The notes under the pieces: generated by a model | What the model saw: only the letters and a program-made list of their open reading frames with translations | Databases searched by the model: none | What the model was told of the DNA's origin: nothing | Shown here: piece by piece, positions 1-64,000 of the stretch | Position numbering within the stretch: position 1 is the stretch's first letter | How the letters are laid out: each line of letters opens with the position of its first letter | Made by a program: the position numbers and the translations under genes | Assembly: GCA_023245335.1 (NCBI GenBank) | Contig: JAHFKK010000001.1 | Location: 1,000,019-1,064,018, forward strand | Source of the DNA: Candidatus Gottesmanbacteria bacterium | GTDB lineage: Bacteria; Patescibacteriota; Microgenomatia; UBA10105; UBA927 | Reading direction: 5' to 3' | Length of the DNA stretch: 64,000 nucleotides

Positions 1-707
1 AAGTTCGCCATTCTCACGCCTATTGTTGGTCCGAACCCAAACAGTCCGCTTCTTACCGTGCGCTGAGGATGATCGACATCTAACGTCACTTCTATTCTCG
101 GTTCTATCGTCCTTCTAAAACAGCGTACCTCTAATGTGTCGGCCGGATTCCAAAATGCCACGCGCAACTGAGGTAATCCCCTATTTTTCCCCGATACCGC
201 GTGTTCAAGATGCGCGGTTAATTGAAGATTGCCTAACGCGCGAGGGACGACCACACTATGTGCATCGCTGGTAGATTTGTCTTTATCAGCCGGCAATTCG
301 GCGGGGTAATAACGGTCATGTTCACCTTCCTTCTGTATCACCAGATGCAACATATGGCGCCGTACTATATACCTGTCAATACATAAATGCAAGCCTTACA
401 GAACTGATTTGCGCGGACTGTACAACATGGTTTATACTTTCCGCCTATCCATATATAGCGTTTATGATATGCACAAAAATATAGAGCAACGAAATGCTTT
501 AGAACGGCAGGCCGAACAGTTATTGCGAGGATGCAGAAGAATCGGCTGCGTGCATGCAGTCCTTCAGACCGGCGGTTGCGCTGCCGGAAATACTCATAGG
601 GACATTATCGTCGCGTTATCTGGACGGGAAGGATGTCGGGACGCTCAGATCTCGGAGGGCGGAACTACCGTGCGGGTCATATTTGACGGCGTCAAAGTGA
701 CCTATAC

Positions 708-2051
708 TCAATAACGTTCGGGAACCGGAAATTTTGCGGTCAGTTCGGTCACTTCTTTCGCGATCCGCTGAATAGTTTTGTCGGCGGGTAACTCTTTTTT
801 CATTCTGATAATGAATGCTGCCCGCTCTTCTTTGTTCTCCGGCAAACGAATATCTTTTACAGACGAAATAATCTCCGTTATCCACCCGCCTATGAGCTTC
901 ATCTCTTTCTCTTTCATTCCTCTCGTCGTGATCGCGGGAGTTCCCAACCGAATACCGGAAGGATAGACGGATGTCCCGTTGTCAAAGGGAACCGTATTGC
1001 GGTTGACGACGATATTCGCGTACTCCAAGGCCCAGGCGACAACCCACGCTGAGGCGCCGGATGACCGGAGATCGATTAATACCAGGTGTTTATCCGTGCC
1101 CCCTGACACCACATCCAACCCTGCCTTCATAAACAGCCCGGCGAGTATCTGTGCATTTTTTACGACTTGCTTCGCGTACGCGGAAAATGCCGGAGTTTTT
1201 GCTTCTCCGAGAGCGACTGCTATTCCTGCGATCGTATGTTCGTGCGGCCCGCCCTGAATGCTCGGAAATACCGACTGATCTATAGCGGATGACAGCTCTT
1301 TTTTCGAGAATATCATGGCGCCCCTCGGACCGCGAAGCGTTTTGTGCGTCGTCATCATGACGACATCTGCATAGGGAAACGGCGACGTATTCACGCCACC
1401 CGCAATAAGCCCAGCTTCGTGGGATACGTCAGCGAGGTAATACGCGCCGACACTGTGGGCAATACCGGCCATCCGTTTGTGATCGATTTCCCTTGGATAC
1501 GCAGTGCCACCGGATATAAGTAATTTCGGCTTTACTTCTTTGGCCTGTTTCTGAATCTCGTCATAATCAAATACCCGTGTTCCTTTGTCGACGTGATAAA
1601 ACGTGACATCCCAAATTTTGGCGACAAGCGTCACTTTTTTCCCGGGAAGTTGCCACCCATGGGACAAATGCCCGCCGTCAGGCAAATACATAGATAATAT
1701 TCTTTCTCCCGGTTCCAATAGGGCCGCGATGACGGCAAGATTTGCAGGACTCCCGGAAAGCGCCTGGACATTGACGCCCCATTGGTCAGGATCAAGCTGA
1801 AAAAGCTCAAGCGCACGCTTTTTACAAAGGCTTTCCAGCTCATCCACGACACTATTTCCCTGATAATATCGCTTTTTCGCCTGCCCTTCGGCGTATTTGT
1901 TGATAAATACCGACCCTACTGCCTCCCGGACGGCCTGACTGGTATAGTTTTCCGAAGGAATCATCTCCAAAACTTCCTGCTGGCGCTTGGATTCAGCTGT
2001 GATAAGTACTGCTACTTGCCGGTCGGATGTATTTATTGCCATGTATGACAA
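708..2051 (-). CDS. glyA: Serine hydroxymethyltransferase
   Basis: 447 aa. N-terminal MIPSENYTS, a PLP-lysine region (HKTLRGPRG) and overall length are typical of SHMT. Confidence 0.9.
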   Translation of the reverse strand: MSYMAINTSDRQVAVLITAESKRQQEVLEMIPSENYTSQAVREAVGSVFINKYAEGQAKKRYYQGNSVVDELESLCKKRALELFQLDPDQWGVNVQALSGSPANLAVIAALLEPGERILSMYLPDGGHLSHGWQLPGKKVTLVAKIWDVTFYHVDKGTRVFDYDEIQKQAKEVKPKLLISGGTAYPREIDHKRMAGIAHSVGAYYLADVSHEAGLIAGGVNTSPFPYADVVMMTTHKTLRGPRGAMIFSKKELSSAIDQSVFPSIQGGPHEHTIAGIAVALGEAKTPAFSAYAKQVVKNAQILAGLFMKAGLDVVSGGTDKHLVLIDLRSSGASAWVVAWALEYANIVVNRNTVPFDNGTSVYPSGIRLGTPAITTRGMKEKEMKLIGGWITEIISSVKDIRLPENKEERAAFIIRMKKELPADKTIQRIAKEVTELTAKFPVPERY

Positions 2052-2087
2052 TTATATATGAAAGACAGTATGGATTGTATATACGCC

Positions 2088-2897
2088 TTAAGAGGAGACT
2101 TGAGTCTTTTGTACCAACCGGACGACAGCGGGTTCTATGGCACCGCAGATAAACGGCCGTAGGACACGGTCCGGTACCAACGCCCAACTGTCAAACCGGA
2201 ATAATTCCGACTCATTACCTTCTATCGAATCCTGAACCGATACGACGAGCGGCCGGTCGGTATCATAAAAATGCCTGCCGCCGTTTGCCAAGGATATCCC
2301 GCCTGCGTCATTTTCTACCGACTTCCTGCCGCTTCCTTTGGCATAAGCTACGACCTCATCACGGGTATACGGACGCATGTGTGCGTGTACCCGGAGAATG
2401 ACCGTCTTCGGTTCGGAGACACCGTCTTTACCGCATCGGACCGCGGTAAGTGCGTTCACGATCTCCACATCCTTGTCTGACTGGGCCATGGCCTCCGCCG
2501 ACTGACTGGCCCATGTGTCCGGATCCTGGTGGGGCTTCTCGAGTATCGTGAGGCTGCCGTCATCCTCATGAACAAACTGTACCGAATCCGTATAGAGATA
2601 AATCCGGTCTTTGCCGTCCGGAATGACACGCGCGCCTGCCGTATACGCCTCTGCCGTTCCGCAGATCGCACTCACCCAAGCGGCATCTTCGCGGGCTTTC
2701 TCCTCAGCGATAAAGACCGGGCGGATCTCCGTATGCGGTGCCATCCGCTGGATGCGCGTCTCATCAAACCCCGGTTCTTTCCGATCTATATGCCAACCAG
2801 GCAAGGCCGCCTGAAATATGGCGTCTTTGTTGCTGCCGTTGCGGGTGACGATCGTGATATCCGGTCGTTCGATATTCATAGGGTGTAAAAAACGCAA
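2088..2897 (-). CDS. Hypothetical protein
   Basis: 269-aa ORF with no overlapping competitor. No motif recognised. Confidence 0.45.
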   Translation of the reverse strand: MRFLHPMNIERPDITIVTRNGSNKDAIFQAALPGWHIDRKEPGFDETRIQRMAPHTEIRPVFIAEEKAREDAAWVSAICGTAEAYTAGARVIPDGKDRIYLYTDSVQFVHEDDGSLTILEKPHQDPDTWASQSAEAMAQSDKDVEIVNALTAVRCGKDGVSEPKTVILRVHAHMRPYTRDEVVAYAKGSGRKSVENDAGGISLANGGRHFYDTDRPLVVSVQDSIEGNESELFRFDSWALVPDRVLRPFICGAIEPAVVRLVQKTQVSS

Positions 2898-2922
2898 AAA
2901 GGCCCGCGAAGGGCCTCTTGAG
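2889..2922 (-). terminator. Rho-independent terminator (minus strand)
   Basis: Hairpin ggcccgcgaagggcc followed on the minus strand by a T-run (cctttttgcgtttttt). Confidence 0.45.
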
Positions 2923-3057
2923 AACGAATAGAACGAACTGACTGGTATATCCGGTTTTTCATTTGGTGAACCCCTTCTTCCCGATCTTTCGGGACTAGCT
3001 TATCCGCCAGCTGGCGGATGGGCTTCGTTTCTTGAGAAAAAACCTATGTAAAAAAAT

Positions 3058-3090
3058 AAAACGCCCAAAGCTTTGAGCGCTTTTATTGTT
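3058..3090 (-). terminator. Rho-independent terminator downstream of the histidine phosphatase gene
   Basis: Hairpin gcgctcaaagc/gctttgggcg followed by ttttattttttt on the minus strand, about 30 nt after the CDS stop. Confidence 0.5.
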
Positions 3091-3118
3091 TATATCAATT
3101 TCACCCGCAAAAGTCAAA

Positions 3119-3709
3119 TTAGCCACTCTTCGTAATTGAGCTCACCTCACAGCTATTTTTCGTGTCGTCAAAGACGAACTTGTAGCCTCCGGCGAGCGGG
3201 ATCGCGACCGTGCGGCTGGTCGGAAAATCTATGGGCAGTCCCAGATATTTCATAGTCACAAACCGCATCGGATCGCCGTGCGTGACGACCAAGACTTCCT
3301 TTCCCAAGTACTCACGCCGCTTTTCCTCTATAAATCCCGCCATCCGCTCTGCCAATTCCCCCATGGATTCAGCTCCTCTGGAGAGATATTTGGGGGTGTA
3401 GGAAAGCTCTCCGTTGGTCGCGTCAAAAAGGTTCATAGACGCTCCCTCCGCGTGGGTCAGCACCTCGAGCAGACGGTCATCGAATTGTACCGGCAGATGG
3501 AGGGCCGAGCTCAAAATTTCCGCAGTCTCGCGCGTCCGCAAAAGCGGACTGCTGTAAATAGCTCCCACATGCTTATCCCGGAAGTACGGCGCGAGTAATT
3601 CTACCTGTTCCCGCCCGCGGGAAGACAGCGGGTAACCCGGAGACCTCCCCGGATACATATATCCCGGATTGTCGTACTCTCCGTGGCGGACAAGATAGAG
3701 CGTGGTCAT
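3119..3709 (-). CDS. Histidine phosphatase family protein (phosphoglycerate mutase-like)
   Basis: N-terminal LYLVRHGE with RHG catalytic histidine motif, 196 aa. Confidence 0.8.
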   Translation of the reverse strand: MTTLYLVRHGEYDNPGYMYPGRSPGYPLSSRGREQVELLAPYFRDKHVGAIYSSPLLRTRETAEILSSALHLPVQFDDRLLEVLTHAEGASMNLFDATNGELSYTPKYLSRGAESMGELAERMAGFIEEKRREYLGKEVLVVTHGDPMRFVTMKYLGLPIDFPTSRTVAIPLAGGYKFVFDDTKNSCEVSSITKSG

Positions 3710-4819
3710 TTAGATAATGATCTTTTTTTTACGAAGAACAGCAAGAATTTTTTCGTGAATGTCTTCTTTGGAAAGAATTTTTCCTTCCTCCGCACACTCT
3801 ATGAGCGCCCAGTTTTTACGCGTTTTGGCCAAAGATAGATACATTGCTTCAGATGCCTTTCTATGGGTGAGATCGCTTTCCAATATGTCGCTTCTGGCAC
3901 CCAAATATGCGCGGTCGCCTTTCTTTTTCGTGAGCTCCATCCCGATTTGCCACGGCACGTGGAGGTAGATAACGACATCTTCCCGGGGAATTTTGTGTAC
4001 TTTGTACTCCAGCTCGTCTATCCAATCCAAAAATTCAGTGCGTTTATCCTCCGGGAGGCGCGCGCCCTGGTGTGCCATATTACTCGTCGCATAGCGGTTA
4101 CTTATGATGACTCCCCCGTGCGCAAGCCACATATCCATCTCCTCTTTGGCGGACGCACGATCCAATGCATACGCGAGCGAAGCCAGGTACGGCGAGACGT
4201 TGTCCCCGAATTCACCGGCGAGGAACCGTCCGGCTATCTTGCCGTGAAACGAACTATAATATCGCGGGAAATCAAATCCCTTCACCGGAATTTGGTGATC
4301 TTTGAGATAGTGTGTCAGGAGTTCCGCCTGCGTCGTCTTGCCGGATCCGTCGCCGCCGTCTATGACAATAAGCATTCCCCGGCGCTTCCTCTCGACATCT
4401 ACCTGCTCCAAAAAGTGTTTGAGGATAATGGGCAGACCTTCTTCATCATAATGTTCCAAAAATAAATGATCAGAAGGATTACCGGTGATCATGGCGGAAA
4501 GTTCATTGACCGCATCTTTGTAAAACATCGCCAATACGGGTTTATGATGCGTGAGCGCGTACACGATTTCTCCGCCGACGCCGCTACTGGGCTTGGTCAC
4601 TTCGGCAACGACACAATCGGCTTCGTCTATAGCGGTTTTCTCGCGCTGGAAGATCTCTTCGGCAGACCGCGCGGCATCTTTTTCGAGTTCGTGGTGATCC
4701 AGAATCTGTTCACCGGAGGTCAATGTATGCCCCAGTGTCTTGAGGTTGTCGATAATTGCTTTTTCCTGTACGAGATAATCGCCGTTATTTGTCGTCGCCG
4801 CCGTAAAATATATTTTCAT
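3710..4819 (-). CDS. tmk: Fusion protein: N-terminal nucleoside 2-deoxyribosyltransferase/Rcl-like domain plus C-terminal thymidylate (dTMP) kinase
   Basis: The C-terminal half has the Tmk P-loop IVIDGGDGSGKTTQ and lid region. The N-terminal ~140 aa (MKIYFTAA...GGEIVYAL) resembles the NDT/DNPH1 flavodoxin-like fold. Confidence 0.75.
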   Translation of the reverse strand: MKIYFTAATTNNGDYLVQEKAIIDNLKTLGHTLTSGEQILDHHELEKDAARSAEEIFQREKTAIDEADCVVAEVTKPSSGVGGEIVYALTHHKPVLAMFYKDAVNELSAMITGNPSDHLFLEHYDEEGLPIILKHFLEQVDVERKRRGMLIVIDGGDGSGKTTQAELLTHYLKDHQIPVKGFDFPRYYSSFHGKIAGRFLAGEFGDNVSPYLASLAYALDRASAKEEMDMWLAHGGVIISNRYATSNMAHQGARLPEDKRTEFLDWIDELEYKVHKIPREDVVIYLHVPWQIGMELTKKKGDRAYLGARSDILESDLTHRKASEAMYLSLAKTRKNWALIECAEEGKILSKEDIHEKILAVLRKKKIII

Positions 4820-5487
4820 GTTCTCTTCATGTATCCTAGCATATCCGCGACTTCGTAGACGGTAGGCAATGTGACATCCGCGACTTTTCCCGTCGTTTCG
4901 CTCCAGACAAGGCAGGTACGCATACCGAGTATATGTGCCGGCACGAGATCTACCGGTTCCCTATCTCCGATCATCATATGAGCGCCCGCAGGAAGCCCGG
5001 TTTCCTTCATGATATATCGGAATCCCTTCTCGCTTGGTTTGGTCTCTCCGACGACCTCTGATGTCACGATCTTCTCAAAAGTCGAGGGGTCGAGCCCGAT
5101 AATCTTCAGCCCTTTCGCGACCGACTCCTGCGTTCCGTTGACCAGCATGAAATGCCGGTATCGGGAAAGAGCCCGAAACATACCGGCAAGTCTGGCATCG
5201 GGCTTCAAGTACTTCGCATAGTCAACAGCTGCTGCCGTCTCTATCGCTGAGGCTGTATTAGAAATTTTGGCGATGATGGATACGGTCTTGGTACCGCTCG
5301 GAGTGATCACTTTATAAACTTTATAAAATTCTTCACTCGCTTTCTTCTCGGACCAGCCGGTATGCTTCATGATTACCCGTATCTCACCCGCCCGGATTTC
5401 ATCCCATAACGCGAGTTTTTGGCGGTAGAGTGTCCCGTCAAAATCCCAAACGATGATCTGAACGTCCTGAAACAGTGTATGCGGCAT
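4816..5487 (-). CDS. HAD-superfamily hydrolase
   Basis: N-terminal motif I DFDGTL, 223 aa. Overlaps tmk by 4 bp, suggesting an operon. Confidence 0.7.
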   Translation of the reverse strand: MPHTLFQDVQIIVWDFDGTLYRQKLALWDEIRAGEIRVIMKHTGWSEKKASEEFYKVYKVITPSGTKTVSIIAKISNTASAIETAAAVDYAKYLKPDARLAGMFRALSRYRHFMLVNGTQESVAKGLKIIGLDPSTFEKIVTSEVVGETKPSEKGFRYIMKETGLPAGAHMMIGDREPVDLVPAHILGMRTCLVWSETTGKVADVTLPTVYEVADMLGYMKRT

Positions 5488-5496
5488 AAATAGACG

Positions 5497-6132
5497 CTAC
5501 GATAAAGTGCGGAGTTTCATGCGAACCTCATGGACGAGTGTCACGCGTGCTTTGGCACTTTTTATAATATTAAGCTCATCCGTGACCACCTTCAATACGG
5601 GAATATCATTATCTTCGGCAAGCCATTTGTGATTGAGCATATCCAGAAGCTCCAAATATTTCATCGTGATGTGACGTTCATATCCTCGGCCGCGGGCGTC
5701 GATACGATGTGCAAGCTCGCGAATCGACGTCTCGAGGTAAATGATGAGATCCGGTTTGGGGAAATACGGTTCAAATGAACGATAAATTTTCTGGTACAAC
5801 CGCCACTCACTTTCGTCCATATTGCCTAGGACGTGCTGTGCCTTGGCATAGGAAAACGCATCCTCCTGGATCGGTGTATCCAGTACGACCGGCCGCACGA
5901 CAAGCATATTGCGCGTTTCCAAGATCTGCGAAATTTTTTCCATGAGAAAGAACGTCTGCGAATGAAATGCCCATCGTTTCATGTCCGTATAAAATCTCGG
6001 GAGAAACGCATTTTCCCCGAAATTTTCCTCGATGAGCCCGAATCGGAACTCTTTGGCGAGCAATCTCGAGACCGTGGTCTTCCCGCTTCCCATGGTTCCC
6101 ATGACGGTAAGATAGAATAATTTCTTCTTCAC
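5497..6132 (-). CDS. Deoxynucleoside kinase (dNK/dCK/dGK family)
   Basis: P-loop GTMGSGKTT, the ERS-like motif (here ETSIRE) and ~210 aa length are typical of deoxynucleoside kinases. Confidence 0.75.
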   Translation of the reverse strand: MKKKLFYLTVMGTMGSGKTTVSRLLAKEFRFGLIEENFGENAFLPRFYTDMKRWAFHSQTFFLMEKISQILETRNMLVVRPVVLDTPIQEDAFSYAKAQHVLGNMDESEWRLYQKIYRSFEPYFPKPDLIIYLETSIRELAHRIDARGRGYERHITMKYLELLDMLNHKWLAEDNDIPVLKVVTDELNIIKSAKARVTLVHEVRMKLRTLS

Positions 6133-6158
6133 TCAAACGTTGTATCATATAGAGAGAT

Positions 6159-7883
6159 ATGAGAGCAAGAAAGACGAGGAGCGCGTGGATCGAAATTATT
6201 TTAGGCAGTATTCTCCTTATCGCTACATTTTTACGTTTGTGGCAATTGGGATCTGTCCAACCCGGTTTGGCAAATGACGAGGCAGGCATTATCTATAGTG
6301 CATACTCCATCTGGAAAACAGGGCGCGAGCCGGCAGGCAAATTTTTACCCACTTCTATACAACTCGACAATTCATTTTCCCCCGTATACATCTATATAAC
6401 CGCGCCATTCGTAGGTCTCCTCGGCTTATCCCCGTGGGCAGGAAGGCTTCCATTCGCATTAACTGGAATCATGAGCGTGCTTCTTCTCTATTTCATTGTC
6501 AAAAAACTTAGCGACAACGATATCGTGGCATTAGGTGCTGCTGGCATCTTGGCACTTATCCCTTGGCATATATACGTTTCCCGCGCGGCGTTCGACGCTA
6601 ATTTTGCACTCGTCTTCTTTTTGGCAGGAATATATGCATTTCTTACATCTCAAAACAAACGGGTTAGGTCAATCCTCTGGTCACTCCTTTGGTTTTTTCT
6701 CGCGTTTTATAGTTATCACGCAACCAAACTATATTTCGTATTACTGCTTCCGACTCTCATCCTCATCTATTGGAAGTCACGAACTACCATACAGCGTATA
6801 GTCTTTATCCTCGGTACAATTCTCATCCTCTGCTCGTATGTGATTGTCCTCAAGACAAATGGACCGAATACACGAGCCGATGTTTTGATTTGGCAAAACA
6901 TGGACCAGTATAGTACCGAAGTTAATTGGCAACGCGAAAAATCTACCCTACCCGAAGGCCTTCGACCCGTATTCTCTAATAAAGTAACCGTAGCGGTACG
7001 CAAAGCAACCGAAACCTATCTAGAGGCGTTCTCAACAAACTATCTCTTTCTTTATGGAGAAACTGGTGCACTAACGAGTGTCTATGGCGGCATCATTAAC
7101 CAAGGACAATTATTTATTTTCATGCTACCATTTCTTATCTTTGGTGTCGTCGGTCTTTCAAAAACTTCAACGCGCACCAAACTACTTGTTACACTGCTTT
7201 TTTTATTCGCTCCAGTACCATCAGCCGCAGCATCGGACCGCACGCTTATTTTTCGAAGCTTCATGCTTTTAATCCCGCTTCCTATACTCGCGGGCTACGG
7301 CATTAACGAATGTATTATGTGGCTCAATACACAACGAAGCATCACAAAATGGATTGTTGTAGCGGGATACAGCATCTTTATTATAATCACACTTTGTTCA
7401 TATATTGCACATCTGTGGTACCGATATCCCGTCTATGGCGCAGAACGATGGTTTAAAAGCAGCACAGATCTCAGTATCTATGTACGAGATCATCATACAG
7501 ACTACTCTCGCGTAATCATTGTTCAATCCGGTTCCATGTTCCTATTTCAATTCGGTATATACGCTAAAATAGATCCAATCATAATACAGCGGGCTTGGAA
7601 CGCCAGACCACGAAGTGTCATAGACAATATCGTCTTTGCTGAATCTCCGTCATGCCCACGGATAACCCTCCCCACACGAGAAACCGCGTCATTGACAAAC
7701 CTGCTCCTCGTATGGCCGGATAATTGCGCAAATAGTTTGCTATCCACGCTGCCCCAAGTTTATACAATCAGGGAACGTGGCGAGCCTCTACGCTCCATAT
7801 GGCGAATGTATTCGCTACCAGCTAACACAACCTTCCAAACGAATTATCCGATGGATTTTTTCAGTCTTCCGACGAACCAATGA
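6159..7883 (+). CDS. GT39/GT83 (PMT/ArnT-like) polytopic membrane glycosyltransferase
   Basis: 574 aa with about 11 TM segments. The N-terminal loop carries the DE motif (NDEAGIIYSAYS) typical of ArnT/PMT GT-C enzymes. Confidence 0.7.
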   Translation: MRARKTRSAWIEIILGSILLIATFLRLWQLGSVQPGLANDEAGIIYSAYSIWKTGREPAGKFLPTSIQLDNSFSPVYIYITAPFVGLLGLSPWAGRLPFALTGIMSVLLLYFIVKKLSDNDIVALGAAGILALIPWHIYVSRAAFDANFALVFFLAGIYAFLTSQNKRVRSILWSLLWFFLAFYSYHATKLYFVLLLPTLILIYWKSRTTIQRIVFILGTILILCSYVIVLKTNGPNTRADVLIWQNMDQYSTEVNWQREKSTLPEGLRPVFSNKVTVAVRKATETYLEAFSTNYLFLYGETGALTSVYGGIINQGQLFIFMLPFLIFGVVGLSKTSTRTKLLVTLLFLFAPVPSAAASDRTLIFRSFMLLIPLPILAGYGINECIMWLNTQRSITKWIVVAGYSIFIIITLCSYIAHLWYRYPVYGAERWFKSSTDLSIYVRDHHTDYSRVIIVQSGSMFLFQFGIYAKIDPIIIQRAWNARPRSVIDNIVFAESPSCPRITLPTRETASLTNLLLVWPDNCANSLLSTLPQVYTIRERGEPLRSIWRMYSLPANTTFQTNYPMDFFSLPTNQ

Positions 7884-7997
7884 CACTGGAATCAAAAATA
7901 GTCAGTTGCGTGACATGACGATTTGACACCACATGACCTAATGTATAGCATACGAGTTGCAAGGAGCACATTTACAGGGAGCGGAAACTGGAAATTT

Positions 7998-8165
7998 TTT
8001 AGCGTGTGGCCCCGGTCACGACACAATCGGACCGTGGGATACGAGGAAGGCGTAAGCGAAACTATCTGCGGGTACGCCTCGGTTGCACTCTCAACCGCAA
8101 TCCGGATGAAAAACCCAACCGTAAGGCTGGATATAGATCAACCGGTTATGAGTCCGCCTCTCTAG
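7998..8165 (+). ncRNA. glmS ribozyme (glucosamine-6-phosphate-activated self-cleaving riboswitch)
   Basis: Found 150 nt upstream of the glmS ATG. It aligns to the conserved core AGCG...ACGAGGA-GGCG-UAAGCGAAA-CUGCGGGUACGCCU-CGGUUG...CAACCG...CCGUAAGG (Rfam RF00234: GACGAGGA..UAUCGAAU..GGCGGAUGCCUCC..CGGCUG..CAGCCGUAAGG). Confidence 0.55.
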
Positions 8166-8314
8166 ATCATTCTTACAAATTTACAAACAAAGGGCAGCAC
8201 ATAGCTTGTTCTGTCTTTAACTACGTTTATTAGGTGTGTCACGTATCATGTATCAATGTGTCACGCTCACATTCCTGACACTTGAGACCTGACGCCCATG
8301 ACACTATATATCTT

Positions 8315-10117
8315 ATGTGTGGAATATTCGGATACATCGGTCACAAAACAAACGCTCCGACGATCGTCCTTGAAGGACTCAAACGTCTCGAGTATCGCGG
8401 CTACGACTCCTGGGGAGTTGCCGTGGTGCCGGAGGGAGACGCCGAAAACATTCTCGTCAAGAAAAAGGCAGGAAAAATCGGCGCCGCGACCGTAACGAGC
8501 ATGCCGAAAGGGACACTTGCGTTCGGACATACCCGGTGGGCTACCCACGGCGGAGTGACGGACGTGAACGCCCATCCGCATCTCGACTGCACCAAAACCA
8601 TTGCAGTCATCCATAACGGGATCGTCGAAAATTACGAAGCACTCAAGGAAATGCTCACGAAAGAAGGGCACCACTTCGTATCCCAAACAGATACGGAAAT
8701 CATCGCGCATTTAGTGGAAGAAAATCTTAAGGCCATGAAGCCCGCCATTCGGGACGCCCAACCTGCTTTTTCCAAAGCGGTACAAAAAGCGTTTAATGCT
8801 CTCGACGGGCTTAACGCGATTATCCTTATAAACACCACGTCACACGAGATGGTGGCCGCAAGAAACGGCTCACCGCTTGTCGTTGGATTCGGTGACGGAG
8901 AAAATTTTCTCGCAAGCGATCCTGCGGCACTTCTCCCACATACCAAGCAAGTGCATTATCTGGAAGATGATGAGATGGTCATCGTGAGACCGGATGCCAT
9001 CCATATCTTTAACGCGAGGACCGGCGAACGGGTGCGGCCGCGGAAACAACTTCTCACGTGGACCGAAAAAGACGCGGAGAAAGGACAGTATCCCTACTTC
9101 ATGCTCAAAGAAATTTACGAGCAGCCCGGTCTTATGAGCGAAATTGCATCAGAATCGACGGAACAAGCTAAAGAATTGGCAAAGCAATTCGCTACTGCCT
9201 ACCGCGTATACGTCGTCGGAGCCGGCACATCCGGTCATGCCGCGCGGGCCGCATCGTATTTGTTTTCGGATATCTCCGCACATCTTATTAACTGGGGTAT
9301 CGCAAGCGAATTTGATCATCGGCTAAACGTGATACCGGAAAAAAGCCTAGTGGTAGCACTATCGCAATCGGGAGAAACGATGGATCTTATGGAAGTAGTG
9401 AAAAAAGCAAAGGCGAAAGGGATTGGTGTCGTTTCTATCGTCAACGTGGTGGGTTCTTCCCTATGGCGTATGGCCGATTTCCGTATGCCTATCGGAGCCG
9501 GACCGGAAAAAGGAGTGGCATCGACCAAGGCATTTACGTCAAAAATAGCGCACCTTATCCTTATCGCGTATGCAATGAAAGGAAACATCAGTGATGGACA
9601 AAAACTGCTCATACGGGCCGCCAAAAGCGCCAAAGAAGCGGTAAGCGAATCAAACGTCAAGCGTATCAAAGCGCTTGCGGCGAAGATGAAATCGGTCGAA
9701 CATATGTTCGTCGTGGGTAAGGGTATCTCCTATCCGGCAGCGCAGGAATGCGCGCTCAAGATAAAGGAAATATCCTATATCCATGCGGAAGGCGTCGCGG
9801 CAGGCGAACTCAAGCACGGCCCCCTAGCGCTCGTCACCAAAGGGACGCCATGCATCGTCATCGCGCCCAATGATGAGACCTATCGTGACGTCCTGGGAAG
9901 CGCGATGGAAATGAAAGCGAGAGGCGGTCATATCATCGGGTTTTCATATAAAAATGATGAGGTCTTTGATGATTACATACCGGTCGCCGATGCGGGTGAG
10001 GCGACGATTATCCCGAACGTCATCGTGGCCCAGCTCCTCGCCTACTATCTGACGCTTGAACGGGGCTTTGACCCCGACATGCCGCGAAATCTCGCCAAAA
10101 GCGTAACCGTGAAATAA
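8315..10117 (+). CDS. glmS: Glutamine--fructose-6-phosphate aminotransferase
   Basis: MCGIFGYIG N-terminal nucleophile Cys, two SIS domains, C-terminal ...KSVTVK. The upstream Met at 8282 would put the catalytic Cys at residue 12, so 8315 is preferred. Confidence 0.93.
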   Translation: MCGIFGYIGHKTNAPTIVLEGLKRLEYRGYDSWGVAVVPEGDAENILVKKKAGKIGAATVTSMPKGTLAFGHTRWATHGGVTDVNAHPHLDCTKTIAVIHNGIVENYEALKEMLTKEGHHFVSQTDTEIIAHLVEENLKAMKPAIRDAQPAFSKAVQKAFNALDGLNAIILINTTSHEMVAARNGSPLVVGFGDGENFLASDPAALLPHTKQVHYLEDDEMVIVRPDAIHIFNARTGERVRPRKQLLTWTEKDAEKGQYPYFMLKEIYEQPGLMSEIASESTEQAKELAKQFATAYRVYVVGAGTSGHAARAASYLFSDISAHLINWGIASEFDHRLNVIPEKSLVVALSQSGETMDLMEVVKKAKAKGIGVVSIVNVVGSSLWRMADFRMPIGAGPEKGVASTKAFTSKIAHLILIAYAMKGNISDGQKLLIRAAKSAKEAVSESNVKRIKALAAKMKSVEHMFVVGKGISYPAAQECALKIKEISYIHAEGVAAGELKHGPLALVTKGTPCIVIAPNDETYRDVLGSAMEMKARGGHIIGFSYKNDEVFDDYIPVADAGEATIIPNVIVAQLLAYYLTLERGFDPDMPRNLAKSVTVK

Positions 10118-10392
10118 TACAGGCGTGGCAGTGTACACATTTTTCTGACTCTCCGCCAAACGCTGGCAATCCACGGGTGACGGTCGCGAGAGCATCCTGC
10201 GATGAGTCCTCACTTCAGAATGAGACGTAGCAACATGGAGTGGAAGCTATTATTTCATGAACGAATTGAGGCGAATCGCGGGACACACGACCGGCAGGCC
10301 CCGCTACCAGTGAACTTCGCATGGCGGATCGCAAAAAAATGCGTGCACTGCCAAAGCGCCATTCTAATTTATAAGGTGCTACAATATGTACC

Positions 10393-11622
10393 ATGAATAA
10401 GCGTATTGCCATGATTTCCGTGCACGAGTGCCCGCTCGCATCCAGTGAAGGCAAAGAGCGCGGAGGCATAAATGTCTATGTGTACGAACTATCCAAAGCC
10501 CTAACGAGGCTCGGGTGGCAAATCGACATGTACACCCGCATGCAGGACTCTGTGAATCCCGCGGTCGTCCAGGTGAACGATAATGCGCGCGTCATCCACA
10601 TCCCTGCCGGCCCAAAGACGCCGATTCCCAAACAACAGGTCATCGGACATCTCGATGAATTTTCACGCAATATGGCCGAGTTCATCCGTGACGACGGAGC
10701 AACCTATAATTATATTCATGCACACTATTATTACTCGGGAGTAGTCGGCCGATATATAGCCGATAATTCGCAGTATTCGATACCTCTTGTCATGACATTT
10801 CACACCTTAGGACTACTCAAACAGCTAACGACTACGAATCATGCCGATGATCCAAAGGAGCGCATCCTCATAGAAAAAGAATTAGTTGCGGCAGCCACAA
10901 AAATTATCGCGACGAGTGACAATGACGCCACATACCTTAAAGCACTGTATGACGCTCCATCCGCGCGGATAGCGATCATCCCTCCGGGCGTCGACACGAG
11001 ACTTTTCCACAATGCCCCCAAAGAAGAGGCGAAACAAGCTATAGGCGCAGACCCCACGCATCGGATCATCCTTTCCGTCGGTAGGATTGATCCGGTAAAA
11101 GGATTAGATGTGTTGTTATATGGGCTCAAACTCATGATTAACGCACACCCCGAATACGCACAAAATACCTGTTTATGGATTGTCGGCGGCGATGTAGAAG
11201 AAAAACGCCGTGAATGGAATTCCGAACAAGCCAAGCTGGAATCCATACGCGAGACGCTCGGACTCCGGACGACGGTCAAATTCATCCCGGCGCAATCGCA
11301 GGAAAAACTCCCTGATTATTATAATGCCGCAGACGTCTTAGTCATGGCCTCGCACTACGAGTCTTTTGGGATGGTCGCTTTGGAGGCCTTAGCCTGCGGG
11401 ACACCGGTTATCGCCACAGACGTTACCGGTATCTCCCCGCTTGTGAAGGCGTTCCCGAAAGGACATATCATATCCGCCAACAATCCGATTCTCCTTTCAC
11501 AAAAACTCGCGCACGTCTTATCGCACCCGCCATTGGTGCAGGCAGATACCCAAAAAATTATTTCGTCTTTGGATTGGTCAGAAACCGCCAAAAAAGTGAT
11601 CTACGTCTACGAAGCATTGTGA
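10393..11622 (+). CDS. GT4 family glycosyltransferase (MshA/sucrose-phosphate-synthase-like)
   Basis: N-terminal GGINVYV(YE)L and a C-terminal E-x7-E region (ESFGMVALEALACGTPVIA). Confidence 0.8.
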   Translation: MNKRIAMISVHECPLASSEGKERGGINVYVYELSKALTRLGWQIDMYTRMQDSVNPAVVQVNDNARVIHIPAGPKTPIPKQQVIGHLDEFSRNMAEFIRDDGATYNYIHAHYYYSGVVGRYIADNSQYSIPLVMTFHTLGLLKQLTTTNHADDPKERILIEKELVAAATKIIATSDNDATYLKALYDAPSARIAIIPPGVDTRLFHNAPKEEAKQAIGADPTHRIILSVGRIDPVKGLDVLLYGLKLMINAHPEYAQNTCLWIVGGDVEEKRREWNSEQAKLESIRETLGLRTTVKFIPAQSQEKLPDYYNAADVLVMASHYESFGMVALEALACGTPVIATDVTGISPLVKAFPKGHIISANNPILLSQKLAHVLSHPPLVQADTQKIISSLDWSETAKKVIYVYEAL

Positions 11623-11626
11623 AGGA

Positions 11627-11935
11627 TTAGAGCGAGTTAGCTTGTTTTTGTAGCGCATCCATACTGGCGACTCCCCCGTCATCCGCTGATGCGTCAAACT
11701 GCTGTCGAAGATCCGCAACCGGATTAGCGGACTGCAGACTTCCGAATCCGACGGTCGGTTTGCCGGCCGTCGCCGACAAAGACGGAAGAGGAGCAGGGAC
11801 GGTATTTGCCGGTAAAGAGGACTCGGGAGATGCCGCGGGGGCCGCAGACATCACCCGCAAAATAACAACTCCCGCAATCACAAGACCCGCGATAGTGAGC
11901 GGGATAGCGATGACAAATAATGATGATTTTTTCAT
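11627..11935 (-). CDS. Small membrane-anchored hypothetical protein
   Basis: 102 aa with an N-terminal TM (LFVIAIPLTIAGLVIAGVVIL) and an Ala/Pro/Ser-rich tail. Confidence 0.4.
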   Translation of the reverse strand: MKKSSLFVIAIPLTIAGLVIAGVVILRVMSAAPAASPESSLPANTVPAPLPSLSATAGKPTVGFGSLQSANPVADLRQQFDASADDGGVASMDALQKQANSL

Positions 11936-11938
11936 ATA

Positions 11939-12769
11939 TTATGGTGTCGGCGTCACTTCTACAGGTTTCGTCAATGATTCTACATCGTCTAAAGCGACAC
12001 CGACCGCTTTGCGTGCTGCCACAAATGCCGCATAGAGAGAGCCCAGCTTCGTTTTGGCATCCCCGATTGCCTTCCCGGCATCCTCTCCCGCACTCGTTTC
12101 GCTGGTTACCGGAAGCACGGTCGAAATACTGCCGGTCAAAGTAGTCAAAAGGGTCTGGGCGGTCGCTACTTTTGCCTGGGCGGCGGTGATATCGGAGTCG
12201 ATACCGGACACGTCTTTTCCCTGCGCCTTGAGCGCTGCTGCGGAAACGGAAATCTTATCAAGAAGCGCTGTCATAGATGCAAGCTTTTTTTGCATGGACG
12301 TCAAAGCATTGGTAACCGTCGACCGGAATTTGTCCGCCACGGAAAGTACTCTTTGTTTCTTCCCGGAATCTTTAAACGCCTCTACCTTTCGAAGGAACCC
12401 CGTATGAGATGCTTCATCTTCGCCCGCACGCTTATGGAGCGCATTGGTAAACTCATCTTCGAGCGTCCGCACCTTTGCGTCTGTTACCTTGAGAATTTTC
12501 GCCTCCCGAGCGGCACGGTCCTCCTGGAATGCATCCTCCTCTTTTTTGGTCAGTACCGGTGCCAGAACCCGGAGCGTCGGCCTTGGGTTTTCTCCTCCAC
12601 GACCACGACCGGAACCGGAATGCGTATCCGCTTTGAGTTCGGGAGGACGCTCTGCGGAACCGGTAGAACTAACTACTTCCTGAGTTTGGTCGCCCAAGAC
12701 GTTCGGCCGCATCATGGGGTGACCGAGACCTAAACCAAGAAGAATAAGACCGAAAAACTGATCGAGCAT
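11939..12769 (-). CDS. Secreted/membrane-anchored coiled-coil hypothetical protein
   Basis: 276 aa with an N-terminal hydrophobic segment, then low-complexity and coiled-coil-like sequence. Confidence 0.45.
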   Translation of the reverse strand: MLDQFFGLILLGLGLGHPMMRPNVLGDQTQEVVSSTGSAERPPELKADTHSGSGRGRGGENPRPTLRVLAPVLTKKEEDAFQEDRAAREAKILKVTDAKVRTLEDEFTNALHKRAGEDEASHTGFLRKVEAFKDSGKKQRVLSVADKFRSTVTNALTSMQKKLASMTALLDKISVSAAALKAQGKDVSGIDSDITAAQAKVATAQTLLTTLTGSISTVLPVTSETSAGEDAGKAIGDAKTKLGSLYAAFVAARKAVGVALDDVESLTKPVEVTPTP

Positions 12770-12851
12770 TGTATCCAGTATGGAAAGAATCGGAGTGGAT
12801 TGTCAAGTATATTACAATTGCAGAATTAATGACCAAGAATTGAACATGACG

Positions 12852-13250
12852 TCACCTCGTAATCCTTAATTCTTTTCTCAAGAGGTAATGCAGCGTATTC
12901 GTACGAATTTTGGTTTTCTGGACGGTCCATCCCAACGTATGTGCTAAAGCCTCGACCGATGAAGAGCTTTGTTCTGCTTCAAAGAGTTTTTGTTCGCTCG
13001 GAGGTATCTTGGCAAGTGCACGCCTGAATCCTGGGTGATTCGTGATCGTCTCAATCGCTCTTGCCCTCCTCTTTTGGGATTGTGTCGGGACAGTTGGTAG
13101 GCCGTCCGCAAATATGCGTGCGACTGCCGTACGTCTTTGTGTCGCACTGCGCGCACGCAACTCTCTTTCTGCACGCTCTGCTTCAAGGATAATCTGTTGG
13201 AATACGCTTGGCCCTGCGGGTGATTTCGACAATCTCCGTTCGTCATCCAT
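12852..13250 (-). CDS. Hypothetical protein
   Basis: 132-aa basic protein. First gene of a co-directional run of three. Confidence 0.35.
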   Translation of the reverse strand: MDDERRLSKSPAGPSVFQQIILEAERAERELRARSATQRRTAVARIFADGLPTVPTQSQKRRARAIETITNHPGFRRALAKIPPSEQKLFEAEQSSSSVEALAHTLGWTVQKTKIRTNTLHYLLRKELRITR

Positions 13251-13259
13251 ACGATTCGA

Positions 13260-14789
13260 TTATAGTTCTTTGTTCGCCGCTGGGTCCTGATTATACTTCT
13301 CAGGTTTGCCGAGTTTGATGTAAAACTCCGCCCGCTGCAATTCGGTGCCGATATAGATAAGGTGACTTGGCAAAACGAGGTACTCACCGATATTCACCAT
13401 TTCAATGTAGAGTTCCATAGCGGTCTTTTCCCGCCATTCCTTGAGAAGCAGTCCGCCGTTTGGTGCATAGAGTTTGACGACAATTTCCCATTCGGTATCC
13501 GGGGGCTTCGTAGCGTATTTGGTAGGTCTTCCGACACTATTTTTGTCCGTTTGCTCGACCGAAACGACCACGTTCCCCCGCGGATCATCTTCAAACATCT
13601 GCCTGCTCGTGTAGCCTAACTCTTTGTCATAATTTTCTTTCAGGATCTTTTCGACCAACTCGTAATCATCGCTATAGATGTGCGCGCTATGGGTGATCAT
13701 GACGAACGCCCCCATGGCGACCCCCGACTCGTCGCAAATAAGCTTCTGTAATTTCCGAAGGCTAAATACGTTCCTGGGCCAGCCGTGCACCATATCCTGA
13801 CTCCGAAAATGCGTCGTCATAAAAAGTCTGCCGTCCTCTATGCTGCAGAGAATCTGTGTGAGGCACGGCGTGTCCCCTTTGTTGACGACCGACCAGTCTT
13901 CTTTAATTTTGGCGGTAAATGCAACCATCTTTTTCGAAAACGGTCGTGTTTTGATAAGGTCTATGATGTTTTGGATCTGATCGACGCCGTCATGATCGCG
14001 CAGTCTCTGCCCATACGTATATGCGATGCCGGGAATCTGTTTGGCGGAAAGTACCTGCGGATAATACGAAAGCAAATCTTTTTCCGAAAACGGGAAAAAG
14101 TGCGGCAGATATGGCTTGTCCGGATCCTCGTCATAGACGACCGCCATGACGTTCAGGAACTCTTTGAGTTCATTTTCCTGCGTGTAGCGGGTCGTTTTGT
14201 TGCGGCCGTACCGCATGATATTCATAAGGATTTTGAGCCATGCTTGCGCCGCGGTCTTCCCGTGTATGCGAACACCGATCTGTTCGCTGGGATACGTAAA
14301 CGGTTTGGGGCGACTGGTCGGAAACTTTTTGGGCTCGGTAAATGGCGCGGGCGGGACGGCCCCCAAATCACTGACTGTTTTCCTCAAAAGATCCGGAGAT
14401 TTGCCGCGGAGATTGATGACCTCTACGGATGTGCGGAAAAGGTCTATGGCATCCTTACCTATTTCCTTCTCTATCTGCCCGCCTTTCTCGTCCCCGATAA
14501 TGAAAAAATTCTCGTCGACGCCATTTGCCATAAGCGCCATAAGCGCCTGGCCGCTTCGGGAAAGGTCAGCGCCCCACAAAACGATCTTCCGTACATGCGG
14601 GTTGGCATAGACGTTTCTGATCATTGCCGAAATTCCCGCGGACGAATACAGGTTACCGATGGCGCAATAGTTCTCGTCTTTCAGAAGGTTCGCGACCACC
14701 TGCCGTTCCGTCCACATGATTGCAACCCCGACGGGATTCTTGGGGTCTTTGACATGCAACACTTGTCTATAGAGAATCGGCCAATCCAT
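13260..14789 (-). CDS. thyA: Thymidylate synthase (ThyA, archaeal-type PCL active site) with ~200-aa N-terminal extension domain
   Basis: The C-terminal ~300 aa carries ThyA folate/dUMP motifs including the catalytic Cys in TPCL (archaeal-type rather than PCH). It is adjacent to dcd. The N-terminal domain is unassigned. Confidence 0.65.
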   Translation of the reverse strand: MDWPILYRQVLHVKDPKNPVGVAIMWTERQVVANLLKDENYCAIGNLYSSAGISAMIRNVYANPHVRKIVLWGADLSRSGQALMALMANGVDENFFIIGDEKGGQIEKEIGKDAIDLFRTSVEVINLRGKSPDLLRKTVSDLGAVPPAPFTEPKKFPTSRPKPFTYPSEQIGVRIHGKTAAQAWLKILMNIMRYGRNKTTRYTQENELKEFLNVMAVVYDEDPDKPYLPHFFPFSEKDLLSYYPQVLSAKQIPGIAYTYGQRLRDHDGVDQIQNIIDLIKTRPFSKKMVAFTAKIKEDWSVVNKGDTPCLTQILCSIEDGRLFMTTHFRSQDMVHGWPRNVFSLRKLQKLICDESGVAMGAFVMITHSAHIYSDDYELVEKILKENYDKELGYTSRQMFEDDPRGNVVVSVEQTDKNSVGRPTKYATKPPDTEWEIVVKLYAPNGGLLLKEWREKTAMELYIEMVNIGEYLVLPSHLIYIGTELQRAEFYIKLGKPEKYNQDPAANKEL

Positions 14790-14791
14790 GA

Positions 14792-15397
14792 TTATTTTTC
14801 CTGGGCAATTCTGCTTGCCAGAGGTGTTTTTTGCCCGGCGTATTTCGCCGTTTTTTTCTTACTGTACGGCACCTGGGCAGGAGAACTTAATTCTTCAAAC
14901 GTCATACTGCAAATCCGCATCCCCGGATAGAGGGCGACCGCCATACGGCCTAAATTTCCAAGCTCCATGACGACGACGCCATTCCACCCGGGCTCGAATA
15001 TTGACGCGGTCGAATGGACAACGATTCCGAGCCGTCCGAGACTGGATCTTCCTTCTAAGCGACCAATAAGATCATCTGCGATAGATATGGATTCAACGGT
15101 TGTTGCTAACACGAAATCACCCGGTTGCAGGATAAACGCTTCCCCTTTTGTGAGATTGACTTCCCGCATCATGTCTTTGGAAAGCTTAGGATTCGTCGGG
15201 TCTATATAGGCCATCGTGCTATGGTTGAAAACCCGGAATTGTCTTCCGAGCCGGAGATCGACCGAACAAGAACCAAGCTGTGTCTTCGCATCTATCTTCG
15301 GGGTTATGACAATTCTCTTGGAGAGAACGGCTTTTTTGATATCCCTATCGGACAAAATCATGGGCCTAAGTATAGCCAATACGCGTGCATGAGACAA
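14792..15397 (-). CDS. dcd: dCTP deaminase
   Basis: MILSDRDIKKA N-terminus, ~200 aa trimeric dUTPase-like fold, and the VDLRLG motif. Confidence 0.88.
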   Translation of the reverse strand: MSHARVLAILRPMILSDRDIKKAVLSKRIVITPKIDAKTQLGSCSVDLRLGRQFRVFNHSTMAYIDPTNPKLSKDMMREVNLTKGEAFILQPGDFVLATTVESISIADDLIGRLEGRSSLGRLGIVVHSTASIFEPGWNGVVVMELGNLGRMAVALYPGMRICSMTFEELSSPAQVPYSKKKTAKYAGQKTPLASRIAQEK

Positions 15398-15438
15398 GTC
15401 AGAGGAATAAATGTTTATATTGCGATATACTGTTCCTT

Positions 15439-16296
15439 ATGATCCGGGGCATCATCACAGACATAGACGGCGTCATCGTCGGAGACAAAGTCGGATTCAA
15501 TTCTCCCTTCCCCCATCCTGACGTCCTCGCACGGATAAAGAAAATACATGACTCCGGCATACCGGTGACCCTTTGTACCGGCAAGCCGCATTATGCGGTC
15601 GGGCAAATCATCCGCGTCTGCGGACTCAATAATCCCCATATCACCGACGGCGGAGCCATCATCATAGATCCTATCACCAACACGATTGTCAAAAAACATG
15701 TTATGGATCCCTCGCTCGTTGCCGGACTCGTCGCGTCGTGTCTTAGGACTGACATGTATGTCGAGATCTATACGGAGGAGAGCTATATCATCCAAAAAAG
15801 CCAAGTCCGGGAAAATCTGACCCCGATACATGAGCACATATTGCAAACCGCGCCGGTCATAGTAGACGACTTGGTCGAGGAAGCCAAAAACCATGAGATC
15901 GTGAAAGTTATGCCGGTCGCAACGGATGAGGAAGACAAAAAACGACTGATTTCGATCTACGAGCCGTATAAGGATCAACTGACTCTCGCCTTTGGACTCC
16001 ACCCCATCGCAAACCCGCACCAGTTCGGTCTGATTACCGCCAAAGGCGTCTCAAAGAAACAATCCGCAATCGATGCGACCTCGGCTCTCCAAATTCCACT
16101 ACGTGATTATCTCGGAATTGGAGACAGCACCAGCGACTGGTCATTCATGGAGCTGTGCGGCTATGCGGCTACGATAGGAAACGGCAGCAGTGAACTCAAA
16201 AAACTGGTCGTAAGCAAAGAAGATCACGGATTTATCGCCGAACACTCCGTCGACGAAAACGGGGCGCTCACTATCCTTGATTACTTCGGACTGTGA
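15439..16296 (+). CDS. Cof-type HAD-IIB phosphatase
   Basis: MIRGIITDIDGV motif I. The later GIGDSTSDWSFMELCGYAATIGNG matches Cof-type motif III. The start was moved from 15385 to 15439 so that it begins at motif I and does not overlap dcd. Confidence 0.7.
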   Translation: MIRGIITDIDGVIVGDKVGFNSPFPHPDVLARIKKIHDSGIPVTLCTGKPHYAVGQIIRVCGLNNPHITDGGAIIIDPITNTIVKKHVMDPSLVAGLVASCLRTDMYVEIYTEESYIIQKSQVRENLTPIHEHILQTAPVIVDDLVEEAKNHEIVKVMPVATDEEDKKRLISIYEPYKDQLTLAFGLHPIANPHQFGLITAKGVSKKQSAIDATSALQIPLRDYLGIGDSTSDWSFMELCGYAATIGNGSSELKKLVVSKEDHGFIAEHSVDENGALTILDYFGL

Positions 16297-16297
16297 A

Positions 16298-16666
16298 TTA
16301 CCTCTTCGCACGTCCCCGTGCTTTTGGCGTATCGGGAAACTGAAACACCACGCTGGTCCGACGTGGTATCTGTAATCTCTCCACCCGGTGGTTCAGGAGG
16401 TCGTGAGGATTTTTGCCCCTCGTGTGGTGAAATTTGACATAGGTAAATTTATCAAACGGACCGCCCTGGATCGAACGGACCAATCCCTTCATATTATTGG
16501 CATCTTCCAAAACGCGTCTCACTTCCGGTTTCTGCATCTTCGCAAATGCAACTCGTATGACGTTTCGTATATCCGGAGCATACGCGGTCAGCTCTCCTTC
16601 GACACGGACGGGTTTTTGATGTGTCAATATGATATCAGGTGACATAGTAAGGGTGAAGTATAGCAC
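16298..16666 (-). CDS. Hypothetical protein
   Basis: 122-aa ORF, convergent with the HAD gene. Confidence 0.35.
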   Translation of the reverse strand: MLYFTLTMSPDIILTHQKPVRVEGELTAYAPDIRNVIRVAFAKMQKPEVRRVLEDANNMKGLVRSIQGGPFDKFTYVKFHHTRGKNPHDLLNHRVERLQIPRRTSVVFQFPDTPKARGRAKR

Positions 16667-16677
16667 TATGGGTCGAA

Positions 16678-17034
16678 TTATTTCTTCTTCTTACTCCGCA
16701 TAACGGCAGCATACGCCCCCATGACCCACGGGACTATGGCAGCGGGGTCATCCATGGCGCATGATGGGACTTCCCAAAACGATAATGTTGTAGGTTTCCC
16801 CGTATGACTCCTATAGACAAAACGTTTACTTCCCTCGTCTTCATAATCCTTCTGATTCTCTCTATCTACTTTGAGATACAGCGTCCCTCCGTTTATGAGC
16901 CCGATAAATATGCCGCGCAAATAGATCCCATGGCCGTCAAACATCCGCCGGATGGCGATGCCGTCTACCTCACGCAGAAGTTCGCTTTCGACGTACACTT
17001 TGAAGCTGTCATCCCTCGTCTTCATCCAGGTCAT
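16678..17034 (-). CDS. TfoX/Sxy N-terminal domain protein (competence regulator-like)
   Basis: Characteristic pattern R(R)MFGGxGIY..G..FG...DGxLYLK (here AIRRMFDGHGIYLRGIFIGLINGGTLYLKVD). Confidence 0.6.
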   Translation of the reverse strand: MTWMKTRDDSFKVYVESELLREVDGIAIRRMFDGHGIYLRGIFIGLINGGTLYLKVDRENQKDYEDEGSKRFVYRSHTGKPTTLSFWEVPSCAMDDPAAIVPWVMGAYAAVMRSKKKK

Positions 17035-17095
17035 TGTACATCAACTAGTAGCGCATAATTTGTAACACAAGGACATCAAAGCTATAATCCGGATA

Positions 17096-17458
17096 ATGAA
17101 ATTTCAGGAAGATGAGTACATGCGTTTAGAAGTGATGGATAACATAGAGGTTGACGTCACCGACCTTACAGGCGGAAAGCCGGTCGTCCACCGGACGGGA
17201 TTCATTTTAAATATTAACCTGAAAGAGGGCAATACGCGCAGAGGCAAATCAACGATCACGATGGTAGACAAGTTTCCCAAAGACGCCCGCCGGAGAGAAG
17301 AAAAAATTGAATTACCTACCCCGCCTTTACGAAACTATCTCGACTTATATTCCAGAACGATCATATATGTCCCCAAAGGAGAAATCTTGTCACCTGATAA
17401 TAATTGGAAACTCACCATACGCCGGTCAGATAAAACAACTGCTTCATCTACCCACTAA
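17096..17458 (+). CDS. Hypothetical protein
   Basis: 120-aa ORF. Overlaps the convergent ImmA-like gene by 15 bp. Confidence 0.3.
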   Translation: MKFQEDEYMRLEVMDNIEVDVTDLTGGKPVVHRTGFILNINLKEGNTRRGKSTITMVDKFPKDARRREEKIELPTPPLRNYLDLYSRTIIYVPKGEILSPDNNWKLTIRRSDKTTASSTH

Positions 17459-17827
17459 ATACTTCTGGGCGAAACTATTTGCTTCCCTCTCCTGACGCCG
17501 GATCTCCGAGCGACTCTGAGTGACGAGGATGGAGTTACGGTGTCCGAGGATGACGTGACCGATCTCATGCATGATCGTCCATTCTATATCTTGCTCCGGC
17601 TGATCCAATAATGAATCGGACACGATAATGAGGTGCTTCCCCTTCAGTTCGTCCCCGTGGAACACATACGCCCACGCGTCTTCGACGCTTCCCAATATCC
17701 ACGTGTCCCGTGTGACTTTCCGGATGAGGTCGTCCGACAATTTGGCAACCGTACGCAGCACATATTTTTTCAGTCTCCTGTTGACGTGAAGTTTACCGGC
17801 AAATGCATTCGTAATATCTTTATTCAT
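17444..17827 (-). CDS. ImmA/IrrE-family (DUF955) zinc metallopeptidase
   Basis: HEIGHVILGH is the HExxH Zn-binding motif of the ImmA/IrrE family. 127 aa. Confidence 0.6.
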   Translation of the reverse strand: MNKDITNAFAGKLHVNRRLKKYVLRTVAKLSDDLIRKVTRDTWILGSVEDAWAYVFHGDELKGKHLIIVSDSLLDQPEQDIEWTIMHEIGHVILGHRNSILVTQSRSEIRRQEREANSFAQKYLVGR

Positions 17828-19064
17828 GGATCGTGCTAACGACCTTCGCCTTGGAAGAATTTATATGACTCATGTGCAGTAACACGCCTATGGTAAACGG
17901 TAGAACCGGCGCTATATACAGCCACTCTCTCGCAAGCGTCACCTGATCCCCATGCGCAAGGAGCATATACAGCACAATGTAGCTTATGACCCGGGGGACG
18001 CCGAGGACGATATCGCGTTCGACGAGGAAATGATATTTGTCCCGCCAGTGATCCTTCACCGCATCGATCGCCTGGAAGGAAACCGTCGACAACCACGTAT
18101 TGATAAACGGCCCGGTAATCCCGGTGACGATCACAAATATCCAGAGCCCGGTCGTATTTTGCATGACAGCAAAAACAAGATTACCTGCGGCTAGCCCTAA
18201 GGATCCCAGCCAAAACCATCGGGGATCTTTCCTCAAAAATTTAGCGCTCACCACTCCGGTGACGGTACCCAAAAGATATGATATCGCCTGCGCAGCGCCT
18301 ACCCAGAATTCCTGCCGGAGGATAAGGTAAAAAAGCACCCCGGATATCGTACCGAATGCAACATCGTAGAGGCCAAGAAGCATCTGCTGGCCTAACACCA
18401 AGTTCCAAGTCCGGGTACGACTCTTCCGAAAAAGGTCACGATACGAAAACTGCGGGATCTCATGACTCGGCAATTTCCCGATAAAGAGAACCATGCAAAG
18501 GAGGAGAATAAACACAATGAAGAAAAGGAGTGCATACCCGGGGCTGACGCCGAAATAGAGTGTGGTCCCGGCAAGTGTAATGATGGATCCTCCGATAAAC
18601 GGCGCTATGGCACTAAGAAAGTTAATGACCGACATGGCCCAACCGAAATATTGTTCACGCCCCACCTCGTTGGTCAGGATATATTGGTTCAGGTTAAACG
18701 ATGCCCAAAACATTCCCCCGCCGAAGCCGCTGAATATCGCCAAAGGAAATAGGTAGTGTATGGCATTTCCCTGCAAGTAAAATAACAGAAGATAAAATAC
18801 CGCGCCGCATACGATGGAAATTTTCATCAAAAGACCGGAAGACACTCTGCGTAGTACCCAAGCCGCCGCAACGATAAAGACGAGAAGTGATACAAACGAC
18901 CATAACGAAAATAGCACTGTGGTCCTCAGGTCGCTATGCGCGAAAATGAATATCGTGACAAAGACCGATGCAAGTCCGTTGACGAAATAATCCAGTCCTT
19001 CGATAGTGATGAGATGCCGCTCATCGCGGGAAAGTGAGGCCATATATACATTATATATCAGCAC
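17820..19064 (-). CDS. Polytopic membrane transporter (MFS-like)
   Basis: 414 aa with about 12 hydrophobic segments. No clear signature. Confidence 0.45.
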   Translation of the reverse strand: MLIYNVYMASLSRDERHLITIEGLDYFVNGLASVFVTIFIFAHSDLRTTVLFSLWSFVSLLVFIVAAAWVLRRVSSGLLMKISIVCGAVFYLLLFYLQGNAIHYLFPLAIFSGFGGGMFWASFNLNQYILTNEVGREQYFGWAMSVINFLSAIAPFIGGSIITLAGTTLYFGVSPGYALLFFIVFILLLCMVLFIGKLPSHEIPQFSYRDLFRKSRTRTWNLVLGQQMLLGLYDVAFGTISGVLFYLILRQEFWVGAAQAISYLLGTVTGVVSAKFLRKDPRWFWLGSLGLAAGNLVFAVMQNTTGLWIFVIVTGITGPFINTWLSTVSFQAIDAVKDHWRDKYHFLVERDIVLGVPRVISYIVLYMLLAHGDQVTLAREWLYIAPVLPFTIGVLLHMSHINSSKAKVVSTIHE

Positions 19065-19170
19065 CCGCTTCCGAAGGACAGTATAATAAAGCTGTCTATA
19101 ATATCTGAAACTCTGGTCTCCCCATTTGCGTGCGCCTATAAAACATAAACGAAAGATAGGCTATAATTAA

Positions 19171-20190
19171 TCAATCCTTACGACTCAAACGCTCGTTTAT
19201 CTCCGTAACAACATTATCCGCGTTTCCCGATAAAATATGTATTTTTCTCGGTATTGTTGCGCTTATTAACTCACTAGACTCTTTGATTATTTTTTCAAAT
19301 TCCTCTTGCTTGGCGCTGAGCTGATCAAAAACAAAAAATGACTGATCGAATGTACCGTTATGCAATTCACGGGCTATATCAAATATATAGGCATTAAAAT
19401 TATATGTGTCACTTCCAAAAAACGTGCTTACCGAAAACTTAATTTCTTCCAGTTTAAAAACTCCATCAACTAAGTCTTCCCCTTTCGTTCCCAGATAACC
19501 ATTTCCCTTCTTTATGACCTCCATACCTTTTGTGTGCGCTATTCCTTCCAAGACGCTATCTTGATAAGCTTCATATTTTAACCTTTTTGTAGATTTTACC
19601 TCTGGAAACTCTTCCTCTAAGGATATAGTCGACGAATCTTTAGAGATATTTCTTTCAAGTTCTTTTATCATTTGTTCTCTATTTAATCCTGACAAACTTT
19701 TCTCATCAGGAAAGACGTTACGCACTATGTTTGTGGCCTGTTTATTCATTAAATCTTCAATTCTCTTTTCTGTAACCCCTGTCGATGATTCTATTCGTTT
19801 AAGTGCTTGAATTGTCTGAGTATATATTTCGTGTTGCATTTTTATCGAGGCATCACTTCTGTCTGTGATTACCCTTTCGGAATTTTTGCTCAACACAATT
19901 GCCGTTATGGCAAGTACAATCGACCCACCCGATAAAATAAATGAAAGGAACATATTAATTATATCGAGGGTAGAAAATATAATGTGTTCTTTTGCTATAA
20001 TATTTTGGAGTATGAATGCAACCCCTAAACCTAAAACAAATGCGATAACGATATGTATAATGAGCCAAAATAATTTATTCGCATAATTATTTTCGATGGA
20101 GCTAACCTTCTCAGAAGTCGGAGTTAGCTCAATTGGTAAATTTACTTTCCTAGTTGCCATAAAAAATCTGCCATTCAGCAGCGAAGCCAA
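19171..20190 (-). CDS. Membrane-anchored hypothetical protein
   Basis: Two N-terminal TM helices followed by a charged, coiled-coil-rich region. 339 aa. Confidence 0.45.
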   Translation of the reverse strand: MASLLNGRFFMATRKVNLPIELTPTSEKVSSIENNYANKLFWLIIHIVIAFVLGLGVAFILQNIIAKEHIIFSTLDIINMFLSFILSGGSIVLAITAIVLSKNSERVITDRSDASIKMQHEIYTQTIQALKRIESSTGVTEKRIEDLMNKQATNIVRNVFPDEKSLSGLNREQMIKELERNISKDSSTISLEEEFPEVKSTKRLKYEAYQDSVLEGIAHTKGMEVIKKGNGYLGTKGEDLVDGVFKLEEIKFSVSTFFGSDTYNFNAYIFDIARELHNGTFDQSFFVFDQLSAKQEEFEKIIKESSELISATIPRKIHILSGNADNVVTEINERLSRKD

Positions 20191-20230
20191 TATATTCCTA
20201 ATTTATTCTTTAGTCAAGTCAATTTTGATC

Positions 20231-20635
20231 TTATTTCCATCCAAATATCGCCCCGAAGAAGCCGGCAAGAGGTGAGACGTCCCACCAATGAAAAGTCCAG
20301 GTTGGGATCTCGGCCGGAGTGGCTGTCTTTGGTTTCGATCCAGTTGTCGGTGAGGCCGTGGTCGTCGGGGACGGGTTTGCGGTGGGTGTTGCTTCCAAAG
20401 TCGGACTCGGCAACGGCGTAACAGTAGGCTTGGGAGTCACCGTCGGCCGAGGCGTCGATGTCGGCCTTGGAGTAGATGTGATAACCGGTACGTAAACTGT
20501 CGGTGCGACATAAATGGGAGCCTGTTGCACAGGAGCAGATGTCGGTTGAGTGACCGCTCCCCCGCTACTACCGCCGCACATGACCATAGAGGCATACGAA
20601 CAGGATGAGCCCGTCCACCCGTCACTGCAGATCAC
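20231..20635 (-). CDS. Pro/Thr-rich secreted/anchored protein
   Basis: Low-complexity TPRPTSTPRPTVTPKPTVTPLPSPT linker, 134 aa. Confidence 0.4.
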   Translation of the reverse strand: MICSDGWTGSSCSYASMVMCGGSSGGAVTQPTSAPVQQAPIYVAPTVYVPVITSTPRPTSTPRPTVTPKPTVTPLPSPTLEATPTANPSPTTTASPTTGSKPKTATPAEIPTWTFHWWDVSPLAGFFGAIFGWK

Positions 20636-20834
20636 ATGACCATTACCCTGTGGGCCAGCACTACAACTGACCCCGTTGTGTCCGGAACAACAGCCGCTGG
20701 TCCCCAGAACTTTCGCGGGGGAAAAGAAAAACGTGGCAGCGATTATGAGGGGCAGGAGGACTAAGCGCTTAATGTATCCTCCAAACTGAGCAGTCTACCG
20801 GATTATAGCACGACCTGCTATCATTGCTACCCGT

Positions 20835-21182
20835 ATGCAAACAAGAGAAGCAAAACTCCTTAGTCTGATGATGCAGGACGATGTCGAGATCGAGGAACGG
20901 CTTATCGGCTCAACTATACCGGGCAAACGGATACGCGGCTATGTCAGCAGCTTTTCATTCAACACGAAGGACGGTGGGGGCTCCGGAACAAAATTTTTTG
21001 TCCGGGTGACGTCGACGGATTCGTATCTGTTTGAAACGGATTATAAATTGTCCAAATTTCCGGTTCGGATAAATGACTACGGCCAGATCATAGCTATCGT
21101 CCCCAAAGTGGCCATGCTCGATCAGGGATTAACGGAAATTCATATAACACGGTTTTCCCGCCCAATGCGTCAACGACCCTAA
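20835..21182 (+). CDS. Hypothetical protein
   Basis: 115-aa ORF. Confidence 0.35.
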   Translation: MQTREAKLLSLMMQDDVEIEERLIGSTIPGKRIRGYVSSFSFNTKDGGGSGTKFFVRVTSTDSYLFETDYKLSKFPVRINDYGQIIAIVPKVAMLDQGLTEIHITRFSRPMRQRP

Positions 21183-21191
21183 TGGTTGGGG

Positions 21192-21971
21192 CTAGCGTTG
21201 TTCGTTTAAGGTCTCCGGAAGAGAATTGCTCAACTGCATGGCAATATGGTCAGCCAATTCATCCATGCCGCCTCGTCTTAGTATATACGGCGATGTGTTG
21301 ATGAGTGTGGCTCCTGCGGGCGAATTATGTAAAGAGTAATACCGATCCAGCAATGCCAAAAAATCCATTTCCTTGCCGCGTTTCTTCATGACCGCCCTCC
21401 TCGTGTGCAGTCGGTGTTGCGCTGCATCTCCGTATTGCGCAACCACGGCGTACTTTATCCTGGCTTCCGGGACTATTTCGTCAGACGGCAAATCCGTGAC
21501 AAGCACTCCTCCGCCGGTACGTATAATCCCTTCCCGCACAATCGGCCGCATCAATTGACGTACGACGGTCGATTGCTCTACGGCCCCAGCCGCAATTTCC
21601 AATTTTCCGCGGCTCACCGGCCACGTCTCCGATAATGGATGGACAGTCAGATCACGACGTCCGCTGACAAGATGCATTCTGCCCTGGTCACTTCGTACGA
21701 TTTCAAAATGAGGTTTTCCCTTATCCTCCAGCCAAGTACGTATCAAATCCAGGCCTGCTTGGCGCATCTGCATTGGGCCTTCTTCCGGTTCATCGAAGAT
21801 ATGTTCCCGTAGGCCCTCATGGGCCACACGAAAAACAAGATCATCGGTGTCAAGGACTCGCATTCCCAACCGGCCCGCCAGAGGTAATGCTAACTCCATG
21901 CCTCCCGAACTGCGAGAACCCTGTATAGGAATAGTGGACTGCAGGGAAATTTGTTCCGACCGGACTGCCAT
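21192..21971 (-). CDS. Hypothetical conserved protein
   Basis: 259-aa ORF with no recognisable motif. Immediately upstream of the P-type ATPase. Confidence 0.45.
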   Translation of the reverse strand: MAVRSEQISLQSTIPIQGSRSSGGMELALPLAGRLGMRVLDTDDLVFRVAHEGLREHIFDEPEEGPMQMRQAGLDLIRTWLEDKGKPHFEIVRSDQGRMHLVSGRRDLTVHPLSETWPVSRGKLEIAAGAVEQSTVVRQLMRPIVREGIIRTGGGVLVTDLPSDEIVPEARIKYAVVAQYGDAAQHRLHTRRAVMKKRGKEMDFLALLDRYYSLHNSPAGATLINTSPYILRRGGMDELADHIAMQLSNSLPETLNEQR

Positions 21972-21987
21972 GATGGGAATTATACCA

Positions 21988-24564
21988 TTACGACGCCACT
22001 TCTTTTTTATAAAACCATAATTTCAGAAGTTCGACGAGCGTGATATAGAAAAATACTATTCCCATAAGCAGCACATAATACGTCATGGGCGGACGGACCA
22101 TCTGGAAAAATTTCCCGACCGGTGTAAACGGGAGAACGAGAGAAATCGCGACGATGACGACAAGCCCGCTTGCGAAAACCAGATTGATCTTGCTGCGGAC
22201 AAACGGAACGAGGTGGGTCCGGATACTCATGACGATGAGTGTTTGGGTGACGATGCTTTCGATAAACCACCCGGTCTGAAAAAGCGGCGCATTCGCTTTG
22301 AAGTACCAGAGAAGTAATCCGAATGTGATGAAATCAAATAGAGATGATACCGGTCCGAACACCAGCATAAATCGTTTGATACTCCCGATGCTCCATTTCC
22401 TCGGACGTGCGAGATACCCGGCATCTACCTGATCGTTGGCAAGAAGGAGCTGCGACGTGTCGTAAAAAAGATCGTTGAGAAGTACCTGGATAGGCAGTAA
22501 AGGCAGAAACGGCAGAAACACCGACGAAACCGCGATCGAAAGCATATTGCCGAAATTACTGCTCATACCCATATTGAGGTACTTCATGACATTGCCAAAC
22601 GTTCTCCGCCCTTCTATGACGCCTTCATATAGAACATGCAGTGATTTATGAAGAAGGATGATATCTGCCGATTCCTTCGCGACATCCGCAGCGTTATTTA
22701 CCGAAATGCCGATGTCAGACGCGCGTAGACTCGGCGCGTCGTTTATGCCGTCGCCCAGGTACCCTACCACTTTCCCCATCGCGCGTAGGCTTTTGAGAAC
22801 TTGGGCTTTTTCACTAGGATTCAACCGGGCAAATATGGTCGTTACGAGTGCCCGTTTCCCCAATTCCCCTTCGGTGAGACCGGCAATCTCCTCACCCTTC
22901 ATGACGCCTTTCACGGGAAGCCGGAGGTCTGCGCAAATTTTTTGCGTCACCAACTCGTTATCGCCGGTCAGTATCTTTATCTCTACCCCCGCATCAGCGA
23001 GCAATTTGAGAGATTCGACCGCGCTTGTTTTCGGAGGATCCTCAAACGTGAGAAACCCCATAAATACCAGATCTTTTTCATCATGAAACGTGAGCTTACC
23101 GGTGGCGGTCATCTCCCGGTAGCCTACGGCGAGCATCCGCAGTCCCTGCCGGCTGAACGATTCAAACGTCTGCCGCGCCTTTTTCATGAGAGTTGGGGTC
23201 ATAGCGATTACTTTTCCCCCGTCTGCATAGAAATCAGAAAGTTTCAGAAGTTCTTCCGGTGCACCTTTCACCATGAGAAGTTTTTTCTTTTCATGAGCAA
23301 AAAGTACGGATACGCGCTTGCGGAAGAAATCAAACGGAAGTGTCGCGAGGTATTGGTATCCGGCAACATCAATCGTTTTATGAGCGATGAGTGCTTCCTC
23401 CATCGGCCCTTTGTACCCCGTCTGGTGACGACTATTGAGATACCCGTAGAGATGGATACGCTCATCCCGCACACCCTTGAGATTGACGTAATCCATGAGC
23501 CTGATGGCATTCTCCGTGAGTGTCCCCGTTTTGTCCGTCGCGAGTATTTCGATACTGCCGAAATTTTCGATTGCCGGTAAACTTTTGACGATGACTCCTT
23601 TTTTCGACATACGTATGGCGCCTTTACTCAAGTTGATGGTCAGGATGACGGGCAGGAGTTCCGGCGCGAATCCTATGGCAAGCGCCAAAACAAAAAGGAG
23701 GGATGAAAGTATGTCGTGGCCGAGTACGATGTGGGAAAGAAGTACTATTCCGGAAACGATAAGTGCGGTTTTGGCGAGTAGCATGCCGAAATTATTGATC
23801 CCTTTCTCAAATTCCGTCTGTGGCCTGGGGGTAACTAACGATTTCGCGACCCCACCCAATTCAGTCGAGTTTCCTGTGATGACCACGACTGCGACGGCAA
23901 CGCCGCTTATGACATGCGTCCCCATGAATACGCAGTTAGTTCTTCCCGATACCGGGGCATCTGCTTTCGGTACTATGGTCAGATCCTTTTCCTGCGGATA
24001 TGATTCGCCCGTCAGGGTCGACTGATCTACCAACAAATCCGTCGCGGTCAGTAATCGGCAATCCGCGGGTACGATATCCCCGACCGACAAGCGTATGATG
24101 TCGCCCGGCACGAGACGCGATATCGGGATTTCCCTCTGTACGCCATCGCGAAGTACCGCTGCAGTCAGGGAGACGCGGGCACGGAGCTTTTCCGACGCAT
24201 CCGCCGCTTGGTGTTCCTGATACACGTCGAGCGTAATACTGATAAGAAGGATGACTAATATAATAATGAAGTCAGTAAGCTGTCCGAGAACCGCAGAGAT
24301 AAGAGCCGCGGCCAGAAGCAAAAGGATAAGAGGGTTGACGAGCTTCGAGATAAACCGGGTGAGAAGCGTATCTTTTTTCCGCTCCACGAAGACATTACGA
24401 CCGTACTCCCTCATTCTTCGCTCCGCAGCCTCCTCCGTGAGTCCCTCGGTAGACGTATGCAATGACGAAAGAATATCCTTCTCCCTCGTTACCCACCACC
24501 CCTTCAACAAATCCGCCATGAAATCAGTATACCACCGGCCTTTGTAAGCGAGTTCACTTCGCAA
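21988..24564 (-). CDS. Cation-transporting P-type ATPase (Mg2+/Ca2+ type)
   Basis: DKTGTLT phosphorylation motif, TGDN, GDGINDAPSL hinge, ~10 TM. 858 aa. Confidence 0.9.
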   Translation of the reverse strand: MRSELAYKGRWYTDFMADLLKGWWVTREKDILSSLHTSTEGLTEEAAERRMREYGRNVFVERKKDTLLTRFISKLVNPLILLLLAAALISAVLGQLTDFIIILVILLISITLDVYQEHQAADASEKLRARVSLTAAVLRDGVQREIPISRLVPGDIIRLSVGDIVPADCRLLTATDLLVDQSTLTGESYPQEKDLTIVPKADAPVSGRTNCVFMGTHVISGVAVAVVVITGNSTELGGVAKSLVTPRPQTEFEKGINNFGMLLAKTALIVSGIVLLSHIVLGHDILSSLLFVLALAIGFAPELLPVILTINLSKGAIRMSKKGVIVKSLPAIENFGSIEILATDKTGTLTENAIRLMDYVNLKGVRDERIHLYGYLNSRHQTGYKGPMEEALIAHKTIDVAGYQYLATLPFDFFRKRVSVLFAHEKKKLLMVKGAPEELLKLSDFYADGGKVIAMTPTLMKKARQTFESFSRQGLRMLAVGYREMTATGKLTFHDEKDLVFMGFLTFEDPPKTSAVESLKLLADAGVEIKILTGDNELVTQKICADLRLPVKGVMKGEEIAGLTEGELGKRALVTTIFARLNPSEKAQVLKSLRAMGKVVGYLGDGINDAPSLRASDIGISVNNAADVAKESADIILLHKSLHVLYEGVIEGRRTFGNVMKYLNMGMSSNFGNMLSIAVSSVFLPFLPLLPIQVLLNDLFYDTSQLLLANDQVDAGYLARPRKWSIGSIKRFMLVFGPVSSLFDFITFGLLLWYFKANAPLFQTGWFIESIVTQTLIVMSIRTHLVPFVRSKINLVFASGLVVIVAISLVLPFTPVGKFFQMVRPPMTYYVLLMGIVFFYITLVELLKLWFYKKEVAS

Positions 24565-24584
24565 TAACGGTAAAACGCGCTATA

Positions 24585-25133
24585 ATGCGTTCCTCTATGC
24601 CAAACCGGGAATATCAACCCAAAGAAGCAGCACCCTGGAAGGAACACACGACCGCATCAGCATCTGCGTCCGTATTTTTGTCTGATGATCAGGGTAGGCT
24701 CCTCATGGTCCAGGATATAGACGCCTACGGCGGAAAATGGTCGCCTATCGCGGGCTTTGTCGACGTCGCAAACAACGAGGAACCGGAAGTGGCGGCCCTT
24801 CGCGAAGCCAAAGAAGAATTGGGGCTCGATATCCGGCTCGATGAACTCTTAGGCGTATGGCACTATTATGCGGAAGACGGTCCCAAAAAATCCGATGAAA
24901 AAACTCATATGCACGTGGGCTACTCCTACACCGGCACCATCTTAGGCGGTACGTATACGATGCAAAAGGAAGAAATCCAAAATTACGGCTTCTTCACTCC
25001 CACTCAAATTGAAGACATGCACCGAAACGGGATACTCAAAACACCGCAGTACAACTATGTGGGATACAAACTCTGGCAAGCCGGCACCCGGCATCCTCTC
25101 AACGTCATCCAAACGAACGGGACGACACACTAA
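24585..25133 (+). CDS. NUDIX hydrolase
   Basis: Nudix box G..x..E...REAKEELGL (here EVAALREAKEELGLDI). Confidence 0.7.
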   Translation: MRSSMPNREYQPKEAAPWKEHTTASASASVFLSDDQGRLLMVQDIDAYGGKWSPIAGFVDVANNEEPEVAALREAKEELGLDIRLDELLGVWHYYAEDGPKKSDEKTHMHVGYSYTGTILGGTYTMQKEEIQNYGFFTPTQIEDMHRNGILKTPQYNYVGYKLWQAGTRHPLNVIQTNGTTH

Positions 25134-25134
25134 T

Positions 25135-25998
25135 TCACCGGATCGTATATCGGCTGTCTACATAGGAAGCAATACGGCCTTCCAGATCCGACAATCCGGC
25201 TAGATCTTTGATGTAATGACTCGTATCCAAAACGAGCGCCCCGGACGGGCGGTCCAGAAGTCCGTTCTCTTTGTCCATGCCGTCCCGCTCACGGATATAC
25301 CGCTGTTCACTGATGACGTCCTTGTGTGCCGTCGGGTCGTGTGCCACGCGGTACGTCGCCGATGCGTCTGGGCTCGCGAATAAATACAGTTTCACCTTCG
25401 CATCAGGGAAAAGATCCAGACCCGTTTTCCTGCCGATCACAATCACTCCCCCCAATTGCCCCGCCGAATCCCGCCAAAACTGATAGAGTTTCCATCGCAT
25501 CGCAGGAGATGAGGCGATGACGGCAGACAAATTTTCGATGGCCTTCTGTTTGGGATAGGTGATGAGTTCACCCAGCATATCACGGTCACCGACCATGACA
25601 CGTGCCGTATGCGAACCCTCCTTGGGTTTGTCGATCCGTAGCTTTTCCGGTAACTGATCGTAAAAATCGACGATCCGGTCGGCAAAATCGACAGGGATAG
25701 TTGTGACGTTTGACCCGTCTGTTTTTACCATTTTGCTTTCTATGGCCAATAGCGCCAGCGCTCGGACGGTCGTACCGGTGTTAAATATAGTGAGGTTGTA
25801 GCGGTTCGCGAGCTTCTCGGAAATGACGCGCTTGCCCGCGGTCGTTGACCCGTCCATAGTAATAATCATGGAATGACGATCTATGATTTCTTTGGGTTGG
25901 GCTGGCTGGCGTTCGAGTAGGCTCACCATATAATAAATTGCTCCGGGCTGTCGTTCATCTCCGTGTTTAAAAAAACTTGGAGCATTCCGACAGAGCAA
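25135..25998 (-). CDS. cmk: Cytidylate kinase, with insertions
   Basis: P-loop-like ITMDGSTTAGKRV at the N-terminus and a KLYLFASPDASATYR segment resembling the Cmk C-terminal KIFLTAS..RA.RR. 287 aa is longer than canonical. Confidence 0.55.
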   Translation of the reverse strand: MLCRNAPSFFKHGDERQPGAIYYMVSLLERQPAQPKEIIDRHSMIITMDGSTTAGKRVISEKLANRYNLTIFNTGTTVRALALLAIESKMVKTDGSNVTTIPVDFADRIVDFYDQLPEKLRIDKPKEGSHTARVMVGDRDMLGELITYPKQKAIENLSAVIASSPAMRWKLYQFWRDSAGQLGGVIVIGRKTGLDLFPDAKVKLYLFASPDASATYRVAHDPTAHKDVISEQRYIRERDGMDKENGLLDRPSGALVLDTSHYIKDLAGLSDLEGRIASYVDSRYTIR

Positions 25999-26137
25999 AT
26001 AAAGAATGTTACTGCGTTAGCCCGCAATTATACGCCATTACAGGAAATCACGCTACAAATACAATGGTTCCTGTCCTATAGATGAGAGGCATCCCGTATA
26101 GCCATTTCCGGGGATTTTCGCTAGACTAGGGACTACC

Positions 26138-26752
26138 ATGATTACCGAGGTAATCTTTGACATCGAATCCCAAAAGCTCTTCTCCGAAGTCGAAAACAAC
26201 GATCCGGCAAAATTGGGCGTTTCCATCGTGTCCGCCTATATCCGGGAGGTCAACGAAAATCAGGAAGAAGTGAGCGGTGAAATGAAATCCTTTTGGGAAG
26301 ACGAACTCGACGGACTCTGGCCGATACTCCTCTCTGCCAAACGGGTCATAGGCTTTAACACCCTCAAATTCGACGTACCGGTACTTACCCCGTACGCGCC
26401 TCCCGGAACTCTCGCAAAACTACCGCACCTAGACATCATGCAGCATGTACGAAATGCGCTCGGCCACTCATTGAGCCTCGCAACCCTTGGAGAAAACACG
26501 CTGGGACGGGGCAAAACCGACGTCGGCACCAACGCCGTCATCTACTGGAAATCCCATGATCCGGAAAGCCTCGCCAAGCTCAAATTCTATTGCGAAGCCG
26601 ATGTCGCCCTCACCCGCGACCTCTATGACTACGGAGTAAAAAACAAACTCCTCAAGTACGTGGATACCTGGAACAATCCCCAGACCTTTGCTGTAGACTT
26701 TTCCTACCCCAAAGAAGTGGTTGATGCGTCACGGCAGATTGGACTTTTTTAG
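26138..26752 (+). CDS. DEDD-family 3'-5' exonuclease (DnaQ-like)
   Basis: Exo I FDIES, Exo II GFNTLKFDVPVL, Exo III YCEADVALTRDLY. Confidence 0.6.
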   Translation: MITEVIFDIESQKLFSEVENNDPAKLGVSIVSAYIREVNENQEEVSGEMKSFWEDELDGLWPILLSAKRVIGFNTLKFDVPVLTPYAPPGTLAKLPHLDIMQHVRNALGHSLSLATLGENTLGRGKTDVGTNAVIYWKSHDPESLAKLKFYCEADVALTRDLYDYGVKNKLLKYVDTWNNPQTFAVDFSYPKEVVDASRQIGLF

Positions 26753-26757
26753 CCAGT

Positions 26758-27120
26758 CTACATCTTCATCTCACTGCCAAACTGGAAGTAGTTTCCATCC
26801 GGGTCCGCGAATGTCGACAGCCACATATCCGGCGATTCTCCGGGATGATACGGAACCGCTATGACTTTGGCTCCAAGCTTCTTGACTCTCGCAAATTCCG
26901 TCTTTACGTTTTTCGTGGAGAAGTTTATGAGAATCCGCTTGGGCTCTTTGGCCTTACCATGGACATCTTTATGCGGACCGACCATGAAATAACTGCCGTT
27001 TACGTCAAATCCGAAATAGTCTCCGCCGGTCCAACCCGGTTTCTTCCCGAAAACCTTTTGATAAAACGCCGCAAGCTTTTTCGGCTTGTCGGAAAATACA
27101 AGAACAGAATCAAGTTTCAT
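26758..27120 (-). CDS. VOC-family (glyoxalase/bleomycin-resistance) protein
   Basis: 120 aa, with motifs and length typical of the small VOC family. Confidence 0.65.
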   Translation of the reverse strand: MKLDSVLVFSDKPKKLAAFYQKVFGKKPGWTGGDYFGFDVNGSYFMVGPHKDVHGKAKEPKRILINFSTKNVKTEFARVKKLGAKVIAVPYHPGESPDMWLSTFADPDGNYFQFGSEMKM

Positions 27121-27237
27121 AATTGAAACCTCCTTCGTGACTCACTATACAACCGCTTTTTCCTGTTGTCTATAAGTAAGTGAGATATCGTACAAATGCG
27201 GCCGTACTAAACCGGTGATACAATAGATTTCTCATCC

Positions 27238-28461
27238 ATGAATATATCACTGACCGATCGATATCCTGCCCTGCGTTCCCGCGATTATCAGCTCCAGTGG
27301 ATCGGACAGTTCGTAAGTAACGCCGGTACCCAAATGCAAGTCGTGGCAATCAACTGGCAGTTATATGAGATGACGCACTCCCCGTTTGTATTGGCCATCT
27401 TAGGCGCTTCGCGGATCGTACCCGTCGTGTTGTTTTCCCTAATCGGCGGCACGATCGTCGACGCGCATAACCGGAAAAAAATACTTTATGTCACGCAAGC
27501 TGTTCAGGCAGTCATCGCGGCGCTGCAGGGATTTCTTACCTTCACCGGTCTCGCAAATCCCGTAAACCTCGTCGTGCTAAACGCGTTGCTCATCGCAGTA
27601 TACAGCCTCGATGGTCCCGCCCGGGCAGCGTTTATGCCGTCGCTCGTCAAACGCAAACACTACGGCAACGCGGTAAGCCTCAACATGATCGGGTACTACA
27701 TCTCAACCGTTGCGGGACCCGCGATCAGCGGGTTCGTCATCGCGTATCTGGGGGTAGCATCCGTATACTTTCTCGACGCTGTCTCATACGTCATTCTTTT
27801 ATTCACATTATTTGCCATCCAAGCCCACGGCAGGATCGAGGGTGATGTACAGCCCGCGAGCCTCGCAGCAATTATGGAAGGCCTGACGTTTATCAAATCC
27901 AAAACACTTATTTGGTCCACCATGCTTTTGGATTTCTTTGCCACGTTCTTTGCGGAAGCGACTATCCTCATCCCGGTATTTGCAAAAGACGTCCTTCACA
28001 TAGGCCCGGAGGGTATCGGGCTCTTGTACGCGGCCCCGTTTGTCGGCGGCACGATTATGGGTTTTGTCGCCGCTACCTACGGCAAACGCTTACATACCGG
28101 CCGCATACTCCTTTGGAGCATCATTATGTATGCTCTTGGCACCATCGTATTCGGCCTTTCTCATCTGTATTGGGTGAGCCTGGTCGCGTTAGTAGTAGTG
28201 GGCGCGGGAGACGGACTTTCCGCAGTCATCCGAAATATCATCCGACAGCTGTCAACGCCCGACCATATCCGTGGCAGGATGACTGCGATGAATCAGATAT
28301 TTTATTCCGGCGGACCTAATCTCGGCCAAGTGGAAGCAGGCGTCGTCGCCGGCCTTCTGGGCGCTCCCCTGTCCGTCATCGTCGGGGGCGTAGGGACGCT
28401 TATAGTCGTCGGCATCATGGGGTATGCAATTCCGGTATTACGCAATTATAAAGACGCCTAA
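27238..28461 (+). CDS. MFS transporter
   Basis: 407 aa, 12 TM. The G-x-[LIV]-[VI]-D-x-x-x-R-[RK] motif after TM2 (GGTIVDAHNRKK) is typical. Confidence 0.8.
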   Translation: MNISLTDRYPALRSRDYQLQWIGQFVSNAGTQMQVVAINWQLYEMTHSPFVLAILGASRIVPVVLFSLIGGTIVDAHNRKKILYVTQAVQAVIAALQGFLTFTGLANPVNLVVLNALLIAVYSLDGPARAAFMPSLVKRKHYGNAVSLNMIGYYISTVAGPAISGFVIAYLGVASVYFLDAVSYVILLFTLFAIQAHGRIEGDVQPASLAAIMEGLTFIKSKTLIWSTMLLDFFATFFAEATILIPVFAKDVLHIGPEGIGLLYAAPFVGGTIMGFVAATYGKRLHTGRILLWSIIMYALGTIVFGLSHLYWVSLVALVVVGAGDGLSAVIRNIIRQLSTPDHIRGRMTAMNQIFYSGGPNLGQVEAGVVAGLLGAPLSVIVGGVGTLIVVGIMGYAIPVLRNYKDA

Positions 28462-28472
28462 ACTCCTGTGAA

Positions 28473-29909
28473 TTGTCCTCGGCAGCTACTTCTGATAGCC
28501 TAGATAGTGTGAAGAAACATGCCGTAAAATTCGTCCATCATGCTAAACACATCGCGCACCACCTTCGAAACCATCGGGCAATCACGCGGCGTAACGTGCT
28601 TCTTTTCTTCGTGGGACTGAACATTTTCTTTCTTTTCGTCATTATGATGAATACCATGAGTTTCCCGAACACTATGGTCGGCGGCGTCAACCTGGGACTC
28701 AAAACAAAAACCTATATACGAAACTATCTGGCCGGAGTATATGGCACACCATTTAAACTCACCATCAATTCCCATACGTACGATTTGAACTATGAGCACA
28801 TCGGGGTATATATGAACCCCGATGGCGCCATAAACGAAATATTTGCACCCAATACTAAGCCTTTTCCCGAAAACGTCGGGGCGTTTGTCGCGTCGGTCTT
28901 TCAGAAGCGTCCCGTAAAGATCCCATTGTCATTCTCCCAGGAATTCTACGAATACGTCACCAAAATAAACATCGCAGGAAGCAACCACAACGATATAGTG
29001 TACGTGAATCAGGAAAATAAACAGGTGACACTCTTCACGCCCGAACAACGATATCGTATAAATACCTCCCTATTTCAGACTGAACTCACGAAGCGGTTCG
29101 GGAGACACGAAGATGCGTTACTGGTCCCGCTGGTCGAAGTACCCAATACACTTGAAAAAGACGTAGAGGCAGCAAACACCAAACTCCTTGCCGCCTATAA
29201 AGATCCTCTCACCGTGATCGTCGGGATCAACAGTGCCAACCGCTTCCTCACCCTGTCGCCTGATGACCTCCGACGTTACACGGTTGCAAGTATTTCGGCC
29301 AATTCCCACGACGTACAACTCAACGTAAATAGCAAAGCGTTTGCCCCGGATCTCTCACGGGCTCTTGCCGTGTACACCGCATCGTTTAACCCGACGCTCG
29401 CAAGCGAAAAAATCGGTGACGAGATGAAAAACGCACTGCTTACCCGTATGACCGGCTCACCCATGGATTCCATCAAGGTCGGCATAGACAACGGGCCGAA
29501 TACGGACGGAGAAATAGCCACGAAATATATAGAGATCGATATTTCCCAACAAAAACTTTTCACATTCAACCAGGGCAAACTGGTGAAAACGTACCGCGTG
29601 TCTACCGGCAAGGACTACCCTACACCAGTCGGAAGATTTGCCATTCTCAATAAGGCAGGACTCGGATACTCATCGATCTATAACGTCTGGATGCCATACT
29701 GGATGGCGTTTTCGTTTTCCGACGTCTTGCACGCCTATTTCGGAATTCATGAGCTCCCTTATTACTACACCGGGGGGACGAAGATCCAACGCCCGAGGGA
29801 CTTCATCGGAGCGCCCAATACGGGCGGGTGTGTGGCTCTGGACATCGGTGACGCGAAAGAGGTTTACCAGTTTTCCGATATCGGTACCCCGGTCGTCATT
29901 TACCAATAG
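28473..29909 (+). CDS. L,D-transpeptidase (YkuD domain) with N-terminal TM and large extracellular domain
   Basis: C-terminal catalytic motif HELPYYYTGG...SGGCVAL (here H...APNTGGCVALDIGDAKEVY). Confidence 0.8.
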   Translation: MSSAATSDSLDSVKKHAVKFVHHAKHIAHHLRNHRAITRRNVLLFFVGLNIFFLFVIMMNTMSFPNTMVGGVNLGLKTKTYIRNYLAGVYGTPFKLTINSHTYDLNYEHIGVYMNPDGAINEIFAPNTKPFPENVGAFVASVFQKRPVKIPLSFSQEFYEYVTKINIAGSNHNDIVYVNQENKQVTLFTPEQRYRINTSLFQTELTKRFGRHEDALLVPLVEVPNTLEKDVEAANTKLLAAYKDPLTVIVGINSANRFLTLSPDDLRRYTVASISANSHDVQLNVNSKAFAPDLSRALAVYTASFNPTLASEKIGDEMKNALLTRMTGSPMDSIKVGIDNGPNTDGEIATKYIEIDISQQKLFTFNQGKLVKTYRVSTGKDYPTPVGRFAILNKAGLGYSSIYNVWMPYWMAFSFSDVLHAYFGIHELPYYYTGGTKIQRPRDFIGAPNTGGCVALDIGDAKEVYQFSDIGTPVVIYQ

Positions 29910-30474
29910 CACTTGCCGAACTGCGGACTTTCTTTACAATTGCGGTTGTCGAATTGACGTACGGCAACACCATGACAACGGGCTCTATCCGGGATCCCAA
30001 ATTACGATTGGCATAATCGACCGCACGGATCTTTTGCATGAAGTGCTGATCTTCTACCTCCATGGCTATCTTATCGGGATTCAACTGCACCAGAACATGC
30101 GCATTCTCCGGTATATCATCCGGCGGAATCGCGGTTTCGTCGACAAATACGGCGTCCACGTTCTCAAATTCGCTGACCACCACATCACGGAACCGTTCAA
30201 TGGGTCGGTCCGCACCCTTATACTTCACCGCATACTCAGCGGAGGCAAGTTTGAGTAATACTAAGTCCGCGTATTTTTTTGCTTCCCGTATATGCTGGAC
30301 GTGTCCCGGATGCGTGAGATCCCATGTACCCTCAAGTAGAATAACGGTCTTGCCGCGCTCATGTGCAACTTTCACGAATTCGCACGATTCATCCCGATTG
30401 AGAAGCTTATGTATGGGAGACAACTCTACTTCTCTCAGTTTGATGCGTGACGATACGAGACGTTCAACTGCCAT
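29896..30474 (-). CDS. Cytidylyltransferase-like nucleotidyltransferase (TagD/RfaE-domain-II family; candidate glycerol-3-phosphate cytidylyltransferase)
   Basis: (T/H)xGH motif in GTWDLTHPGHVQHIREAKKYADLVLL. The ORF track extends to 30606 but those 44 N-terminal residues are Cys/Pro-rich and look non-coding, so the ATG at 30474 is preferred. Confidence 0.65.
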   Translation of the reverse strand: MAVERLVSSRIKLREVELSPIHKLLNRDESCEFVKVAHERGKTVILLEGTWDLTHPGHVQHIREAKKYADLVLLKLASAEYAVKYKGADRPIERFRDVVVSEFENVDAVFVDETAIPPDDIPENAHVLVQLNPDKIAMEVEDQHFMQKIRAVDYANRNLGSRIEPVVMVLPYVNSTTAIVKKVRSSASAIGK

Positions 30475-30669
30475 ATGTATAAAACATTGGGCAGGAGGAT
30501 AGTAGCAGGTGTGGGTGATCATGGAGTCGCCCGCTTCCAACGCTAATGCGGAGCATTTGCGGGCAGGGACCATGCACCTTTGTGGGTCAGGATGGAGTCG
30601 GACCATCCACCTCTTTCTTATCAGGAAAGCGTTCTACCGCTGAACTACTGACCCAAATGATATCCTAAG

Positions 30670-33144
30670 ATGTCAGTAATTGTATCATACGTGCGTATAG
30701 GGCCTCAATTGAAACTTCGCCTCGATGCTGTTACGCTAACGGGTATGTTTGACCGCTGGAAGCGATATCTTCCCGTTGGTATCATCATTCTTTTTTCTTT
30801 CTTCCTTTTCCGGAACTATTTTCTGAAAGGCCTGGTCCCGTTCCCGGCGAACTTACTGGTTGCGACATACGAGCCGTGGAGAAGTTATCCGGTGCCGGAA
30901 TATCCCAACGGTCCGCCGAATAAGCCCATGGGGTTTGACAACATCCGCATTTATTATCCTCTCAAAAAAGTAGCAATTGATCTCGTCAAACACGCGAAAC
31001 CTCCTTTGTGGAATCCATATAATTTCACCGGCAACCCGATACTCGCGACGTACCAGTCCGCGATATTTCACCCACTTTCATTTCTCTACCTCCTCCTTCC
31101 GCAAATCGATGCATGGAGTATTATCATCATCCTTCAGCCTATCCTTGCGGGACTTGCGATGTATGCGTTTCTTTCGGCATTGGAATTTTCGATGTCTGCG
31201 TGCCTATTGGGCGCCCTCACGTTTGCATTTTCCGGATTTTTCATCGTGTGGTGGGAAGAAGCCTTCATGTTCACCTACTCGGCATTATTCCTCCCGATCG
31301 CGCTTACCGCCGTTGAATTATTCCTCAAAAGCCGTCGCCGCATCTGGCTTGCCGTATTCGCACTGAGTCTTGCCGGTTCAATCGTATCGGGCGCATTCCA
31401 AATGACGTTTTATGTCTTCCTTTTTACGGCCGCCTGGATCACATACCGGCTGTGGCACGAAAAAAAGAAGTGGCAGTTTTTTGGGATGTTCCTGGGGGCA
31501 GGCATAATCGCCCTCCTTCTTGGAAGCGTTCATCTCCTCCCTAGCATGGAAGCATATTATCACTCCGCGCGTATATCCGCAGACGCCAAGTATATTTTTG
31601 ACGCGTACCTCCTGCCGCTTACACAGCTTATCACCCTCATCGCTCCCGACTATTTCGGCAACCCCGGCACGTATAACTATTTCGGATCAGGATTTTATCA
31701 CGAACGTATGATGTGGTTCGGCGTCGTGCCGCTTTTCTTTGTTCTCATGGAATTTATGCATCCGTCTCAAAAACGACATGCATTATTTTTCCGGATCGCA
31801 TTTCTGGTTACGCTTTCATTGGTCCTTGCTCTCCCCACGACATGGCTTCTCCTCTACTATCTCAAACTTCCGTTGCTTTCGACCCTGACCCCATCGCGCA
31901 TGATGATGCTGGTCACATTCTCGGCGGCGGTTCTTACCGCTTATGGCGTAGAAACATACTGGCAGGGAATCCAAAAACGGACGCTGGTCATAACAACGCT
32001 CCTCCTGGGAGCAAGCATTGCGGTCGCAGGCTTCTATCCTATCTACATCCATCATCTACAGCCCAAACTGACGATGTATTATATGGTGTCACTCCGAAAT
32101 CTCGTCATCCCGACGGCAAGTCTCGGCATCATCGTTATCACTCTTTTCGTGAGCCGGGTACATAAGCGACTCCGGCCGGTAGGTTTTGCTATCCTCACGG
32201 CGGTGCTACTCACCGGCAGCGTTCTGTTTGCGCAAAAATTTCTCTATTTTTCTGAACGGAGATTTATTTATCCGGCGACGCCAGTCCTTAGTGAATTGCA
32301 AAAACGCGCCGGGTTCGACCGATTTTGGACGTACGAGAATGGGTATATAGAAAAAAACTTCGCCACATACTATGGATTATTTAGTCCCGAAGGATACGAC
32401 TCCATCACCATCCGGCGGTACGGTGAACTATTGAGTTTCGCTGACTCGCACGGCGCCTCCATGACGTCTTCCCGTTCGGATGCGCTCATCCAGTCTACCG
32501 ACCATCTCAACAACATTCTCACCGATCCCTACAGGAAAAAACTTCTGGAGCTCCTGGACGTGCGGTATATCTTGCAACGGTTACTGCCTGACAGAAGCGA
32601 AAAAGCCGTATTGCCCGACCCTACGCAACTTCCGACTGTCTGGAAAGACAATACGTATGCAATTCATGAATATAAAGAGGCTCTCCCTCATGCTGCGTTA
32701 TATAGCTTGGTAGCGGTGATTCCCGACGGAAAAACAGAACTCACCGCCATGTTCGACACAACAACAGATATCCATACCCGTCTGTTTCTTGAACAAAAAC
32801 CGGAAGGATTAACCCTGAATCCCGAAGCAACAGGAACTGCTTCAATCACCGGTATACAACCGAATTCCGTCTCTATCCGGACGCAAACCACCGACGCCAT
32901 GATGCTTTTCCTTTCGGATGCATACTATCCGGGCTGGAATGCTTATATTGATAGTGTAAAAACTCCGGTGTATCGTGCGGACTATGCGTTTAGGGCCGTC
33001 GCAGTGCCCAAAGGAACCCATATAGTGATATTCAAATATGAGCCGCTGTCCTGGAAGTTAGGTCTCATACTATCGAGCATAGGAATAGTTTTCCTTGGAT
33101 TTCTCGTGCTAACAAAAAACATCACACAACTAAAAAAGAAGTAA
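30670..33144 (+). CDS. YfhO-family membrane glycosyltransferase (GT-C fold)
   Basis: 824 aa, polytopic. Conserved C-terminal YfhO signature DAYYPGWNAYIDSVKTPVYRADYAFRAVAVPKGTHIVIFKYEP. Confidence 0.8.
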   Translation: MSVIVSYVRIGPQLKLRLDAVTLTGMFDRWKRYLPVGIIILFSFFLFRNYFLKGLVPFPANLLVATYEPWRSYPVPEYPNGPPNKPMGFDNIRIYYPLKKVAIDLVKHAKPPLWNPYNFTGNPILATYQSAIFHPLSFLYLLLPQIDAWSIIIILQPILAGLAMYAFLSALEFSMSACLLGALTFAFSGFFIVWWEEAFMFTYSALFLPIALTAVELFLKSRRRIWLAVFALSLAGSIVSGAFQMTFYVFLFTAAWITYRLWHEKKKWQFFGMFLGAGIIALLLGSVHLLPSMEAYYHSARISADAKYIFDAYLLPLTQLITLIAPDYFGNPGTYNYFGSGFYHERMMWFGVVPLFFVLMEFMHPSQKRHALFFRIAFLVTLSLVLALPTTWLLLYYLKLPLLSTLTPSRMMMLVTFSAAVLTAYGVETYWQGIQKRTLVITTLLLGASIAVAGFYPIYIHHLQPKLTMYYMVSLRNLVIPTASLGIIVITLFVSRVHKRLRPVGFAILTAVLLTGSVLFAQKFLYFSERRFIYPATPVLSELQKRAGFDRFWTYENGYIEKNFATYYGLFSPEGYDSITIRRYGELLSFADSHGASMTSSRSDALIQSTDHLNNILTDPYRKKLLELLDVRYILQRLLPDRSEKAVLPDPTQLPTVWKDNTYAIHEYKEALPHAALYSLVAVIPDGKTELTAMFDTTTDIHTRLFLEQKPEGLTLNPEATGTASITGIQPNSVSIRTQTTDAMMLFLSDAYYPGWNAYIDSVKTPVYRADYAFRAVAVPKGTHIVIFKYEPLSWKLGLILSSIGIVFLGFLVLTKNITQLKKK

Positions 33145-33545
33145 TATCGCACGAACATACATATATGGCACTAGGATTTAGAATAGAAAAATTGCTTTTC
33201 GGAGAGAAGCGGGCAGAGATTAATGCGGCTGCCAGAAAAGCAGACAAGCTTTTGCGTAAACCCATACCACCTTTATTTGAAACGACGGTTCTTTATGTGG
33301 CAAGGAGCTATCTCAGTTGGGGAGCCGCTTCACAAGACAGACAACTCCAACTAGCTCAGTATATTGAAGCGGTCAGCGCAAAAATTCATATACAAACAGA
33401 GGGGAAAAAGGAGCTTAGACCAGCAAGAAAACAATCTTGAGGCGCGGAAGGTTGATGGTTGGTTAATGAGTAGATTCCGATATACGAATTTACCAACCAT
33501 CAATGTCGTGTACTCACGACGTGATTGACTGACTAATATCACTTG

Positions 33546-33617
33546 AGGCGCGGAAGGGAATCGAACCCTTGCATAGAAGTTTTGCAGACTCCCGCGTTAC
33601 CACTTCGCCACCGCGCC
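33546..33617 (-). tRNA. tRNA-Cys (GCA)
   Basis: Reverse complement folds as a cloverleaf: acceptor GGCGCGG/CCGCGCC, anticodon stem GGAGT/ACTTC with loop CTGCAAA (anticodon GCA), T-arm AAGGG-TTCGATT-CCCTT. CCA is not encoded. Confidence 0.8.
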
Positions 33618-33778
33618 ATATACACTACACTATTTCTATAGACATTCTCCCGCGTTATCCCCTTTGGGGATTGATCGGCTACTAAACTCTCGCGATAAGA
33701 TCGGGATCGTTAACTAGCCATCAAGCCAATCCCCACCGCGCCAATGTTTCTTATTGTACCAAGAACCTTCTTGCCACG

Positions 33779-36160
33779 CTAGCTTTTTCGTCGGCCAGTC
33801 CATGCAAATCCTAACCAGAATACAAACGATATTATAGATAATGCGATGCCCCAATTCAGTGACGCCGGTTCATACCGAAACATGACCGTATGTTTACCCT
33901 TGGGCACCACCACCCCCCGAAATGCATAGTTCGTCCGGTAGACCGTTACCTCGTTTTCGTCTACCGTCGCCTTCCAGCCCGGATAGTCGTTGTCGGATAA
34001 TACTAAAAACGCCATTGTCTGTGTTTGCGTATGGATACTCACACGGTCGGTCTCATAGGAAGAAATTGTAGCCGATCCAACGACCCCGTCAGTATGTATC
34101 CATCCGCTTACCGGGGTTTCGACAAACGACGTTGTAGCAAGATTCGTACCTTCCGCAAACATACTCATAAGTTCTTTGTCCGGGTCCGCAATTGATATCA
34201 CGCGGTTCGTAAGATATGCCCTTGGATATGCGGACTGCCTTTGGTATACAACCCAATTGGCATCTTCCCACAGCCGATCACAGTTCCTGGAATCTAACGG
34301 ATCTTTCGGCCTACAACTATTCATTTCTGATTTCCTGACCAGGAGTCCTTCCGTTCCGGTCATATCCCAAAACCGTTCACGGCGCTTTGAAAGCGCCGCA
34401 CTCACAGAAGCATCCGGAACTACCGTGACATCGCTTCTGAGTATTCCGTTGGATCTGTCCCCCGTATTGACATACGAAACCAGCTCGCCGTACCGCCTGA
34501 CGTATAACGGATCGTAATAATTATCGTCGTAAAAACGGTAATACGTCGCGAAATCAGTTGCAATGGACGCCGTGCCAGTATATGCCACCCTGTTAGGCGC
34601 AAACGACCGGAGCGCGGTAAGAAGTCTGTGTTGCGGCATGACATTTTGCGTGTTGGTAAATGGTATAAATTTGTACGCGTCGTAAGCACCGAATACCAAA
34701 ACAGTCATGATAACAATCCATCCGACGACGCGGCGGGAAACATTCGTATACAGTGAAATAAAAAGTGTCAGCATTATGATGCCGTAGGCCGCCGATTCGA
34801 GCATCGTATTCCGCAGAGCAATTGAGAAACACGCCGTTATAATGGGATTGTTACATGGAACATGCAATCGGACGAGTGTGATTGTGACAAAGAGTATTAT
34901 TCCCAACATCGCTCCGACGCCGATGATTAGCCACAACATAGTTCGCGTCTTCTTCACCCTCAGAAACGCATCCATTCCGAGTCCGGCAAGCATAGCTATG
35001 GCAAATGTAGCCATGCTCATGATCCGGGATGGAGCCCCGGTCGTAAGGATCGGAATCGGCAGCCGATAAAGAAACTCCGTTCCCCACCATCGGAGGGACA
35101 AGAGGACGGAACCGATAGCGACGCCGGCAAAAAATATCGGAAGCAAAGGGTGTTTCCCCTTGCGGAATACCATCGCAAATACGGCAAAGAGAAACGCACC
35201 GCTTCCGACCGATGAAACGCTTTCAATATATTCGACCCGACCCCAATAATTGTAGATCGCGGGATTGCCGAAAAAATTCGGGACGAGAACGGTGATGAAA
35301 TGCCCGATCGGGACGAGGAACTTCAAAAAAATAAATGCGGAAGTTTGGGTAGAAATCGCCGCCCTGGTCGAAAGTTCGGCAGTCGGAATGAGCTGAAATG
35401 CAACAAGCCCTAGACCCAAAATTCCTGCGATCACAAGCGTCATCCAAAGAGCAGTATCCTTCACCCTTCCGCTCTCGCGTACACGAAAAACCGCGTATGC
35501 CACAGCAACGAATAGCATGTAGAGGGATAACTGAGGGAATCCGGTCAATATAACCCAAGAAATCGCGACCGGCAGCCAGCCGACCCCACCCCTTCTTCTC
35601 AAAACGAGCCGATCAATGCTCCACAACAGAAACGGGAGTCCGGCGTACGCGTAGAGATATGTCCCGAATATGGAATTGGTGATGACATATCCCGAAACCA
35701 GCCACACTACTGCGGCAAATACCATCCCGACAGGAGTCATACCAAGGGATGCGGTATACAAAAAACTAAAGACCGCTATGGCCAGAAATTGCCCGACGTA
35801 CAGTGTTGTCCACGCGTGTGCGGGCGATGCGACGAAAAACGCGAGACTCAATGGATTTACCAAACCAAAATGTTGTATGGCAAAAAGCGGCTGACCGGCA
35901 CCATTATACGGATTCCATAACGGCAGGCGACCCTGACGCATAAGGTTTGCTGAAAGGACTTTAAAAGGAAATATCTGGCGGAAGACATCGTCTCCGATTG
36001 CTTTATGGGGAATTGCGGGTACGCCGTTTACTGCTGTGTCTGTCTTCCATGGCTCAAACCAAGCTCTTTGAAAATCTCCCGAAAACGGAACTACTCCGCG
36101 GGACCAGAGTATGGAAATGGCGACTATCGCAATAAGTACGACGGAGATATACCGACGCAT
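33779..36160 (-). CDS. YfhO-family membrane glycosyltransferase (second paralog)
   Basis: 793 aa. C-terminal DNDYPGWKATVDENEVTVYRTNYAFRGVVVPKGKHTVMFRYEP is homologous to the paralog at 30670. Confidence 0.8.
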   Translation of the reverse strand: MRRYISVVLIAIVAISILWSRGVVPFSGDFQRAWFEPWKTDTAVNGVPAIPHKAIGDDVFRQIFPFKVLSANLMRQGRLPLWNPYNGAGQPLFAIQHFGLVNPLSLAFFVASPAHAWTTLYVGQFLAIAVFSFLYTASLGMTPVGMVFAAVVWLVSGYVITNSIFGTYLYAYAGLPFLLWSIDRLVLRRRGGVGWLPVAISWVILTGFPQLSLYMLFVAVAYAVFRVRESGRVKDTALWMTLVIAGILGLGLVAFQLIPTAELSTRAAISTQTSAFIFLKFLVPIGHFITVLVPNFFGNPAIYNYWGRVEYIESVSSVGSGAFLFAVFAMVFRKGKHPLLPIFFAGVAIGSVLLSLRWWGTEFLYRLPIPILTTGAPSRIMSMATFAIAMLAGLGMDAFLRVKKTRTMLWLIIGVGAMLGIILFVTITLVRLHVPCNNPIITACFSIALRNTMLESAAYGIIMLTLFISLYTNVSRRVVGWIVIMTVLVFGAYDAYKFIPFTNTQNVMPQHRLLTALRSFAPNRVAYTGTASIATDFATYYRFYDDNYYDPLYVRRYGELVSYVNTGDRSNGILRSDVTVVPDASVSAALSKRRERFWDMTGTEGLLVRKSEMNSCRPKDPLDSRNCDRLWEDANWVVYQRQSAYPRAYLTNRVISIADPDKELMSMFAEGTNLATTSFVETPVSGWIHTDGVVGSATISSYETDRVSIHTQTQTMAFLVLSDNDYPGWKATVDENEVTVYRTNYAFRGVVVPKGKHTVMFRYEPASLNWGIALSIISFVFWLGFAWTGRRKS

Positions 36161-36193
36161 AACACCATGTATTCTACGCTATTTGCTCGAGAG

Positions 36194-36883
36194 TTATAGC
36201 ACCGAGGAAATTTTTTCAAACGTGGCGCGGATAGCTTTGTCGGGAAACATCTGATCTTTGGTAAACTCGTTCGGCACTACGAAACACGTCACCCCTGCCG
36301 CGATTGCGGATGCCGCACCGACGGTAGAATCTTCTATCGCGATCGTCGTTTTTGGATTCGTATTGAGAAGCTCGATCGCCTTGAGGTACATATCGGGCGC
36401 CGGTTTTTTCGGCAGTCCGAAATCGCCCAGTGCCACGATAATCGGAAAATACTGAAGAAGGTTTGTCCCACGCAAATTCCGGATAACTTCCTCCCGATGG
36501 ACCTGCGAAGAAATCGCCATGAGGATACCTTTGGCATACAGGCGTTTGACTATGTCGACTGCGGGTTCGATAAGAACGATGCCATAATCCCGCTGCATTT
36601 GTTGGTACAGACCAAGTTTACGGTAATGTACCTTCAAAAAAATAGATTCAGAAAATTCCTTACCCAGACCGGTGAAGACCCGCTCATAAAATTTCAGCGG
36701 ATCGACCCCGACGCCTTCATGGACATAGAGTTCTTTGGTGAGCTCAATTCCCACTTCGGAAAGGGCGAGCTTGTGGGCGGCAAAATGATAGGATTCCGAG
36801 TCCACCAGTACGCCGTCCATATCCCACACCACGGCATATGCGTCGTCGAATAGTTTGGTAAATTGTGCGGTTTCTTCAGTCAT
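36194..36883 (-). CDS. HAD-IA hydrolase (beta-phosphoglucomutase/phosphatase-like)
   Basis: Motif I DMDGVLVDSE, motif III K....., motif IV IEDSTVG. Confidence 0.75.
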   Translation of the reverse strand: MTEETAQFTKLFDDAYAVVWDMDGVLVDSESYHFAAHKLALSEVGIELTKELYVHEGVGVDPLKFYERVFTGLGKEFSESIFLKVHYRKLGLYQQMQRDYGIVLIEPAVDIVKRLYAKGILMAISSQVHREEVIRNLRGTNLLQYFPIIVALGDFGLPKKPAPDMYLKAIELLNTNPKTTIAIEDSTVGAASAIAAGVTCFVVPNEFTKDQMFPDKAIRATFEKISSVL

Positions 36884-37561
36884 GACCGACTTATTATGGC
36901 AGATTTATCACGGATTACAATGGGATTCCCACAAAAAATCCCTGGCGGAGCCAGGGAAATTTGTTTAATCCACCCGATCTTCCTTTGCGCCTTACCTACT
37001 ATTCGTAGCGCGGCGCAAAGAGCGATCTTTAGCGGACTTCGGTGCCTTTAGCAACCGGATGGTGATAGGGTTCACCCAGAGCAATGAAAAGAAACCACAC
37101 CGCATAGAGCGGAAGCAATTATCTTTTCGTGCATAGGGTTAGGGATTTGAGAGAAAACTAGAAAAGATCATCCCGCTAAATGCGGAATATCTCGATCATG
37201 AACTAGTTTTCAAATAGAAAGGAGGTGATCCATCCCCAGCTTCGGCTAGGGATACCTTGTTACGACTTAGTCCCCATCGCTGAACTTACCTTCGACTCGT
37301 AAACGAATCTTCGGGTACTTTCAACTTTGGTGGCTTGACGGGCGGTGTGTACAAGACCCGAGAACGTATTCACCGCGGCCTGCTGATCCGCGATTACTAC
37401 CAATTCCAACTTCATGAGGTCGGGTTGCAGACCTCAATCTGAATTGAGGCGAAATTTTAGAGATTTGCTTGGCATTACTACCTTGCGTCCCGTTGTTATT
37501 CGCCATTGTAGGGTGTGTGTGGCCCAGGGCATAAGCGCCGTGCTGACTTGACGTCGTCCCC

Positions 37562-37690
37562 TCCTTCCTCCCCCTCTCTATAAACAGAAGTAAATAGTAA
37601 TGAGTAAATAGTAAGTAGATTAAAAACAAAAACGTTTTCTTTCTATTCACTACTCACTATTTACTATTCACTCTTCCGTCCATAGAGAGG
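37562..37690 (-). repeat. ~128-nt palindromic expansion replacing 16S helix 40, built from a TAAATAGTAA-type repeat unit
   Basis: It lies between GGAGACCGCC and GAGGAAGG, where E. coli has the 15-nt h40 hairpin. It forms the stem ccctctctat...atagagaggg with internal tandem repeats taaatagtaaNgag. Confidence 0.7.
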
Positions 37691-37760
37691 GGGCGGTCTC
37701 CGATGACACTTGTAACATCGGATAGGGGTTGCGCTCGTTGTCCCACTTAAGGGAACACCC

Positions 37761-37791
<31 letters not shown>

Positions 37792-37905
37792 GCTGTGCTA
37801 CCATCCTTGCGGATCCCCTCCCATTTCTGGATGGGTAAACGGTAGCATGTCAAACCCTGGTGAGGTCCTTCGCTTTGTCTCGAATTGAACCACACGCTCC
37901 ACTGG

Positions 37906-37937
<32 letters not shown>

Positions 37938-38326
37938 TAAGCTTGCGCTCGTATTCCCCAGGCGGTCTGCTTAACGCGTTAGCTTACGACAGACAGATTG
38001 CTCTGCCCATCTAGCAGACATGCGTTTAGGGCTAGGACTACGCAGGTCTCTAATCTGCTTCGCTCCCCTAGCTTTCGTGTCTCAGCGTCAGATATTGGCC
38101 AGAAAGGTGCCTTCGCCTTCGGTGTTCCTCATGATATCAACGCATTTCACTGCTTCACCATGAGTTCCCCTTTCCTCTCCAATCCTCGTAGTTTACCCAT
38201 CTCGTATCCAACGTCGAGGTTAAGCCTCGAGCTTTCAGATACGATGCGGTATACCGCCTACACGACACTTTACGCCCAGTAAATCCGGATAACGCTTGCA
38301 CCCTACGTATTACCGCGACTGCTGGC

Positions 38327-38560
38327 CTGTCACACATTGTGACAAACTTTGGACTATATCTTCATCCCGATTCGTATCGGGAGTCTCGCGTATAGTCTCT
38401 GAGGACTCTCTCCGCCAAAGGCGGAGGTTGCCTGCTGATTGTCTTGATACATGTCTGCTGTGTAGCAGAATACTTCGCGGTATATCAAGGTGTTCCAGCA
38501 TATAGCGAGATTTTCTTTCATTACATTACTGTATGACTACGCACCAAACCCCTTACCGGG
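38327..38560 (-). other. ~234-nt insertion in 16S rRNA at E. coli position ~514/515 (within the 515F primer site)
   Basis: Conserved flanks ...ACTACGTGAC | insert | GCCAGCAGTCGCGGTAATAC. The insert is hairpin-rich and has no ORF. Confidence 0.7.
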
Positions 38561-38987
38561 GTCACGTAGTTTGTAGGTGCTTATTCGCCAAAGCCTGTCG
38601 ACCTTGGCAAAAGAGGTTTACGATCCGAAAACCTTCATCCCTCACGCGGCGTCGCTCGGTCAGACTTTCGTCCATTGCCGAATATTCCCAGTTGCTGCCA
38701 TCCGTAGATGTATGGCCCGTGTCTCAGTGCCATTGTGGGGGGTCGTGCTCTCACACCCCCTATCCGTCGTCGCCTTGGTAGGCCTTTACCCCACCAACTA
38801 GCTGATAGATGCAGGGCCACTCCTCCTCCGCGCGGTTAAGCGCTTTGACCTTACGGCCTCATGCGGTATTACCCCGTCTTTCGACGAGCTATCCCACAGA
38901 AAAGGGCATGTTCCCTGCTTATACTCACCCGTCCGCCACTGTAAATTAAATCTTGCGACTCAAAAAACCGTTCGACTTGCATGCTTA

Positions 38988-39030
<43 letters not shown>

Positions 39031-39239
39031 AAAAAAATTGACGTAAGGAGCATTTGTTTGACCAAATTCTGCTTACATCAAAAAAAATCCTATCACCATT
39101 CGATTGTTAAAGTACTCTCCTGAGAGAAAACGTAGATTTTCTCCCAACGCGACCTAGTCAAGCTGGCAGGTGCTTTCGCGATTCCTGCCGTCGCTGCTTT
39201 TCCCGGTTAGTGAAAAGCGAGGTGATGCAAAGAGCGAAA

Positions 39240-39266
39240 AAAAGCCCCGCCATTGCGGGGTTTCTT
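39240..39266 (-). terminator. Rho-independent terminator
   Basis: On the minus strand: aaaccccgcaatggcggggcttttttt. Confidence 0.55.
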
Positions 39267-39367
39267 TGGAAAGAACCTCAATGACGTAGCTCTAGTCACT
39301 CATTGTTTTCCTATTATATGCGGAACGTCTATAACGCGTCAAGGTCGAAGAATGAGGGTCCGATCCT

Positions 39368-39949
39368 CTACTTTTTGTTCTTGCCGAATAACGCACTCAA
39401 TAACGTCACTTTCGCATTTGCCAAGGTCAACTCAATCTGCGCCTGAAATGCCTTTAGGACATCACCAAGACCATCCTGCATCCCTTGTACGGCACTCTTT
39501 GCTACAACGGATCCCAAGACTTCGGCTTCCGGCTGTAAACGCGCAATGACGCTCGGGACCTTGTCCTCAACACTGCTCATGAATCCTTGACCTGCCATTT
39601 GCCCGGATTGCGCGAGAAACATCGCATATCCGATTTTGATCTTAGTTGGAAATTCACGAATACTTTTTTCTATCTTTCGTATATCCTTTTTCAGTTCGCC
39701 TTTTTGTATTTCTTTCCCGACAACGAATGCGCCGGTCAGAAAAAGAGCCGTTCCGATGATTTCCGTGGCTACCTTCTTCGCGGCGTAGTATTTGGCCTCG
39801 CGATCGAGCTTTTTTTCAAACATGTACCGGGCTTCACCCTGTGTTTGGCTAAGGAGATAATCATTTTTCGCGCGGTACTCCTGATACCTGCCTGCAGGCG
39901 TATGGGAGTAGATCATTTCTTTAAGATTTGCCATAGAGCGTATGAACAA
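39368..39949 (-). CDS. Hypothetical membrane-associated protein
   Basis: 193 aa with one central hydrophobic segment. Confidence 0.4.
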   Translation of the reverse strand: MFIRSMANLKEMIYSHTPAGRYQEYRAKNDYLLSQTQGEARYMFEKKLDREAKYYAAKKVATEIIGTALFLTGAFVVGKEIQKGELKKDIRKIEKSIREFPTKIKIGYAMFLAQSGQMAGQGFMSSVEDKVPSVIARLQPEAEVLGSVVAKSAVQGMQDGLGDVLKAFQAQIELTLANAKVTLLSALFGKNKK

Positions 39950-40011
39950 GTTGAATACTGCCGGAGTATAGCAAATATGAGCCTATAGTGCAAATTGCCG
40001 CTACCCAAGTC

Positions 40012-40695
40012 TCATACGAGGAAAAGAAGACTCAAGCACCCGATCCCGGACCCCAAAAGCAGCCCCCCTAGGACGTCAGAAAACCAATGTTCACCCAAAT
40101 ATATCCGGCTTATTGATACGAGCAATACATAAACAACCGCAAGTATGATCGGGACCATTTTGTATACACGCGACTTGCCGTTCTCTTTGGTTAGAGTTGA
40201 CTTCAAATACAAGAGAACGCCGATTATCCCTATAAACAAAGCGCGGGCCGCATGCCCCGACGGATACGAAAATTGTTCATTCACATAGTTCGCCGGGAAA
40301 AGCGACGTCGGGTGCTTGATCATGCTAAACGGCGGTGAAGGATGGTGGACAATGGATTTGCCGTATAACTCCGCAAGAAGTATGAGCCCGAACCCTATAG
40401 GAATAACCATCGCCATCGGATAAAACCGCTTCTTTTTCCGGTCGTAAGCCATCCCAACCGCTAACACGATAACAACCACGCTGGTAAATGCCGGGCTCGC
40501 AAAAAATGTGGAGCCTTCCATGATATTGCCGACAAGGGACGCGAGCCGTAAATGTGCCGAGCGGTCTATCCGTTCCTGTATCTTCACGGTAACTGCGAAA
40601 TCGAGATTCCGCAGTTGTGGCCGGTCTTCAAACTTGGAAAGGAATGTGAACGCCACGAGACAACATATGCTCACTCCCAACGCGATGCGTTTCAT
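40012..40695 (-). CDS. PAP2-family phosphatase (candidate undecaprenyl-PP/lipid phosphate phosphatase)
   Basis: PAP2 motifs KxxxxxxRP, PSGH (SYPSGHAARA) and SRxxxxxHxxxD (SRIYLGEHWFSDV). Start taken at MKRIALG, which leaves a 52-bp divergent spacer to the next gene. Confidence 0.75.
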   Translation of the reverse strand: MKRIALGVSICCLVAFTFLSKFEDRPQLRNLDFAVTVKIQERIDRSAHLRLASLVGNIMEGSTFFASPAFTSVVVIVLAVGMAYDRKKKRFYPMAMVIPIGFGLILLAELYGKSIVHHPSPPFSMIKHPTSLFPANYVNEQFSYPSGHAARALFIGIIGVLLYLKSTLTKENGKSRVYKMVPIILAVVYVLLVSISRIYLGEHWFSDVLGGLLLGSGIGCLSLLFLV

Positions 40696-40747
40696 AGAAA
40701 CTATTGTATCGTATTTTCCTATGCTACAATGATTTGCGTACGACGAG

Positions 40748-42319
40748 ATGAAAAAAATACTGTTCTTTAGCCTCACCATTTTCCTAAGCGCCATCGCCGT
40801 ATGGTATGGCATCACCCATCACCGCGGCGTGACCTGCCCCCGATGCAACATTATCGTCATCACGGTAGACAGCATCCGCGCCGACCACCTACCCTGCTAC
40901 GGTTACGCACTAAATACCGCTCCTCATCTTTGTGCTTTTGCCGACGAAAATCTGCGCTTTACCCGCATGTTCGCAAATTCCACCTGGACACGTCCCAGTG
41001 AATTATCCATGCTGACATCTCTTTATCCGGTAAGTCATGGCATGACCGACCCTCTCCCTACTCATATGAATCCCAAAATTACGACACTGCCGCAAGTGTT
41101 GTATCGTAACGGTTATGAAACAACATTCGTGAGTAATGATCATCTGAACATGGCACTCGAGTTAGGCTTCGGACGGGGATTTCAGCACATCCAATTCACT
41201 CCGGCGATCATCAATGACGAAACGATGCACACGTGGTCGGACACGATAGACTCGATACAAACCGCGAACAAAAAACATAAACCGGCATTCGTTTTTATCC
41301 ACACGGACCATGTCCATGATTACATCGAAGAAATTCTACGGCCCCCGCAAAAATTCCCACTAGATCCGGCCTACCGGTCAAATATAAACTATCCAAAACA
41401 ATTTACCGAAGAAACCTGGAAACGTTCCATCGATTATCTTACCCACAGCATGGAGGTTGGTTGGGGAACCGACCCGATAAACGAGCAGGACGCATGGCGC
41501 ACACAACTGCGGCAGGCCAAAACATTGGACGAGGCACGTCAGGTATTTCTCCAGTTTCCAGAAACTCTCCAGTATGATCTCTATCTCAACATCGCACAGG
41601 ATGATCTCTATAAAAATAATTTTGCCGATTTCATGGAATTATGCAGACACCTCTATGATGAGAATATCCGCACCTTTGATCTATCATTTGAAAAACTCCT
41701 CAAGCGCATCGATGAGGACGGCATCAGCCGGAACACGATTGTCGTCGTAATCGGCGACCACGGACAGCTCTTGGGTGAATACGGGCTCATCGGACACATC
41801 CTCGGCATATCCAACGAGGAAATCCACGTTCCCTTTATTGCTCGGATTCCCGGACTATCATCACGTGTCATTGACGGATTGACACAGGGCATCGATCTCT
41901 ACCCCACGCTTCTGGATGTGGTGGGGATATCGCCGCCGAAGACCGTTGCCGGCATCAGTCTCCGTAAACTCTTGACGAATCAAAAAAACGCGCCGCAGAA
42001 TAAATACGTCATAAGCCAGACGCTGCTTCCGGATCACTTGGAAAGCATACAAACAGACCGTTGGCGACTTGTCGAAGGATTTTATCCCATTGGAATCTCA
42101 CGAAATCTCTACGACCTTGCACGCGATCCCAAACAACTCCACAGCGTATCCCCGACGACACAGCCCGTCGTTGATGCGCTCACCAAACTTTTAGAAACCA
42201 CCATACGCCGGCAACCCGTCTATCCGCCGGTGCAGTCGGCCTTCCCTGATTGGTTTGATGCGACTGTCCGAAAACAACGCATAGACAAAGGCTATTACTT
42301 TGACCCGCTTCATGGTTAA
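40748..42319 (+). CDS. Sulfatase-like (alkaline-phosphatase superfamily, PF00884-like) membrane-anchored protein, paralog 1; Thr-type LtaS/EptA-like candidate phosphotransferase
   Basis: N-terminal TM, then CPRCNIIVITVDSIRADHLPCYGY (metal-ligand Asp region). NSTWTRPSELSMLTSLYP sits where the sulfatase C/S-x-P-x-R motif would be. Confidence 0.75.
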   Translation: MKKILFFSLTIFLSAIAVWYGITHHRGVTCPRCNIIVITVDSIRADHLPCYGYALNTAPHLCAFADENLRFTRMFANSTWTRPSELSMLTSLYPVSHGMTDPLPTHMNPKITTLPQVLYRNGYETTFVSNDHLNMALELGFGRGFQHIQFTPAIINDETMHTWSDTIDSIQTANKKHKPAFVFIHTDHVHDYIEEILRPPQKFPLDPAYRSNINYPKQFTEETWKRSIDYLTHSMEVGWGTDPINEQDAWRTQLRQAKTLDEARQVFLQFPETLQYDLYLNIAQDDLYKNNFADFMELCRHLYDENIRTFDLSFEKLLKRIDEDGISRNTIVVVIGDHGQLLGEYGLIGHILGISNEEIHVPFIARIPGLSSRVIDGLTQGIDLYPTLLDVVGISPPKTVAGISLRKLLTNQKNAPQNKYVISQTLLPDHLESIQTDRWRLVEGFYPIGISRNLYDLARDPKQLHSVSPTTQPVVDALTKLLETTIRRQPVYPPVQSAFPDWFDATVRKQRIDKGYYFDPLHG

Positions 42320-43883
42320 ATCAGCCACTATCGGCAGTATCATATTCCTAAGTATATTCACGGTGGTTATACTTTGGCGCTCGCCTCTCAGAGCATCCCG
42401 CACCCCCGTTTGCTGGCACTGCAACGTCATCCTCATAACCGTAGATAGCCTGCGGGCGGACAGTCTCCCCTGTTATGGATACGCGAAAAATACCGCCCCG
42501 TTCATGTGTGAGTACGCAAAAAAGAATATACTATTCTCCCGAGCGTACGCACCTTCGTCCTGGACCCTGCCAAGCGAAATGTCGCTTTTCACCGGTTTAT
42601 ATCCCACCAACCACGGCATGGACACGGCGATGCAGGATATGCTGAACCCACAGATCACTACGCTCCCGATGGCTCTTCAAAAGAGCGGCTACGAAACGAC
42701 AGCGATCTCAAATGCGCAACCCAACATCGGTTTAGAACAAGGATTGGGACGCGGGTTTACGACAGTAAAAGCTACTCCAAATACTCCACATGATGCGATA
42801 CCCATGCTCCTTGAGGCAGTCGATACGATTCAAACTACAAACGACAGGCACAAGCCGGCATTTGTGTATTTTCATACCGATGGCGTACACAACTACAACA
42901 GCGGTTTCCCTGACGTGCCCTCGTCCTACCCGCTCGATCCTACTTATCATCCGCCGATGATGCCCAAAGACATGTACGCATTTACCCAAAATACGTGGGA
43001 CGTGATGCTTGATCATCTTCTATGGGTAACAAACGTGGATGGTAACAAAAATATTGACGACCCATATACGCGCAGCTATACGCACCTTATGAACGCAAAG
43101 ACACTTTCAGAGGCGAAAACGGTGTTTGACTCGCTGCCGTCCGCCGACCGGAATGCAATCAGCTGGGAAAGCGGTAATGATAAAGTACGGGAATTTCTCG
43201 GATCGGATTACGCGCCGCTTTCCCGGCACCTCTATGACGAAGCCGTCCGAAACGTCGATACCTATATGACACAGGTATTCACGCGTCTTGCCGAACGGAA
43301 TCTGGATAAAAATACGATCGTCATCATCACCTCAGAACACGGAGAATTCCTGGGAGAACGCGGACTTTTCGGTCACGGGACGCAATTTTTTGATCCCGAA
43401 ACCCATGTCCCGCTCATTATGCATGTACCCAACGTTTCGCAAAAGACGGTCACGGGACTCACATCCCTTCTTGACGTCTATGCTACCGTTATTGACCTCC
43501 TCGAACTCCGCGTACGGGCCCCCGCAACGAGTGTCAGCCAAGCAAAAACGCTCTTCCTCAAACGTCCTGCGTCTGCCCGCACGTTTGTCATCAGTGAATG
43601 GTTCAGCAACATGCACAATAAAAGCATACGCACGAACGAGTGGCACCTCTTAGAAACACGGAGCCCAAGCGGAGAAGCAATCCGCGAACTGTATCATATT
43701 CTGTTCGATCCGTCCGAAACGACCAATGTCGCCTCTACCAACGCTTCTGTCGTCGCGGCCCTTTCGAAACTCCTTCGCGACACACCGTATTCCGAACAAC
43801 TCTACGAACCAGTCTCCCGATCGTTTCCGGACTGGATCGACGAGGCACATCGCAAAAAACTCATAGAAACAGGGTATTATTAA
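42300..43883 (+). CDS. Sulfatase-like Thr-type alkaline-phosphatase superfamily protein, paralog 2
   Basis: CWHCNVILITVDSLRADSLPCYGY; SSWTLPSEMSLFTGLYP; C-terminal WIDEAHRKKLIETGYY. Confidence 0.75.
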   Translation: MTRFMVKSATIGSIIFLSIFTVVILWRSPLRASRTPVCWHCNVILITVDSLRADSLPCYGYAKNTAPFMCEYAKKNILFSRAYAPSSWTLPSEMSLFTGLYPTNHGMDTAMQDMLNPQITTLPMALQKSGYETTAISNAQPNIGLEQGLGRGFTTVKATPNTPHDAIPMLLEAVDTIQTTNDRHKPAFVYFHTDGVHNYNSGFPDVPSSYPLDPTYHPPMMPKDMYAFTQNTWDVMLDHLLWVTNVDGNKNIDDPYTRSYTHLMNAKTLSEAKTVFDSLPSADRNAISWESGNDKVREFLGSDYAPLSRHLYDEAVRNVDTYMTQVFTRLAERNLDKNTIVIITSEHGEFLGERGLFGHGTQFFDPETHVPLIMHVPNVSQKTVTGLTSLLDVYATVIDLLELRVRAPATSVSQAKTLFLKRPASARTFVISEWFSNMHNKSIRTNEWHLLETRSPSGEAIRELYHILFDPSETTNVASTNASVVAALSKLLRDTPYSEQLYEPVSRSFPDWIDEAHRKKLIETGYY

Positions 43884-43896
43884 AATAATAAAGACC

Positions 43897-45477
43897 ATGA
43901 AAATACACCGGGGGTTCATCGTCATTTGTATCATCCTTCTCATAGGATTCATCGTCTTCATGCGCGAAATGCTCCATCCTCTCTCGTATCGAAATTCCTC
44001 CGCCTTATGCTGGAAATGTAATGTGGTAATTATCGCGATCGACCTTCTACGCGCAGACAGCCTCCCCTGCTATGGGTACCGCTTCGATACCGCCCCGAAT
44101 TTGTGCGCGTACAGCAACAATAACATCCAGTTTTCCCGAGCGTATGCGACATCGTCATGGACGCAACCAAGCGAGGCTTCACTGTTTACCGGACTTTACC
44201 TGCACAGTCACGGCATGAGCGCATCCATGCGCACGATGCTCAATCCCCAGGTCGCGACGTTACCAAAAATTCTATATGCTCATGGCTACGAAACTATCGC
44301 CGTTTCTAACATACAGCCGAACGTCGGCTTGGAAATGGGCTTAGGTAAAGGTTTTACGTCGGTTCGGTTGATCCCCGATACTCCCAATGATTCTGTACGG
44401 GGACTGCTTGGGGCGATCGACGCCATACAAAATGCCAATAATCATCGACGGCCGGCATTCGTGTTTTACCATACGGATACGGTCAGGGATTATCTCAATG
44501 ACATATCCGACCCCCCATCTTCATTTTCATTTGATCCCGTCTACCACTCACCGGCGTTACCTAAAAATATCTACGAGTTCACTGAGCATACATGGACGGT
44601 AATGCGCGACCATCTGCTCTATATCATAAATGTCGATACGCTTCGCGACAAAGACCGTACGTACAGCAAACTGTACGACAAGCTCCAAAACGCAAAAACA
44701 CTTGCAGATGCACGGAAGGTATATGATGCATTACCGGCGTCAGAACAGGGCGAGATTATTTGGGAAAGCGGACAGGCGACCGTACGAACAACACTCGGTA
44801 ATCGCTACGCACCGTTTGTCCGACACCTCTACGATGATTCTGTACGTACCATAGACGACGCCCTGCGTCCGGCTATAGAAAAACTCTCACAGCGCGCGCT
44901 AAGTCGTCGCACCGTGGTGATCATAACGTCAGAACACGGTGAATATCTGGGGGAACGCGGCATCTTCGGCCACACTCAGCCGTTATTTGAACCGGAGACG
45001 CACGTTCCGCTTATTATGCATATCCCGAAAATATCTAAGGCCCGCGTAGAAACGCTCGCTTCACTCATTGATATCTACCACACCGTCTTCGATCTCATCG
45101 GCGTACGTACGGCCATTCCGAAAAGCAGCATTAGTCAAATACCGGCAATACTGCATGACACGCGCGAACCGGGACGAACGTTTGTCATAAGCGAATGGGC
45201 GCATACTCACCGTGACGAGAGTATCCGTACAAACGAGTGGCACTTCATGATGCGATGGACCTCTAATATCATGACGGAGGAGTTGTATGACCTATCCACC
45301 GATCCGACCGAAACCAAGAATGTTGCTTCTACTCATCCGAGCGTAGTGAAATCCTTGAAAGAAACGCTCTACCTGACGCTCGGCTTGGAACCCGTGTATA
45401 CACCTATCAATCTATCTTTTCCAAACTGGATTGACGAGGCTCATCGGAAAAAACTGATTGAGACTGGATACTACTAG
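43897..45477 (+). CDS. Sulfatase-like Thr-type alkaline-phosphatase superfamily protein, paralog 3
   Basis: CWKCNVVIIAIDLLRADSLPCYGY; SSWTQPSEASLFTGLY. The C-terminal 16 aa are identical to paralog 2. Confidence 0.75.
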   Translation: MKIHRGFIVICIILLIGFIVFMREMLHPLSYRNSSALCWKCNVVIIAIDLLRADSLPCYGYRFDTAPNLCAYSNNNIQFSRAYATSSWTQPSEASLFTGLYLHSHGMSASMRTMLNPQVATLPKILYAHGYETIAVSNIQPNVGLEMGLGKGFTSVRLIPDTPNDSVRGLLGAIDAIQNANNHRRPAFVFYHTDTVRDYLNDISDPPSSFSFDPVYHSPALPKNIYEFTEHTWTVMRDHLLYIINVDTLRDKDRTYSKLYDKLQNAKTLADARKVYDALPASEQGEIIWESGQATVRTTLGNRYAPFVRHLYDDSVRTIDDALRPAIEKLSQRALSRRTVVIITSEHGEYLGERGIFGHTQPLFEPETHVPLIMHIPKISKARVETLASLIDIYHTVFDLIGVRTAIPKSSISQIPAILHDTREPGRTFVISEWAHTHRDESIRTNEWHFMMRWTSNIMTEELYDLSTDPTETKNVASTHPSVVKSLKETLYLTLGLEPVYTPINLSFPNWIDEAHRKKLIETGYY

Positions 45478-47027
45478 CGGCGCACAGCGTTCGCGAAACT
45501 TTGCCACTCTGCGTCAAGCCTACTATTCTCCTTCATGAGGCGTTTTGCGGTGTCCAAATGATCGGCGAGAACGTTATTTGTTTCCATCGGATCCTGCGCT
45601 ACATTATATAACTCATACGGAACGAACCCTCCGTTTAACCATTTCATGAACATTTTCCAGCCATCATTCCGTACCGTTTTGACTTCATGATCTGTGTTGT
45701 ATCCGTTGGCAATAAGTAAACGATCCCTCAATCTATTGCCGACTGCACTATCTAAAAGACTGATCCCCTGGAAAAGGTAACGCCGCACCGGTAGCCCCAG
45801 CGCATCGATAATCGTTGGGGCGATATCTATGCCTTGCACCGGACCTTCCACAACGTGCTTGTCGTATCCCGGGATAGACACGATAAAGGGCACTTTTGTA
45901 TTGGAGTCATACAGCGTTATATGACCTAGCCTGCCATGTTCCATAAATTCCTCACCATGTTCTGACGTAATCACTACAATCGTATTTTTTTGTATCGCGG
46001 GGCTCTCAAGAAATGGAATAAGCACCCGGCCGATCCATGCATCCAATTCAAATATCTTCTGATCATAGAGCGCCTTGACGTATTCCACCTGACGGGGATC
46101 ACGAAGGTCTATTTTAGAAAAATAGTTATATTCGGTATAGTAAGAATCCAGTTCGTTCTCTTTGCTTTGCGCAAGTTGTTTTGCAGCCGAGAGCGTCGGC
46201 GCATTTTCCAGTTTCTCAAGAAAAGCCGTATCAACCGTCGCATTCGGTTTCCCCACAGTCTGGGACAATTGATCGACAAGGTACCGGTAAAAACCGGGAG
46301 AAAAATTGTCGTAAATTCCGTCCCACGTCAGCGGTATATTGGGGAAACGATCATTGGTAAACATCGGTGTGGGATTGTTGGGAATATACGGACCGTGCGC
46401 CTCATATGAATGAAGGTATAGAAATGTCTTATGCCCGTTTGTCACGCTTTTGAGGAACGCTGTCAGCGCCGCGCCGAGATCCTCATCCGGACCGTATCCG
46501 ACGGGGATAACACCAGTGACTCCTTGTTTATAGACGCCGTCGACGGGAAACGCCTGATCATGTTCGGGAACTCCGAAATATGTGGTGTATCCGTTTTGCC
46601 GCAATATTTCCGGCAACAGCGGCGCGGTCGCCGGCAACGTCTTCATTTCATCCTCAAGATTGAGGATCCGGTGATACTGCGGATACCAGGAGGTAAACAT
46701 CGACACATCGGCAGGAAGCGTCCATGACGCATTGCTATATGCGTTTTTAAAAAGAACCGATCTTCCTGCATACCTGCAGAGATTCGGGGCGGTGTTTCTC
46801 GCATATCCATAACAGGGCAGGTGGTTTGCGCTCACGGTATCGAGTGAGATCACGATGACATTACAATTTTTGCATACCGGTCCCCTCCTCTGAAAAAATC
46901 CGGCGAGACGGGAGAAATAAGGTGATACAATGAGAAAAAGAATGGCGATGAGACTACCGATGATAACCATCGCACGAATGTGTTTACGGTTTGGGAAACA
47001 ATCATCAATGAACGTACGGTAGCGCAT
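45474..47027 (-). CDS. Sulfatase-like Thr-type alkaline-phosphatase superfamily protein, paralog 4
   Basis: CKNCNVIVISLDTVSANHLPCYGY; ASWTLPADVSMFTSWYP. Convergent with paralog 3, overlapping it by 4 bp. Confidence 0.7.
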   Translation of the reverse strand: MRYRTFIDDCFPNRKHIRAMVIIGSLIAILFLIVSPYFSRLAGFFQRRGPVCKNCNVIVISLDTVSANHLPCYGYARNTAPNLCRYAGRSVLFKNAYSNASWTLPADVSMFTSWYPQYHRILNLEDEMKTLPATAPLLPEILRQNGYTTYFGVPEHDQAFPVDGVYKQGVTGVIPVGYGPDEDLGAALTAFLKSVTNGHKTFLYLHSYEAHGPYIPNNPTPMFTNDRFPNIPLTWDGIYDNFSPGFYRYLVDQLSQTVGKPNATVDTAFLEKLENAPTLSAAKQLAQSKENELDSYYTEYNYFSKIDLRDPRQVEYVKALYDQKIFELDAWIGRVLIPFLESPAIQKNTIVVITSEHGEEFMEHGRLGHITLYDSNTKVPFIVSIPGYDKHVVEGPVQGIDIAPTIIDALGLPVRRYLFQGISLLDSAVGNRLRDRLLIANGYNTDHEVKTVRNDGWKMFMKWLNGGFVPYELYNVAQDPMETNNVLADHLDTAKRLMKENSRLDAEWQSFANAVRR

Positions 47028-47056
47028 ACGAGCGGTATACCTCTAGAGTATACCAG

Positions 47057-47698
47057 ATGCCTATGAGACCGAATCGACATTTCTCGTACCATTTTTCCAC
47101 AAACTCGCTTCTGTATTCCTTCATGATTCTTATCGGTCTTTTTCTGTTCGCTTTTGCCATGTCGTATCACACGTGCGACAGACTCACCTGTATCTCTGTT
47201 TCCGGAAAACACACGTGGAAAGAGATAGACGCGTACGAACATACGGCAAAGACATATCGCGCGCTCTTTCAAGCAAATACCTATCGGGTCCGGGTAGAAA
47301 AAAATTCAGGACTCACGACCGACGATGCGGCGCTCCTTATGAAGGTAAACATGATGAAAATTTCCGGCCTGTTCGATGACGCCCGCTCACCATACCCGGG
47401 CGCATTGTCCGACCGGATTGTCTGCGATCATGCCTACAAACCGGACATCCGGCATATGACAAACGACTCGCAACTACCGATTACCTACTACACGGGGTGG
47501 CTCAATGACCGACTCCAATTCGGCTCATGTTTGGACTCGGAACTACCATACAAAAGCTATAACGCATATGCGTATTGCCCCCGGGAAAAAGCGTTATATC
47601 ATCTCGAGTGGATTATAAACCGCTCGAAGGACAATGAGGATGAATATATGAATTCGATGCGTACCATGCGGTGTCAAACACCATTCCCATCTCTTTAA
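47057..47698 (+). CDS. Membrane-anchored Cys-containing hypothetical protein
   Basis: 213 aa with an N-terminal TM (LLYSFMILIGLFLFAFAM) and a probable extracytoplasmic domain with 6 Cys. Confidence 0.4.
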   Translation: MPMRPNRHFSYHFSTNSLLYSFMILIGLFLFAFAMSYHTCDRLTCISVSGKHTWKEIDAYEHTAKTYRALFQANTYRVRVEKNSGLTTDDAALLMKVNMMKISGLFDDARSPYPGALSDRIVCDHAYKPDIRHMTNDSQLPITYYTGWLNDRLQFGSCLDSELPYKSYNAYAYCPREKALYHLEWIINRSKDNEDEYMNSMRTMRCQTPFPSL

Positions 47699-47713
47699 GT
47701 CCGGGGTAGTATG

Positions 47714-48334
47714 TTATGGAAGCGATCCTTCTGCCTGTTTCATGATTTCGTAAAGGATGATGCCGCAGCTGACCATCACGTTGAGGCTTATGTTAATCCC
47801 CCACATGGGCATCTCTACGATGAGATCTGCCATATCAAGCACCTCGGAAGAAACGCCTTTTGTTTCGTTCCCGACAACGATCGCCAAGGGCAACGCATAT
47901 CGTACATCGTAAAACCGTTTGCTTCTTTTATCCTGTTCGACCGCCACGACGGTAAGCTTCGGGTTCGTCGCCTTGAGCGTCAAAATAGCCGCGGCTGCGG
48001 TCGTCGCATATTCCCAGTTTACCCAACCGGTCGTGTTAATAGACGCTTTTTTTATTCTGGAGTTCGGGGGGGTCAGCGTCTCGCCGCAAAGGATGACTTT
48101 TTCAGCTGCAACCGCATCGGCAAGCCGGAAAATCGATCCCACATTATACGTATCCAATACGTTATCGACGATAATAATAATCGGATTTTTTGTAATTGCC
48201 CGTTGCACGTCAGCATCCGGTACGGTCGTACGAAGTTCTCGTGCATTCAGTTTGATCATGGACTGATTATACTCGGAAATACGTGATACTATACATACCA
48301 TACGGTCACCGTTCATATGAAATCTACTCAACAA
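47714..48334 (-). CDS. TrmH/SpoU-family RNA 2'-O-methyltransferase
   Basis: SPOUT motifs: IIIVDNVLDTYNVGSIFR, VVGNETKGVS, and MPMWGINISLNV (knot). Confidence 0.8.
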   Translation of the reverse strand: MLSRFHMNGDRMVCIVSRISEYNQSMIKLNARELRTTVPDADVQRAITKNPIIIIVDNVLDTYNVGSIFRLADAVAAEKVILCGETLTPPNSRIKKASINTTGWVNWEYATTAAAAILTLKATNPKLTVVAVEQDKRSKRFYDVRYALPLAIVVGNETKGVSSEVLDMADLIVEMPMWGINISLNVMVSCGIILYEIMKQAEGSLP

Positions 48335-49873
48335 CGTATACTCTTCCTCATAATTCTCTTCTCCGTTTTTGCCGTCGGTAAGACCGCATGGGACCGCTTT
48401 TCCGTACCCTGTTATCGCTGTAACGTTGTCGTGGTCGCCATTGATGACCTCAGGGCAGATGCCTTACCGTGTTTCGGCTACCGCCTCGATACGGCATCGA
48501 ACCTTTGCCAATATGCAGCAAAAAATATCGTGTTTTCTGCGGCCTACGCCAATGCCCCATCGACGAAACCCAGTGAAATGTCATTATTTACCAGCCTATA
48601 TCCGCCAAGTCACGGGCTGGTATCGAGTGCGTCGGGGAAACTCAATCCGCGGATAGTCACATTACCCCAGGCGTTCCAAAACGCAGGATATGAAACGACG
48701 TTCGTCGGCGAAGACACACCGGCACTTGCGCCTGAAGCGGGATTCGGACGCGGGTTTGACACCGTTCACATCACCGACAATATTCTCAACAGCACGACCT
48801 CTGCCATATGGAAGGATGCTTTCGATGGCATAAAAACCGCCAACGACAAACACAAACCCGCGTTTGTCTATCTCCACGCAGCTCATGTTCATGATTATGC
48901 AAATAATCTTTTTAAGTTTACTGAGCCCGGCAGCTTTTACCTGGATCCGACCTACCAATTCACGGACTATCCGAGTCAGCAGGAATTTACTCAACTCAAA
49001 TGGGACGCGATGATGGATTTTATCAACAACACCATCAACACGAGCTGGAATGCAGAAGTAGTCGCTCAATATAAAACGTGGCTCCGCCTCGCGGAAAACG
49101 CGCAAACGGTTGACGAGGCCAAGTCTGTATATCTCTCGTTGCCGGCCAATATGCAAAGACCCATATATCATTTGTTCGCCGCTACCTACGTGAATCTTTA
49201 CCAGTTCGACTCGCTCGTCTCGCTTGCGAGGCATAATTACGATCAGTCCATCTGGGCATTCGATAATAAATTTACGCCGCTCCTTGAGCGCTTGAGACAA
49301 AACGGTTTGACCGACAACACCGTCGTCGTCATCCTCGGAGACTACGGTGAACTATTGGGCGAACACAACGTCGTTGGCCACGCACTCGCCGGATTCTATG
49401 AGAAAGAGTTGCATGTCCCGATGATCTGGCACGTCCCCAATGCCGGCCACCGAACCGTGAGCTCTCTCGCACAACTTATAGACGTCTATCCCACCCTGGT
49501 AAACCTGGTCGGCATACCCAAGCCCGACACGCTTGCCGGCATAAACCTGAGAGGACAGATGTTCGGAGATCCCCGCGCACCAAAAAATACGTATACCATC
49601 GGGTATCTCATTCCCCACGACATTTCCTATGCCACGCAAATTCCGTTTACCAGTAACCAATACAGTATCCAAACTGACGCGTGGCGCCTCGTGGAGGTAC
49701 ATAATCCCGGAGGCACCTATCAGACGCTCTATGACCGAAAAACCGATCCGGGGGAGCTCCACAACATGATCGTCAAAGCTCCCGATGTCGCACAGACGCT
49801 CTCGTCTCTCCTTCACACAACCCTTGACCGCCAAATCATATATCCTCCGATTCTTCCTGCGATAAGCCCCTGA
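48317..49873 (+). CDS. Sulfatase-like Thr-type alkaline-phosphatase superfamily protein, paralog 5
   Basis: CYRCNVVVVAIDDLRADALPCFGY; NAPSTKPSEMSLFTSLYP. Confidence 0.7.
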   Translation: MKSTQQRILFLIILFSVFAVGKTAWDRFSVPCYRCNVVVVAIDDLRADALPCFGYRLDTASNLCQYAAKNIVFSAAYANAPSTKPSEMSLFTSLYPPSHGLVSSASGKLNPRIVTLPQAFQNAGYETTFVGEDTPALAPEAGFGRGFDTVHITDNILNSTTSAIWKDAFDGIKTANDKHKPAFVYLHAAHVHDYANNLFKFTEPGSFYLDPTYQFTDYPSQQEFTQLKWDAMMDFINNTINTSWNAEVVAQYKTWLRLAENAQTVDEAKSVYLSLPANMQRPIYHLFAATYVNLYQFDSLVSLARHNYDQSIWAFDNKFTPLLERLRQNGLTDNTVVVILGDYGELLGEHNVVGHALAGFYEKELHVPMIWHVPNAGHRTVSSLAQLIDVYPTLVNLVGIPKPDTLAGINLRGQMFGDPRAPKNTYTIGYLIPHDISYATQIPFTSNQYSIQTDAWRLVEVHNPGGTYQTLYDRKTDPGELHNMIVKAPDVAQTLSSLLHTTLDRQIIYPPILPAISP

Positions 49874-49885
49874 CCAAAACACTCA

Positions 49886-50686
49886 GTGAACCTTTCATTC
49901 TTCTCTGATATGATATATCCCATGAATCTATTCGGGGCACTCGTGCTTTCGGTCGTCGAAGGGATAACAGAGTTTCTTCCTGTTTCCTCAACCGCGCATC
50001 TTGTGTTGGTGTCCAAACTCATGAATCTCACAACGACAAACTTTAGCAAAAGCTTTGACGTCGTGATTCAGTTCGGCGCGATACTTGCTATCGTGAGCTT
50101 ATATTGGAAAACCATAGTGACCAAACCCAAAATGCTTATTCCGATAGCCGCCGCATTTGTCCCGACCGCGATCATCGGGCTTCTCCTCTACAAACTCATC
50201 AAAAACGTACTCCTTACCGATATTCCGGTCATCATAGGCTCATTGATAGTAGGTGGAGTCGTCCTTATTCTTATGGACAGATTTACGAAAAAACCCAAAT
50301 TTGCGGACCTGACGAGCATGCCGCTTACGCACGCAGTCATCATCGGGATCGGGCAGTCACTCGCAGTCGTGCCGGGGGTCTCCAGATCTGCCGTAACCAT
50401 CATCACCGCACTTCTCTTGGGCTGGAATCGGGAATCAGCGGTTGAATTTTCATTTCTCCTTGCGGTTCCGACGATTGCGGCTGCTGCAGGTCTGGACGCA
50501 GTGAAAAATATCCATGCCCTTACCAGTAATCTTCCCGCGCTTGGCGTCGGATTTCTTGGGTCTTGGCTAACGGCCTATTTTGCGGTCAAAGGATTCGTCG
50601 GATTCGTCAAAAGAAACAATTTTGCGGTTTTCGGATGGTATCGCATCATCGCGGCCGGAGCCTTTTGGTTGATCTCGGGCGTATGA
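49886..50686 (+). CDS. uppP: Undecaprenyl-diphosphate phosphatase (BacA/UppP)
   Basis: Signature VEGITEFLPVSSTAHL and a second SRSA(V/A)TI motif. 8 TM, 266 aa. Confidence 0.85.
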   Translation: MNLSFFSDMIYPMNLFGALVLSVVEGITEFLPVSSTAHLVLVSKLMNLTTTNFSKSFDVVIQFGAILAIVSLYWKTIVTKPKMLIPIAAAFVPTAIIGLLLYKLIKNVLLTDIPVIIGSLIVGGVVLILMDRFTKKPKFADLTSMPLTHAVIIGIGQSLAVVPGVSRSAVTIITALLLGWNRESAVEFSFLLAVPTIAAAAGLDAVKNIHALTSNLPALGVGFLGSWLTAYFAVKGFVGFVKRNNFAVFGWYRIIAAGAFWLISGV

Positions 50687-52485
50687 TAGTGTTTTTTGCT
50701 ACACTCGCAGTATTTATTTTCCCAGGGCTCGCTATTCTTCTTCGTTGGGATGTATTCCCAACGGATTATATCAGCGAAAAAATTCCCCTTGGCGTCGCGT
50801 TATCTCTCGCCTGGTGGATCATAGGATTTTGGTTCCTCCGCATCGCACCGATCCCGCTCCATATGTTTGTCATCCTTTCACTCGTTTCTGCCGTCTTCCT
50901 CATCGCGCTCTCACTTCTTGCGCCAAGAAGAGAGAAAAAGATATCTCCGGCAGGATCAATCCGAACGGACATTGTCATCCTTCTTTTTTTCCTTATACTT
51001 CTCGTGCCCGGAAGCCTCATCGCTACCCGTCAAATCGGACCGACCGGACAGGATATGTCTATGCACAGCTACTTGGCAACCATCATATATCATACCGATG
51101 GATTTCCGAAAACGATGCGACCGATTGTCCCTTCGGATCAGTTCGGCTACTACCCGGTAGGATTCCCGACTGTTATGGCTGTGATGATGACCATAAATCG
51201 CCTCCCGGTAATAACCAACGGACTATGGCTCACTATCCTCACATACTGGCTATTTGCCGTATCGCTCTATACGCTCATCCGTACACGTTATTCTGTCTTC
51301 GTCAGCATGCTCGTTACGATTGTCATGAGCTGGGGAAATGCGATGCCCAATGACATCATCGTCTGGGGCTCTAACCCCACCGTATTATCATTGGATTTTC
51401 TGATACTTTCCGTTTCAGCGCTACCCGTTCGGAAACACGCGGGGTCATACATAGTTCTCTTTATTTTTTTCTATGCCTCATTCCTCACCCACTATATGCT
51501 TCCGGTCGCACTCATCTATCTCGCGCTTACGGTCTCGCCATTCTTCGGTCGGGCGATGACGCAATGCATCCGCTTTGTTCAAAAACATCCCGCGTCACTT
51601 ATTATCACGCTCATCGCAACGCCTTTTCTTTGGCACATATATACGTACACCTGGTATATTTCCAATGCAACCAAGCTGTATGTCGCAGGACTTCAGAGAA
51701 ATGATCTGTCCGCATGGGTCGGTGCGCCCGGATGGGAAATCGTACGCGCAAGTTTCCAATTTCTCACGTCCGTATTTTCAGGACCGGTACTTATTTCTTA
51801 TACTCTCTCGATTCTGGTCATCGCGCTTGTTAATAAACGCCATGCCGCACTCCATATCGTTTCGTTCCTCGGCATAATCATACTTATCGTCAATTCACGA
51901 TATTGGTGGCTGCCGCTGTCAGCCATCCTGTATCCCGACCGCGTTATTTTATTTGAAATCATCCCCATAAGCCTCGGGCTTGCCGAAGCGTCCACGATAG
52001 TATTAAACCGCACATACAAATATTTTATTCTTCACCGCCCGCGGAATTATTTCCTCTTGCATGTCATCGCTATCGCGGTCGTCGTCTACGCATTCGGACC
52101 CGGAATTCGCGTCTCATTACAGAAATTCCTGACATCAGCCGACATGAGTGTCATAACGAAAGATGATCTACAAGCCTTCGCATGGATCCGCGAGCGTACA
52201 AATCCAACTGATGTCATCATGAACAATTACTACGACGCGGGTATCTGGATACCGGCAGTGGCAACACGCTCGATCACAACGTATCACACCAATCCTATTG
52301 ATATGGACCTCATCAACGCAAACGTACGACAGCCGGATTACGCGTATATCGGGAATAAGTCGCTCGTGAGTGCGGGCACTGATCGCGTCGATGAGGAAGT
52401 CGCACGTCATCCGGAAAAATATGTATTGGTCTACGAAGCGGGAAGTGCGAAAATTTATCGCGTACGACGAGCTGTAGCCGAATGA
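50683..52485 (+). CDS. Large polytopic membrane protein with C-terminal extracytoplasmic domain (putative GT-C-like glycosyltransferase)
   Basis: About 600 aa with ≥12 TM. The start ATG overlaps the uppP stop (ATGA). The frame's upstream Met at 50563 lies inside uppP and was rejected. Confidence 0.55.
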   Translation: MIVFFATLAVFIFPGLAILLRWDVFPTDYISEKIPLGVALSLAWWIIGFWFLRIAPIPLHMFVILSLVSAVFLIALSLLAPRREKKISPAGSIRTDIVILLFFLILLVPGSLIATRQIGPTGQDMSMHSYLATIIYHTDGFPKTMRPIVPSDQFGYYPVGFPTVMAVMMTINRLPVITNGLWLTILTYWLFAVSLYTLIRTRYSVFVSMLVTIVMSWGNAMPNDIIVWGSNPTVLSLDFLILSVSALPVRKHAGSYIVLFIFFYASFLTHYMLPVALIYLALTVSPFFGRAMTQCIRFVQKHPASLIITLIATPFLWHIYTYTWYISNATKLYVAGLQRNDLSAWVGAPGWEIVRASFQFLTSVFSGPVLISYTLSILVIALVNKRHAALHIVSFLGIIILIVNSRYWWLPLSAILYPDRVILFEIIPISLGLAEASTIVLNRTYKYFILHRPRNYFLLHVIAIAVVVYAFGPGIRVSLQKFLTSADMSVITKDDLQAFAWIRERTNPTDVIMNNYYDAGIWIPAVATRSITTYHTNPIDMDLINANVRQPDYAYIGNKSLVSAGTDRVDEEVARHPEKYVLVYEAGSAKIYRVRRAVAE

Positions 52486-53036
52486 CGGTGTGAGCGGTGG
52501 CGGAGACTCTTCGCCCGCTCCGATGTGACGAATGAAACACTCGCCCGGCCGATTCCCCACCCAAACAATGCCCCAAAAAGAACGTCCAAAGGATAATGCA
52601 CGCCCATATAAATGCGGGAAAGAGAAATGAGTATTGCCAAAAGGTACAAGCCCGTACGGAGTCGGGGTTCATATACGGAGATCACTTCCGCCATAGCAAA
52701 CGATATGGCGGCATGTCCCGACGGAAACGAATATCCGGAGGCGCCATACACGACGATGGTATCCAGTAGCTGTGAAGGCCGTAAACGCCCGATCAACGGT
52801 TTCATGATCCCTTCTACGAGGGCAAGCGTTCCCAATCCGACGGTCACTATAGGAATGAAAAAACGATGATTTTTTTCTTCCTCCCGCAAAAACAGGATGA
52901 CACCAATCACAAACCAGATAATGCCATACGATCCGATGCCGGAAAAAAATTCCGCTACCGCATTACTCCACGCAGTATGCGGCAAATGATTGACTGCAAA
53001 AAATAGCCGATAATCTAGGGCAAGCAGTGTGTTCAT
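52455..53036 (-). CDS. PAP2-family phosphatase (second copy)
   Basis: KPLIGRLRP, PSGHAAISFA, SRIYMGVHYPLDV. 193 aa. Confidence 0.75.
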   Translation of the reverse strand: MNTLLALDYRLFFAVNHLPHTAWSNAVAEFFSGIGSYGIIWFVIGVILFLREEEKNHRFFIPIVTVGLGTLALVEGIMKPLIGRLRPSQLLDTIVVYGASGYSFPSGHAAISFAMAEVISVYEPRLRTGLYLLAILISLSRIYMGVHYPLDVLFGALFGWGIGRASVSFVTSERAKSLRHRSHRHSATARRTR

Positions 53037-53038
53037 GG

Positions 53039-53332
53039 CTAGGGAGTAGGCGTTGCCGTCGAGGCGCTGACGGAAGCGGCTTTGGGTGTTGCCGTGGGTT
53101 TGACTGTCGCTTTCGGCGTCGGCTTCGCCGTCGTTCCCGTAGTCGGCGCAAGCGTATCAGGCGGTTCTACCGAAGTCGTCGGACTTATGAATATAACCCG
53201 TATGGCTCCTTCATCCGGCACGGGAGACACGACTTTGCGTCCGGAAATGACTATACCGATAATAACCACAACAAAAACAACGACCCCGACGATGATGGTG
53301 AGCGCAGCAATAGTCTTTCTCCGGTCATCCAT
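53039..53332 (-). CDS. Small membrane-anchored Pro/Thr-rich protein
   Basis: N-terminal TM IIVGVVVFVVVIIGIVI and C-terminal PTTGTTAKPTPKATVKPTATPKAASVSASTATPTP. Confidence 0.4.
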   Translation of the reverse strand: MDDRRKTIAALTIIVGVVVFVVVIIGIVISGRKVVSPVPDEGAIRVIFISPTTSVEPPDTLAPTTGTTAKPTPKATVKPTATPKAASVSASTATPTP

Positions 53333-53339
53333 ACTACGA

Positions 53340-53455
53340 TCAAGTATATCATACCCGATCGAATAAATAGTAAACAGTATATAGTAAATAGTAGGTAGAA
53401 ACTGTCTTTCTTTTCTTTGCTTCCTATTTTCTGTTCACTGTTTACTTATTTAATA
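53340..53455. repeat. Second copy of the AT-rich palindromic TAAATAGTAA-unit repeat element (intergenic)
   Basis: The stretch aataaatagtaaacagtatatagtaaatagtaggtag...ctgttcactgtttacttattt is related to the 16S h40 expansion. Confidence 0.55.
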
Positions 53456-55485
53456 TCCTCTTTTTTCCACGCAGCGAAGGTGCATTTGGGGTAAGTACTG
53501 CAGCCGTAAAATTTCTTGCCTCGCTTACTCCGCTTGACCACGATATCGCCCCCGCACCGGGGACACTTCATATCGACCTTCTCCCCGTACTGACGGGTAT
53601 ACGTACATTCGGGGAAATTTGTGCAGGCGACAAACTTGCCGAACCGCCCCATCCTAATCACCAGATCATGACCGCAATTGGGACACTTCTCATCGATTTT
53701 TTCTTCCGTGAGCTTCACCTTCTCTGCATCCTGGTAGGTCGTTTGTATAGCGGCAAAAAACGGGCCGTAAAATTGGGCTATCACGGGAACCCATTCTTTT
53801 TCTCCGTTTGCTATGGCATCCAGATCATCTTCCATATGAGCGGTAAACGGCAGATCGAGAATATTTGCAAAATATTGCACCAAAAAGTCCGTCACGGCGA
53901 ACCCGAGTTCCGTGGGCATCAGTTTCTTTTCTTCCCGGATTACATATTGCCGGTCAATAATGGTTGAGATTATCGGCGCATACGTTGACGGTCTGCCGAT
54001 ACCTTTTTCTTCAAGCGTTTTGACCAAAGACGCCTCCGTGTACCTCGGGGGAGGCGCTGTCTGATGCTGTGTCGGCACTGTACTCACCAGACGCACAGTG
54101 TCACCCTCGTGGACATCGGGAATCACGACGTCATCGGCTTCCCCGCCCGCCGGCGAGGCAGGCCGACCGATGATTTTGAGGTAGCCGTCGAATTTGATGA
54201 CCGATCCGGATGCCTCAAATACATAGCCGTTACTGCTAGTCACATCAATGGTCGTTGCATCAAACACTGCTTCTGCCGCCTGGCTCGCCATCGCCCGTTT
54301 CCAGATGAGATCATAAAGGCGATAATGATCACGGTTAAAATCCCCTTCCTCAACCGGAATGGTCATGAGTGCCCCTTGTGTCGGGCGGATCGCCTCGTGA
54401 GCTTCCTGCGCCACTTTGGATTTGGTCTTAAACCTACGAACGCTTGCGGGGACATACTCGCGGCCGTAGGTTTGGATAAGATATGCACGGGCCTCCGAGA
54501 TAAACTTTTCCGATAAATTCACACTGTCCGTCCGGTGATATGTGATATATCCTTCTTCATACAGTTTTTGCGCAATCTGCATTGTTTTTTTGGAAGAAAA
54601 ATACAAACGCCGTCCGGCGTCCTGCTGTAATGTGCTTGTGGTATAAGGCGCTAAAGGCTGCCGGTGCACTTCCTTTTTATCAACTGCGGAAACGGTGAAC
54701 GGCGGCTGCACATCGCCGATGACGGCTGAGGCGGCTATTGCATTCGGGATGGTCGTTGTCGTCGTCGTATATTTGCCGTCAAAAAGGTCAAACGTCAATG
54801 TCTTTTCGTACTTCACCCCATCCTTACGTACCAGATTGGCATGAATAAAGGCAGTATCAGTGCTCCCTCCTGCAAAGTCGCCTGCGATAGTCCAGTATTC
54901 CTGACTTAGGAATTTCTGGATTTCTCGCTCCCGTTCGACGATAAGTCTCACCGTCACTGATTGGACGCGGCCGGCCGAAAGCCAGCGTTTGGACAACTTT
55001 TTCCACAGAAGCGGCGACAATGTATAACCGACAAGCCGATCCAAAACTCTGCGCGCCTGTTGCGCATCAACGAGCTTCAAATCGATTGATCGCGGATTAT
55101 CCAAAGCGGCTTTAATTGCCGTCTCCGTAATTTCATGAAATGCGATGCGTTTGAATTTATCCGGACTGATATGTAACTTCTCATCCCCAAAAACCGCCGC
55201 GATATGCCATGCAATGGCTTCTCCTTCACGATCAGGATCCGTCGCAAGGATGATAGTGTCCGCTTTTTTTGCGAGCGCCTTGAGGGCCGTCACGTGCTTC
55301 GATTTATCCCGCGGGATGATATAGGTGGGAGCAAATCCGTGTTCGACATCTACGCCCAATGAAGACTTGGGCAAATCACGGACGTGCCCCATGGAAGCCT
55401 CGATAGTGTATGCCTCACCCAAAAAACGCGTCAACGTCCGCGCCTTGGTGGGTGACTCTACGATAATAAGTTTAATTTTTTTCAT
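53446..55485 (-). CDS. topA: DNA topoisomerase I
   Basis: TOPRIM N-terminus KLIIVESPTKA, the catalytic Tyr region, and C-terminal C4 zinc ribbons (CPNCGHD...CPRCGGD). Confidence 0.9.
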   Translation of the reverse strand: MKKIKLIIVESPTKARTLTRFLGEAYTIEASMGHVRDLPKSSLGVDVEHGFAPTYIIPRDKSKHVTALKALAKKADTIILATDPDREGEAIAWHIAAVFGDEKLHISPDKFKRIAFHEITETAIKAALDNPRSIDLKLVDAQQARRVLDRLVGYTLSPLLWKKLSKRWLSAGRVQSVTVRLIVEREREIQKFLSQEYWTIAGDFAGGSTDTAFIHANLVRKDGVKYEKTLTFDLFDGKYTTTTTTIPNAIAASAVIGDVQPPFTVSAVDKKEVHRQPLAPYTTSTLQQDAGRRLYFSSKKTMQIAQKLYEEGYITYHRTDSVNLSEKFISEARAYLIQTYGREYVPASVRRFKTKSKVAQEAHEAIRPTQGALMTIPVEEGDFNRDHYRLYDLIWKRAMASQAAEAVFDATTIDVTSSNGYVFEASGSVIKFDGYLKIIGRPASPAGGEADDVVIPDVHEGDTVRLVSTVPTQHQTAPPPRYTEASLVKTLEEKGIGRPSTYAPIISTIIDRQYVIREEKKLMPTELGFAVTDFLVQYFANILDLPFTAHMEDDLDAIANGEKEWVPVIAQFYGPFFAAIQTTYQDAEKVKLTEEKIDEKCPNCGHDLVIRMGRFGKFVACTNFPECTYTRQYGEKVDMKCPRCGGDIVVKRSKRGKKFYGCSTYPKCTFAAWKKEDIK

Positions 55486-56579
55486 ATGACCCCGTAGGTC
55501 TTCTCCCCGAAATCTTTGACGACTCCCCGTAATTCGAGAACCGTCAGGGTAGCGGCCACGACGCTCATTGTCAAGTGTGTGAGCCGGACAATTGTGTCGA
55601 TATGCTGCTTTCCTTCATATAATACATCCAGTATATTCTGCTCCTCTTTTGACTGACCGGCGACCCGTTTATGAACCCCACGCACCGTTTGTGTGTCCAG
55701 ACCGAATTCCTCCAATATATCATCTGCCGATTCAACAAGCCTGGCTCCCTGTTTGAGTAGCCTTGCCGGCCCGCGGCTCAATACGCTTGTGATAGGCCCC
55801 GGAACAGCGAACACATCTCTCCCTTGTTCTACGGCATTCCTTGCCGTAATGAGTGCGCCGCTATCGTCAGCGCCTTCAGTTACCACGACACCGAGCGATA
55901 AACCGCTTATTATCCGGTTCCGGGCAGGAAATAACCCTTTTGCCGGCCGAAGCCCAAGCGGCATCTCTGATACTATCGCGCCGCACCCTGCGGCAATATC
56001 ATGATACAAGTTAGCATTGCTTGACGGAGCGATAATGTCAATACCGCAGCCGAGTACTGCAATCGTTTTCCCTCCGGCATGTATGGCCGCCCGATGTGCC
56101 ACCGCGTCCACTCCATACGCCATACCTGACACTATCGTGAATCCGGCACTCACGAGTTCCCCGGTCAGCCGCTCGGTCACTTCTCTTCCATAGGCGGTTA
56201 TACGGCGTGTTCCGACGACGGCAATCGTCCGGGTGAGATTAATAGGAGCTTCGGTCCGCTTCCCCAACACATACAAGAGAAACGGAGCATCGGGAATTTC
56301 CCGAAGGAGTTTCGGATATTTCTCATCCGTAATCGGCACAACGGAAATATGCAATGCCACGAGTTGTTTGCGGTACCCGGAAAGATCGAATGTCTTCCTG
56401 AAATGTATAAATGCATCGGTAAGCTTATTTCCGAGTCCGGTTTCACGAATACGTTCGTTCGGCGCTTTCCACGCGGCTTCCGCTGAACCAAAATAATCGA
56501 CAAGAAGTTTGAACCGCATCGGCCCGACACCCGGAAATACACTGAAGGCTATGTAATACGGCAGGTCATCATCACTCAC
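55482..56579 (-). CDS. dprA: DNA processing protein A (DprA/Smf)
   Basis: Rossmann-like core IAVVGTRRITAYG...VVVTEGADDSGALITA. 365 aa. 4-bp overlap with topA. Confidence 0.85.
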   Translation of the reverse strand: MSDDDLPYYIAFSVFPGVGPMRFKLLVDYFGSAEAAWKAPNERIRETGLGNKLTDAFIHFRKTFDLSGYRKQLVALHISVVPITDEKYPKLLREIPDAPFLLYVLGKRTEAPINLTRTIAVVGTRRITAYGREVTERLTGELVSAGFTIVSGMAYGVDAVAHRAAIHAGGKTIAVLGCGIDIIAPSSNANLYHDIAAGCGAIVSEMPLGLRPAKGLFPARNRIISGLSLGVVVTEGADDSGALITARNAVEQGRDVFAVPGPITSVLSRGPARLLKQGARLVESADDILEEFGLDTQTVRGVHKRVAGQSKEEQNILDVLYEGKQHIDTIVRLTHLTMSVVAATLTVLELRGVVKDFGEKTYGVI

Positions 56580-56674
56580 CTCTTTAGAATATCACGTGAT
56601 CGCAAGGGCGTGGACGATGATGACATAAAAGTTTATATAATAAATACGTATGCGTGTGAGTCCCGGCACGCGTC

Positions 56675-58558
56675 TCACCGGGTAAACCACTCTTCAAAAA
56701 TCTTTTTGGCGATAGGGGCTGCGACATTGCTTCCCTCTCCTCCTCCTTCAACCAATACGGTCACGGATATCTCCGGCGGACCACTAAGGTAGGATTCGCC
56801 CTTTTTCACGTCATCCGGAATATATTGATCTGGGACAGGAGCAAACGCGGTAAACCATGCATGCGTCCGGTTTTGCTGCGGGTCTCCAAACTCTGCAGTG
56901 CCTGTTTTACAGGCAACGGGTACGGCAATATGCGGGACATTTTGGGCGGACGTGGTCGCGGCCGGTGTGTCGGTAAGCGCAACCGGCGCTTTGGGTACGG
57001 AAAAGTTAAAAAGCGGCCACCCGGTGCCGCCGGTCGCGCATGCTTTTTCCATCCCCTGGTTAATGATATCGAGCGTCTGCGGCTTCAGACCGAGCGACTT
57101 ACAGTTATCCCGTTGCTCTTTGGTGCTCGCAAGGCGATTTATAGTGGGTTTACAAAGGTTGCCGCCGTTTGCGATCGTATTGGTCCAATAGTTGATCTGA
57201 AGCGGCGTCACCAATAAATATCCTTGCCCTATGGCGACGTGATATGTATCCCCGAGGTACCACTCGTCATTACGCTTCGCAAGGTCGTCCGGCGTCGTGA
57301 AGGCTGTTTTTTTCCACGCGGGATCCGGTACCAAACCGCTTGCTTCACTGGAAAGCTCTATGCCAAGAGGCTTTCCTAAACCGAGTTTACGGGACCATTT
57401 CGCAATCTTCGTTATGCCCAAGAATTCTCCGACTTTATAAAAGAAAATATCGTTACTCCTTTGAATTGCTTTCACGATATCGACCGGTCCCTCTGTCTTA
57501 CCGTACTGCAAATAGTACCAATTCGGAAACGTAAACGGACCGATGGTGATGACGCCGTTATCCTCGACAATCGTATCCGGCGTGATCGCTCCTTCTTCGA
57601 GACCTCCGATCGCTAAAATAATTTTAAACGTCGATCCCGGAGGGTAGGTGCCGCCGATCGCCCGGTTAAACATCGGTAGGTCCGGATTACTCATAAGCGC
57701 CTGGTACTGGCCTGTCGACATTCCGGTCGTAAACGCACTCGGAGAAAATCCGGGGCTTGAGTACATGGCGAGGATCTCGCCGCTTGATGGTTTAGAAACA
57801 ATCACTGCTCCTTTTTGTCCCGGAGGAAATGCTGCCGCTGCTGCCTTTGCTACCCCGAGATCCAATGATAACGTGATATCCTCTCCCGGCAGTTCTTCCT
57901 GACGACCGAGCGTACGCAGCACTTTTCCGGCGGCATCGACCTCAACAAATTCCTTTCCGTCCCGGCCGCGCAGGCGTTCGTTAAAGACCTCTTCGGCGCC
58001 CATTCTGCCCACACGATCTCCTAACCCATAATTCCTGCTGTGATAATAGTCATTCTTAAGCTCCTGCTGAGATAGCTCACCCGTATAACCCAATACGTGT
58101 GCAAGGGCGTCTTCATACGGATACTGCCTGAGGTAATCTACTTCCAGGTATTCGCCCGGCGGCAATCCCTGTTTCGTGAGCCGGTCACCCTCATCTTTCG
58201 TGAGATATGTGACGCATTCCATAACTCCCGTAGACGTGCATGGCTTGAGGAGTCGGTAGTGTGGCACGTTGGTAACGAGCGGTTGTCCCGTCCGGTCAAG
58301 AAAAATTCCCCGCGGCGCATGACGGATAAGTGCGCGGGTCCGGTTGTTGTCAGAGAGTTTCCGGTACTCCAATCCGTGAATGAGGGTGAGGTCTATAAGC
58401 CGGACACCCAGCACAAAAAACCCGAGGCTTAATATCGTAGCAAAAACGAGTGCTCTTCCCGCACCGGCCCACCACGGAGTTTCACCCATGCCGGTACGGA
58501 AACGACTGCTTTCCGTGCGCGTCACATTGTCGGAAAACGCTGATCCCAATTTCACCAT
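56675..58558 (-). CDS. mrdA: Penicillin-binding protein 2 / peptidoglycan D,D-transpeptidase
   Basis: N-terminal TM, the STFK active site (PGSTFKII), SxN and KTG(T) motifs. 627 aa. Downstream of mreB. Confidence 0.85.
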   Translation of the reverse strand: MVKLGSAFSDNVTRTESSRFRTGMGETPWWAGAGRALVFATILSLGFFVLGVRLIDLTLIHGLEYRKLSDNNRTRALIRHAPRGIFLDRTGQPLVTNVPHYRLLKPCTSTGVMECVTYLTKDEGDRLTKQGLPPGEYLEVDYLRQYPYEDALAHVLGYTGELSQQELKNDYYHSRNYGLGDRVGRMGAEEVFNERLRGRDGKEFVEVDAAGKVLRTLGRQEELPGEDITLSLDLGVAKAAAAAFPPGQKGAVIVSKPSSGEILAMYSSPGFSPSAFTTGMSTGQYQALMSNPDLPMFNRAIGGTYPPGSTFKIILAIGGLEEGAITPDTIVEDNGVITIGPFTFPNWYYLQYGKTEGPVDIVKAIQRSNDIFFYKVGEFLGITKIAKWSRKLGLGKPLGIELSSEASGLVPDPAWKKTAFTTPDDLAKRNDEWYLGDTYHVAIGQGYLLVTPLQINYWTNTIANGGNLCKPTINRLASTKEQRDNCKSLGLKPQTLDIINQGMEKACATGGTGWPLFNFSVPKAPVALTDTPAATTSAQNVPHIAVPVACKTGTAEFGDPQQNRTHAWFTAFAPVPDQYIPDDVKKGESYLSGPPEISVTVLVEGGGEGSNVAAPIAKKIFEEWFTR

Positions 58559-58641
58559 AGAGGAATCATACTACACCACACAAAGAAGAGTTACTTTACC
58601 TGCGCCACGTAGCCTTGGCGAAGTGGGGCCTGCCCAATTCC

Positions 58642-59253
58642 TTAACGAAATGGAGGTACCTTGTTATACAAAAGTAATACCCCCAACGAATACGCGGTTC
58701 CCAGAACAACTTCCAGCATATTATGGCGTTTGAGTTTGAGCCTGCTCCACCCAAGGATAGGGACAAGGCTCCCCAAAACCCAAAGCGAGAGCTCATACCA
58801 GCTGACGAGTAGCCCTATTGCCAGTACGAAAACCGCCATATGGCCGGAAATTTTTATCCGGAGCGTGATGAGGAAAAACCCAATCAGCCACAGAAGGAAC
58901 AGTTCAAAAAATCTGGATAACGCGGCGTTGTGCCAGAGGTAGGTCGACCAAAAAAGCAAAAAACAAAATGCGAGGAGAAGGATGAGAAGCCGCACGCGTT
59001 TGGGGCGGTTCGAGATATCCCAGTTGGTATGCATCATACGCGTGAGGCGTACCCGCGCGATGGCGACTATGACACCCACGGCAACGATATAGAGCGCGTA
59101 CGTCGCATACAGAAACCCCCGGAGGTGTACGTGCCACGCACCGATAAGCGCGATTGCCAAAAAAACTACCATCGGTTCAAAAATTTCCGATACGATTCGT
59201 GCGAGCACCGACTCTTCTGTCTTCATATATGTATTATACTTTCCGCGCGGCAA
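58642..59253 (-). CDS. Polytopic membrane protein (possible MreD-like)
   Basis: 203 aa, 5-6 TM, sitting between mreB and the PBP2 gene. No mreC is detected. Confidence 0.4.
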   Translation of the reverse strand: MPRGKYNTYMKTEESVLARIVSEIFEPMVVFLAIALIGAWHVHLRGFLYATYALYIVAVGVIVAIARVRLTRMMHTNWDISNRPKRVRLLILLLAFCFLLFWSTYLWHNAALSRFFELFLLWLIGFFLITLRIKISGHMAVFVLAIGLLVSWYELSLWVLGSLVPILGWSRLKLKRHNMLEVVLGTAYSLGVLLLYNKVPPFR

Positions 59254-60322
59254 TTTTCACTTTCGCAAGAAGAATGGGGTCGCTCAAAAGCTTACCGCAT
59301 CCGCGGACGACAGCGGTTTGCGGGTCGTCGGTAATCCATACGGGCATTTTGAGCTCTGTCGCGATGAGTTTATCAATTCCCCGAAGCATGCTGCCGCCTC
59401 CCGCAAGCACGATACCGTGTTCCATGATATCTCCGATAAGCTCAGGCGGTGTTTCTTCGATGGTCTCCCCAAGCGCTTCTATGATTTCGTGGACGACCGG
59501 CGACACTGCTTCACGCACTTCTGCCTCCGACAATCTGACAGACTTGGGCAACCCCGTCTCGATATCGCGTCCGCGGATAACCGTCTGTTTTTCGATCTTT
59601 TCAGTCGGATACGCACTGCCGATCGTAATTTTCACTTCTTCGGCGGTCTGATCACCGATAAGGAGTGCGTGCTTCAGTCTCACAAACGAAACGATCGCTT
59701 CGTCCATCTCATCACCTGCCGTACGGATGCTACGGTTCACCACAATTCCGCCGAGCGACAACACGGCGATTTCCGTCGTCCCTCCGCCGATATCACAAAT
59801 AAACGATCCGCGGCTTTCCTGGATAGGAAGCCCGGCGCCGATTGCCGCTGCCATCGGCTCTTCTATAAGGTACACTTCACGCGCGCCGGCCATAATAGCC
59901 GCCTCCGCAGCGGCCCGACGCTCTACTTCCGTCACTCCCGACGGGATTCCAACGACGACTTTGGGCTTGGGAATGCTCGGGAACCCTTTCCGCTTGGGTT
60001 GTTCGTGAACGAGTTTGATGTAATGGGTGATCATCGCAGCTGTTGCGTCAAAGTCGGCTATCACCCCGTCTTTGAGCGGCCGCAATGCTTCGATCGTATC
60101 GGGGGTACGCCCAAGCATGTGCTTGGCCTCCCTGCCAATCGCGATAATCCGTTTCGTTTTGCGGTGACGCGCGACGACCGACGGCTCGCGGATCATAATA
60201 CCCTTGTCTTTCACAAAAACGAGCGTATTCGCCGTACCTAAATCGATGCCAAGATCATGGGAAAGTAAGCTGAAGAGCCAGTCAAACATAATTATTCCGG
60301 AATTTTTTCCCGACCGACTCAT
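59234..60322 (-). CDS. mreB: Rod shape-determining protein MreB
   Basis: Actin-fold motifs DLGTANTLV, GIVLAGGGS... Confidence 0.9.
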   Translation of the reverse strand: MSRSGKNSGIIMFDWLFSLLSHDLGIDLGTANTLVFVKDKGIMIREPSVVARHRKTKRIIAIGREAKHMLGRTPDTIEALRPLKDGVIADFDATAAMITHYIKLVHEQPKRKGFPSIPKPKVVVGIPSGVTEVERRAAAEAAIMAGAREVYLIEEPMAAAIGAGLPIQESRGSFICDIGGGTTEIAVLSLGGIVVNRSIRTAGDEMDEAIVSFVRLKHALLIGDQTAEEVKITIGSAYPTEKIEKQTVIRGRDIETGLPKSVRLSEAEVREAVSPVVHEIIEALGETIEETPPELIGDIMEHGIVLAGGGSMLRGIDKLIATELKMPVWITDDPQTAVVRGCGKLLSDPILLAKVKIAARKV

Positions 60323-60354
60323 TCTATCACATCTAAATTTCCTGGCCGTGACGT

Positions 60355-60885
60355 GTGCGGTATAATACTATATGTATGCGAAATAGATATCCTCACCGAG
60401 GTCCTCCTATACATAAAGAAGTATTGCTTGGCTACGGAGACGGCTCTGAAGAAGGGTTAACGGAAGCGGAAGCGCCTTGGAGCCAATTATCGGGGGTGCA
60501 CCGGCCGTTTTTTACTAGGGAAGAGCGGGTTGGAACAGTATCTAACTTATCGGGTGACTCGATGGGTTTATTTGAAAATTATGATCGTGAAGCTACTCTA
60601 GTTGAGAATCCATTAACCGGTAAAACGAGATTCATATCCAGAAAATCCATATCCAATTTTTTTACCTCACATCTCCCCAAATTTCCTGTCGAACCGACAT
60701 GGGATTATCAAGAAGTTCGTCGTGGAAGGGCCGCGGGAGTGCTTGAACAGCGTGAGTCACGGGCGCTTCATTTCGACATCGATGAGGAAATTAAAAAACG
60801 TCACGGCGATCCAAAACACCCGTTAGCCTTTAAACATCCCCAAATAGGATATAAGCCCAAAATAACGAGACAACAAGATATATAA
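60355..60885 (+). CDS. Hypothetical protein
   Basis: 176-aa ORF. Confidence 0.35.
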   Translation: MRYNTICMRNRYPHRGPPIHKEVLLGYGDGSEEGLTEAEAPWSQLSGVHRPFFTREERVGTVSNLSGDSMGLFENYDREATLVENPLTGKTRFISRKSISNFFTSHLPKFPVEPTWDYQEVRRGRAAGVLEQRESRALHFDIDEEIKKRHGDPKHPLAFKHPQIGYKPKITRQQDI

Positions 60886-60895
60886 TAATGATCGT

Positions 60896-61123
60896 ATGGA
60901 AGACAAAATAGACCAACCGCGTACCCCGGAAGAAATCGCAAGAGATGGAGGTCAGCGCGGAGCGATACCTTTAGGACCAGGCGGCAACATCATCCACAGC
61001 ACAGGCACCGGGGATGAAGCGATTGAGAGATTTGAAAAAACTCACGGATCAATGAATATTCCGGCGTATCTTCGGAAACCTACACTTCGCAAACCCAAAA
61101 AGCCCCCTTTCAGCGGGAGTTAG
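60896..61123 (+). CDS. Small protein with FtsZ-C-terminal-peptide-like tail (IPAYLRK)
   Basis: 75 aa. ...GSMNIPAYLRKPTLRKPKKPP resembles the conserved FtsZ C-terminal peptide (D/E-IPAFLRK). Confidence 0.3.
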   Translation: MEDKIDQPRTPEEIARDGGQRGAIPLGPGGNIIHSTGTGDEAIERFEKTHGSMNIPAYLRKPTLRKPKKPPFSGS

Positions 61124-61128
61124 TCTAT

Positions 61129-61461
61129 CTATTTTTTCCCGTCGAAACGTACCCTGCCTAATCCCGTCCCATAGTCCCGTAACCCCCGGTCGGTTCTCAC
61201 CGGAAGTATCGCATTGGGATGCTCAAAATTTTTGAGCTTCGTACCATTTTCGACCATGATAACTGTATCTTCGACTCTCCCCGTCACCGTACATGCCGCA
61301 TATCTCTGACAATAGTTACGAACATATCCAAGCGTAAGACCGAACCTACTTGCCAACTTAGATGCATTTAATCGAACGCCCGTATGTTTGACAAGGTACG
61401 ACTTGAGCTCGAACGTTGCAGCGCCATGCTCGTGATTTGCTTCGGAAGAATTTTTTGTCAT
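61129..61461 (-). CDS. Hypothetical protein
   Basis: 110-aa ORF. Confidence 0.35.
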   Translation of the reverse strand: MTKNSSEANHEHGAATFELKSYLVKHTGVRLNASKLASRFGLTLGYVRNYCQRYAACTVTGRVEDTVIMVENGTKLKNFEHPNAILPVRTDRGLRDYGTGLGRVRFDGKK

Positions 61462-61505
61462 AGGGATAATTGTACCACGTGTTGTTCTGACGGTCCAAAT
61501 GAAGA

Positions 61506-62375
61506 TTATATTTTTGGTTTGAGGTCGACCCCGAAGTACAGCCGCATGATGAGGCGGTTCATGAGGAAACCGAATTCGGAAATCATGCGCTGTTTAAATG
61601 GCACCCCTCTGAATCGGAGTAATCCGTCATCAATGATTTTAAGCTTACCGGTATCATCTACCAGGACATTTGATACCTCAAACTCGCTCTTTGCAGAAAA
61701 TAGGTGCCGGATGTGATGTCTCATAAGTGAAAATCCGCCCGGAATACCGATAAAGTCCAGACTCTGTCCGGTTTGCCGCATCATCTCGCGGTTAAGCCTT
61801 GCCATATCGGCAAGCTGTGTCCGCACTGATTGCGTCTCCGTGAGGTGCGTCACGGGTTTCCCCTTCACCGCATCCTGTACATAGAGATACTTGCCCGTCG
61901 TGGTGTCCCGACGTAGTTCTGTCGGCACGGCATATACGCCGAAATATTTTTTGACGAGTGCTATATTTTCATTGTCATCCTTATACCCGGTACTCATGAG
62001 ACTATTGCTCCATTCACGCGGAATTTTTATAACTTTCGGGGTCATTCCCTCCGGAAGATACGAAAATACGATGTGGGTAAATCCCTGCCCCATAGGTACC
62101 GGATCTACGTAGGCGGAATCTATGCCGCAGTTTTTGAGAAACGACGAAGTTGCGGGCAAAAACTCTGCTTTGTTCGCCCAAAGCGGGGGTACGGGTTTCT
62201 TCTGCAATTTTTTGGCCTTTACGGTTTCCAGCGAATGTTTCTCCGCTGTGACCCGCGGTTCTATGGTCACACGGACTACTTCCCGTGCAACTGCGGTCTC
62301 CTTTTGCGGGACGCTACGTTCGGGGGCTTTAGCAGGTGATATGGTGCGTGAAACTTCGGGCGTCAATTCAGGCAT
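61506..62375 (-). CDS. Hypothetical protein
   Basis: 289-aa ORF with a Pro/Lys-rich N-terminus. Confidence 0.4.
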   Translation of the reverse strand: MPELTPEVSRTISPAKAPERSVPQKETAVAREVVRVTIEPRVTAEKHSLETVKAKKLQKKPVPPLWANKAEFLPATSSFLKNCGIDSAYVDPVPMGQGFTHIVFSYLPEGMTPKVIKIPREWSNSLMSTGYKDDNENIALVKKYFGVYAVPTELRRDTTTGKYLYVQDAVKGKPVTHLTETQSVRTQLADMARLNREMMRQTGQSLDFIGIPGGFSLMRHHIRHLFSAKSEFEVSNVLVDDTGKLKIIDDGLLRFRGVPFKQRMISEFGFLMNRLIMRLYFGVDLKPKI

Positions 62376-62464
62376 AGTAGCACAATTACCATTTTAGCGC
62401 ATATACGTCGCGTGTGTCACATACATGAAGATAATCTAGGGATTTCACGGATAGCGACCAAGAA

Positions 62465-62902
62465 TTACTTCCCTGTACCTACCTCTACGGGAAGAAGCAT
62501 ATAACTTTTACTACGCGGGTGGTGGACCACTCCGGGACCCAATTTCTGACGCAACTTGGACAAAAGATTCACGGCTTGGGCCTGGGTGAATTCCACATTT
62601 CGGTCCCGGGCAGCTCTCCTAAGTTTTTCGGGAGTCAGATCGGTATATCCCACCGGAAGTAGGTAGAGGGCCATCATTTCGTTATCATTAAGGTGTATAT
62701 CCTCTACTCTATCCGGTACACGTACGACACCGCGCTCGGGATATATCGTTACCGGGCCGCGGTGGTCTACATGTTCTTTACGATCGTTCTTCTCTATCAT
62801 ACTGTTTCGATAATCATTCCCTCCACTTTTGCCAGGGCGGCTTTTCGTTCGTATAGTATTTAGCACAGGCGGCACATTGAAGAATCGTCTCACCAATGAC
62901 AC
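62465..62902 (-). CDS. Putative winged-helix DNA-binding protein (OmpR/CadC-type C-terminal domain-like)
   Basis: The C-terminal segment LTPEKLRRAARDRNVEFTQAQAVNLLSKLRQKLG...SYMLLP has a weak OmpR-type wHTH pattern. Confidence 0.3.
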   Translation of the reverse strand: MSLVRRFFNVPPVLNTIRTKSRPGKSGGNDYRNSMIEKNDRKEHVDHRGPVTIYPERGVVRVPDRVEDIHLNDNEMMALYLLPVGYTDLTPEKLRRAARDRNVEFTQAQAVNLLSKLRQKLGPGVVHHPRSKSYMLLPVEVGTGK

Positions 62903-63445
62903 CGGCTGCGATCCATCCGGCGCAATCAGCTCCTAATGCATGAAACGCAAGTATGGCACCTATTCCCACTGCTATAGATTCAGCCGACCGCACGATGGCC
63001 CCGACGGGATTACCGTCTACAGTACTCGGTGCCATCCATAGTAGTGCTTTCTTGATCTCGGGATTCATACCGTTGAATTATACAGACTTGCGCAAGTTAA
63101 ACACGTCTATATCTTCTTGTTTCAGCTTTCAAAACTCTTAAAAACTGGAACGAGAAGGGAAAGAGAGGCAGCGAATAGCTGTTTTGATGGCCAAGGCCAC
63201 CTCTCTTTCCCATTTCCCAGCCGTACTCGGCGAATCGTTCTCTTCCCGCTTTCGCAGGTCGAACAAATTCGCCGAGTGATCGGCAAGGAGTCCGCTTCGG
63301 CGGTCGCTGGTTCCCGGTAAAGGGAGGCGACCGCCGTTGGGCGGAGTTTGATTTAGTGAACGAAAGAAACGTAATCGTTATGATCGGTCTGCCTCGGCAG
63401 TTGACGCTTACAGCGCGTATAGGAAGGGTGCACATAGGCACTTCC

Positions 63446-63853
63446 CTAACGAGATTCGTCGTTCGTCTCTTGCAGACGCCTTTGCGGGACACTGTCCAGC
63501 ACTAGAGCCAACGCTTGTGCAGCGTGTGCGATATTTTGCATATTGTTGGTTCTGCCAAGATCGCCTTCGCCAAGCAAAGCTCTGGAAAGAGCAAGTAACG
63601 GTAAATTCTCTGATGCGGTTATCGTCGGTTTCTGTCCCGGCAAAAATAACGTTGTTGCACCGGGCGCATCGTCAGAAGTGTGCACAAACATAAATGGAAG
63701 CATTGGCAGCGTCCACCCGACTTGCACACCTGATCGCGACGGGACAGGCTTTATGGTAAGGCGGTAGTTCATCGCGCCGAAAAAGGCAACGAAAAGGATC
63801 GCCCCAAAAATAAGGGCTATGCCCAAAGCAAAACCGCCAGCCCACCTCATCAC
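63446..63853 (-). CDS. Membrane-anchored hypothetical protein
   Basis: 135 aa with an N-terminal TM. Confidence 0.3.
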   Translation of the reverse strand: MMRWAGGFALGIALIFGAILFVAFFGAMNYRLTIKPVPSRSGVQVGWTLPMLPFMFVHTSDDAPGATTLFLPGQKPTITASENLPLLALSRALLGEGDLGRTNNMQNIAHAAQALALVLDSVPQRRLQETNDESR

Positions 63854-64000
63854 AATCTCAATCCCGACAATACGGTTGATTGTCGCTTGTCTTGTGGCGT
63901 CATCTATCAGTTTTTGATTCGCTAATGCCTGATCGGCCGTCGCTTGATTGATAGCTGACTGTGTCTGTATGCTCCCGGCATTGGCCTGATCAAGGGTCTT

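Follow-up and report, generated by a model that had tools for sequence, protein, structure and literature searches.

Five threonine-type sulfatase-fold paralogs beside uppP and a GT-C gene in Candidatus Gottesmanbacteria: a possible surface-glycan decorating system

What do five sulfatase-like paralogs do when they are encoded beside uppP, two PAP2 genes, and a large membrane protein in a Candidatus Gottesmanbacteria genome? The original prediction took them for threonine-type enzymes like LtaS, EptA, and OpgB, acting in an undecaprenyl phosphate-linked envelope polymer pathway. We followed up this array within a 64-kb window, meaning the whole stretch of DNA analyzed, and all positions are those of the window. 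The operon context points to an undescribed, and as yet unproven, surface-glycan decorating system in a CPR bacterium. The genes discussed are as follows:

30670-33144 (+) and 33779-36160 (-): two YfhO-family GT-C membrane proteins (PF09586, E 2.9e-32 and 1.7e-17)
40012-40695 (-): PAP2a, six-TM PAP2 lipid-phosphate phosphatase (six hydrophobic segments; PF01569, E 9.5e-17; 227-aa gene call)
40748-42319 (+): W1, Thr-type sulfatase-fold ectoenzyme (PF00884, E 1.1e-40; SGSH_C)
42312-43883 (+): W2, Thr-type paralog, E-H-G variant (PF00884, E 2e-42)
43897-45477 (+): W3, Thr-type paralog, E-H-G variant (PF00884, E 3.5e-35)
45474-47027 (-): W4, most divergent paralog (PF00884, E 9.8e-35)
47123-47698 (+): unk191, uncharacterized Cys-containing protein of 191 aa, secreted or anchored, with an "SPYPG" motif
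47714-48334 (-): SpoU methylase
48317-49873 (+): W5, Thr-type paralog that opens the W5-uppP-GT-C operon (PF00884, E 5.7e-37)
49886-50686 (+): uppP/bacA, undecaprenyl-diphosphate phosphatase (PF02673, E 8.4e-69; TIGR00753)
50683-52485 (+): 600-aa GT-C-fold membrane glycosyltransferase, DUF6541 related and oligosaccharyltransferase-like
52455-53036 (-): PAP2b, lipid-phosphate phosphatase (PF01569, E 9e-24)
53039-53332 (-): membrane-anchored protein of 97 aa, its tail rich in Thr, Pro, and Ala (from the ORF sequence)

All five predicted reading frames of about 520 aa are present, at 517 to 526 aa. W2 has alternative starts at 42300 and 42312; the public gene call (523 aa; P0001) uses the ATG at 42312, which overlaps the end of W1 by 8 nt. 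PAP2a is transcribed divergently from W1, and PAP2b is convergent with the GT-C gene. The SpoU methylase and unk191 genes also lie inside the array and went unmentioned in the original prediction.

An HMM search matched PF00884 in every paralog (E 1e-35 to 2e-42); the SGSH_C threshold was passed by all but one. Secondary matches to PF01663 (NPP) occur in all five and exceed the Pfam cut-off in W1, W2, W3, and W5. Pairwise identity ranges from 24 to 50%, far beyond chance, with W2 and W3 sharing 50% and W4 only 24 to 28% with the others. The copies are, as proposed, well diverged, representing old subfamilies rather than recent tandem duplicates. W1 is orthologous to the PAP2-adjacent copy of the related locus L004 and to P0004 and P0008, W3 clusters with the copy of L004 that adjoins uppP and with P0003 and P0005, and W4 falls with a T-L-P-S-H clade that includes P0016 and the Gottesmanbacteria locus L005. 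Proteins of the T-x-P-S-H type are found in many phyla, annotated merely as "sulfatase," and Thr replaces Cys or Ser in 30 of 59 PF00884 seed sequences (PMC5066984); what is specific to this case is a four-cysteine Microgenomates subclade.

Each paralog has one hydrophobic segment, in agreement with the single N-terminal TM anchor proposed for it, and the AF2 helix spans residues 2 to 29. Positive charges lie on the N-terminal side of this helix and four Cys are conserved per paralog; the predicted topology and the Cys together are consistent with a location outside the cell. The conserved block CxxCN...D..RAD.LPCYGY is real, although W4 carries VSAN in place of RAD. Likewise, T-x-P-[SA]-[ED] is found in all five, but the Trp reported to precede it is missing from W5 (S-T-K-P). 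This motif occupies the C/S-x-P/A-x-R columns of formylglycine sulfatases, with "wTrPSE" aligned to "iCaPSR" of 6HHM, and in one alignment the Thr also aligns with the Cys of Cys-type homologs. Formylglycine cannot arise from Thr (PMC5066984), and the exclusion of W1 to W5 from the formylglycine sulfatases holds. Replacement also extends to the Arg, Lys-A/His-A, and Lys-B of sulfatases: the Lys-A/His-A columns (GKxH) are not conserved, and an invariant His stands for Lys-B. All of these residues, Arg included, have sulfate-binding roles, and mutation of their equivalents in a real arylsulfatase abolished activity or nearly so (PMC12421950).

By alignment, the putative catalytic set consists of D41, T81, D/E337-H338 (D337 in W1), and H350. 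None of the five copies departs from the Thr, the first Asp, or the His at +13, and nearly all close relatives keep them as well. W1 to W4 have a complete ligand set, with [D/E]-H-G at the metal pair; W5 reads D-Y-G, Tyr substituting for the metal-ligand His at the H338 position. Relatives carry S-P-H-G, S-Q-H-G, G-D-Q-G, or S-G-H-G there, the Asp being replaced in some by Pro, Gln, or Gly. The AF2 model of W5 (pLDDT 93.7) is closest in fold to the S1 sulfatases 5G2V and 7P24 (E 1e-26, TM ~0.6), the best 50 Foldseek matches listed comprise nothing but S1 sulfatases and phosphonate monoester hydrolases, and the best sequence match of the paralogs to a solved structure is 6HHM (E 5e-22). The model also contains a helical insertion of ~100 residues (226 to 328) that is absent from S1 enzymes. 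Outward-facing, Thr-type enzymes of the alkaline phosphatase superfamily with conserved metal ligands were therefore rightly predicted, whereas LtaS, EptA, and OpgB are not the nearest relatives, S1 sulfatases and phosphonate monoester hydrolases being closer. Judged from alignment and model, W1 to W5 appear to place the catalytic inventory of a Thr-nucleophile phosphoryl-transfer enzyme (acid, Thr, [D/E]-His, and His at +13) on an S1 two-domain scaffold.

S1 sulfatases and phosphonate monoester hydrolases (BT4656 5G2V, BT3177 7P24, FA22070 6HHM, RlPMH 2VQR, and EfAS) are the best sequence and fold matches and share the two-domain architecture with SGSH_C and agree in where the nucleophile and the D-H/N-G metal pair lie, but their Cys or Ser becomes formylglycine and they retain the Arg, Lys-A, His-A, and Lys-B that W1 to W5 have lost. 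NPP enzymes resemble the paralogs in being ectoenzymes with a Thr nucleophile and a Pro two residues on, and an NPP-like protein is a conserved neighbor of W4-like genes; however, PF00884 scores are much higher, and no bimetallo His/Asp set of the NPP kind was recognized in W1 to W5. With EptA/LptA, MCR-1, and EptC, the paralogs share the superfamily (PF00884), a Thr nucleophile, a metal site built from one acid and an Asp-His pair, and a periplasmic catalytic domain, and D41/T81/D337-H338/H350 mirrors the MCR-1 set E246/T285/D465-H466/H478 (PMC5031297), with His 13 residues after Asp in both and H338 missing from W5. Those transferases differ in having at least five TM helices that form a lipid-donor site and in lacking both an S1-type C-terminal subdomain and the T-x-P motif; NCBIfam models of lipid-donor transferases give W1 to W5 only 15 to 40 bits against cut-offs of 493 to 1,250. 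LtaS and GacH are likewise extracytoplasmic Thr-type PF00884 enzymes that build or decorate envelope glycopolymers, with multiple paralogs in Gram-positive genomes, but they have a T-x-N-x-E type motif (PMC5066984) and a polytopic N-terminal domain. The NCBIfam LtaS model scores W1 to W5 at no more than 35 bits (cut-off 970), and neither LtaS nor GacH is among the top fold matches. To our knowledge, all proven lipid-donor transferases of the superfamily (LtaS, EptA/MCR-1, OpgB, and GacH) have a polytopic membrane domain. Because W1 to W5 have one TM helix instead of such a lipid-binding domain, a membrane lipid can be regarded only as a putative donor.

The best precedent may be a pair of sulfatase-fold N-glycan sulfotransferases encoded in the aglB cluster of Halobacterium salinarum. 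Agl30 (VNG1056C) and Agl31 (VNG1057C) modify a lipid-linked N-glycan, and their nearest structures are 5G2U and 6HHM (PMC11980604). The likeness, by their description, is that of alkaline phosphatase superfamily paralogs nearest to S1 sulfatases and encoded beside an oligosaccharyltransferase, with different paralogs modifying different sugars on one glycan and, in Agl30, a single N-terminal TM helix as in W1 to W5. The nearest structures also overlap, 6HHM being the best sequence match here and 5G2T/5G2U appearing among the folds. In contrast to W1 to W5, which are outward facing and no longer have the sulfate-binding residues, these are archaeal sulfotransferases acting at the dolichol-phosphate stage, with Agl31 cytosolic and Agl30 membrane associated.

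The genes around the paralogs include a tight operon, in which W5 and uppP are separated by 12 nt and uppP overlaps the 600-aa ORF by 4 nt (ATGA), bearing out the translational coupling that had been proposed. UppP is above its cut-offs (PF02673, 232.5 bits versus 33.4; TIGR00753, 223.3 versus 217.5), as are the two PAP2 proteins that bracket the array (PF01569, 61.4 and 84.1 bits versus 27.2); against NCBIfam models of Und-PP phosphatases, of which SepP is nearest for PAP2a, PAP2a and PAP2b reach 42 to 66 bits (cut-offs of 229 to 250). The 600-aa protein has, as proposed, a GT-C fold and also a C-terminal globular domain and is most like STT3/PglB/AglB by fold only; it did not match Pfam STT3, and a sequence search of the PDB was also empty. 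Its C-terminal domain opens with an invariant NNYxDAGxWIPA that only partly resembles WWDYG, the motif that oligosaccharyltransferases carry at the same place. The order sulfatase-like gene, uppP, GT-C, and PAP2 is found again in six related genomes, all Gottesmanbacteria-like, which have one to three enzyme copies; the PAP2a position is kept in L002, L004, and L006 to L009, and the PAP2b position in six related genomes. The proposed context recurs within this one clade and not beyond it. In the same clade TopA is ~73% identical and spoU, topA, and dprA are colinear too, and the surroundings of distant DUF6541 homologs contain no sulfatase-like, UppP, or PAP2 neighbors.

The W4 lineage has a wider association. 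Its neighbor unk191 matches no Pfam or NCBIfam model; 551 representatives of the unk191 family are found at E≤1e-3, and the divergently oriented pairing of a W4-like gene with unk191 is kept in at least 10 distant CPR loci (L003, L005, L010 to L015, L017, and L059). One protein, P0279, fuses a sulfatase-like domain with an unk191 domain. W4-like genes lie within glycopolymer clusters (Wzy_C, WecG, GT4, and Bac_transf) at L005, L015, and L059, and a census of 95 neighbors includes GT2 (four), Polysacc_synt_2 (three), YdjC (three), Wzy_C (three), and WecG (two). A haloarchaeal T-L-P-S-H member is flanked by GT4 genes and a Wzx-like flippase.

We tentatively favor a role for W1 to W5 in modifying ester substituents of a surface glycan, a reading that is plausible but unproven. 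The oligosaccharyltransferase-like GT-C enzyme would move an undecaprenyl-(di)phosphate-linked glycan onto an extracytoplasmic acceptor, and the released lipid carrier would be recycled by UppP and the two PAP2 enzymes. Acting by transfer or by hydrolysis via a covalent phospho-Thr intermediate, the Thr enzymes would add, move, or remove anionic esters of the glycan, either in its lipid-linked form or when it is bound to the surface. The substituents would most likely be phosphodiester-linked groups, sulfate being less likely, and separate paralogs may serve separate positions or substituents. W4 would act with the 191-aa SPYPG protein, a pair that an NPP-like phosphodiesterase usually joins in other Microgenomates. 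The Thr active site, the topology, the W5-uppP-GT-C operon and its recurrence in six related genomes, the glycan loci of relatives, Agl30/Agl31, and the unk191 fusion all speak for this reading. Against it stand the one TM helix, the hydrolases that are the nearest sequences and folds, the Tyr at a ligand His in W5 and the substituted Asp of some relatives, the confinement of the uppP-GT-C linkage to a clade that also keeps housekeeping genes colinear, the neighborhoods of distant DUF6541 homologs, the catabolic-looking loci outside the CPR, and the cytosolic site of Agl31 and the sulfotransferase activity of a precedent likened by description. Between 40 and 53 kb there is also no initiating transferase or flippase.

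The main rival, possible but on the unlikely side, is that the paralogs are membrane-tethered Thr-type phosphodiesterases or phosphatases with which an auxotrophic CPR cell scavenges nutrients or lipids, degrading phospholipid head groups, teichoic acids, nucleic acids, or organophosphates of its host or surroundings. The PAP2 enzymes would then further dephosphorylate lipid products, and the uppP/GT-C neighborhood would be merely positional. CPR bacteria depend on host lipids and nucleotides, and a single TM helix on an S1-type two-domain fold, with nearest solved relatives that are all hydrolases, suits such a role. So do the highly conserved NPP-like ecto-phosphodiesterase that usually accompanies the W4-unk191 pair elsewhere (59 to 72% identical between loci), the GDSL lipases beside PAP2a in L002 and L004, and a copy number of one to five, as expected for expansion of substrate range. 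Family members outside the CPR adjoin TPR, TonB-receptor-like, GH116, and amidohydrolase genes, which look catabolic. However, W5, uppP, and the GT-C gene are closely packed in one operon, glycopolymer genes recur near W4-like genes in the CPR and near the haloarchaeal member, and within the window the paralogs have neither a phosphate-regulon gene nor an uptake transporter as a neighbor. Moreover, the sole genetic data on sulfatase-fold proteins in an oligosaccharyltransferase cluster indicate transferase roles (PMC11980604).

Transfer of phosphoglycerol or phosphoethanolamine from membrane phospholipid to an Und-P-derived polymer, the mechanism first proposed for this array, seems unlikely to us. 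Campylobacter EptC adds phosphoethanolamine to N-glycans, the outward-facing catalytic domain and the acid-Thr-[D/E]H-His inventory agree with MCR-1/LptA, and weak partial NCBIfam matches (EptA, MCR, LtaS, and YejM) fall around the DHG region, but these scores (15 to 64 bits against 500 to 1,250) are far under every curated cut-off, the leading fold matches belong to other families, and an S1-type SGSH_C is present where the polytopic lipid-binding domain is absent. Sulfate-ester chemistry is very improbable, whether in sulfatases or in sulfotransferases like Agl30/Agl31, with Thr acting directly or after a radical-SAM/SPASM maturase has oxidized it to a ketone. Although the nearest structures (5G2V and 6HHM) include or approach those of Agl30/Agl31, and radical-SAM/SPASM genes occur near family members at L005, L059, and L061, none of these neighbors matches the NCBIfam anaerobic sulfatase-maturase model and none has a homolog in the 64-kb window. 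The replacement of all sulfate-binding residues (Arg, Lys-A, His-A, and Lys-B), together with a Thr that cannot yield formylglycine, argues against this chemistry too, and PAPS would be inaccessible to an outward-facing enzyme. We give equally little credence to some or all copies being pseudoenzymes, that is, noncatalytic binding or scaffold proteins for anionic glycans or lipids; the D-Y-G of W5 and the variant metal pairs of relatives would suit such a role, but the invariant Thr, first Asp, and +13 His and the complete ligand set of W1 to W4 speak against it.

Two further features lie outside the array. The 97-aa protein gene lies next to PAP2b in L002, L004, and L006 to L009 as well, its juxtamembrane segment conserved and its TP-rich tail hypervariable, and its product could, speculatively, be a glycosylation acceptor. 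Both YfhO-family genes are located upstream of the 16S gene, and their counterparts are also upstream in L002, L008, and L009.

The array of sulfatase-like genes is laid out as the original prediction had described it: the open reading frame (ORF) map agrees with the positions of the five paralog genes (W1 to W5), the genes of two PAP2 lipid-phosphate phosphatases (PAP2a and PAP2b) bracket them, and the uppP gene inside scores above the TIGR00753 cut-off. Translational coupling of uppP to an ORF of about 600 aa, a DUF6541-related GT-C membrane protein, is likewise borne out by an ATGA overlap at 50683. Absent from that account were two further genes inside the array, encoding a SpoU methylase and a 191-aa SPYPG-motif protein (unk191).

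Genes of the array, in window coordinates
40012-40695 (-), PAP2a, flanking the array
40748-42319 (+), W1, from the ORF map
42312-43883 (+), W2, public gene call P0001 with an ATG start, 523 aa; the longest ORF runs from a TTG at 42300
43897-45477 (+), W3, from the ORF map
45474-47027 (-), W4, from the ORF map
47123-47698 (+), unk191, within the array
47714-48334 (-), SpoU methylase, within the array
48317-49873 (+), W5, from the ORF map
49886-50686 (+), uppP
50683-52485 (+), 600-aa GT-C protein, its ATG overlapping the uppP stop codon
52455-53036 (-), PAP2b, flanking the array

All five paralogs match the Pfam Sulfatase family (PF00884) with E values of 1e-35 to 2e-42, and four of them pass the threshold for SGSH_C, the S1-type C-terminal subdomain; none comes near the cut-off of any curated NCBIfam family. 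Each has one hydrophobic segment, at the N terminus, and the AlphaFold model of W5 (pLDDT 93.7) has a single helix, residues 2 to 29, ahead of the catalytic domain. The catalytic domain is thus probably extracytoplasmic, which fits the N-terminal-side positive charges and the four clade-conserved cysteines of window-type proteins (CxxC, LPC, and NLC).

The active site departs from that of sulfatases. In HMMER alignments to solved sulfatases, Thr sits on the formylglycine Cys ("wTrPSE" versus "iCaPSR" of 6HHM), and a joint alignment with Cys-type homologs places it in the formylglycine column in all five. The joint alignment also has Glu or Asp for the Arg of C-x-P-x-R, no second Asp in the "DD" metal motif of any paralog but W5, no conservation of the GKxH pair (Lys-A/His-A), and an invariant His in place of Lys-B. 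Mutating these Arg, Lys, and His residues abolished, or nearly abolished, the activity of an arylsulfatase (PMC12421950). Having lost residues essential in a real arylsulfatase, W1 to W5 are therefore, judged by sequence, not sulfatases of known kind, and the earlier statement that they cannot be formylglycine sulfatases holds. Retained are D41, T81, the pair [D/E]337-H338, and H350, 13 residues past 337; by sequence alignment, the basis of all residue equivalences given here, this is the same arrangement as E246, T285, D465-H466, and H478 of MCR-1, whose Thr285 has been observed phosphorylated (PMC5031297). The metal pair is D-H in W1, E-H in W2 to W4, and D-Y in W5. In W5, which belongs to the uppP operon, residues about 342 to 344 read D-Y-G against [D/E]-H-G in the rest of the paralogs, and the metal site is thereby altered; relatives with P, Q, or G in place of the Asp also occur, so the site may be altered or lost in some copies. 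By sequence, by partial NCBIfam scores, and by fold (50 best matches listed), the paralogs lie closest to S1 sulfatases and phosphonate monoester hydrolases; LtaS and EptA are nearest by none of these measures. An S1-sulfatase scaffold with a putative Thr-type phosphoryl-transfer active site is the accurate description.

Threonine in place of Cys or Ser is common in PF00884, occurring in 30 of 59 seed sequences by the SulfAtlas authors' count (PMC5066984). Most of the best 120 database matches to the paralog profile carry T-x-P-S-H or a variant. Haloarchaea, Binatia, Thermoanaerobaculia, and Aminicenantes are among the sources of these matches, which are often fused to TPR repeats and are labelled sulfatase or arylsulfatase wherever the source gives a name; no biochemically defined member was found. 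This large "sulfatase" family is misannotated throughout bacteria and archaea. The window proteins belong to a narrower group with the four cysteines, within which the closest clade has E, N, D, or Q for the His of T-x-P-S-H. As predicted, the five copies are diverged (24 to 50% pairwise identity), and a distance tree resolves them as old subfamilies: the orthologs of W1 are PAP2-adjacent copies in other genomes, W2 and W3 cluster with uppP-adjacent copies, and W4 falls inside a T-L-P-S-H clade of other Microgenomates. The array is a variant of a known superfamily theme and not the categorically new system first proposed; its conserved partner domain, unk191, is new.

STT3, PglB, or AglB account for 15 of the 21 significant Foldseek matches of the 600-aa protein, which has no Pfam or NCBIfam match; a profile search of the PDB with its family returned chance matches only. 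The family has an invariant NNYxDAGxWIPA where the C-terminal domain begins, presumably the position of the oligosaccharyltransferases' WWDYG, which it resembles only in part. On the modelled fold, GT-C membership is established, and likeness to oligosaccharyltransferases is a lead only. Literature searches on DUF6541, CPR oligosaccharyltransferases, and Patescibacteria sulfatase or teichoic systems found nothing relevant. If the GT-C enzyme uses an Und-PP-linked donor, Und-PP would be released outside the cell, which would account for the coupling to UppP and the PAP2 neighbors.

The uppP/GT-C/PAP2 context recurs within one clade. The order PAP2-[S]-SpoU-S-UppP-GT-C-PAP2-small protein-TopA-DprA, where S is a sulfatase-like gene, is also found in six genomes (L002, L004, and L006 to L009) with one to three S copies, the window's five being the largest set seen. 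These genomes are fairly close relatives (TopA of the window shares about 73% identity with its counterpart in Candidatus Gottesmanbacteria MAGs) and the housekeeping genes are colinear, so the synteny is only moderate functional evidence. A general link of uppP and GT-C to S genes was rejected, as sulfatase-like, UppP, and PAP2 genes are all lacking around distant DUF6541 homologs (P0129 and P0132). The small protein, a membrane-anchored 97-aa product at 53039-53332 (-), invariably adjoins PAP2b (also L002 14716-15048, L004 11299-11646, and L006 to L009). Its family has a conserved juxtamembrane segment (KKVVSPVPDEGAIRVIFISPT) followed by a hypervariable Thr/Pro/Ala-rich tail, and from its sequence looks like a candidate mucin-like glycosylation acceptor.

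The divergent pairing of W4 with unk191 is a stronger, unexpected signal, being kept in at least 10 more distant CPR loci (L003, L005, L010 to L015, L017, and L059). The unk191 protein has the SPYPG motif and conserved Cys, and its family counts 551 representatives; in P0279 the unk191 domain is fused to a sulfatase-like domain with Ser at the nucleophile position. Another protein, P0261, joins it to an NMT1/SsuA-like binding protein. Most W4/unk191 loci also encode an NPP-like single-TM phosphodiesterase (about 665 aa, PF01663; 59 to 72% identical between loci), which was sought in the 64-kb window and is absent there.

NPP-like phosphodiesterase genes, the NPP Thr being kept ("PSHTPTNF")
L003, 16122-18143
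L005, 11461-13455
L059, 7342-9357
Also in L010 to L012, L014, L015, and L020

Three W4/unk191 loci (L005, L015, and L059) lie within glycopolymer clusters with Wzy_C, WecG, GT4, and Bac_transf genes. A Pfam census of 95 neighbors at 14 CPR loci counted GT2 (4), Polysacc_synt_2 (3), YdjC (3), Wzy_C (3), WecG (2), and GT1 (2), and a haloarchaeal T-L-P-S-H member has GT4 genes on one side and a Wzx-like flippase on the other. Non-CPR family members adjoin TPR, CarboxypepD_reg, TonB-receptor-like, GH116, and amidohydrolase genes and no glycan synthesis. A glycan setting is thus not shared by the whole family, and these neighbors count against a universal glycan role for it. Locus L061 (452-10035) carries two sulfatase-like genes, then a run of radical-SAM genes, four of SPASM type and a fifth of B12-binding type, and a TPR protein. 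Radical-SAM maturation of the Thr was considered and rejected, as the radical-SAM/SPASM genes of L005, L059, and L061 are unlike the anaerobic sulfatase maturase in an NCBIfam scan; no homologs of them were found in the 64-kb window.

The most likely reading, which we hold tentatively, is that W1 to W5 are glycan-ester-modifying Thr enzymes acting with an oligosaccharyltransferase-like GT-C pathway and carrier-lipid recycling. Scavenging by ecto-phosphoesterases is possible and less probable; it would suit the hydrolase-like architecture, the NPP partner of W4-like genes, the lipases in relatives, and CPR auxotrophy. The LtaS/EptA-type mechanism originally favored keeps the Thr, acid, [D/E]H, and His set shared with MCR-1, but the fold and sequence are nearest S1 sulfatases and the polytopic domain is missing, which makes it improbable. 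Sulfate chemistry by an unconventional or modified Thr seems very remote, the neighboring radical-SAM genes of relatives not being sulfatase maturases, and that the paralogs are pseudoenzymes is hardly to be expected.

Glycan-ester modification could be extended, more doubtfully, to a Microgenomates-specific outward glycosylation system. The oligosaccharyltransferase-like GT-C protein, cotranslated with UppP, would move Und-PP-linked glycans onto surface acceptors, one candidate being the conserved Thr/Pro-rich 97-aa anchor protein, and the Thr enzymes, the SPYPG partner, and the NPP-like enzyme would install variable anionic esters extracellularly, with no need of a polytopic lipid-binding domain. 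To judge from the published description, the closest known arrangement is the aglB-anchored N-glycosylation cluster of Halobacterium salinarum. [quoted passage not shown] From deletion and heterologous expression, Agl30, a protein with one TM helix, and Agl31 are known to sulfate distinct sugars of a dolichol-phosphate-linked tetrasaccharide (PMC11980604). That cluster places several sulfatase-fold paralogs beside an oligosaccharyltransferase, and there they are glycan-modifying transferases, although Agl31 is cytosolic whereas W1 to W5 probably face outward. If true, the outward system would give Agl30/Agl31 a bacterial equivalent that works by new chemistry or from a new donor.

CPR envelopes are almost uncharacterized and the cells live attached to hosts; clade-specific, fast-evolving, copy-number-variable surface enzymes with carrier recycling and an oligosaccharyltransferase-like transferase would give a handle on how these surfaces are built and varied. 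Assigning the chemistry of the T-x-P-S-H family would fix many annotations and could explain the transferase action of sulfatase-fold proteins such as Agl30/Agl31. The SPYPG family, with its one sulfatase-like fusion, is a new uncharacterized family with a testable functional link.

The 64-kb region is rich in envelope genes. Three more GT-C-type membrane proteins, one PMT_2-like and two YfhO, are encoded at 6159-7883 (+), 30670-33144 (+), and 33779-36160 (-).

Other envelope genes of the window
10393-11622, GT4
28473-29909, L,D-transpeptidase
56675-58558, PBP2
59234-60322, MreB

Just upstream of the array lies a 16S rRNA gene, 37218-39036 (-), with a group I intron (38327-38573) and no adjacent 23S gene; an intron-split 16S gene without a neighboring 23S gene is typical of CPR bacteria. 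Together with the TopA similarity to Candidatus Gottesmanbacteria, it marks the source organism as a CPR bacterium of Microgenomates type. A glmS ribozyme at 7990-8155 (+) precedes a 611-aa ORF at 8282-10117 (+), presumably glmS. Two unusual fusions are also encoded. One, of 509 aa at 13260-14789 (-), has MtrA-like, thymidylate-synthase-like, and pterin-binding (DUF4346) regions; the other, of 369 aa at 3710-4819 (-), joins nucleoside 2-deoxyribosyltransferase-like and thymidylate kinase domains.

Follow-up and report, generated by a model that had tools for sequence, protein, structure and literature searches.

The window, by which we mean the whole 64,000-nucleotide stretch of DNA that was analysed, encodes five sulfatase-fold paralogs, P1–P5 (Table 1), all of which matched the Pfam Sulfatase model (PF00884) with E values of 1e-35 to 2e-42 (cut-off 25 bits), while the SGSH_C model scored above its 29.3-bit cut-off in P1, P3, P4 and P5 and gave 22.6 bits in P2. 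The public gene call for P2 (P0001) also has 523 residues; an alternative TTG start at 42300 would add four residues (MTRF) and place two positive charges ahead of the membrane helix, the best 19-residue Kyte-Doolittle window of which reaches 2.15. The exact P2 protein is present in several independent assemblies and is therefore no assembly artefact, and it was modelled by AlphaFold2 with a mean pLDDT of 93. Its C-terminal extension consists of a proximal linker (PxY...V), an FPxW motif, a helix at residues 511-519 and a GYY end. The related tail that the initial annotation had assigned to P1 is present, and the P1 orthologues P0019 and P0026 carry the same variant, the tails of close relatives of P1 being degraded. 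Genes at the position of P5, upstream of BacA, have the full tail in related genomes. The source genome, of 1.2 Mb, holds at least eight copies of the sulfatase-fold enzyme in two arrays, one of them inside a ribosomal-protein operon, and the neighbours of these genes encode Und-PP phosphatases, YfhO, PBP2 and MreB.

Table 1. Sulfatase-fold genes and their features, in positions of the window
Feature	Position	Strand	Details
P1, 523 aa	40748..42319	+	Variant tail FPDWFDATVRKQRIDKGYY at 42242-42298, then FDPLHG
P2, sulfatase-fold	42312..43883	+	523 aa from ATG 42312; ORF, Pfam Sulfatase E=2e-42
P2 N-terminal membrane anchor VKSATIGSIIFLSIFTVVILW	42315..42377	+	AlphaFold2 helix 2-22
P2 nucleophile motif SSWTLPSEMSLFTGLYPTN	42555..42611	+	Thr85 = 42564-42566; profile alignment to PDB 7p24 and 5g2v
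P2 32-residue C-terminal extension PYSEQLYEPVSRSFPDWIDEAHRKKLIETGYY	43785..43880	+	Last 16 residues = 43833-43880
P3, sulfatase-fold, 526 aa	43897..45477	+	ORF, Pfam Sulfatase
P3 32-residue C-terminal extension LGLEPVYTPINLSFPNWIDEAHRKKLIETGYY	45379..45474	+	Identical 16-residue stretch = 45427-45474
P4, 517 aa, without extension	45474..47027	-	Stops right after the last core helix
P5, 518 aa, proximal linker QIIYPPILPAISP kept	48317..49873	+	Stops exactly where FPxW would start

The closest structures to these enzymes are S1 sulfatases (7p24, BT3177 of S1_11, and 5g2v, BT4656; Foldseek E ~6e-25, TM 0.6; profile E 1e-57), with which they have in common the fold and its C-terminal SGSH_C subdomain, as well as the first metal-binding Asp and the D/E-H pair. 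In contrast with those sulfatases, they are anchored in the membrane at the N-terminus and carry four conserved Cys residues, the matched structures have no tail, and the catalytic residues differ. Thr85 of P2 aligns with the Cys or Ser that is converted to formylglycine in true sulfatases; alignment A2 (78 sequences) shows no variation at this position, and A5 (65 sequences) almost none. The C/S-x-P/A-x-R formylglycine motif of S1 sulfatases is absent from the family alignments, the Arg position of C/S-x-P-x-R being occupied by E, H, I, S or Q. The sulfate-binding Lys/His pairs are likewise absent, GKWH aligning with SNAQP or gntqdp, and the distal (second) sulfatase Lys aligns with the nearly invariant His355. 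The conservation of T85 as the presumed nucleophile and of D45, D/E342-H343 and H355 as putative metal ligands would place the proteins among the Thr-nucleophile phospho-transfer enzymes of the AP superfamily. They resemble LtaS, EptA/MCR and the nucleotide pyrophosphatase/phosphodiesterases in their Thr nucleophile, their membrane-tethered extracytoplasmic catalytic domain and their cell-envelope gene neighbourhood, and Pfam Phosphodiest (E 7e-13) in a TGLYPxxHG-like motif. However, their similarity to LtaS, EptA and YejM is much weaker than that to sulfatases, with partial NCBIfam matches of 1e-8 to 1e-18 that fall far under the cut-offs, and the best scores against the NCBIfam models for arylsulfatase, choline sulfatase, PehA, LtaS, EptA/MCR and YejM were 100-114 bits, compared with cut-offs of 433-1250. 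LtaS and EptA have five membrane helices, whereas the present enzymes have one and retain the sulfatase C-terminal subdomain. A literature search on sulfatase-like enzymes of CPR/Patescibacteria returned nothing relevant. Because of the Thr at the formylglycine position, the His in place of Lys and the envelope-gene neighbours, these enzymes probably transfer or hydrolyse cell-envelope phosphate esters rather than sulfate esters.

The peptide WIDEAHRKKLIETGYY forms the final 16 residues of both P2 and P3, and the codons are exactly those given in the initial annotation: ten of the 16 differ, all synonymously and with no non-synonymous change, the six in common being TGG, GAC, GAG, CAT, AAA and AAA. 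A search of the whole window with the degenerate back-translation of this peptide found exactly two exact matches, both on the + strand (Table 1), and none in 100 shuffles. The two proteins are 52% identical overall (271/521), and the tail is their longest identical run, the next being catalytic motifs of 11, 10 and 9 residues; permuting the identity string gave an identical run of at least 16 in 0.5% of cases. By the Nei-Gojobori method, the bodies gave a pN of 0.336 and a pS of 0.855, and the tails gave a pN of 0 and a pS of at least 1 (ten differences over 9.3 synonymous sites); among 507 sliding 16-codon windows, the tail alone had a pN of 0. As dS is saturated, these values are not expressed as a formal dN/dS ratio. 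Codons differ at 62% of the shared residues in the body and at 10/15 in the tail, and this likeness indicates that the tail DNA is as old as the rest of the gene. The same 16 residues are written in different codons because the tail is an old, strongly selected add-on. The idea of an overlapping nucleotide-level element that constrains the tail was dropped, the copies differing at 10 of 48 bases.

The claim that purifying selection rather than recent gene conversion preserved the peptide is supported: the synonymous divergence of the tail equals that of the body, and the motif is kept to approximately 25% body identity. At a body identity of 45-58%, pairs of tail carriers shared a mean of 11.5 of 16 tail residues, with 16/16 in two of 104 pairs, and six pairs from different organisms reached 16/16 at 30-45% body identity; even at 20-30% body identity, the tail identity was 8.9/16. 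The 16/16 match of P2 and P3 is at the high end for the tail-bearing family and is not unique. Gene conversion between the tandem paralogs as the source of the identity is scarcely credible, since the sharing of the rare states Ala at -12 and Tyr at -1, which together with the excess over the family mean at like divergence would speak for it, is explained by descent (a body-only tree groups P2 with P3 as its sister, with weak support, 48% bootstrap), whereas the synonymous saturation of the tail and the occurrence of 16/16 in unrelated pairs speak against it; a recent event is contradicted, and an ancient one is indistinguishable from descent.

The 16-residue tail is the end of a gapless 32-residue extension, PxY-(x)6-FPxW[IL]DxExRKxLIxxGY[FY], which follows the last core helix and was found in approximately 80 Patescibacteria sulfatase-fold proteins with body identities down to approximately 25%, the closest named relatives of the carriers being Candidatus Gottesmanbacteria. 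The motif is kept in other organisms, being present in 36 of 120 P2 homologues among the matches listed, and the first outcome that the initial annotation gave as refuting its reading, a tail missing from homologues in related genomes, was thus not observed. The initial annotation had suggested a tail shared by the family, but it is carried by a subset only and has been repeatedly lost, truncated or degraded in close relatives, including P4 and P5, with no consistent change in the body; because close relatives have lost it, the extension is dispensable for the fold. In a scan of GTDB genomes, P2 alone gave no match and a narrower alignment gave nine loci. Tail-bearing and tail-less paralogs lie side by side in most of the loci examined, and the Gottesmanbacteria loci L005, L006 and L008 have a single paralog within 6 kb.

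A profile of the tail alone matched 50 proteins among 1.84 billion protein representatives, with the motif at the extreme C-terminus in all but one, a repeat-protein false positive. The true matches were proteins of approximately 500-545 residues, or shorter (62-360 residues); the Pfam Sulfatase domain is present in each of the 65 full-length carriers of the tail, and the motif was found on no other kind of protein among these representatives. When the profile was lengthened to 41 residues, a word-indexed search of 5.8 billion proteins gave 19 candidates and no match. Within the extension, the residues F, P, W, D, G, Y and F are each at least 90% conserved, and a 19-residue tail window carries 3.0-3.1 bits per column, where the three best catalytic windows carry 2.9-3.3 and the body 1.8-2.05. 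These data show that purifying selection acts as strongly on the extension, where present, as on the catalytic motifs, and that the extension is limited to one clade of Patescibacteria sulfatase-fold proteins, which are N-terminally membrane-anchored and outward-facing.

Both AlphaFold2 runs placed a short terminal helix at 511-519 and a beta-bridge at 501-502, the likely partner of which is 109-110, and the chain is modelled with a pLDDT of 95 over residues 491-500. Beyond this, pLDDT drops in the tail to its lowest values in the ectodomain: 72 and then 55 in one run, and 61 and then 42 when the alignment held tail-bearing sequences only, which is below the mixed-alignment run. A short helix placed with low confidence is not a buried core strand, and so the conservation of the tail does not have the trivial explanation that had been allowed for at the outset. 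Low pLDDT is common at chain ends, and by itself is no proof that a partner is needed. The conserved residues of the helix share one face, and positions -11 and -4 (i, i+7) co-vary, with 23 H/T and 23 K/E combinations, one K/T and no H/E. PDB sequence searches with a whole-family profile, P2 and a tail profile found the motif in no solved structure. The weak match of TamA POTRA1 (RVDDAIREGLKALGYY; E 0.003-0.02 among PDB sequences), which also has a helix followed by G-Y-aromatic, lies within a beta-alpha-alpha-beta-beta domain of an unrelated protein; this match and a weak one to eS17 were rejected as homologues, the pattern being generic helix-Gly-Tyr capping. The loop at 133-149 (SNxQPNxGL) had seemed at first to be peculiar to tail-bearing proteins, but was dropped as a docking site for the tail, as it marks one clade only, the other tail-bearing clade having a loop type common to many tail-less proteins.

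Choline sulfatase, phosphonate monoester hydrolases (PMH) and dimeric arylsulfatases use C-terminal extensions to oligomerise and to form their active sites; that of the choline sulfatase SmCS has 64 residues in three helices, and those of SmCS, PMH and SpAS1 cross to another subunit and can line its active-site entrance (PMC5870055). The Patescibacteria extension resembles them in being a partly helical addition past the last core helix of a sulfatase-fold enzyme, and in being strongly conserved in its own subgroup and absent from others. In contrast, it has no sequence similarity to them, is much shorter than that of SmCS (32 residues with one three-turn helix), has an invariant GY[FY] end and is carried by membrane-anchored Thr-type enzymes, and its role in oligomerisation is one that we infer. 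We tentatively favour the reading that the tail may be a docking helix, like the extensions of choline sulfatase, PMH and the dimeric arylsulfatases, with a neighbouring subunit of the same enzyme family as its likeliest surface, a proposal that stops somewhat short of being probable. Besides this precedent, the wide and strong conservation of the tail, its restriction to one clade, the predicted helix with its conserved face, the position outside the core and the co-encoding of tailed and tail-less paralogs speak for it. The proximal P-x-Y-x-P-V/I part would be pinned to the catalytic domain of its own chain, beside the 'LNP' loop after the nucleophile helix, and F-P-x-W-I would form an aromatic anchor. 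The Asp would cap a three-turn helix with one conserved face (D, R, L and I, plus H/K) and one variable face; the Gly would end this helix and the Tyr-Phe/Tyr pair, usually the last residues, would provide a second aromatic anchor. Helix and aromatic clamps could then dock on a protein surface, in either a homo-oligomer or a mixed oligomer of co-encoded paralogs. A mixed oligomer cannot be general, given the single paralog within 6 kb at L005, L006 and L008.

The fixed length of the linker and the association with the LNP loop fit docking of the whole extension on its own chain equally well. Folded back as a clamp or lid over the catalytic domain of its own chain, such an extension would involve no partner and would stabilise that domain or shape its substrate pocket, which we consider rather unlikely, although several observations suit it: the extension is gapless from the last core helix to GYF, the model is confident up to residue 500 and includes the beta-bridge, and R48, D50 and D190 near the active site are enriched in tail-bearing proteins. 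The LNP loop itself, at 111-113 beside the nucleophile helix, is almost confined to extension carriers (36/70, compared with 2/72 others, both exceptions keeping remnants of the extension). This loop, however, tracks the linker and not the helix, being kept in P5 and in proteins with degraded tails, and it is the only body surface found to change along with the tail. In addition, tail-less close relatives retain the same body motifs, and the AlphaFold2 placement of the helix and GYF stayed low in confidence even when the alignment was restricted to tail-bearing sequences. Since both the LNP association and the H/T versus K/E co-variation can be traced to two main clades, phylogeny is a confounder in each case.

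It is less probable still that the tail is a docking peptide for a different partner protein, which might be a protease or chaperone of the PDZ type, able to recognise hydrophobic C-termini, the conserved 600-residue membrane protein adjacent to UppP, YfhO or a conserved 200-residue Cys-rich neighbour. In PDZ ligands such as the OMP YxF signal, which DegS reads, a free carboxylate comes directly after a hydrophobic last residue. A peptide so strongly conserved and yet so poorly placed in the monomer model would suit such a role, as would the 60 of 79 tails whose last residues are GY[FYW], leaving a free carboxylate; however, the other 19 have 1-11 residues beyond, and a free carboxylate is therefore not required. 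Gene order with BacA, the 600-residue membrane protein and PAP2 is conserved, but neither BacA nor the 600-residue protein is near the second paralog array, which is located in the ribosomal-protein operon. Similarly, the 200-residue protein adjoins in seven loci but is missing from five that bear tails (L004-L008), no PDZ protein is encoded within the window, and no other family among the 1.84 billion representatives has the motif, whereas a receptor in common use should have further clients.

The initial annotation had also raised a sorting motif, and we regard a sorting, secretion or surface-attachment signal (sortase/exosortase, membrane-interface helix or wall-binding peptide) as very improbable: the C-terminal, aromatic-rich tail of an envelope-facing enzyme might suggest one, but the tail is hydrophilic (Kyte-Doolittle mean -1.0, net charge -1 to -4), with no basic cluster and no hydrophobic run longer than two, the N-terminal membrane anchor is already there, no NCBIfam model matched above its cut-off and the motif is confined to one enzyme family. 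The tail lacks the sortase/exosortase/rhombosortase signature of a motif, hydrophobic helix and basic cluster on several unrelated cargos, and without a hydrophobic segment it is not a signal of the sortase or exosortase type; transmembrane-type sorting signals are already largely refuted.

Returning to docking between subunits, the tail can be aligned without gaps to the 'LDxExxxRLRALGY[LV]' C-termini of distant sulfatase-family proteins from Acidobacteriota, Eisenbacteria and others. Both have, by common origin or by convergence, the pattern hydrophobic-Asp-x-E-x-x-R-x-x-L-x-x-x-G-Y-hydrophobic, which follows a variable linker and lies at the C-terminus or close to it, whereas the LGY[LV] tails lack FPxW and the fixed PxY linker, and they fell below significance with the tail profile among the 1.84 billion representatives. 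It is conceivable, but improbable, that the helix-GY[FY] and LGY[LV] tails are an undescribed docking module which assembles co-encoded tailed and tail-less paralogs into mixed ecto-enzyme complexes on the Patescibacteria cell surface, each tail completing or gating the active site of a neighbouring subunit. If true, such a module would explain why at least eight copies are kept in a 1.2-Mb genome.

These results touch no long-standing open question, C-terminal extensions being an already known theme in the AP superfamily. They do indicate that the database label 'sulfatase' is probably wrong for these proteins, which more likely act on phosphate esters, either from the cell envelope or from host-derived material. 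The tail sequence cleanly marks an uncharacterised clade of enzymes on the cell surface, which combines a sulfatase fold with a Thr nucleophile and has expanded in the reduced genomes of Patescibacteria. As an element that is conserved like an active site, yet is dispensable and not confidently placed by structure prediction, it could reveal how the paralogs work together.

Five paralogous sulfatase-like genes (P1–P5) lie in the window, and the proteins encoded by the second and third of them, P2 and P3, end in the same 16 residues, WIDEAHRKKLIETGYY (the tail). Degenerate back-translation of this peptide gave exactly two matches in the window, 43833-43880 and 45427-45474, and none in shuffled sequences. 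As the initial annotation had stated, the tail codons of P2 and P3 differ by ten synonymous changes and no replacement, and P1 has a related tail, FPDWFDATVRKQRIDKGYY. The P1 tail is followed by FDPLHG. P2 and P3 are 52% identical and the tail is their longest identical run, a length reached in 0.5% of permutations, with the catalytic motifs forming shorter runs of 11, 10 and 9 residues. Nei-Gojobori counts gave pN 0.336 and pS 0.855 for the body and pN 0 and pS of at least 1 for the tail, the P2/P3 synonymous sites being saturated so that dN/dS is not a usable number, and only one of the 507 sixteen-codon windows, the tail, was free of replacements. These data bear out the proposal of purifying selection on the tail. 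Gene conversion, which would also leave two identical tails, is hardly credible as their source, since the synonymous divergence of the tail matches that of the body and a recent event is thereby excluded. In a tree built on the body only, P2 and P3 are sisters on long branches (weakly supported, 48% bootstrap), and this relationship would account for the rare tail states common to both, Ala at -12 and Tyr at -1, counted from the tail end.

The tail is the distal half of a gapless 32-residue C-terminal extension, which aligns across homologues as L..xPxY......FPxW[IL]DxExRKxLIxxGY[FY], with F, P, W, D, G, Y and F at least 90% conserved. Homologues do keep it: the same terminal motif was found in 36 of 120 homologues of P2 among the matches listed, down to 26-30% identity. 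In tail-bearing proteins a 19-residue tail window holds 3.0-3.1 bits per column, compared with 2.9-3.3 for the best three catalytic windows and a body mean of 1.8-2.05. Mean tail identity is 8.9/16 for pairs at only 20-30% body identity and 11.5/16 at the P2/P3 level of divergence; as 16/16 identity also occurs in other pairs, from different organisms, that of P2 and P3 lies at the top of a constraint acting across the family and calls for no special event. A profile restricted to the extension (41 positions), run against 1.84 billion representative proteins (E ≤0.001), returned only 50 matches; a leucine-rich-repeat protein was the single false positive, and the remainder were proteins of ~500-545 residues, or shorter (62-360), matched at the very C-terminus. 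A Sulfatase domain is present in all 65 full-length tail carriers, which rejects a motif common to diverse cargo proteins. The chain ends exactly at GY[FYW] in 60 of 79 tails and continues for 1-11 residues in 19, indicating that a free carboxylate is preferred, not required.

Distant sulfatase-family proteins of other phyla end in LDxExxxRLRALGY[LV], which gives a gapless alignment with [IL]DxExxRxxLxxxGY[F] of the tail and suggests an older module, although so short a similarity does not prove common origin. Searches of PDB sequences found no solved structure with the tail or with the distant LGY[LV] form. The extension profile weakly matched the first POTRA domain of TamA (RVDDAIREGLKALGYY, E 0.003-0.02) and also ribosomal protein eS17; we rejected these matches as probably a generic helix-capping pattern, and they hint that a short strand added onto a sheet could begin at GY[FY].

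Pfam Sulfatase is matched by each of the five paralogs (E 1e-35 to 2e-42), as is the SGSH_C subdomain, for which P2 scores 22.6 bits, below the curated cut-off. None of them reached an NCBIfam model; the best score was ~110 bits, and the cut-offs are 433 or higher. The AlphaFold2 model of P2 (mean pLDDT 93) shows an N-terminal helix at residues 2-22 (numbered from ATG 42312) and a sulfatase fold, with the family S1 sulfatases 7p24 and 5g2v as best structural matches (E ~6e-25, TM 0.6). In the profile alignment to these enzymes, Thr85 of P2 stands at the formylglycine position and His355 replaces the distal Lys, while the Arg of C/S-x-P-x-R and the GKWH motif are missing, so that, judged from sequence, the paralogs lack what defines true sulfatases despite their fold. 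Within the superfamily, the combination of a Thr nucleophile with His and Asp ligands marks the phospho-transfer branch (which includes NPP, LtaS and EptA), and we infer that the paralogs act in phospho-transfer. Four nearly invariant cysteines of the extracytoplasmic domain, C34, C37, C54 and C66 in P2 (42411-42422 and aligned positions), belong to a CxxC immediately ahead of the first strand, to LPCYGY and to APxLC, and occur in members with and without the tail. Disulfides or a metal site are possible roles, and the true S1 sulfatases aligned here lack these cysteines.

Two AlphaFold2 runs of P2, one on a mixed alignment and one on tail-bearing sequences only, both gave a helix of three turns at 511-519, in the least confident part of the ectodomain (pLDDT for 501-510, 511-520 and 521-523 of 77, 72 and 55 in the former run and 74, 61 and 42 in the latter). 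A buried core strand, which would explain the conservation trivially, can be set aside, as the tail is modelled as a terminal helix of low pLDDT and has been lost in relatives. The proximal linker is modelled with confidence (pLDDT 95 up to residue 500) and forms a two-residue bridge at 501-502, for which the model offers a single unpaired two-residue partner, 109-110. Adjoining the latter, just after the nucleophile helix, is an LNP motif (111-113) found in 36 of 70 extension-bearing proteins versus 2 of 72 others, both exceptions keeping extension remnants. The bridge and this association suggest that the linker is pinned on its own chain, near the active-site side.

The helix has D, R, L, I and H/K conserved on one face and variable residues opposite, positions -11 and -4 (i, i+7) switch jointly (H/T or K/E), and aromatic anchors, FPxW-I and GY-F, flank it. 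Such a one-faced helix with aromatic anchors, under strong selection and with no placement on the monomer, looks like a docking element. In choline sulfatase, phosphonate monoester hydrolases and dimeric arylsulfatases, the oligomers are assembled through C-terminal extensions that reach the partner's active-site entrance and whose deletion alters oligomeric state and catalysis (PMC5870055). Given these traits and this precedent, we tentatively favour a tail that docks on a neighbouring subunit, a candidate partner, in a homo- or hetero-oligomer: the linker would be anchored on its own chain and the helix with its aromatic anchors would dock onto the neighbour. A pure same-chain latch would suit the pinned linker, but the monomer models do not place the helix with confidence; we consider such a latch rather unlikely. 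Docking to a distinct partner protein is improbable. A localisation signal is very improbable for a hydrophilic, net acidic tail whose longest hydrophobic run is two residues, on proteins that already have an N-terminal anchor. These properties also exclude a sortase- or exosortase-type signal, and with the restriction to Sulfatase-domain proteins they leave the sorting motif offered in the initial annotation without support; the interaction motif proposed beside it is plausible.

The tail had been suggested as a motif shared by the family, which holds for a subset of paralogs and not for P4, P5 and other relatives without the full tail. P4 lacks the entire extension. P5 ends at ...QIIYPPILPAISP (49829-49886), precisely where FPxW would begin, and the UppP gene starts 13 nt after its end; genes at the place of P5 upstream of BacA in relatives (loci L003-L008) carry the full tail, so P5 looks like a clean tail loss in this lineage. 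A homologue that is sister to P1 (P0020) and two L004 paralogs retain only a remnant, FPxW...R. The body motifs of many tail-less proteins are those of tail-bearing ones, and the absence or degradation of the tail in these members indicates that it is dispensable.

The window is a cell-envelope neighbourhood with two PAP2 phosphatases, UppP/BacA, PBP2 and MreB, together with two YfhO proteins, a PMT_2 GT-C protein, YkuD, GlmS with its ribozyme and GT4. Relatives conserve the gene order PAP2, sulfatase-like array, SpoU, sulfatase-like gene, BacA, 600-aa membrane protein, PAP2, TopA, and the closest named relatives of the proteins belong to Candidatus Gottesmanbacteria and other Patescibacteria. 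Outside the window, the same 1.2-Mb genome has a second array (L001, 3908-11255) with three paralogs, of which two bear the tail; it is inserted, together with a 666-aa Phosphodiest protein, between map and infA of the ribosomal-protein operon and brings the genome to at least eight paralogs. P1 and P2 overlap by 8 nt (P2 from ATG 42312) or 20 nt (from TTG 42300). The stop codons of the convergent P3 and P4 overlap, sharing the palindrome CTAG (45474-45477), so the two genes have neither intergenic space nor terminator between them.

Features of the window and related loci
Feature	Position	Strand	Remark
P1	40748-42319	+	ORF
P2	42300/42312-43883	+	ORF; alternative starts TTG 42300 / ATG 42312
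P3	43897-45477	+	ORF
P4	45474-47027	-	ORF
P5	48317-49873	+	ORF
~200-aa membrane-anchored Cys-rich protein	47057-47698	+	Conserved
~200-aa protein in other loci	L001 5908-6528; L003 3488-4150; L009-L012		
600-640-aa polytopic protein	50563-52485	+	Conserved; downstream of UppP
YfhO gene	30670-33144	+	
YfhO gene	33779-36160	-	
PMT_2 GT-C gene	6159-7883		
glmS ribozyme	7990-8155	+	Upstream of glmS
glmS	8282-10117		
16S rRNA gene	37218-39036	-	
Group I intron in 16S rRNA gene	38327-38573		Rfam 73.5 bits

The ~200-aa Cys-rich protein (motif SPYPGxISDxIxCD; no Pfam match) adjoins a tail-less sulfatase-like paralog in seven loci of two locus types, the two genes being divergent in the window, L001 and L003, a pairing that looks functional; five other tail-bearing loci (L004-L008) lack the protein. 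The polytopic protein had no Pfam match at E ≤0.001, and an identity as YfhO or GT-C was not confirmed. The intron-interrupted 16S rRNA gene, followed by no 23S gene in the window, is an arrangement typical of Candidate Phyla Radiation bacteria.

Sulfatase-fold enzymes with a C-terminal extension are a known theme; the form found here is previously undescribed, and it sits in an uncharacterised Thr-type clade.
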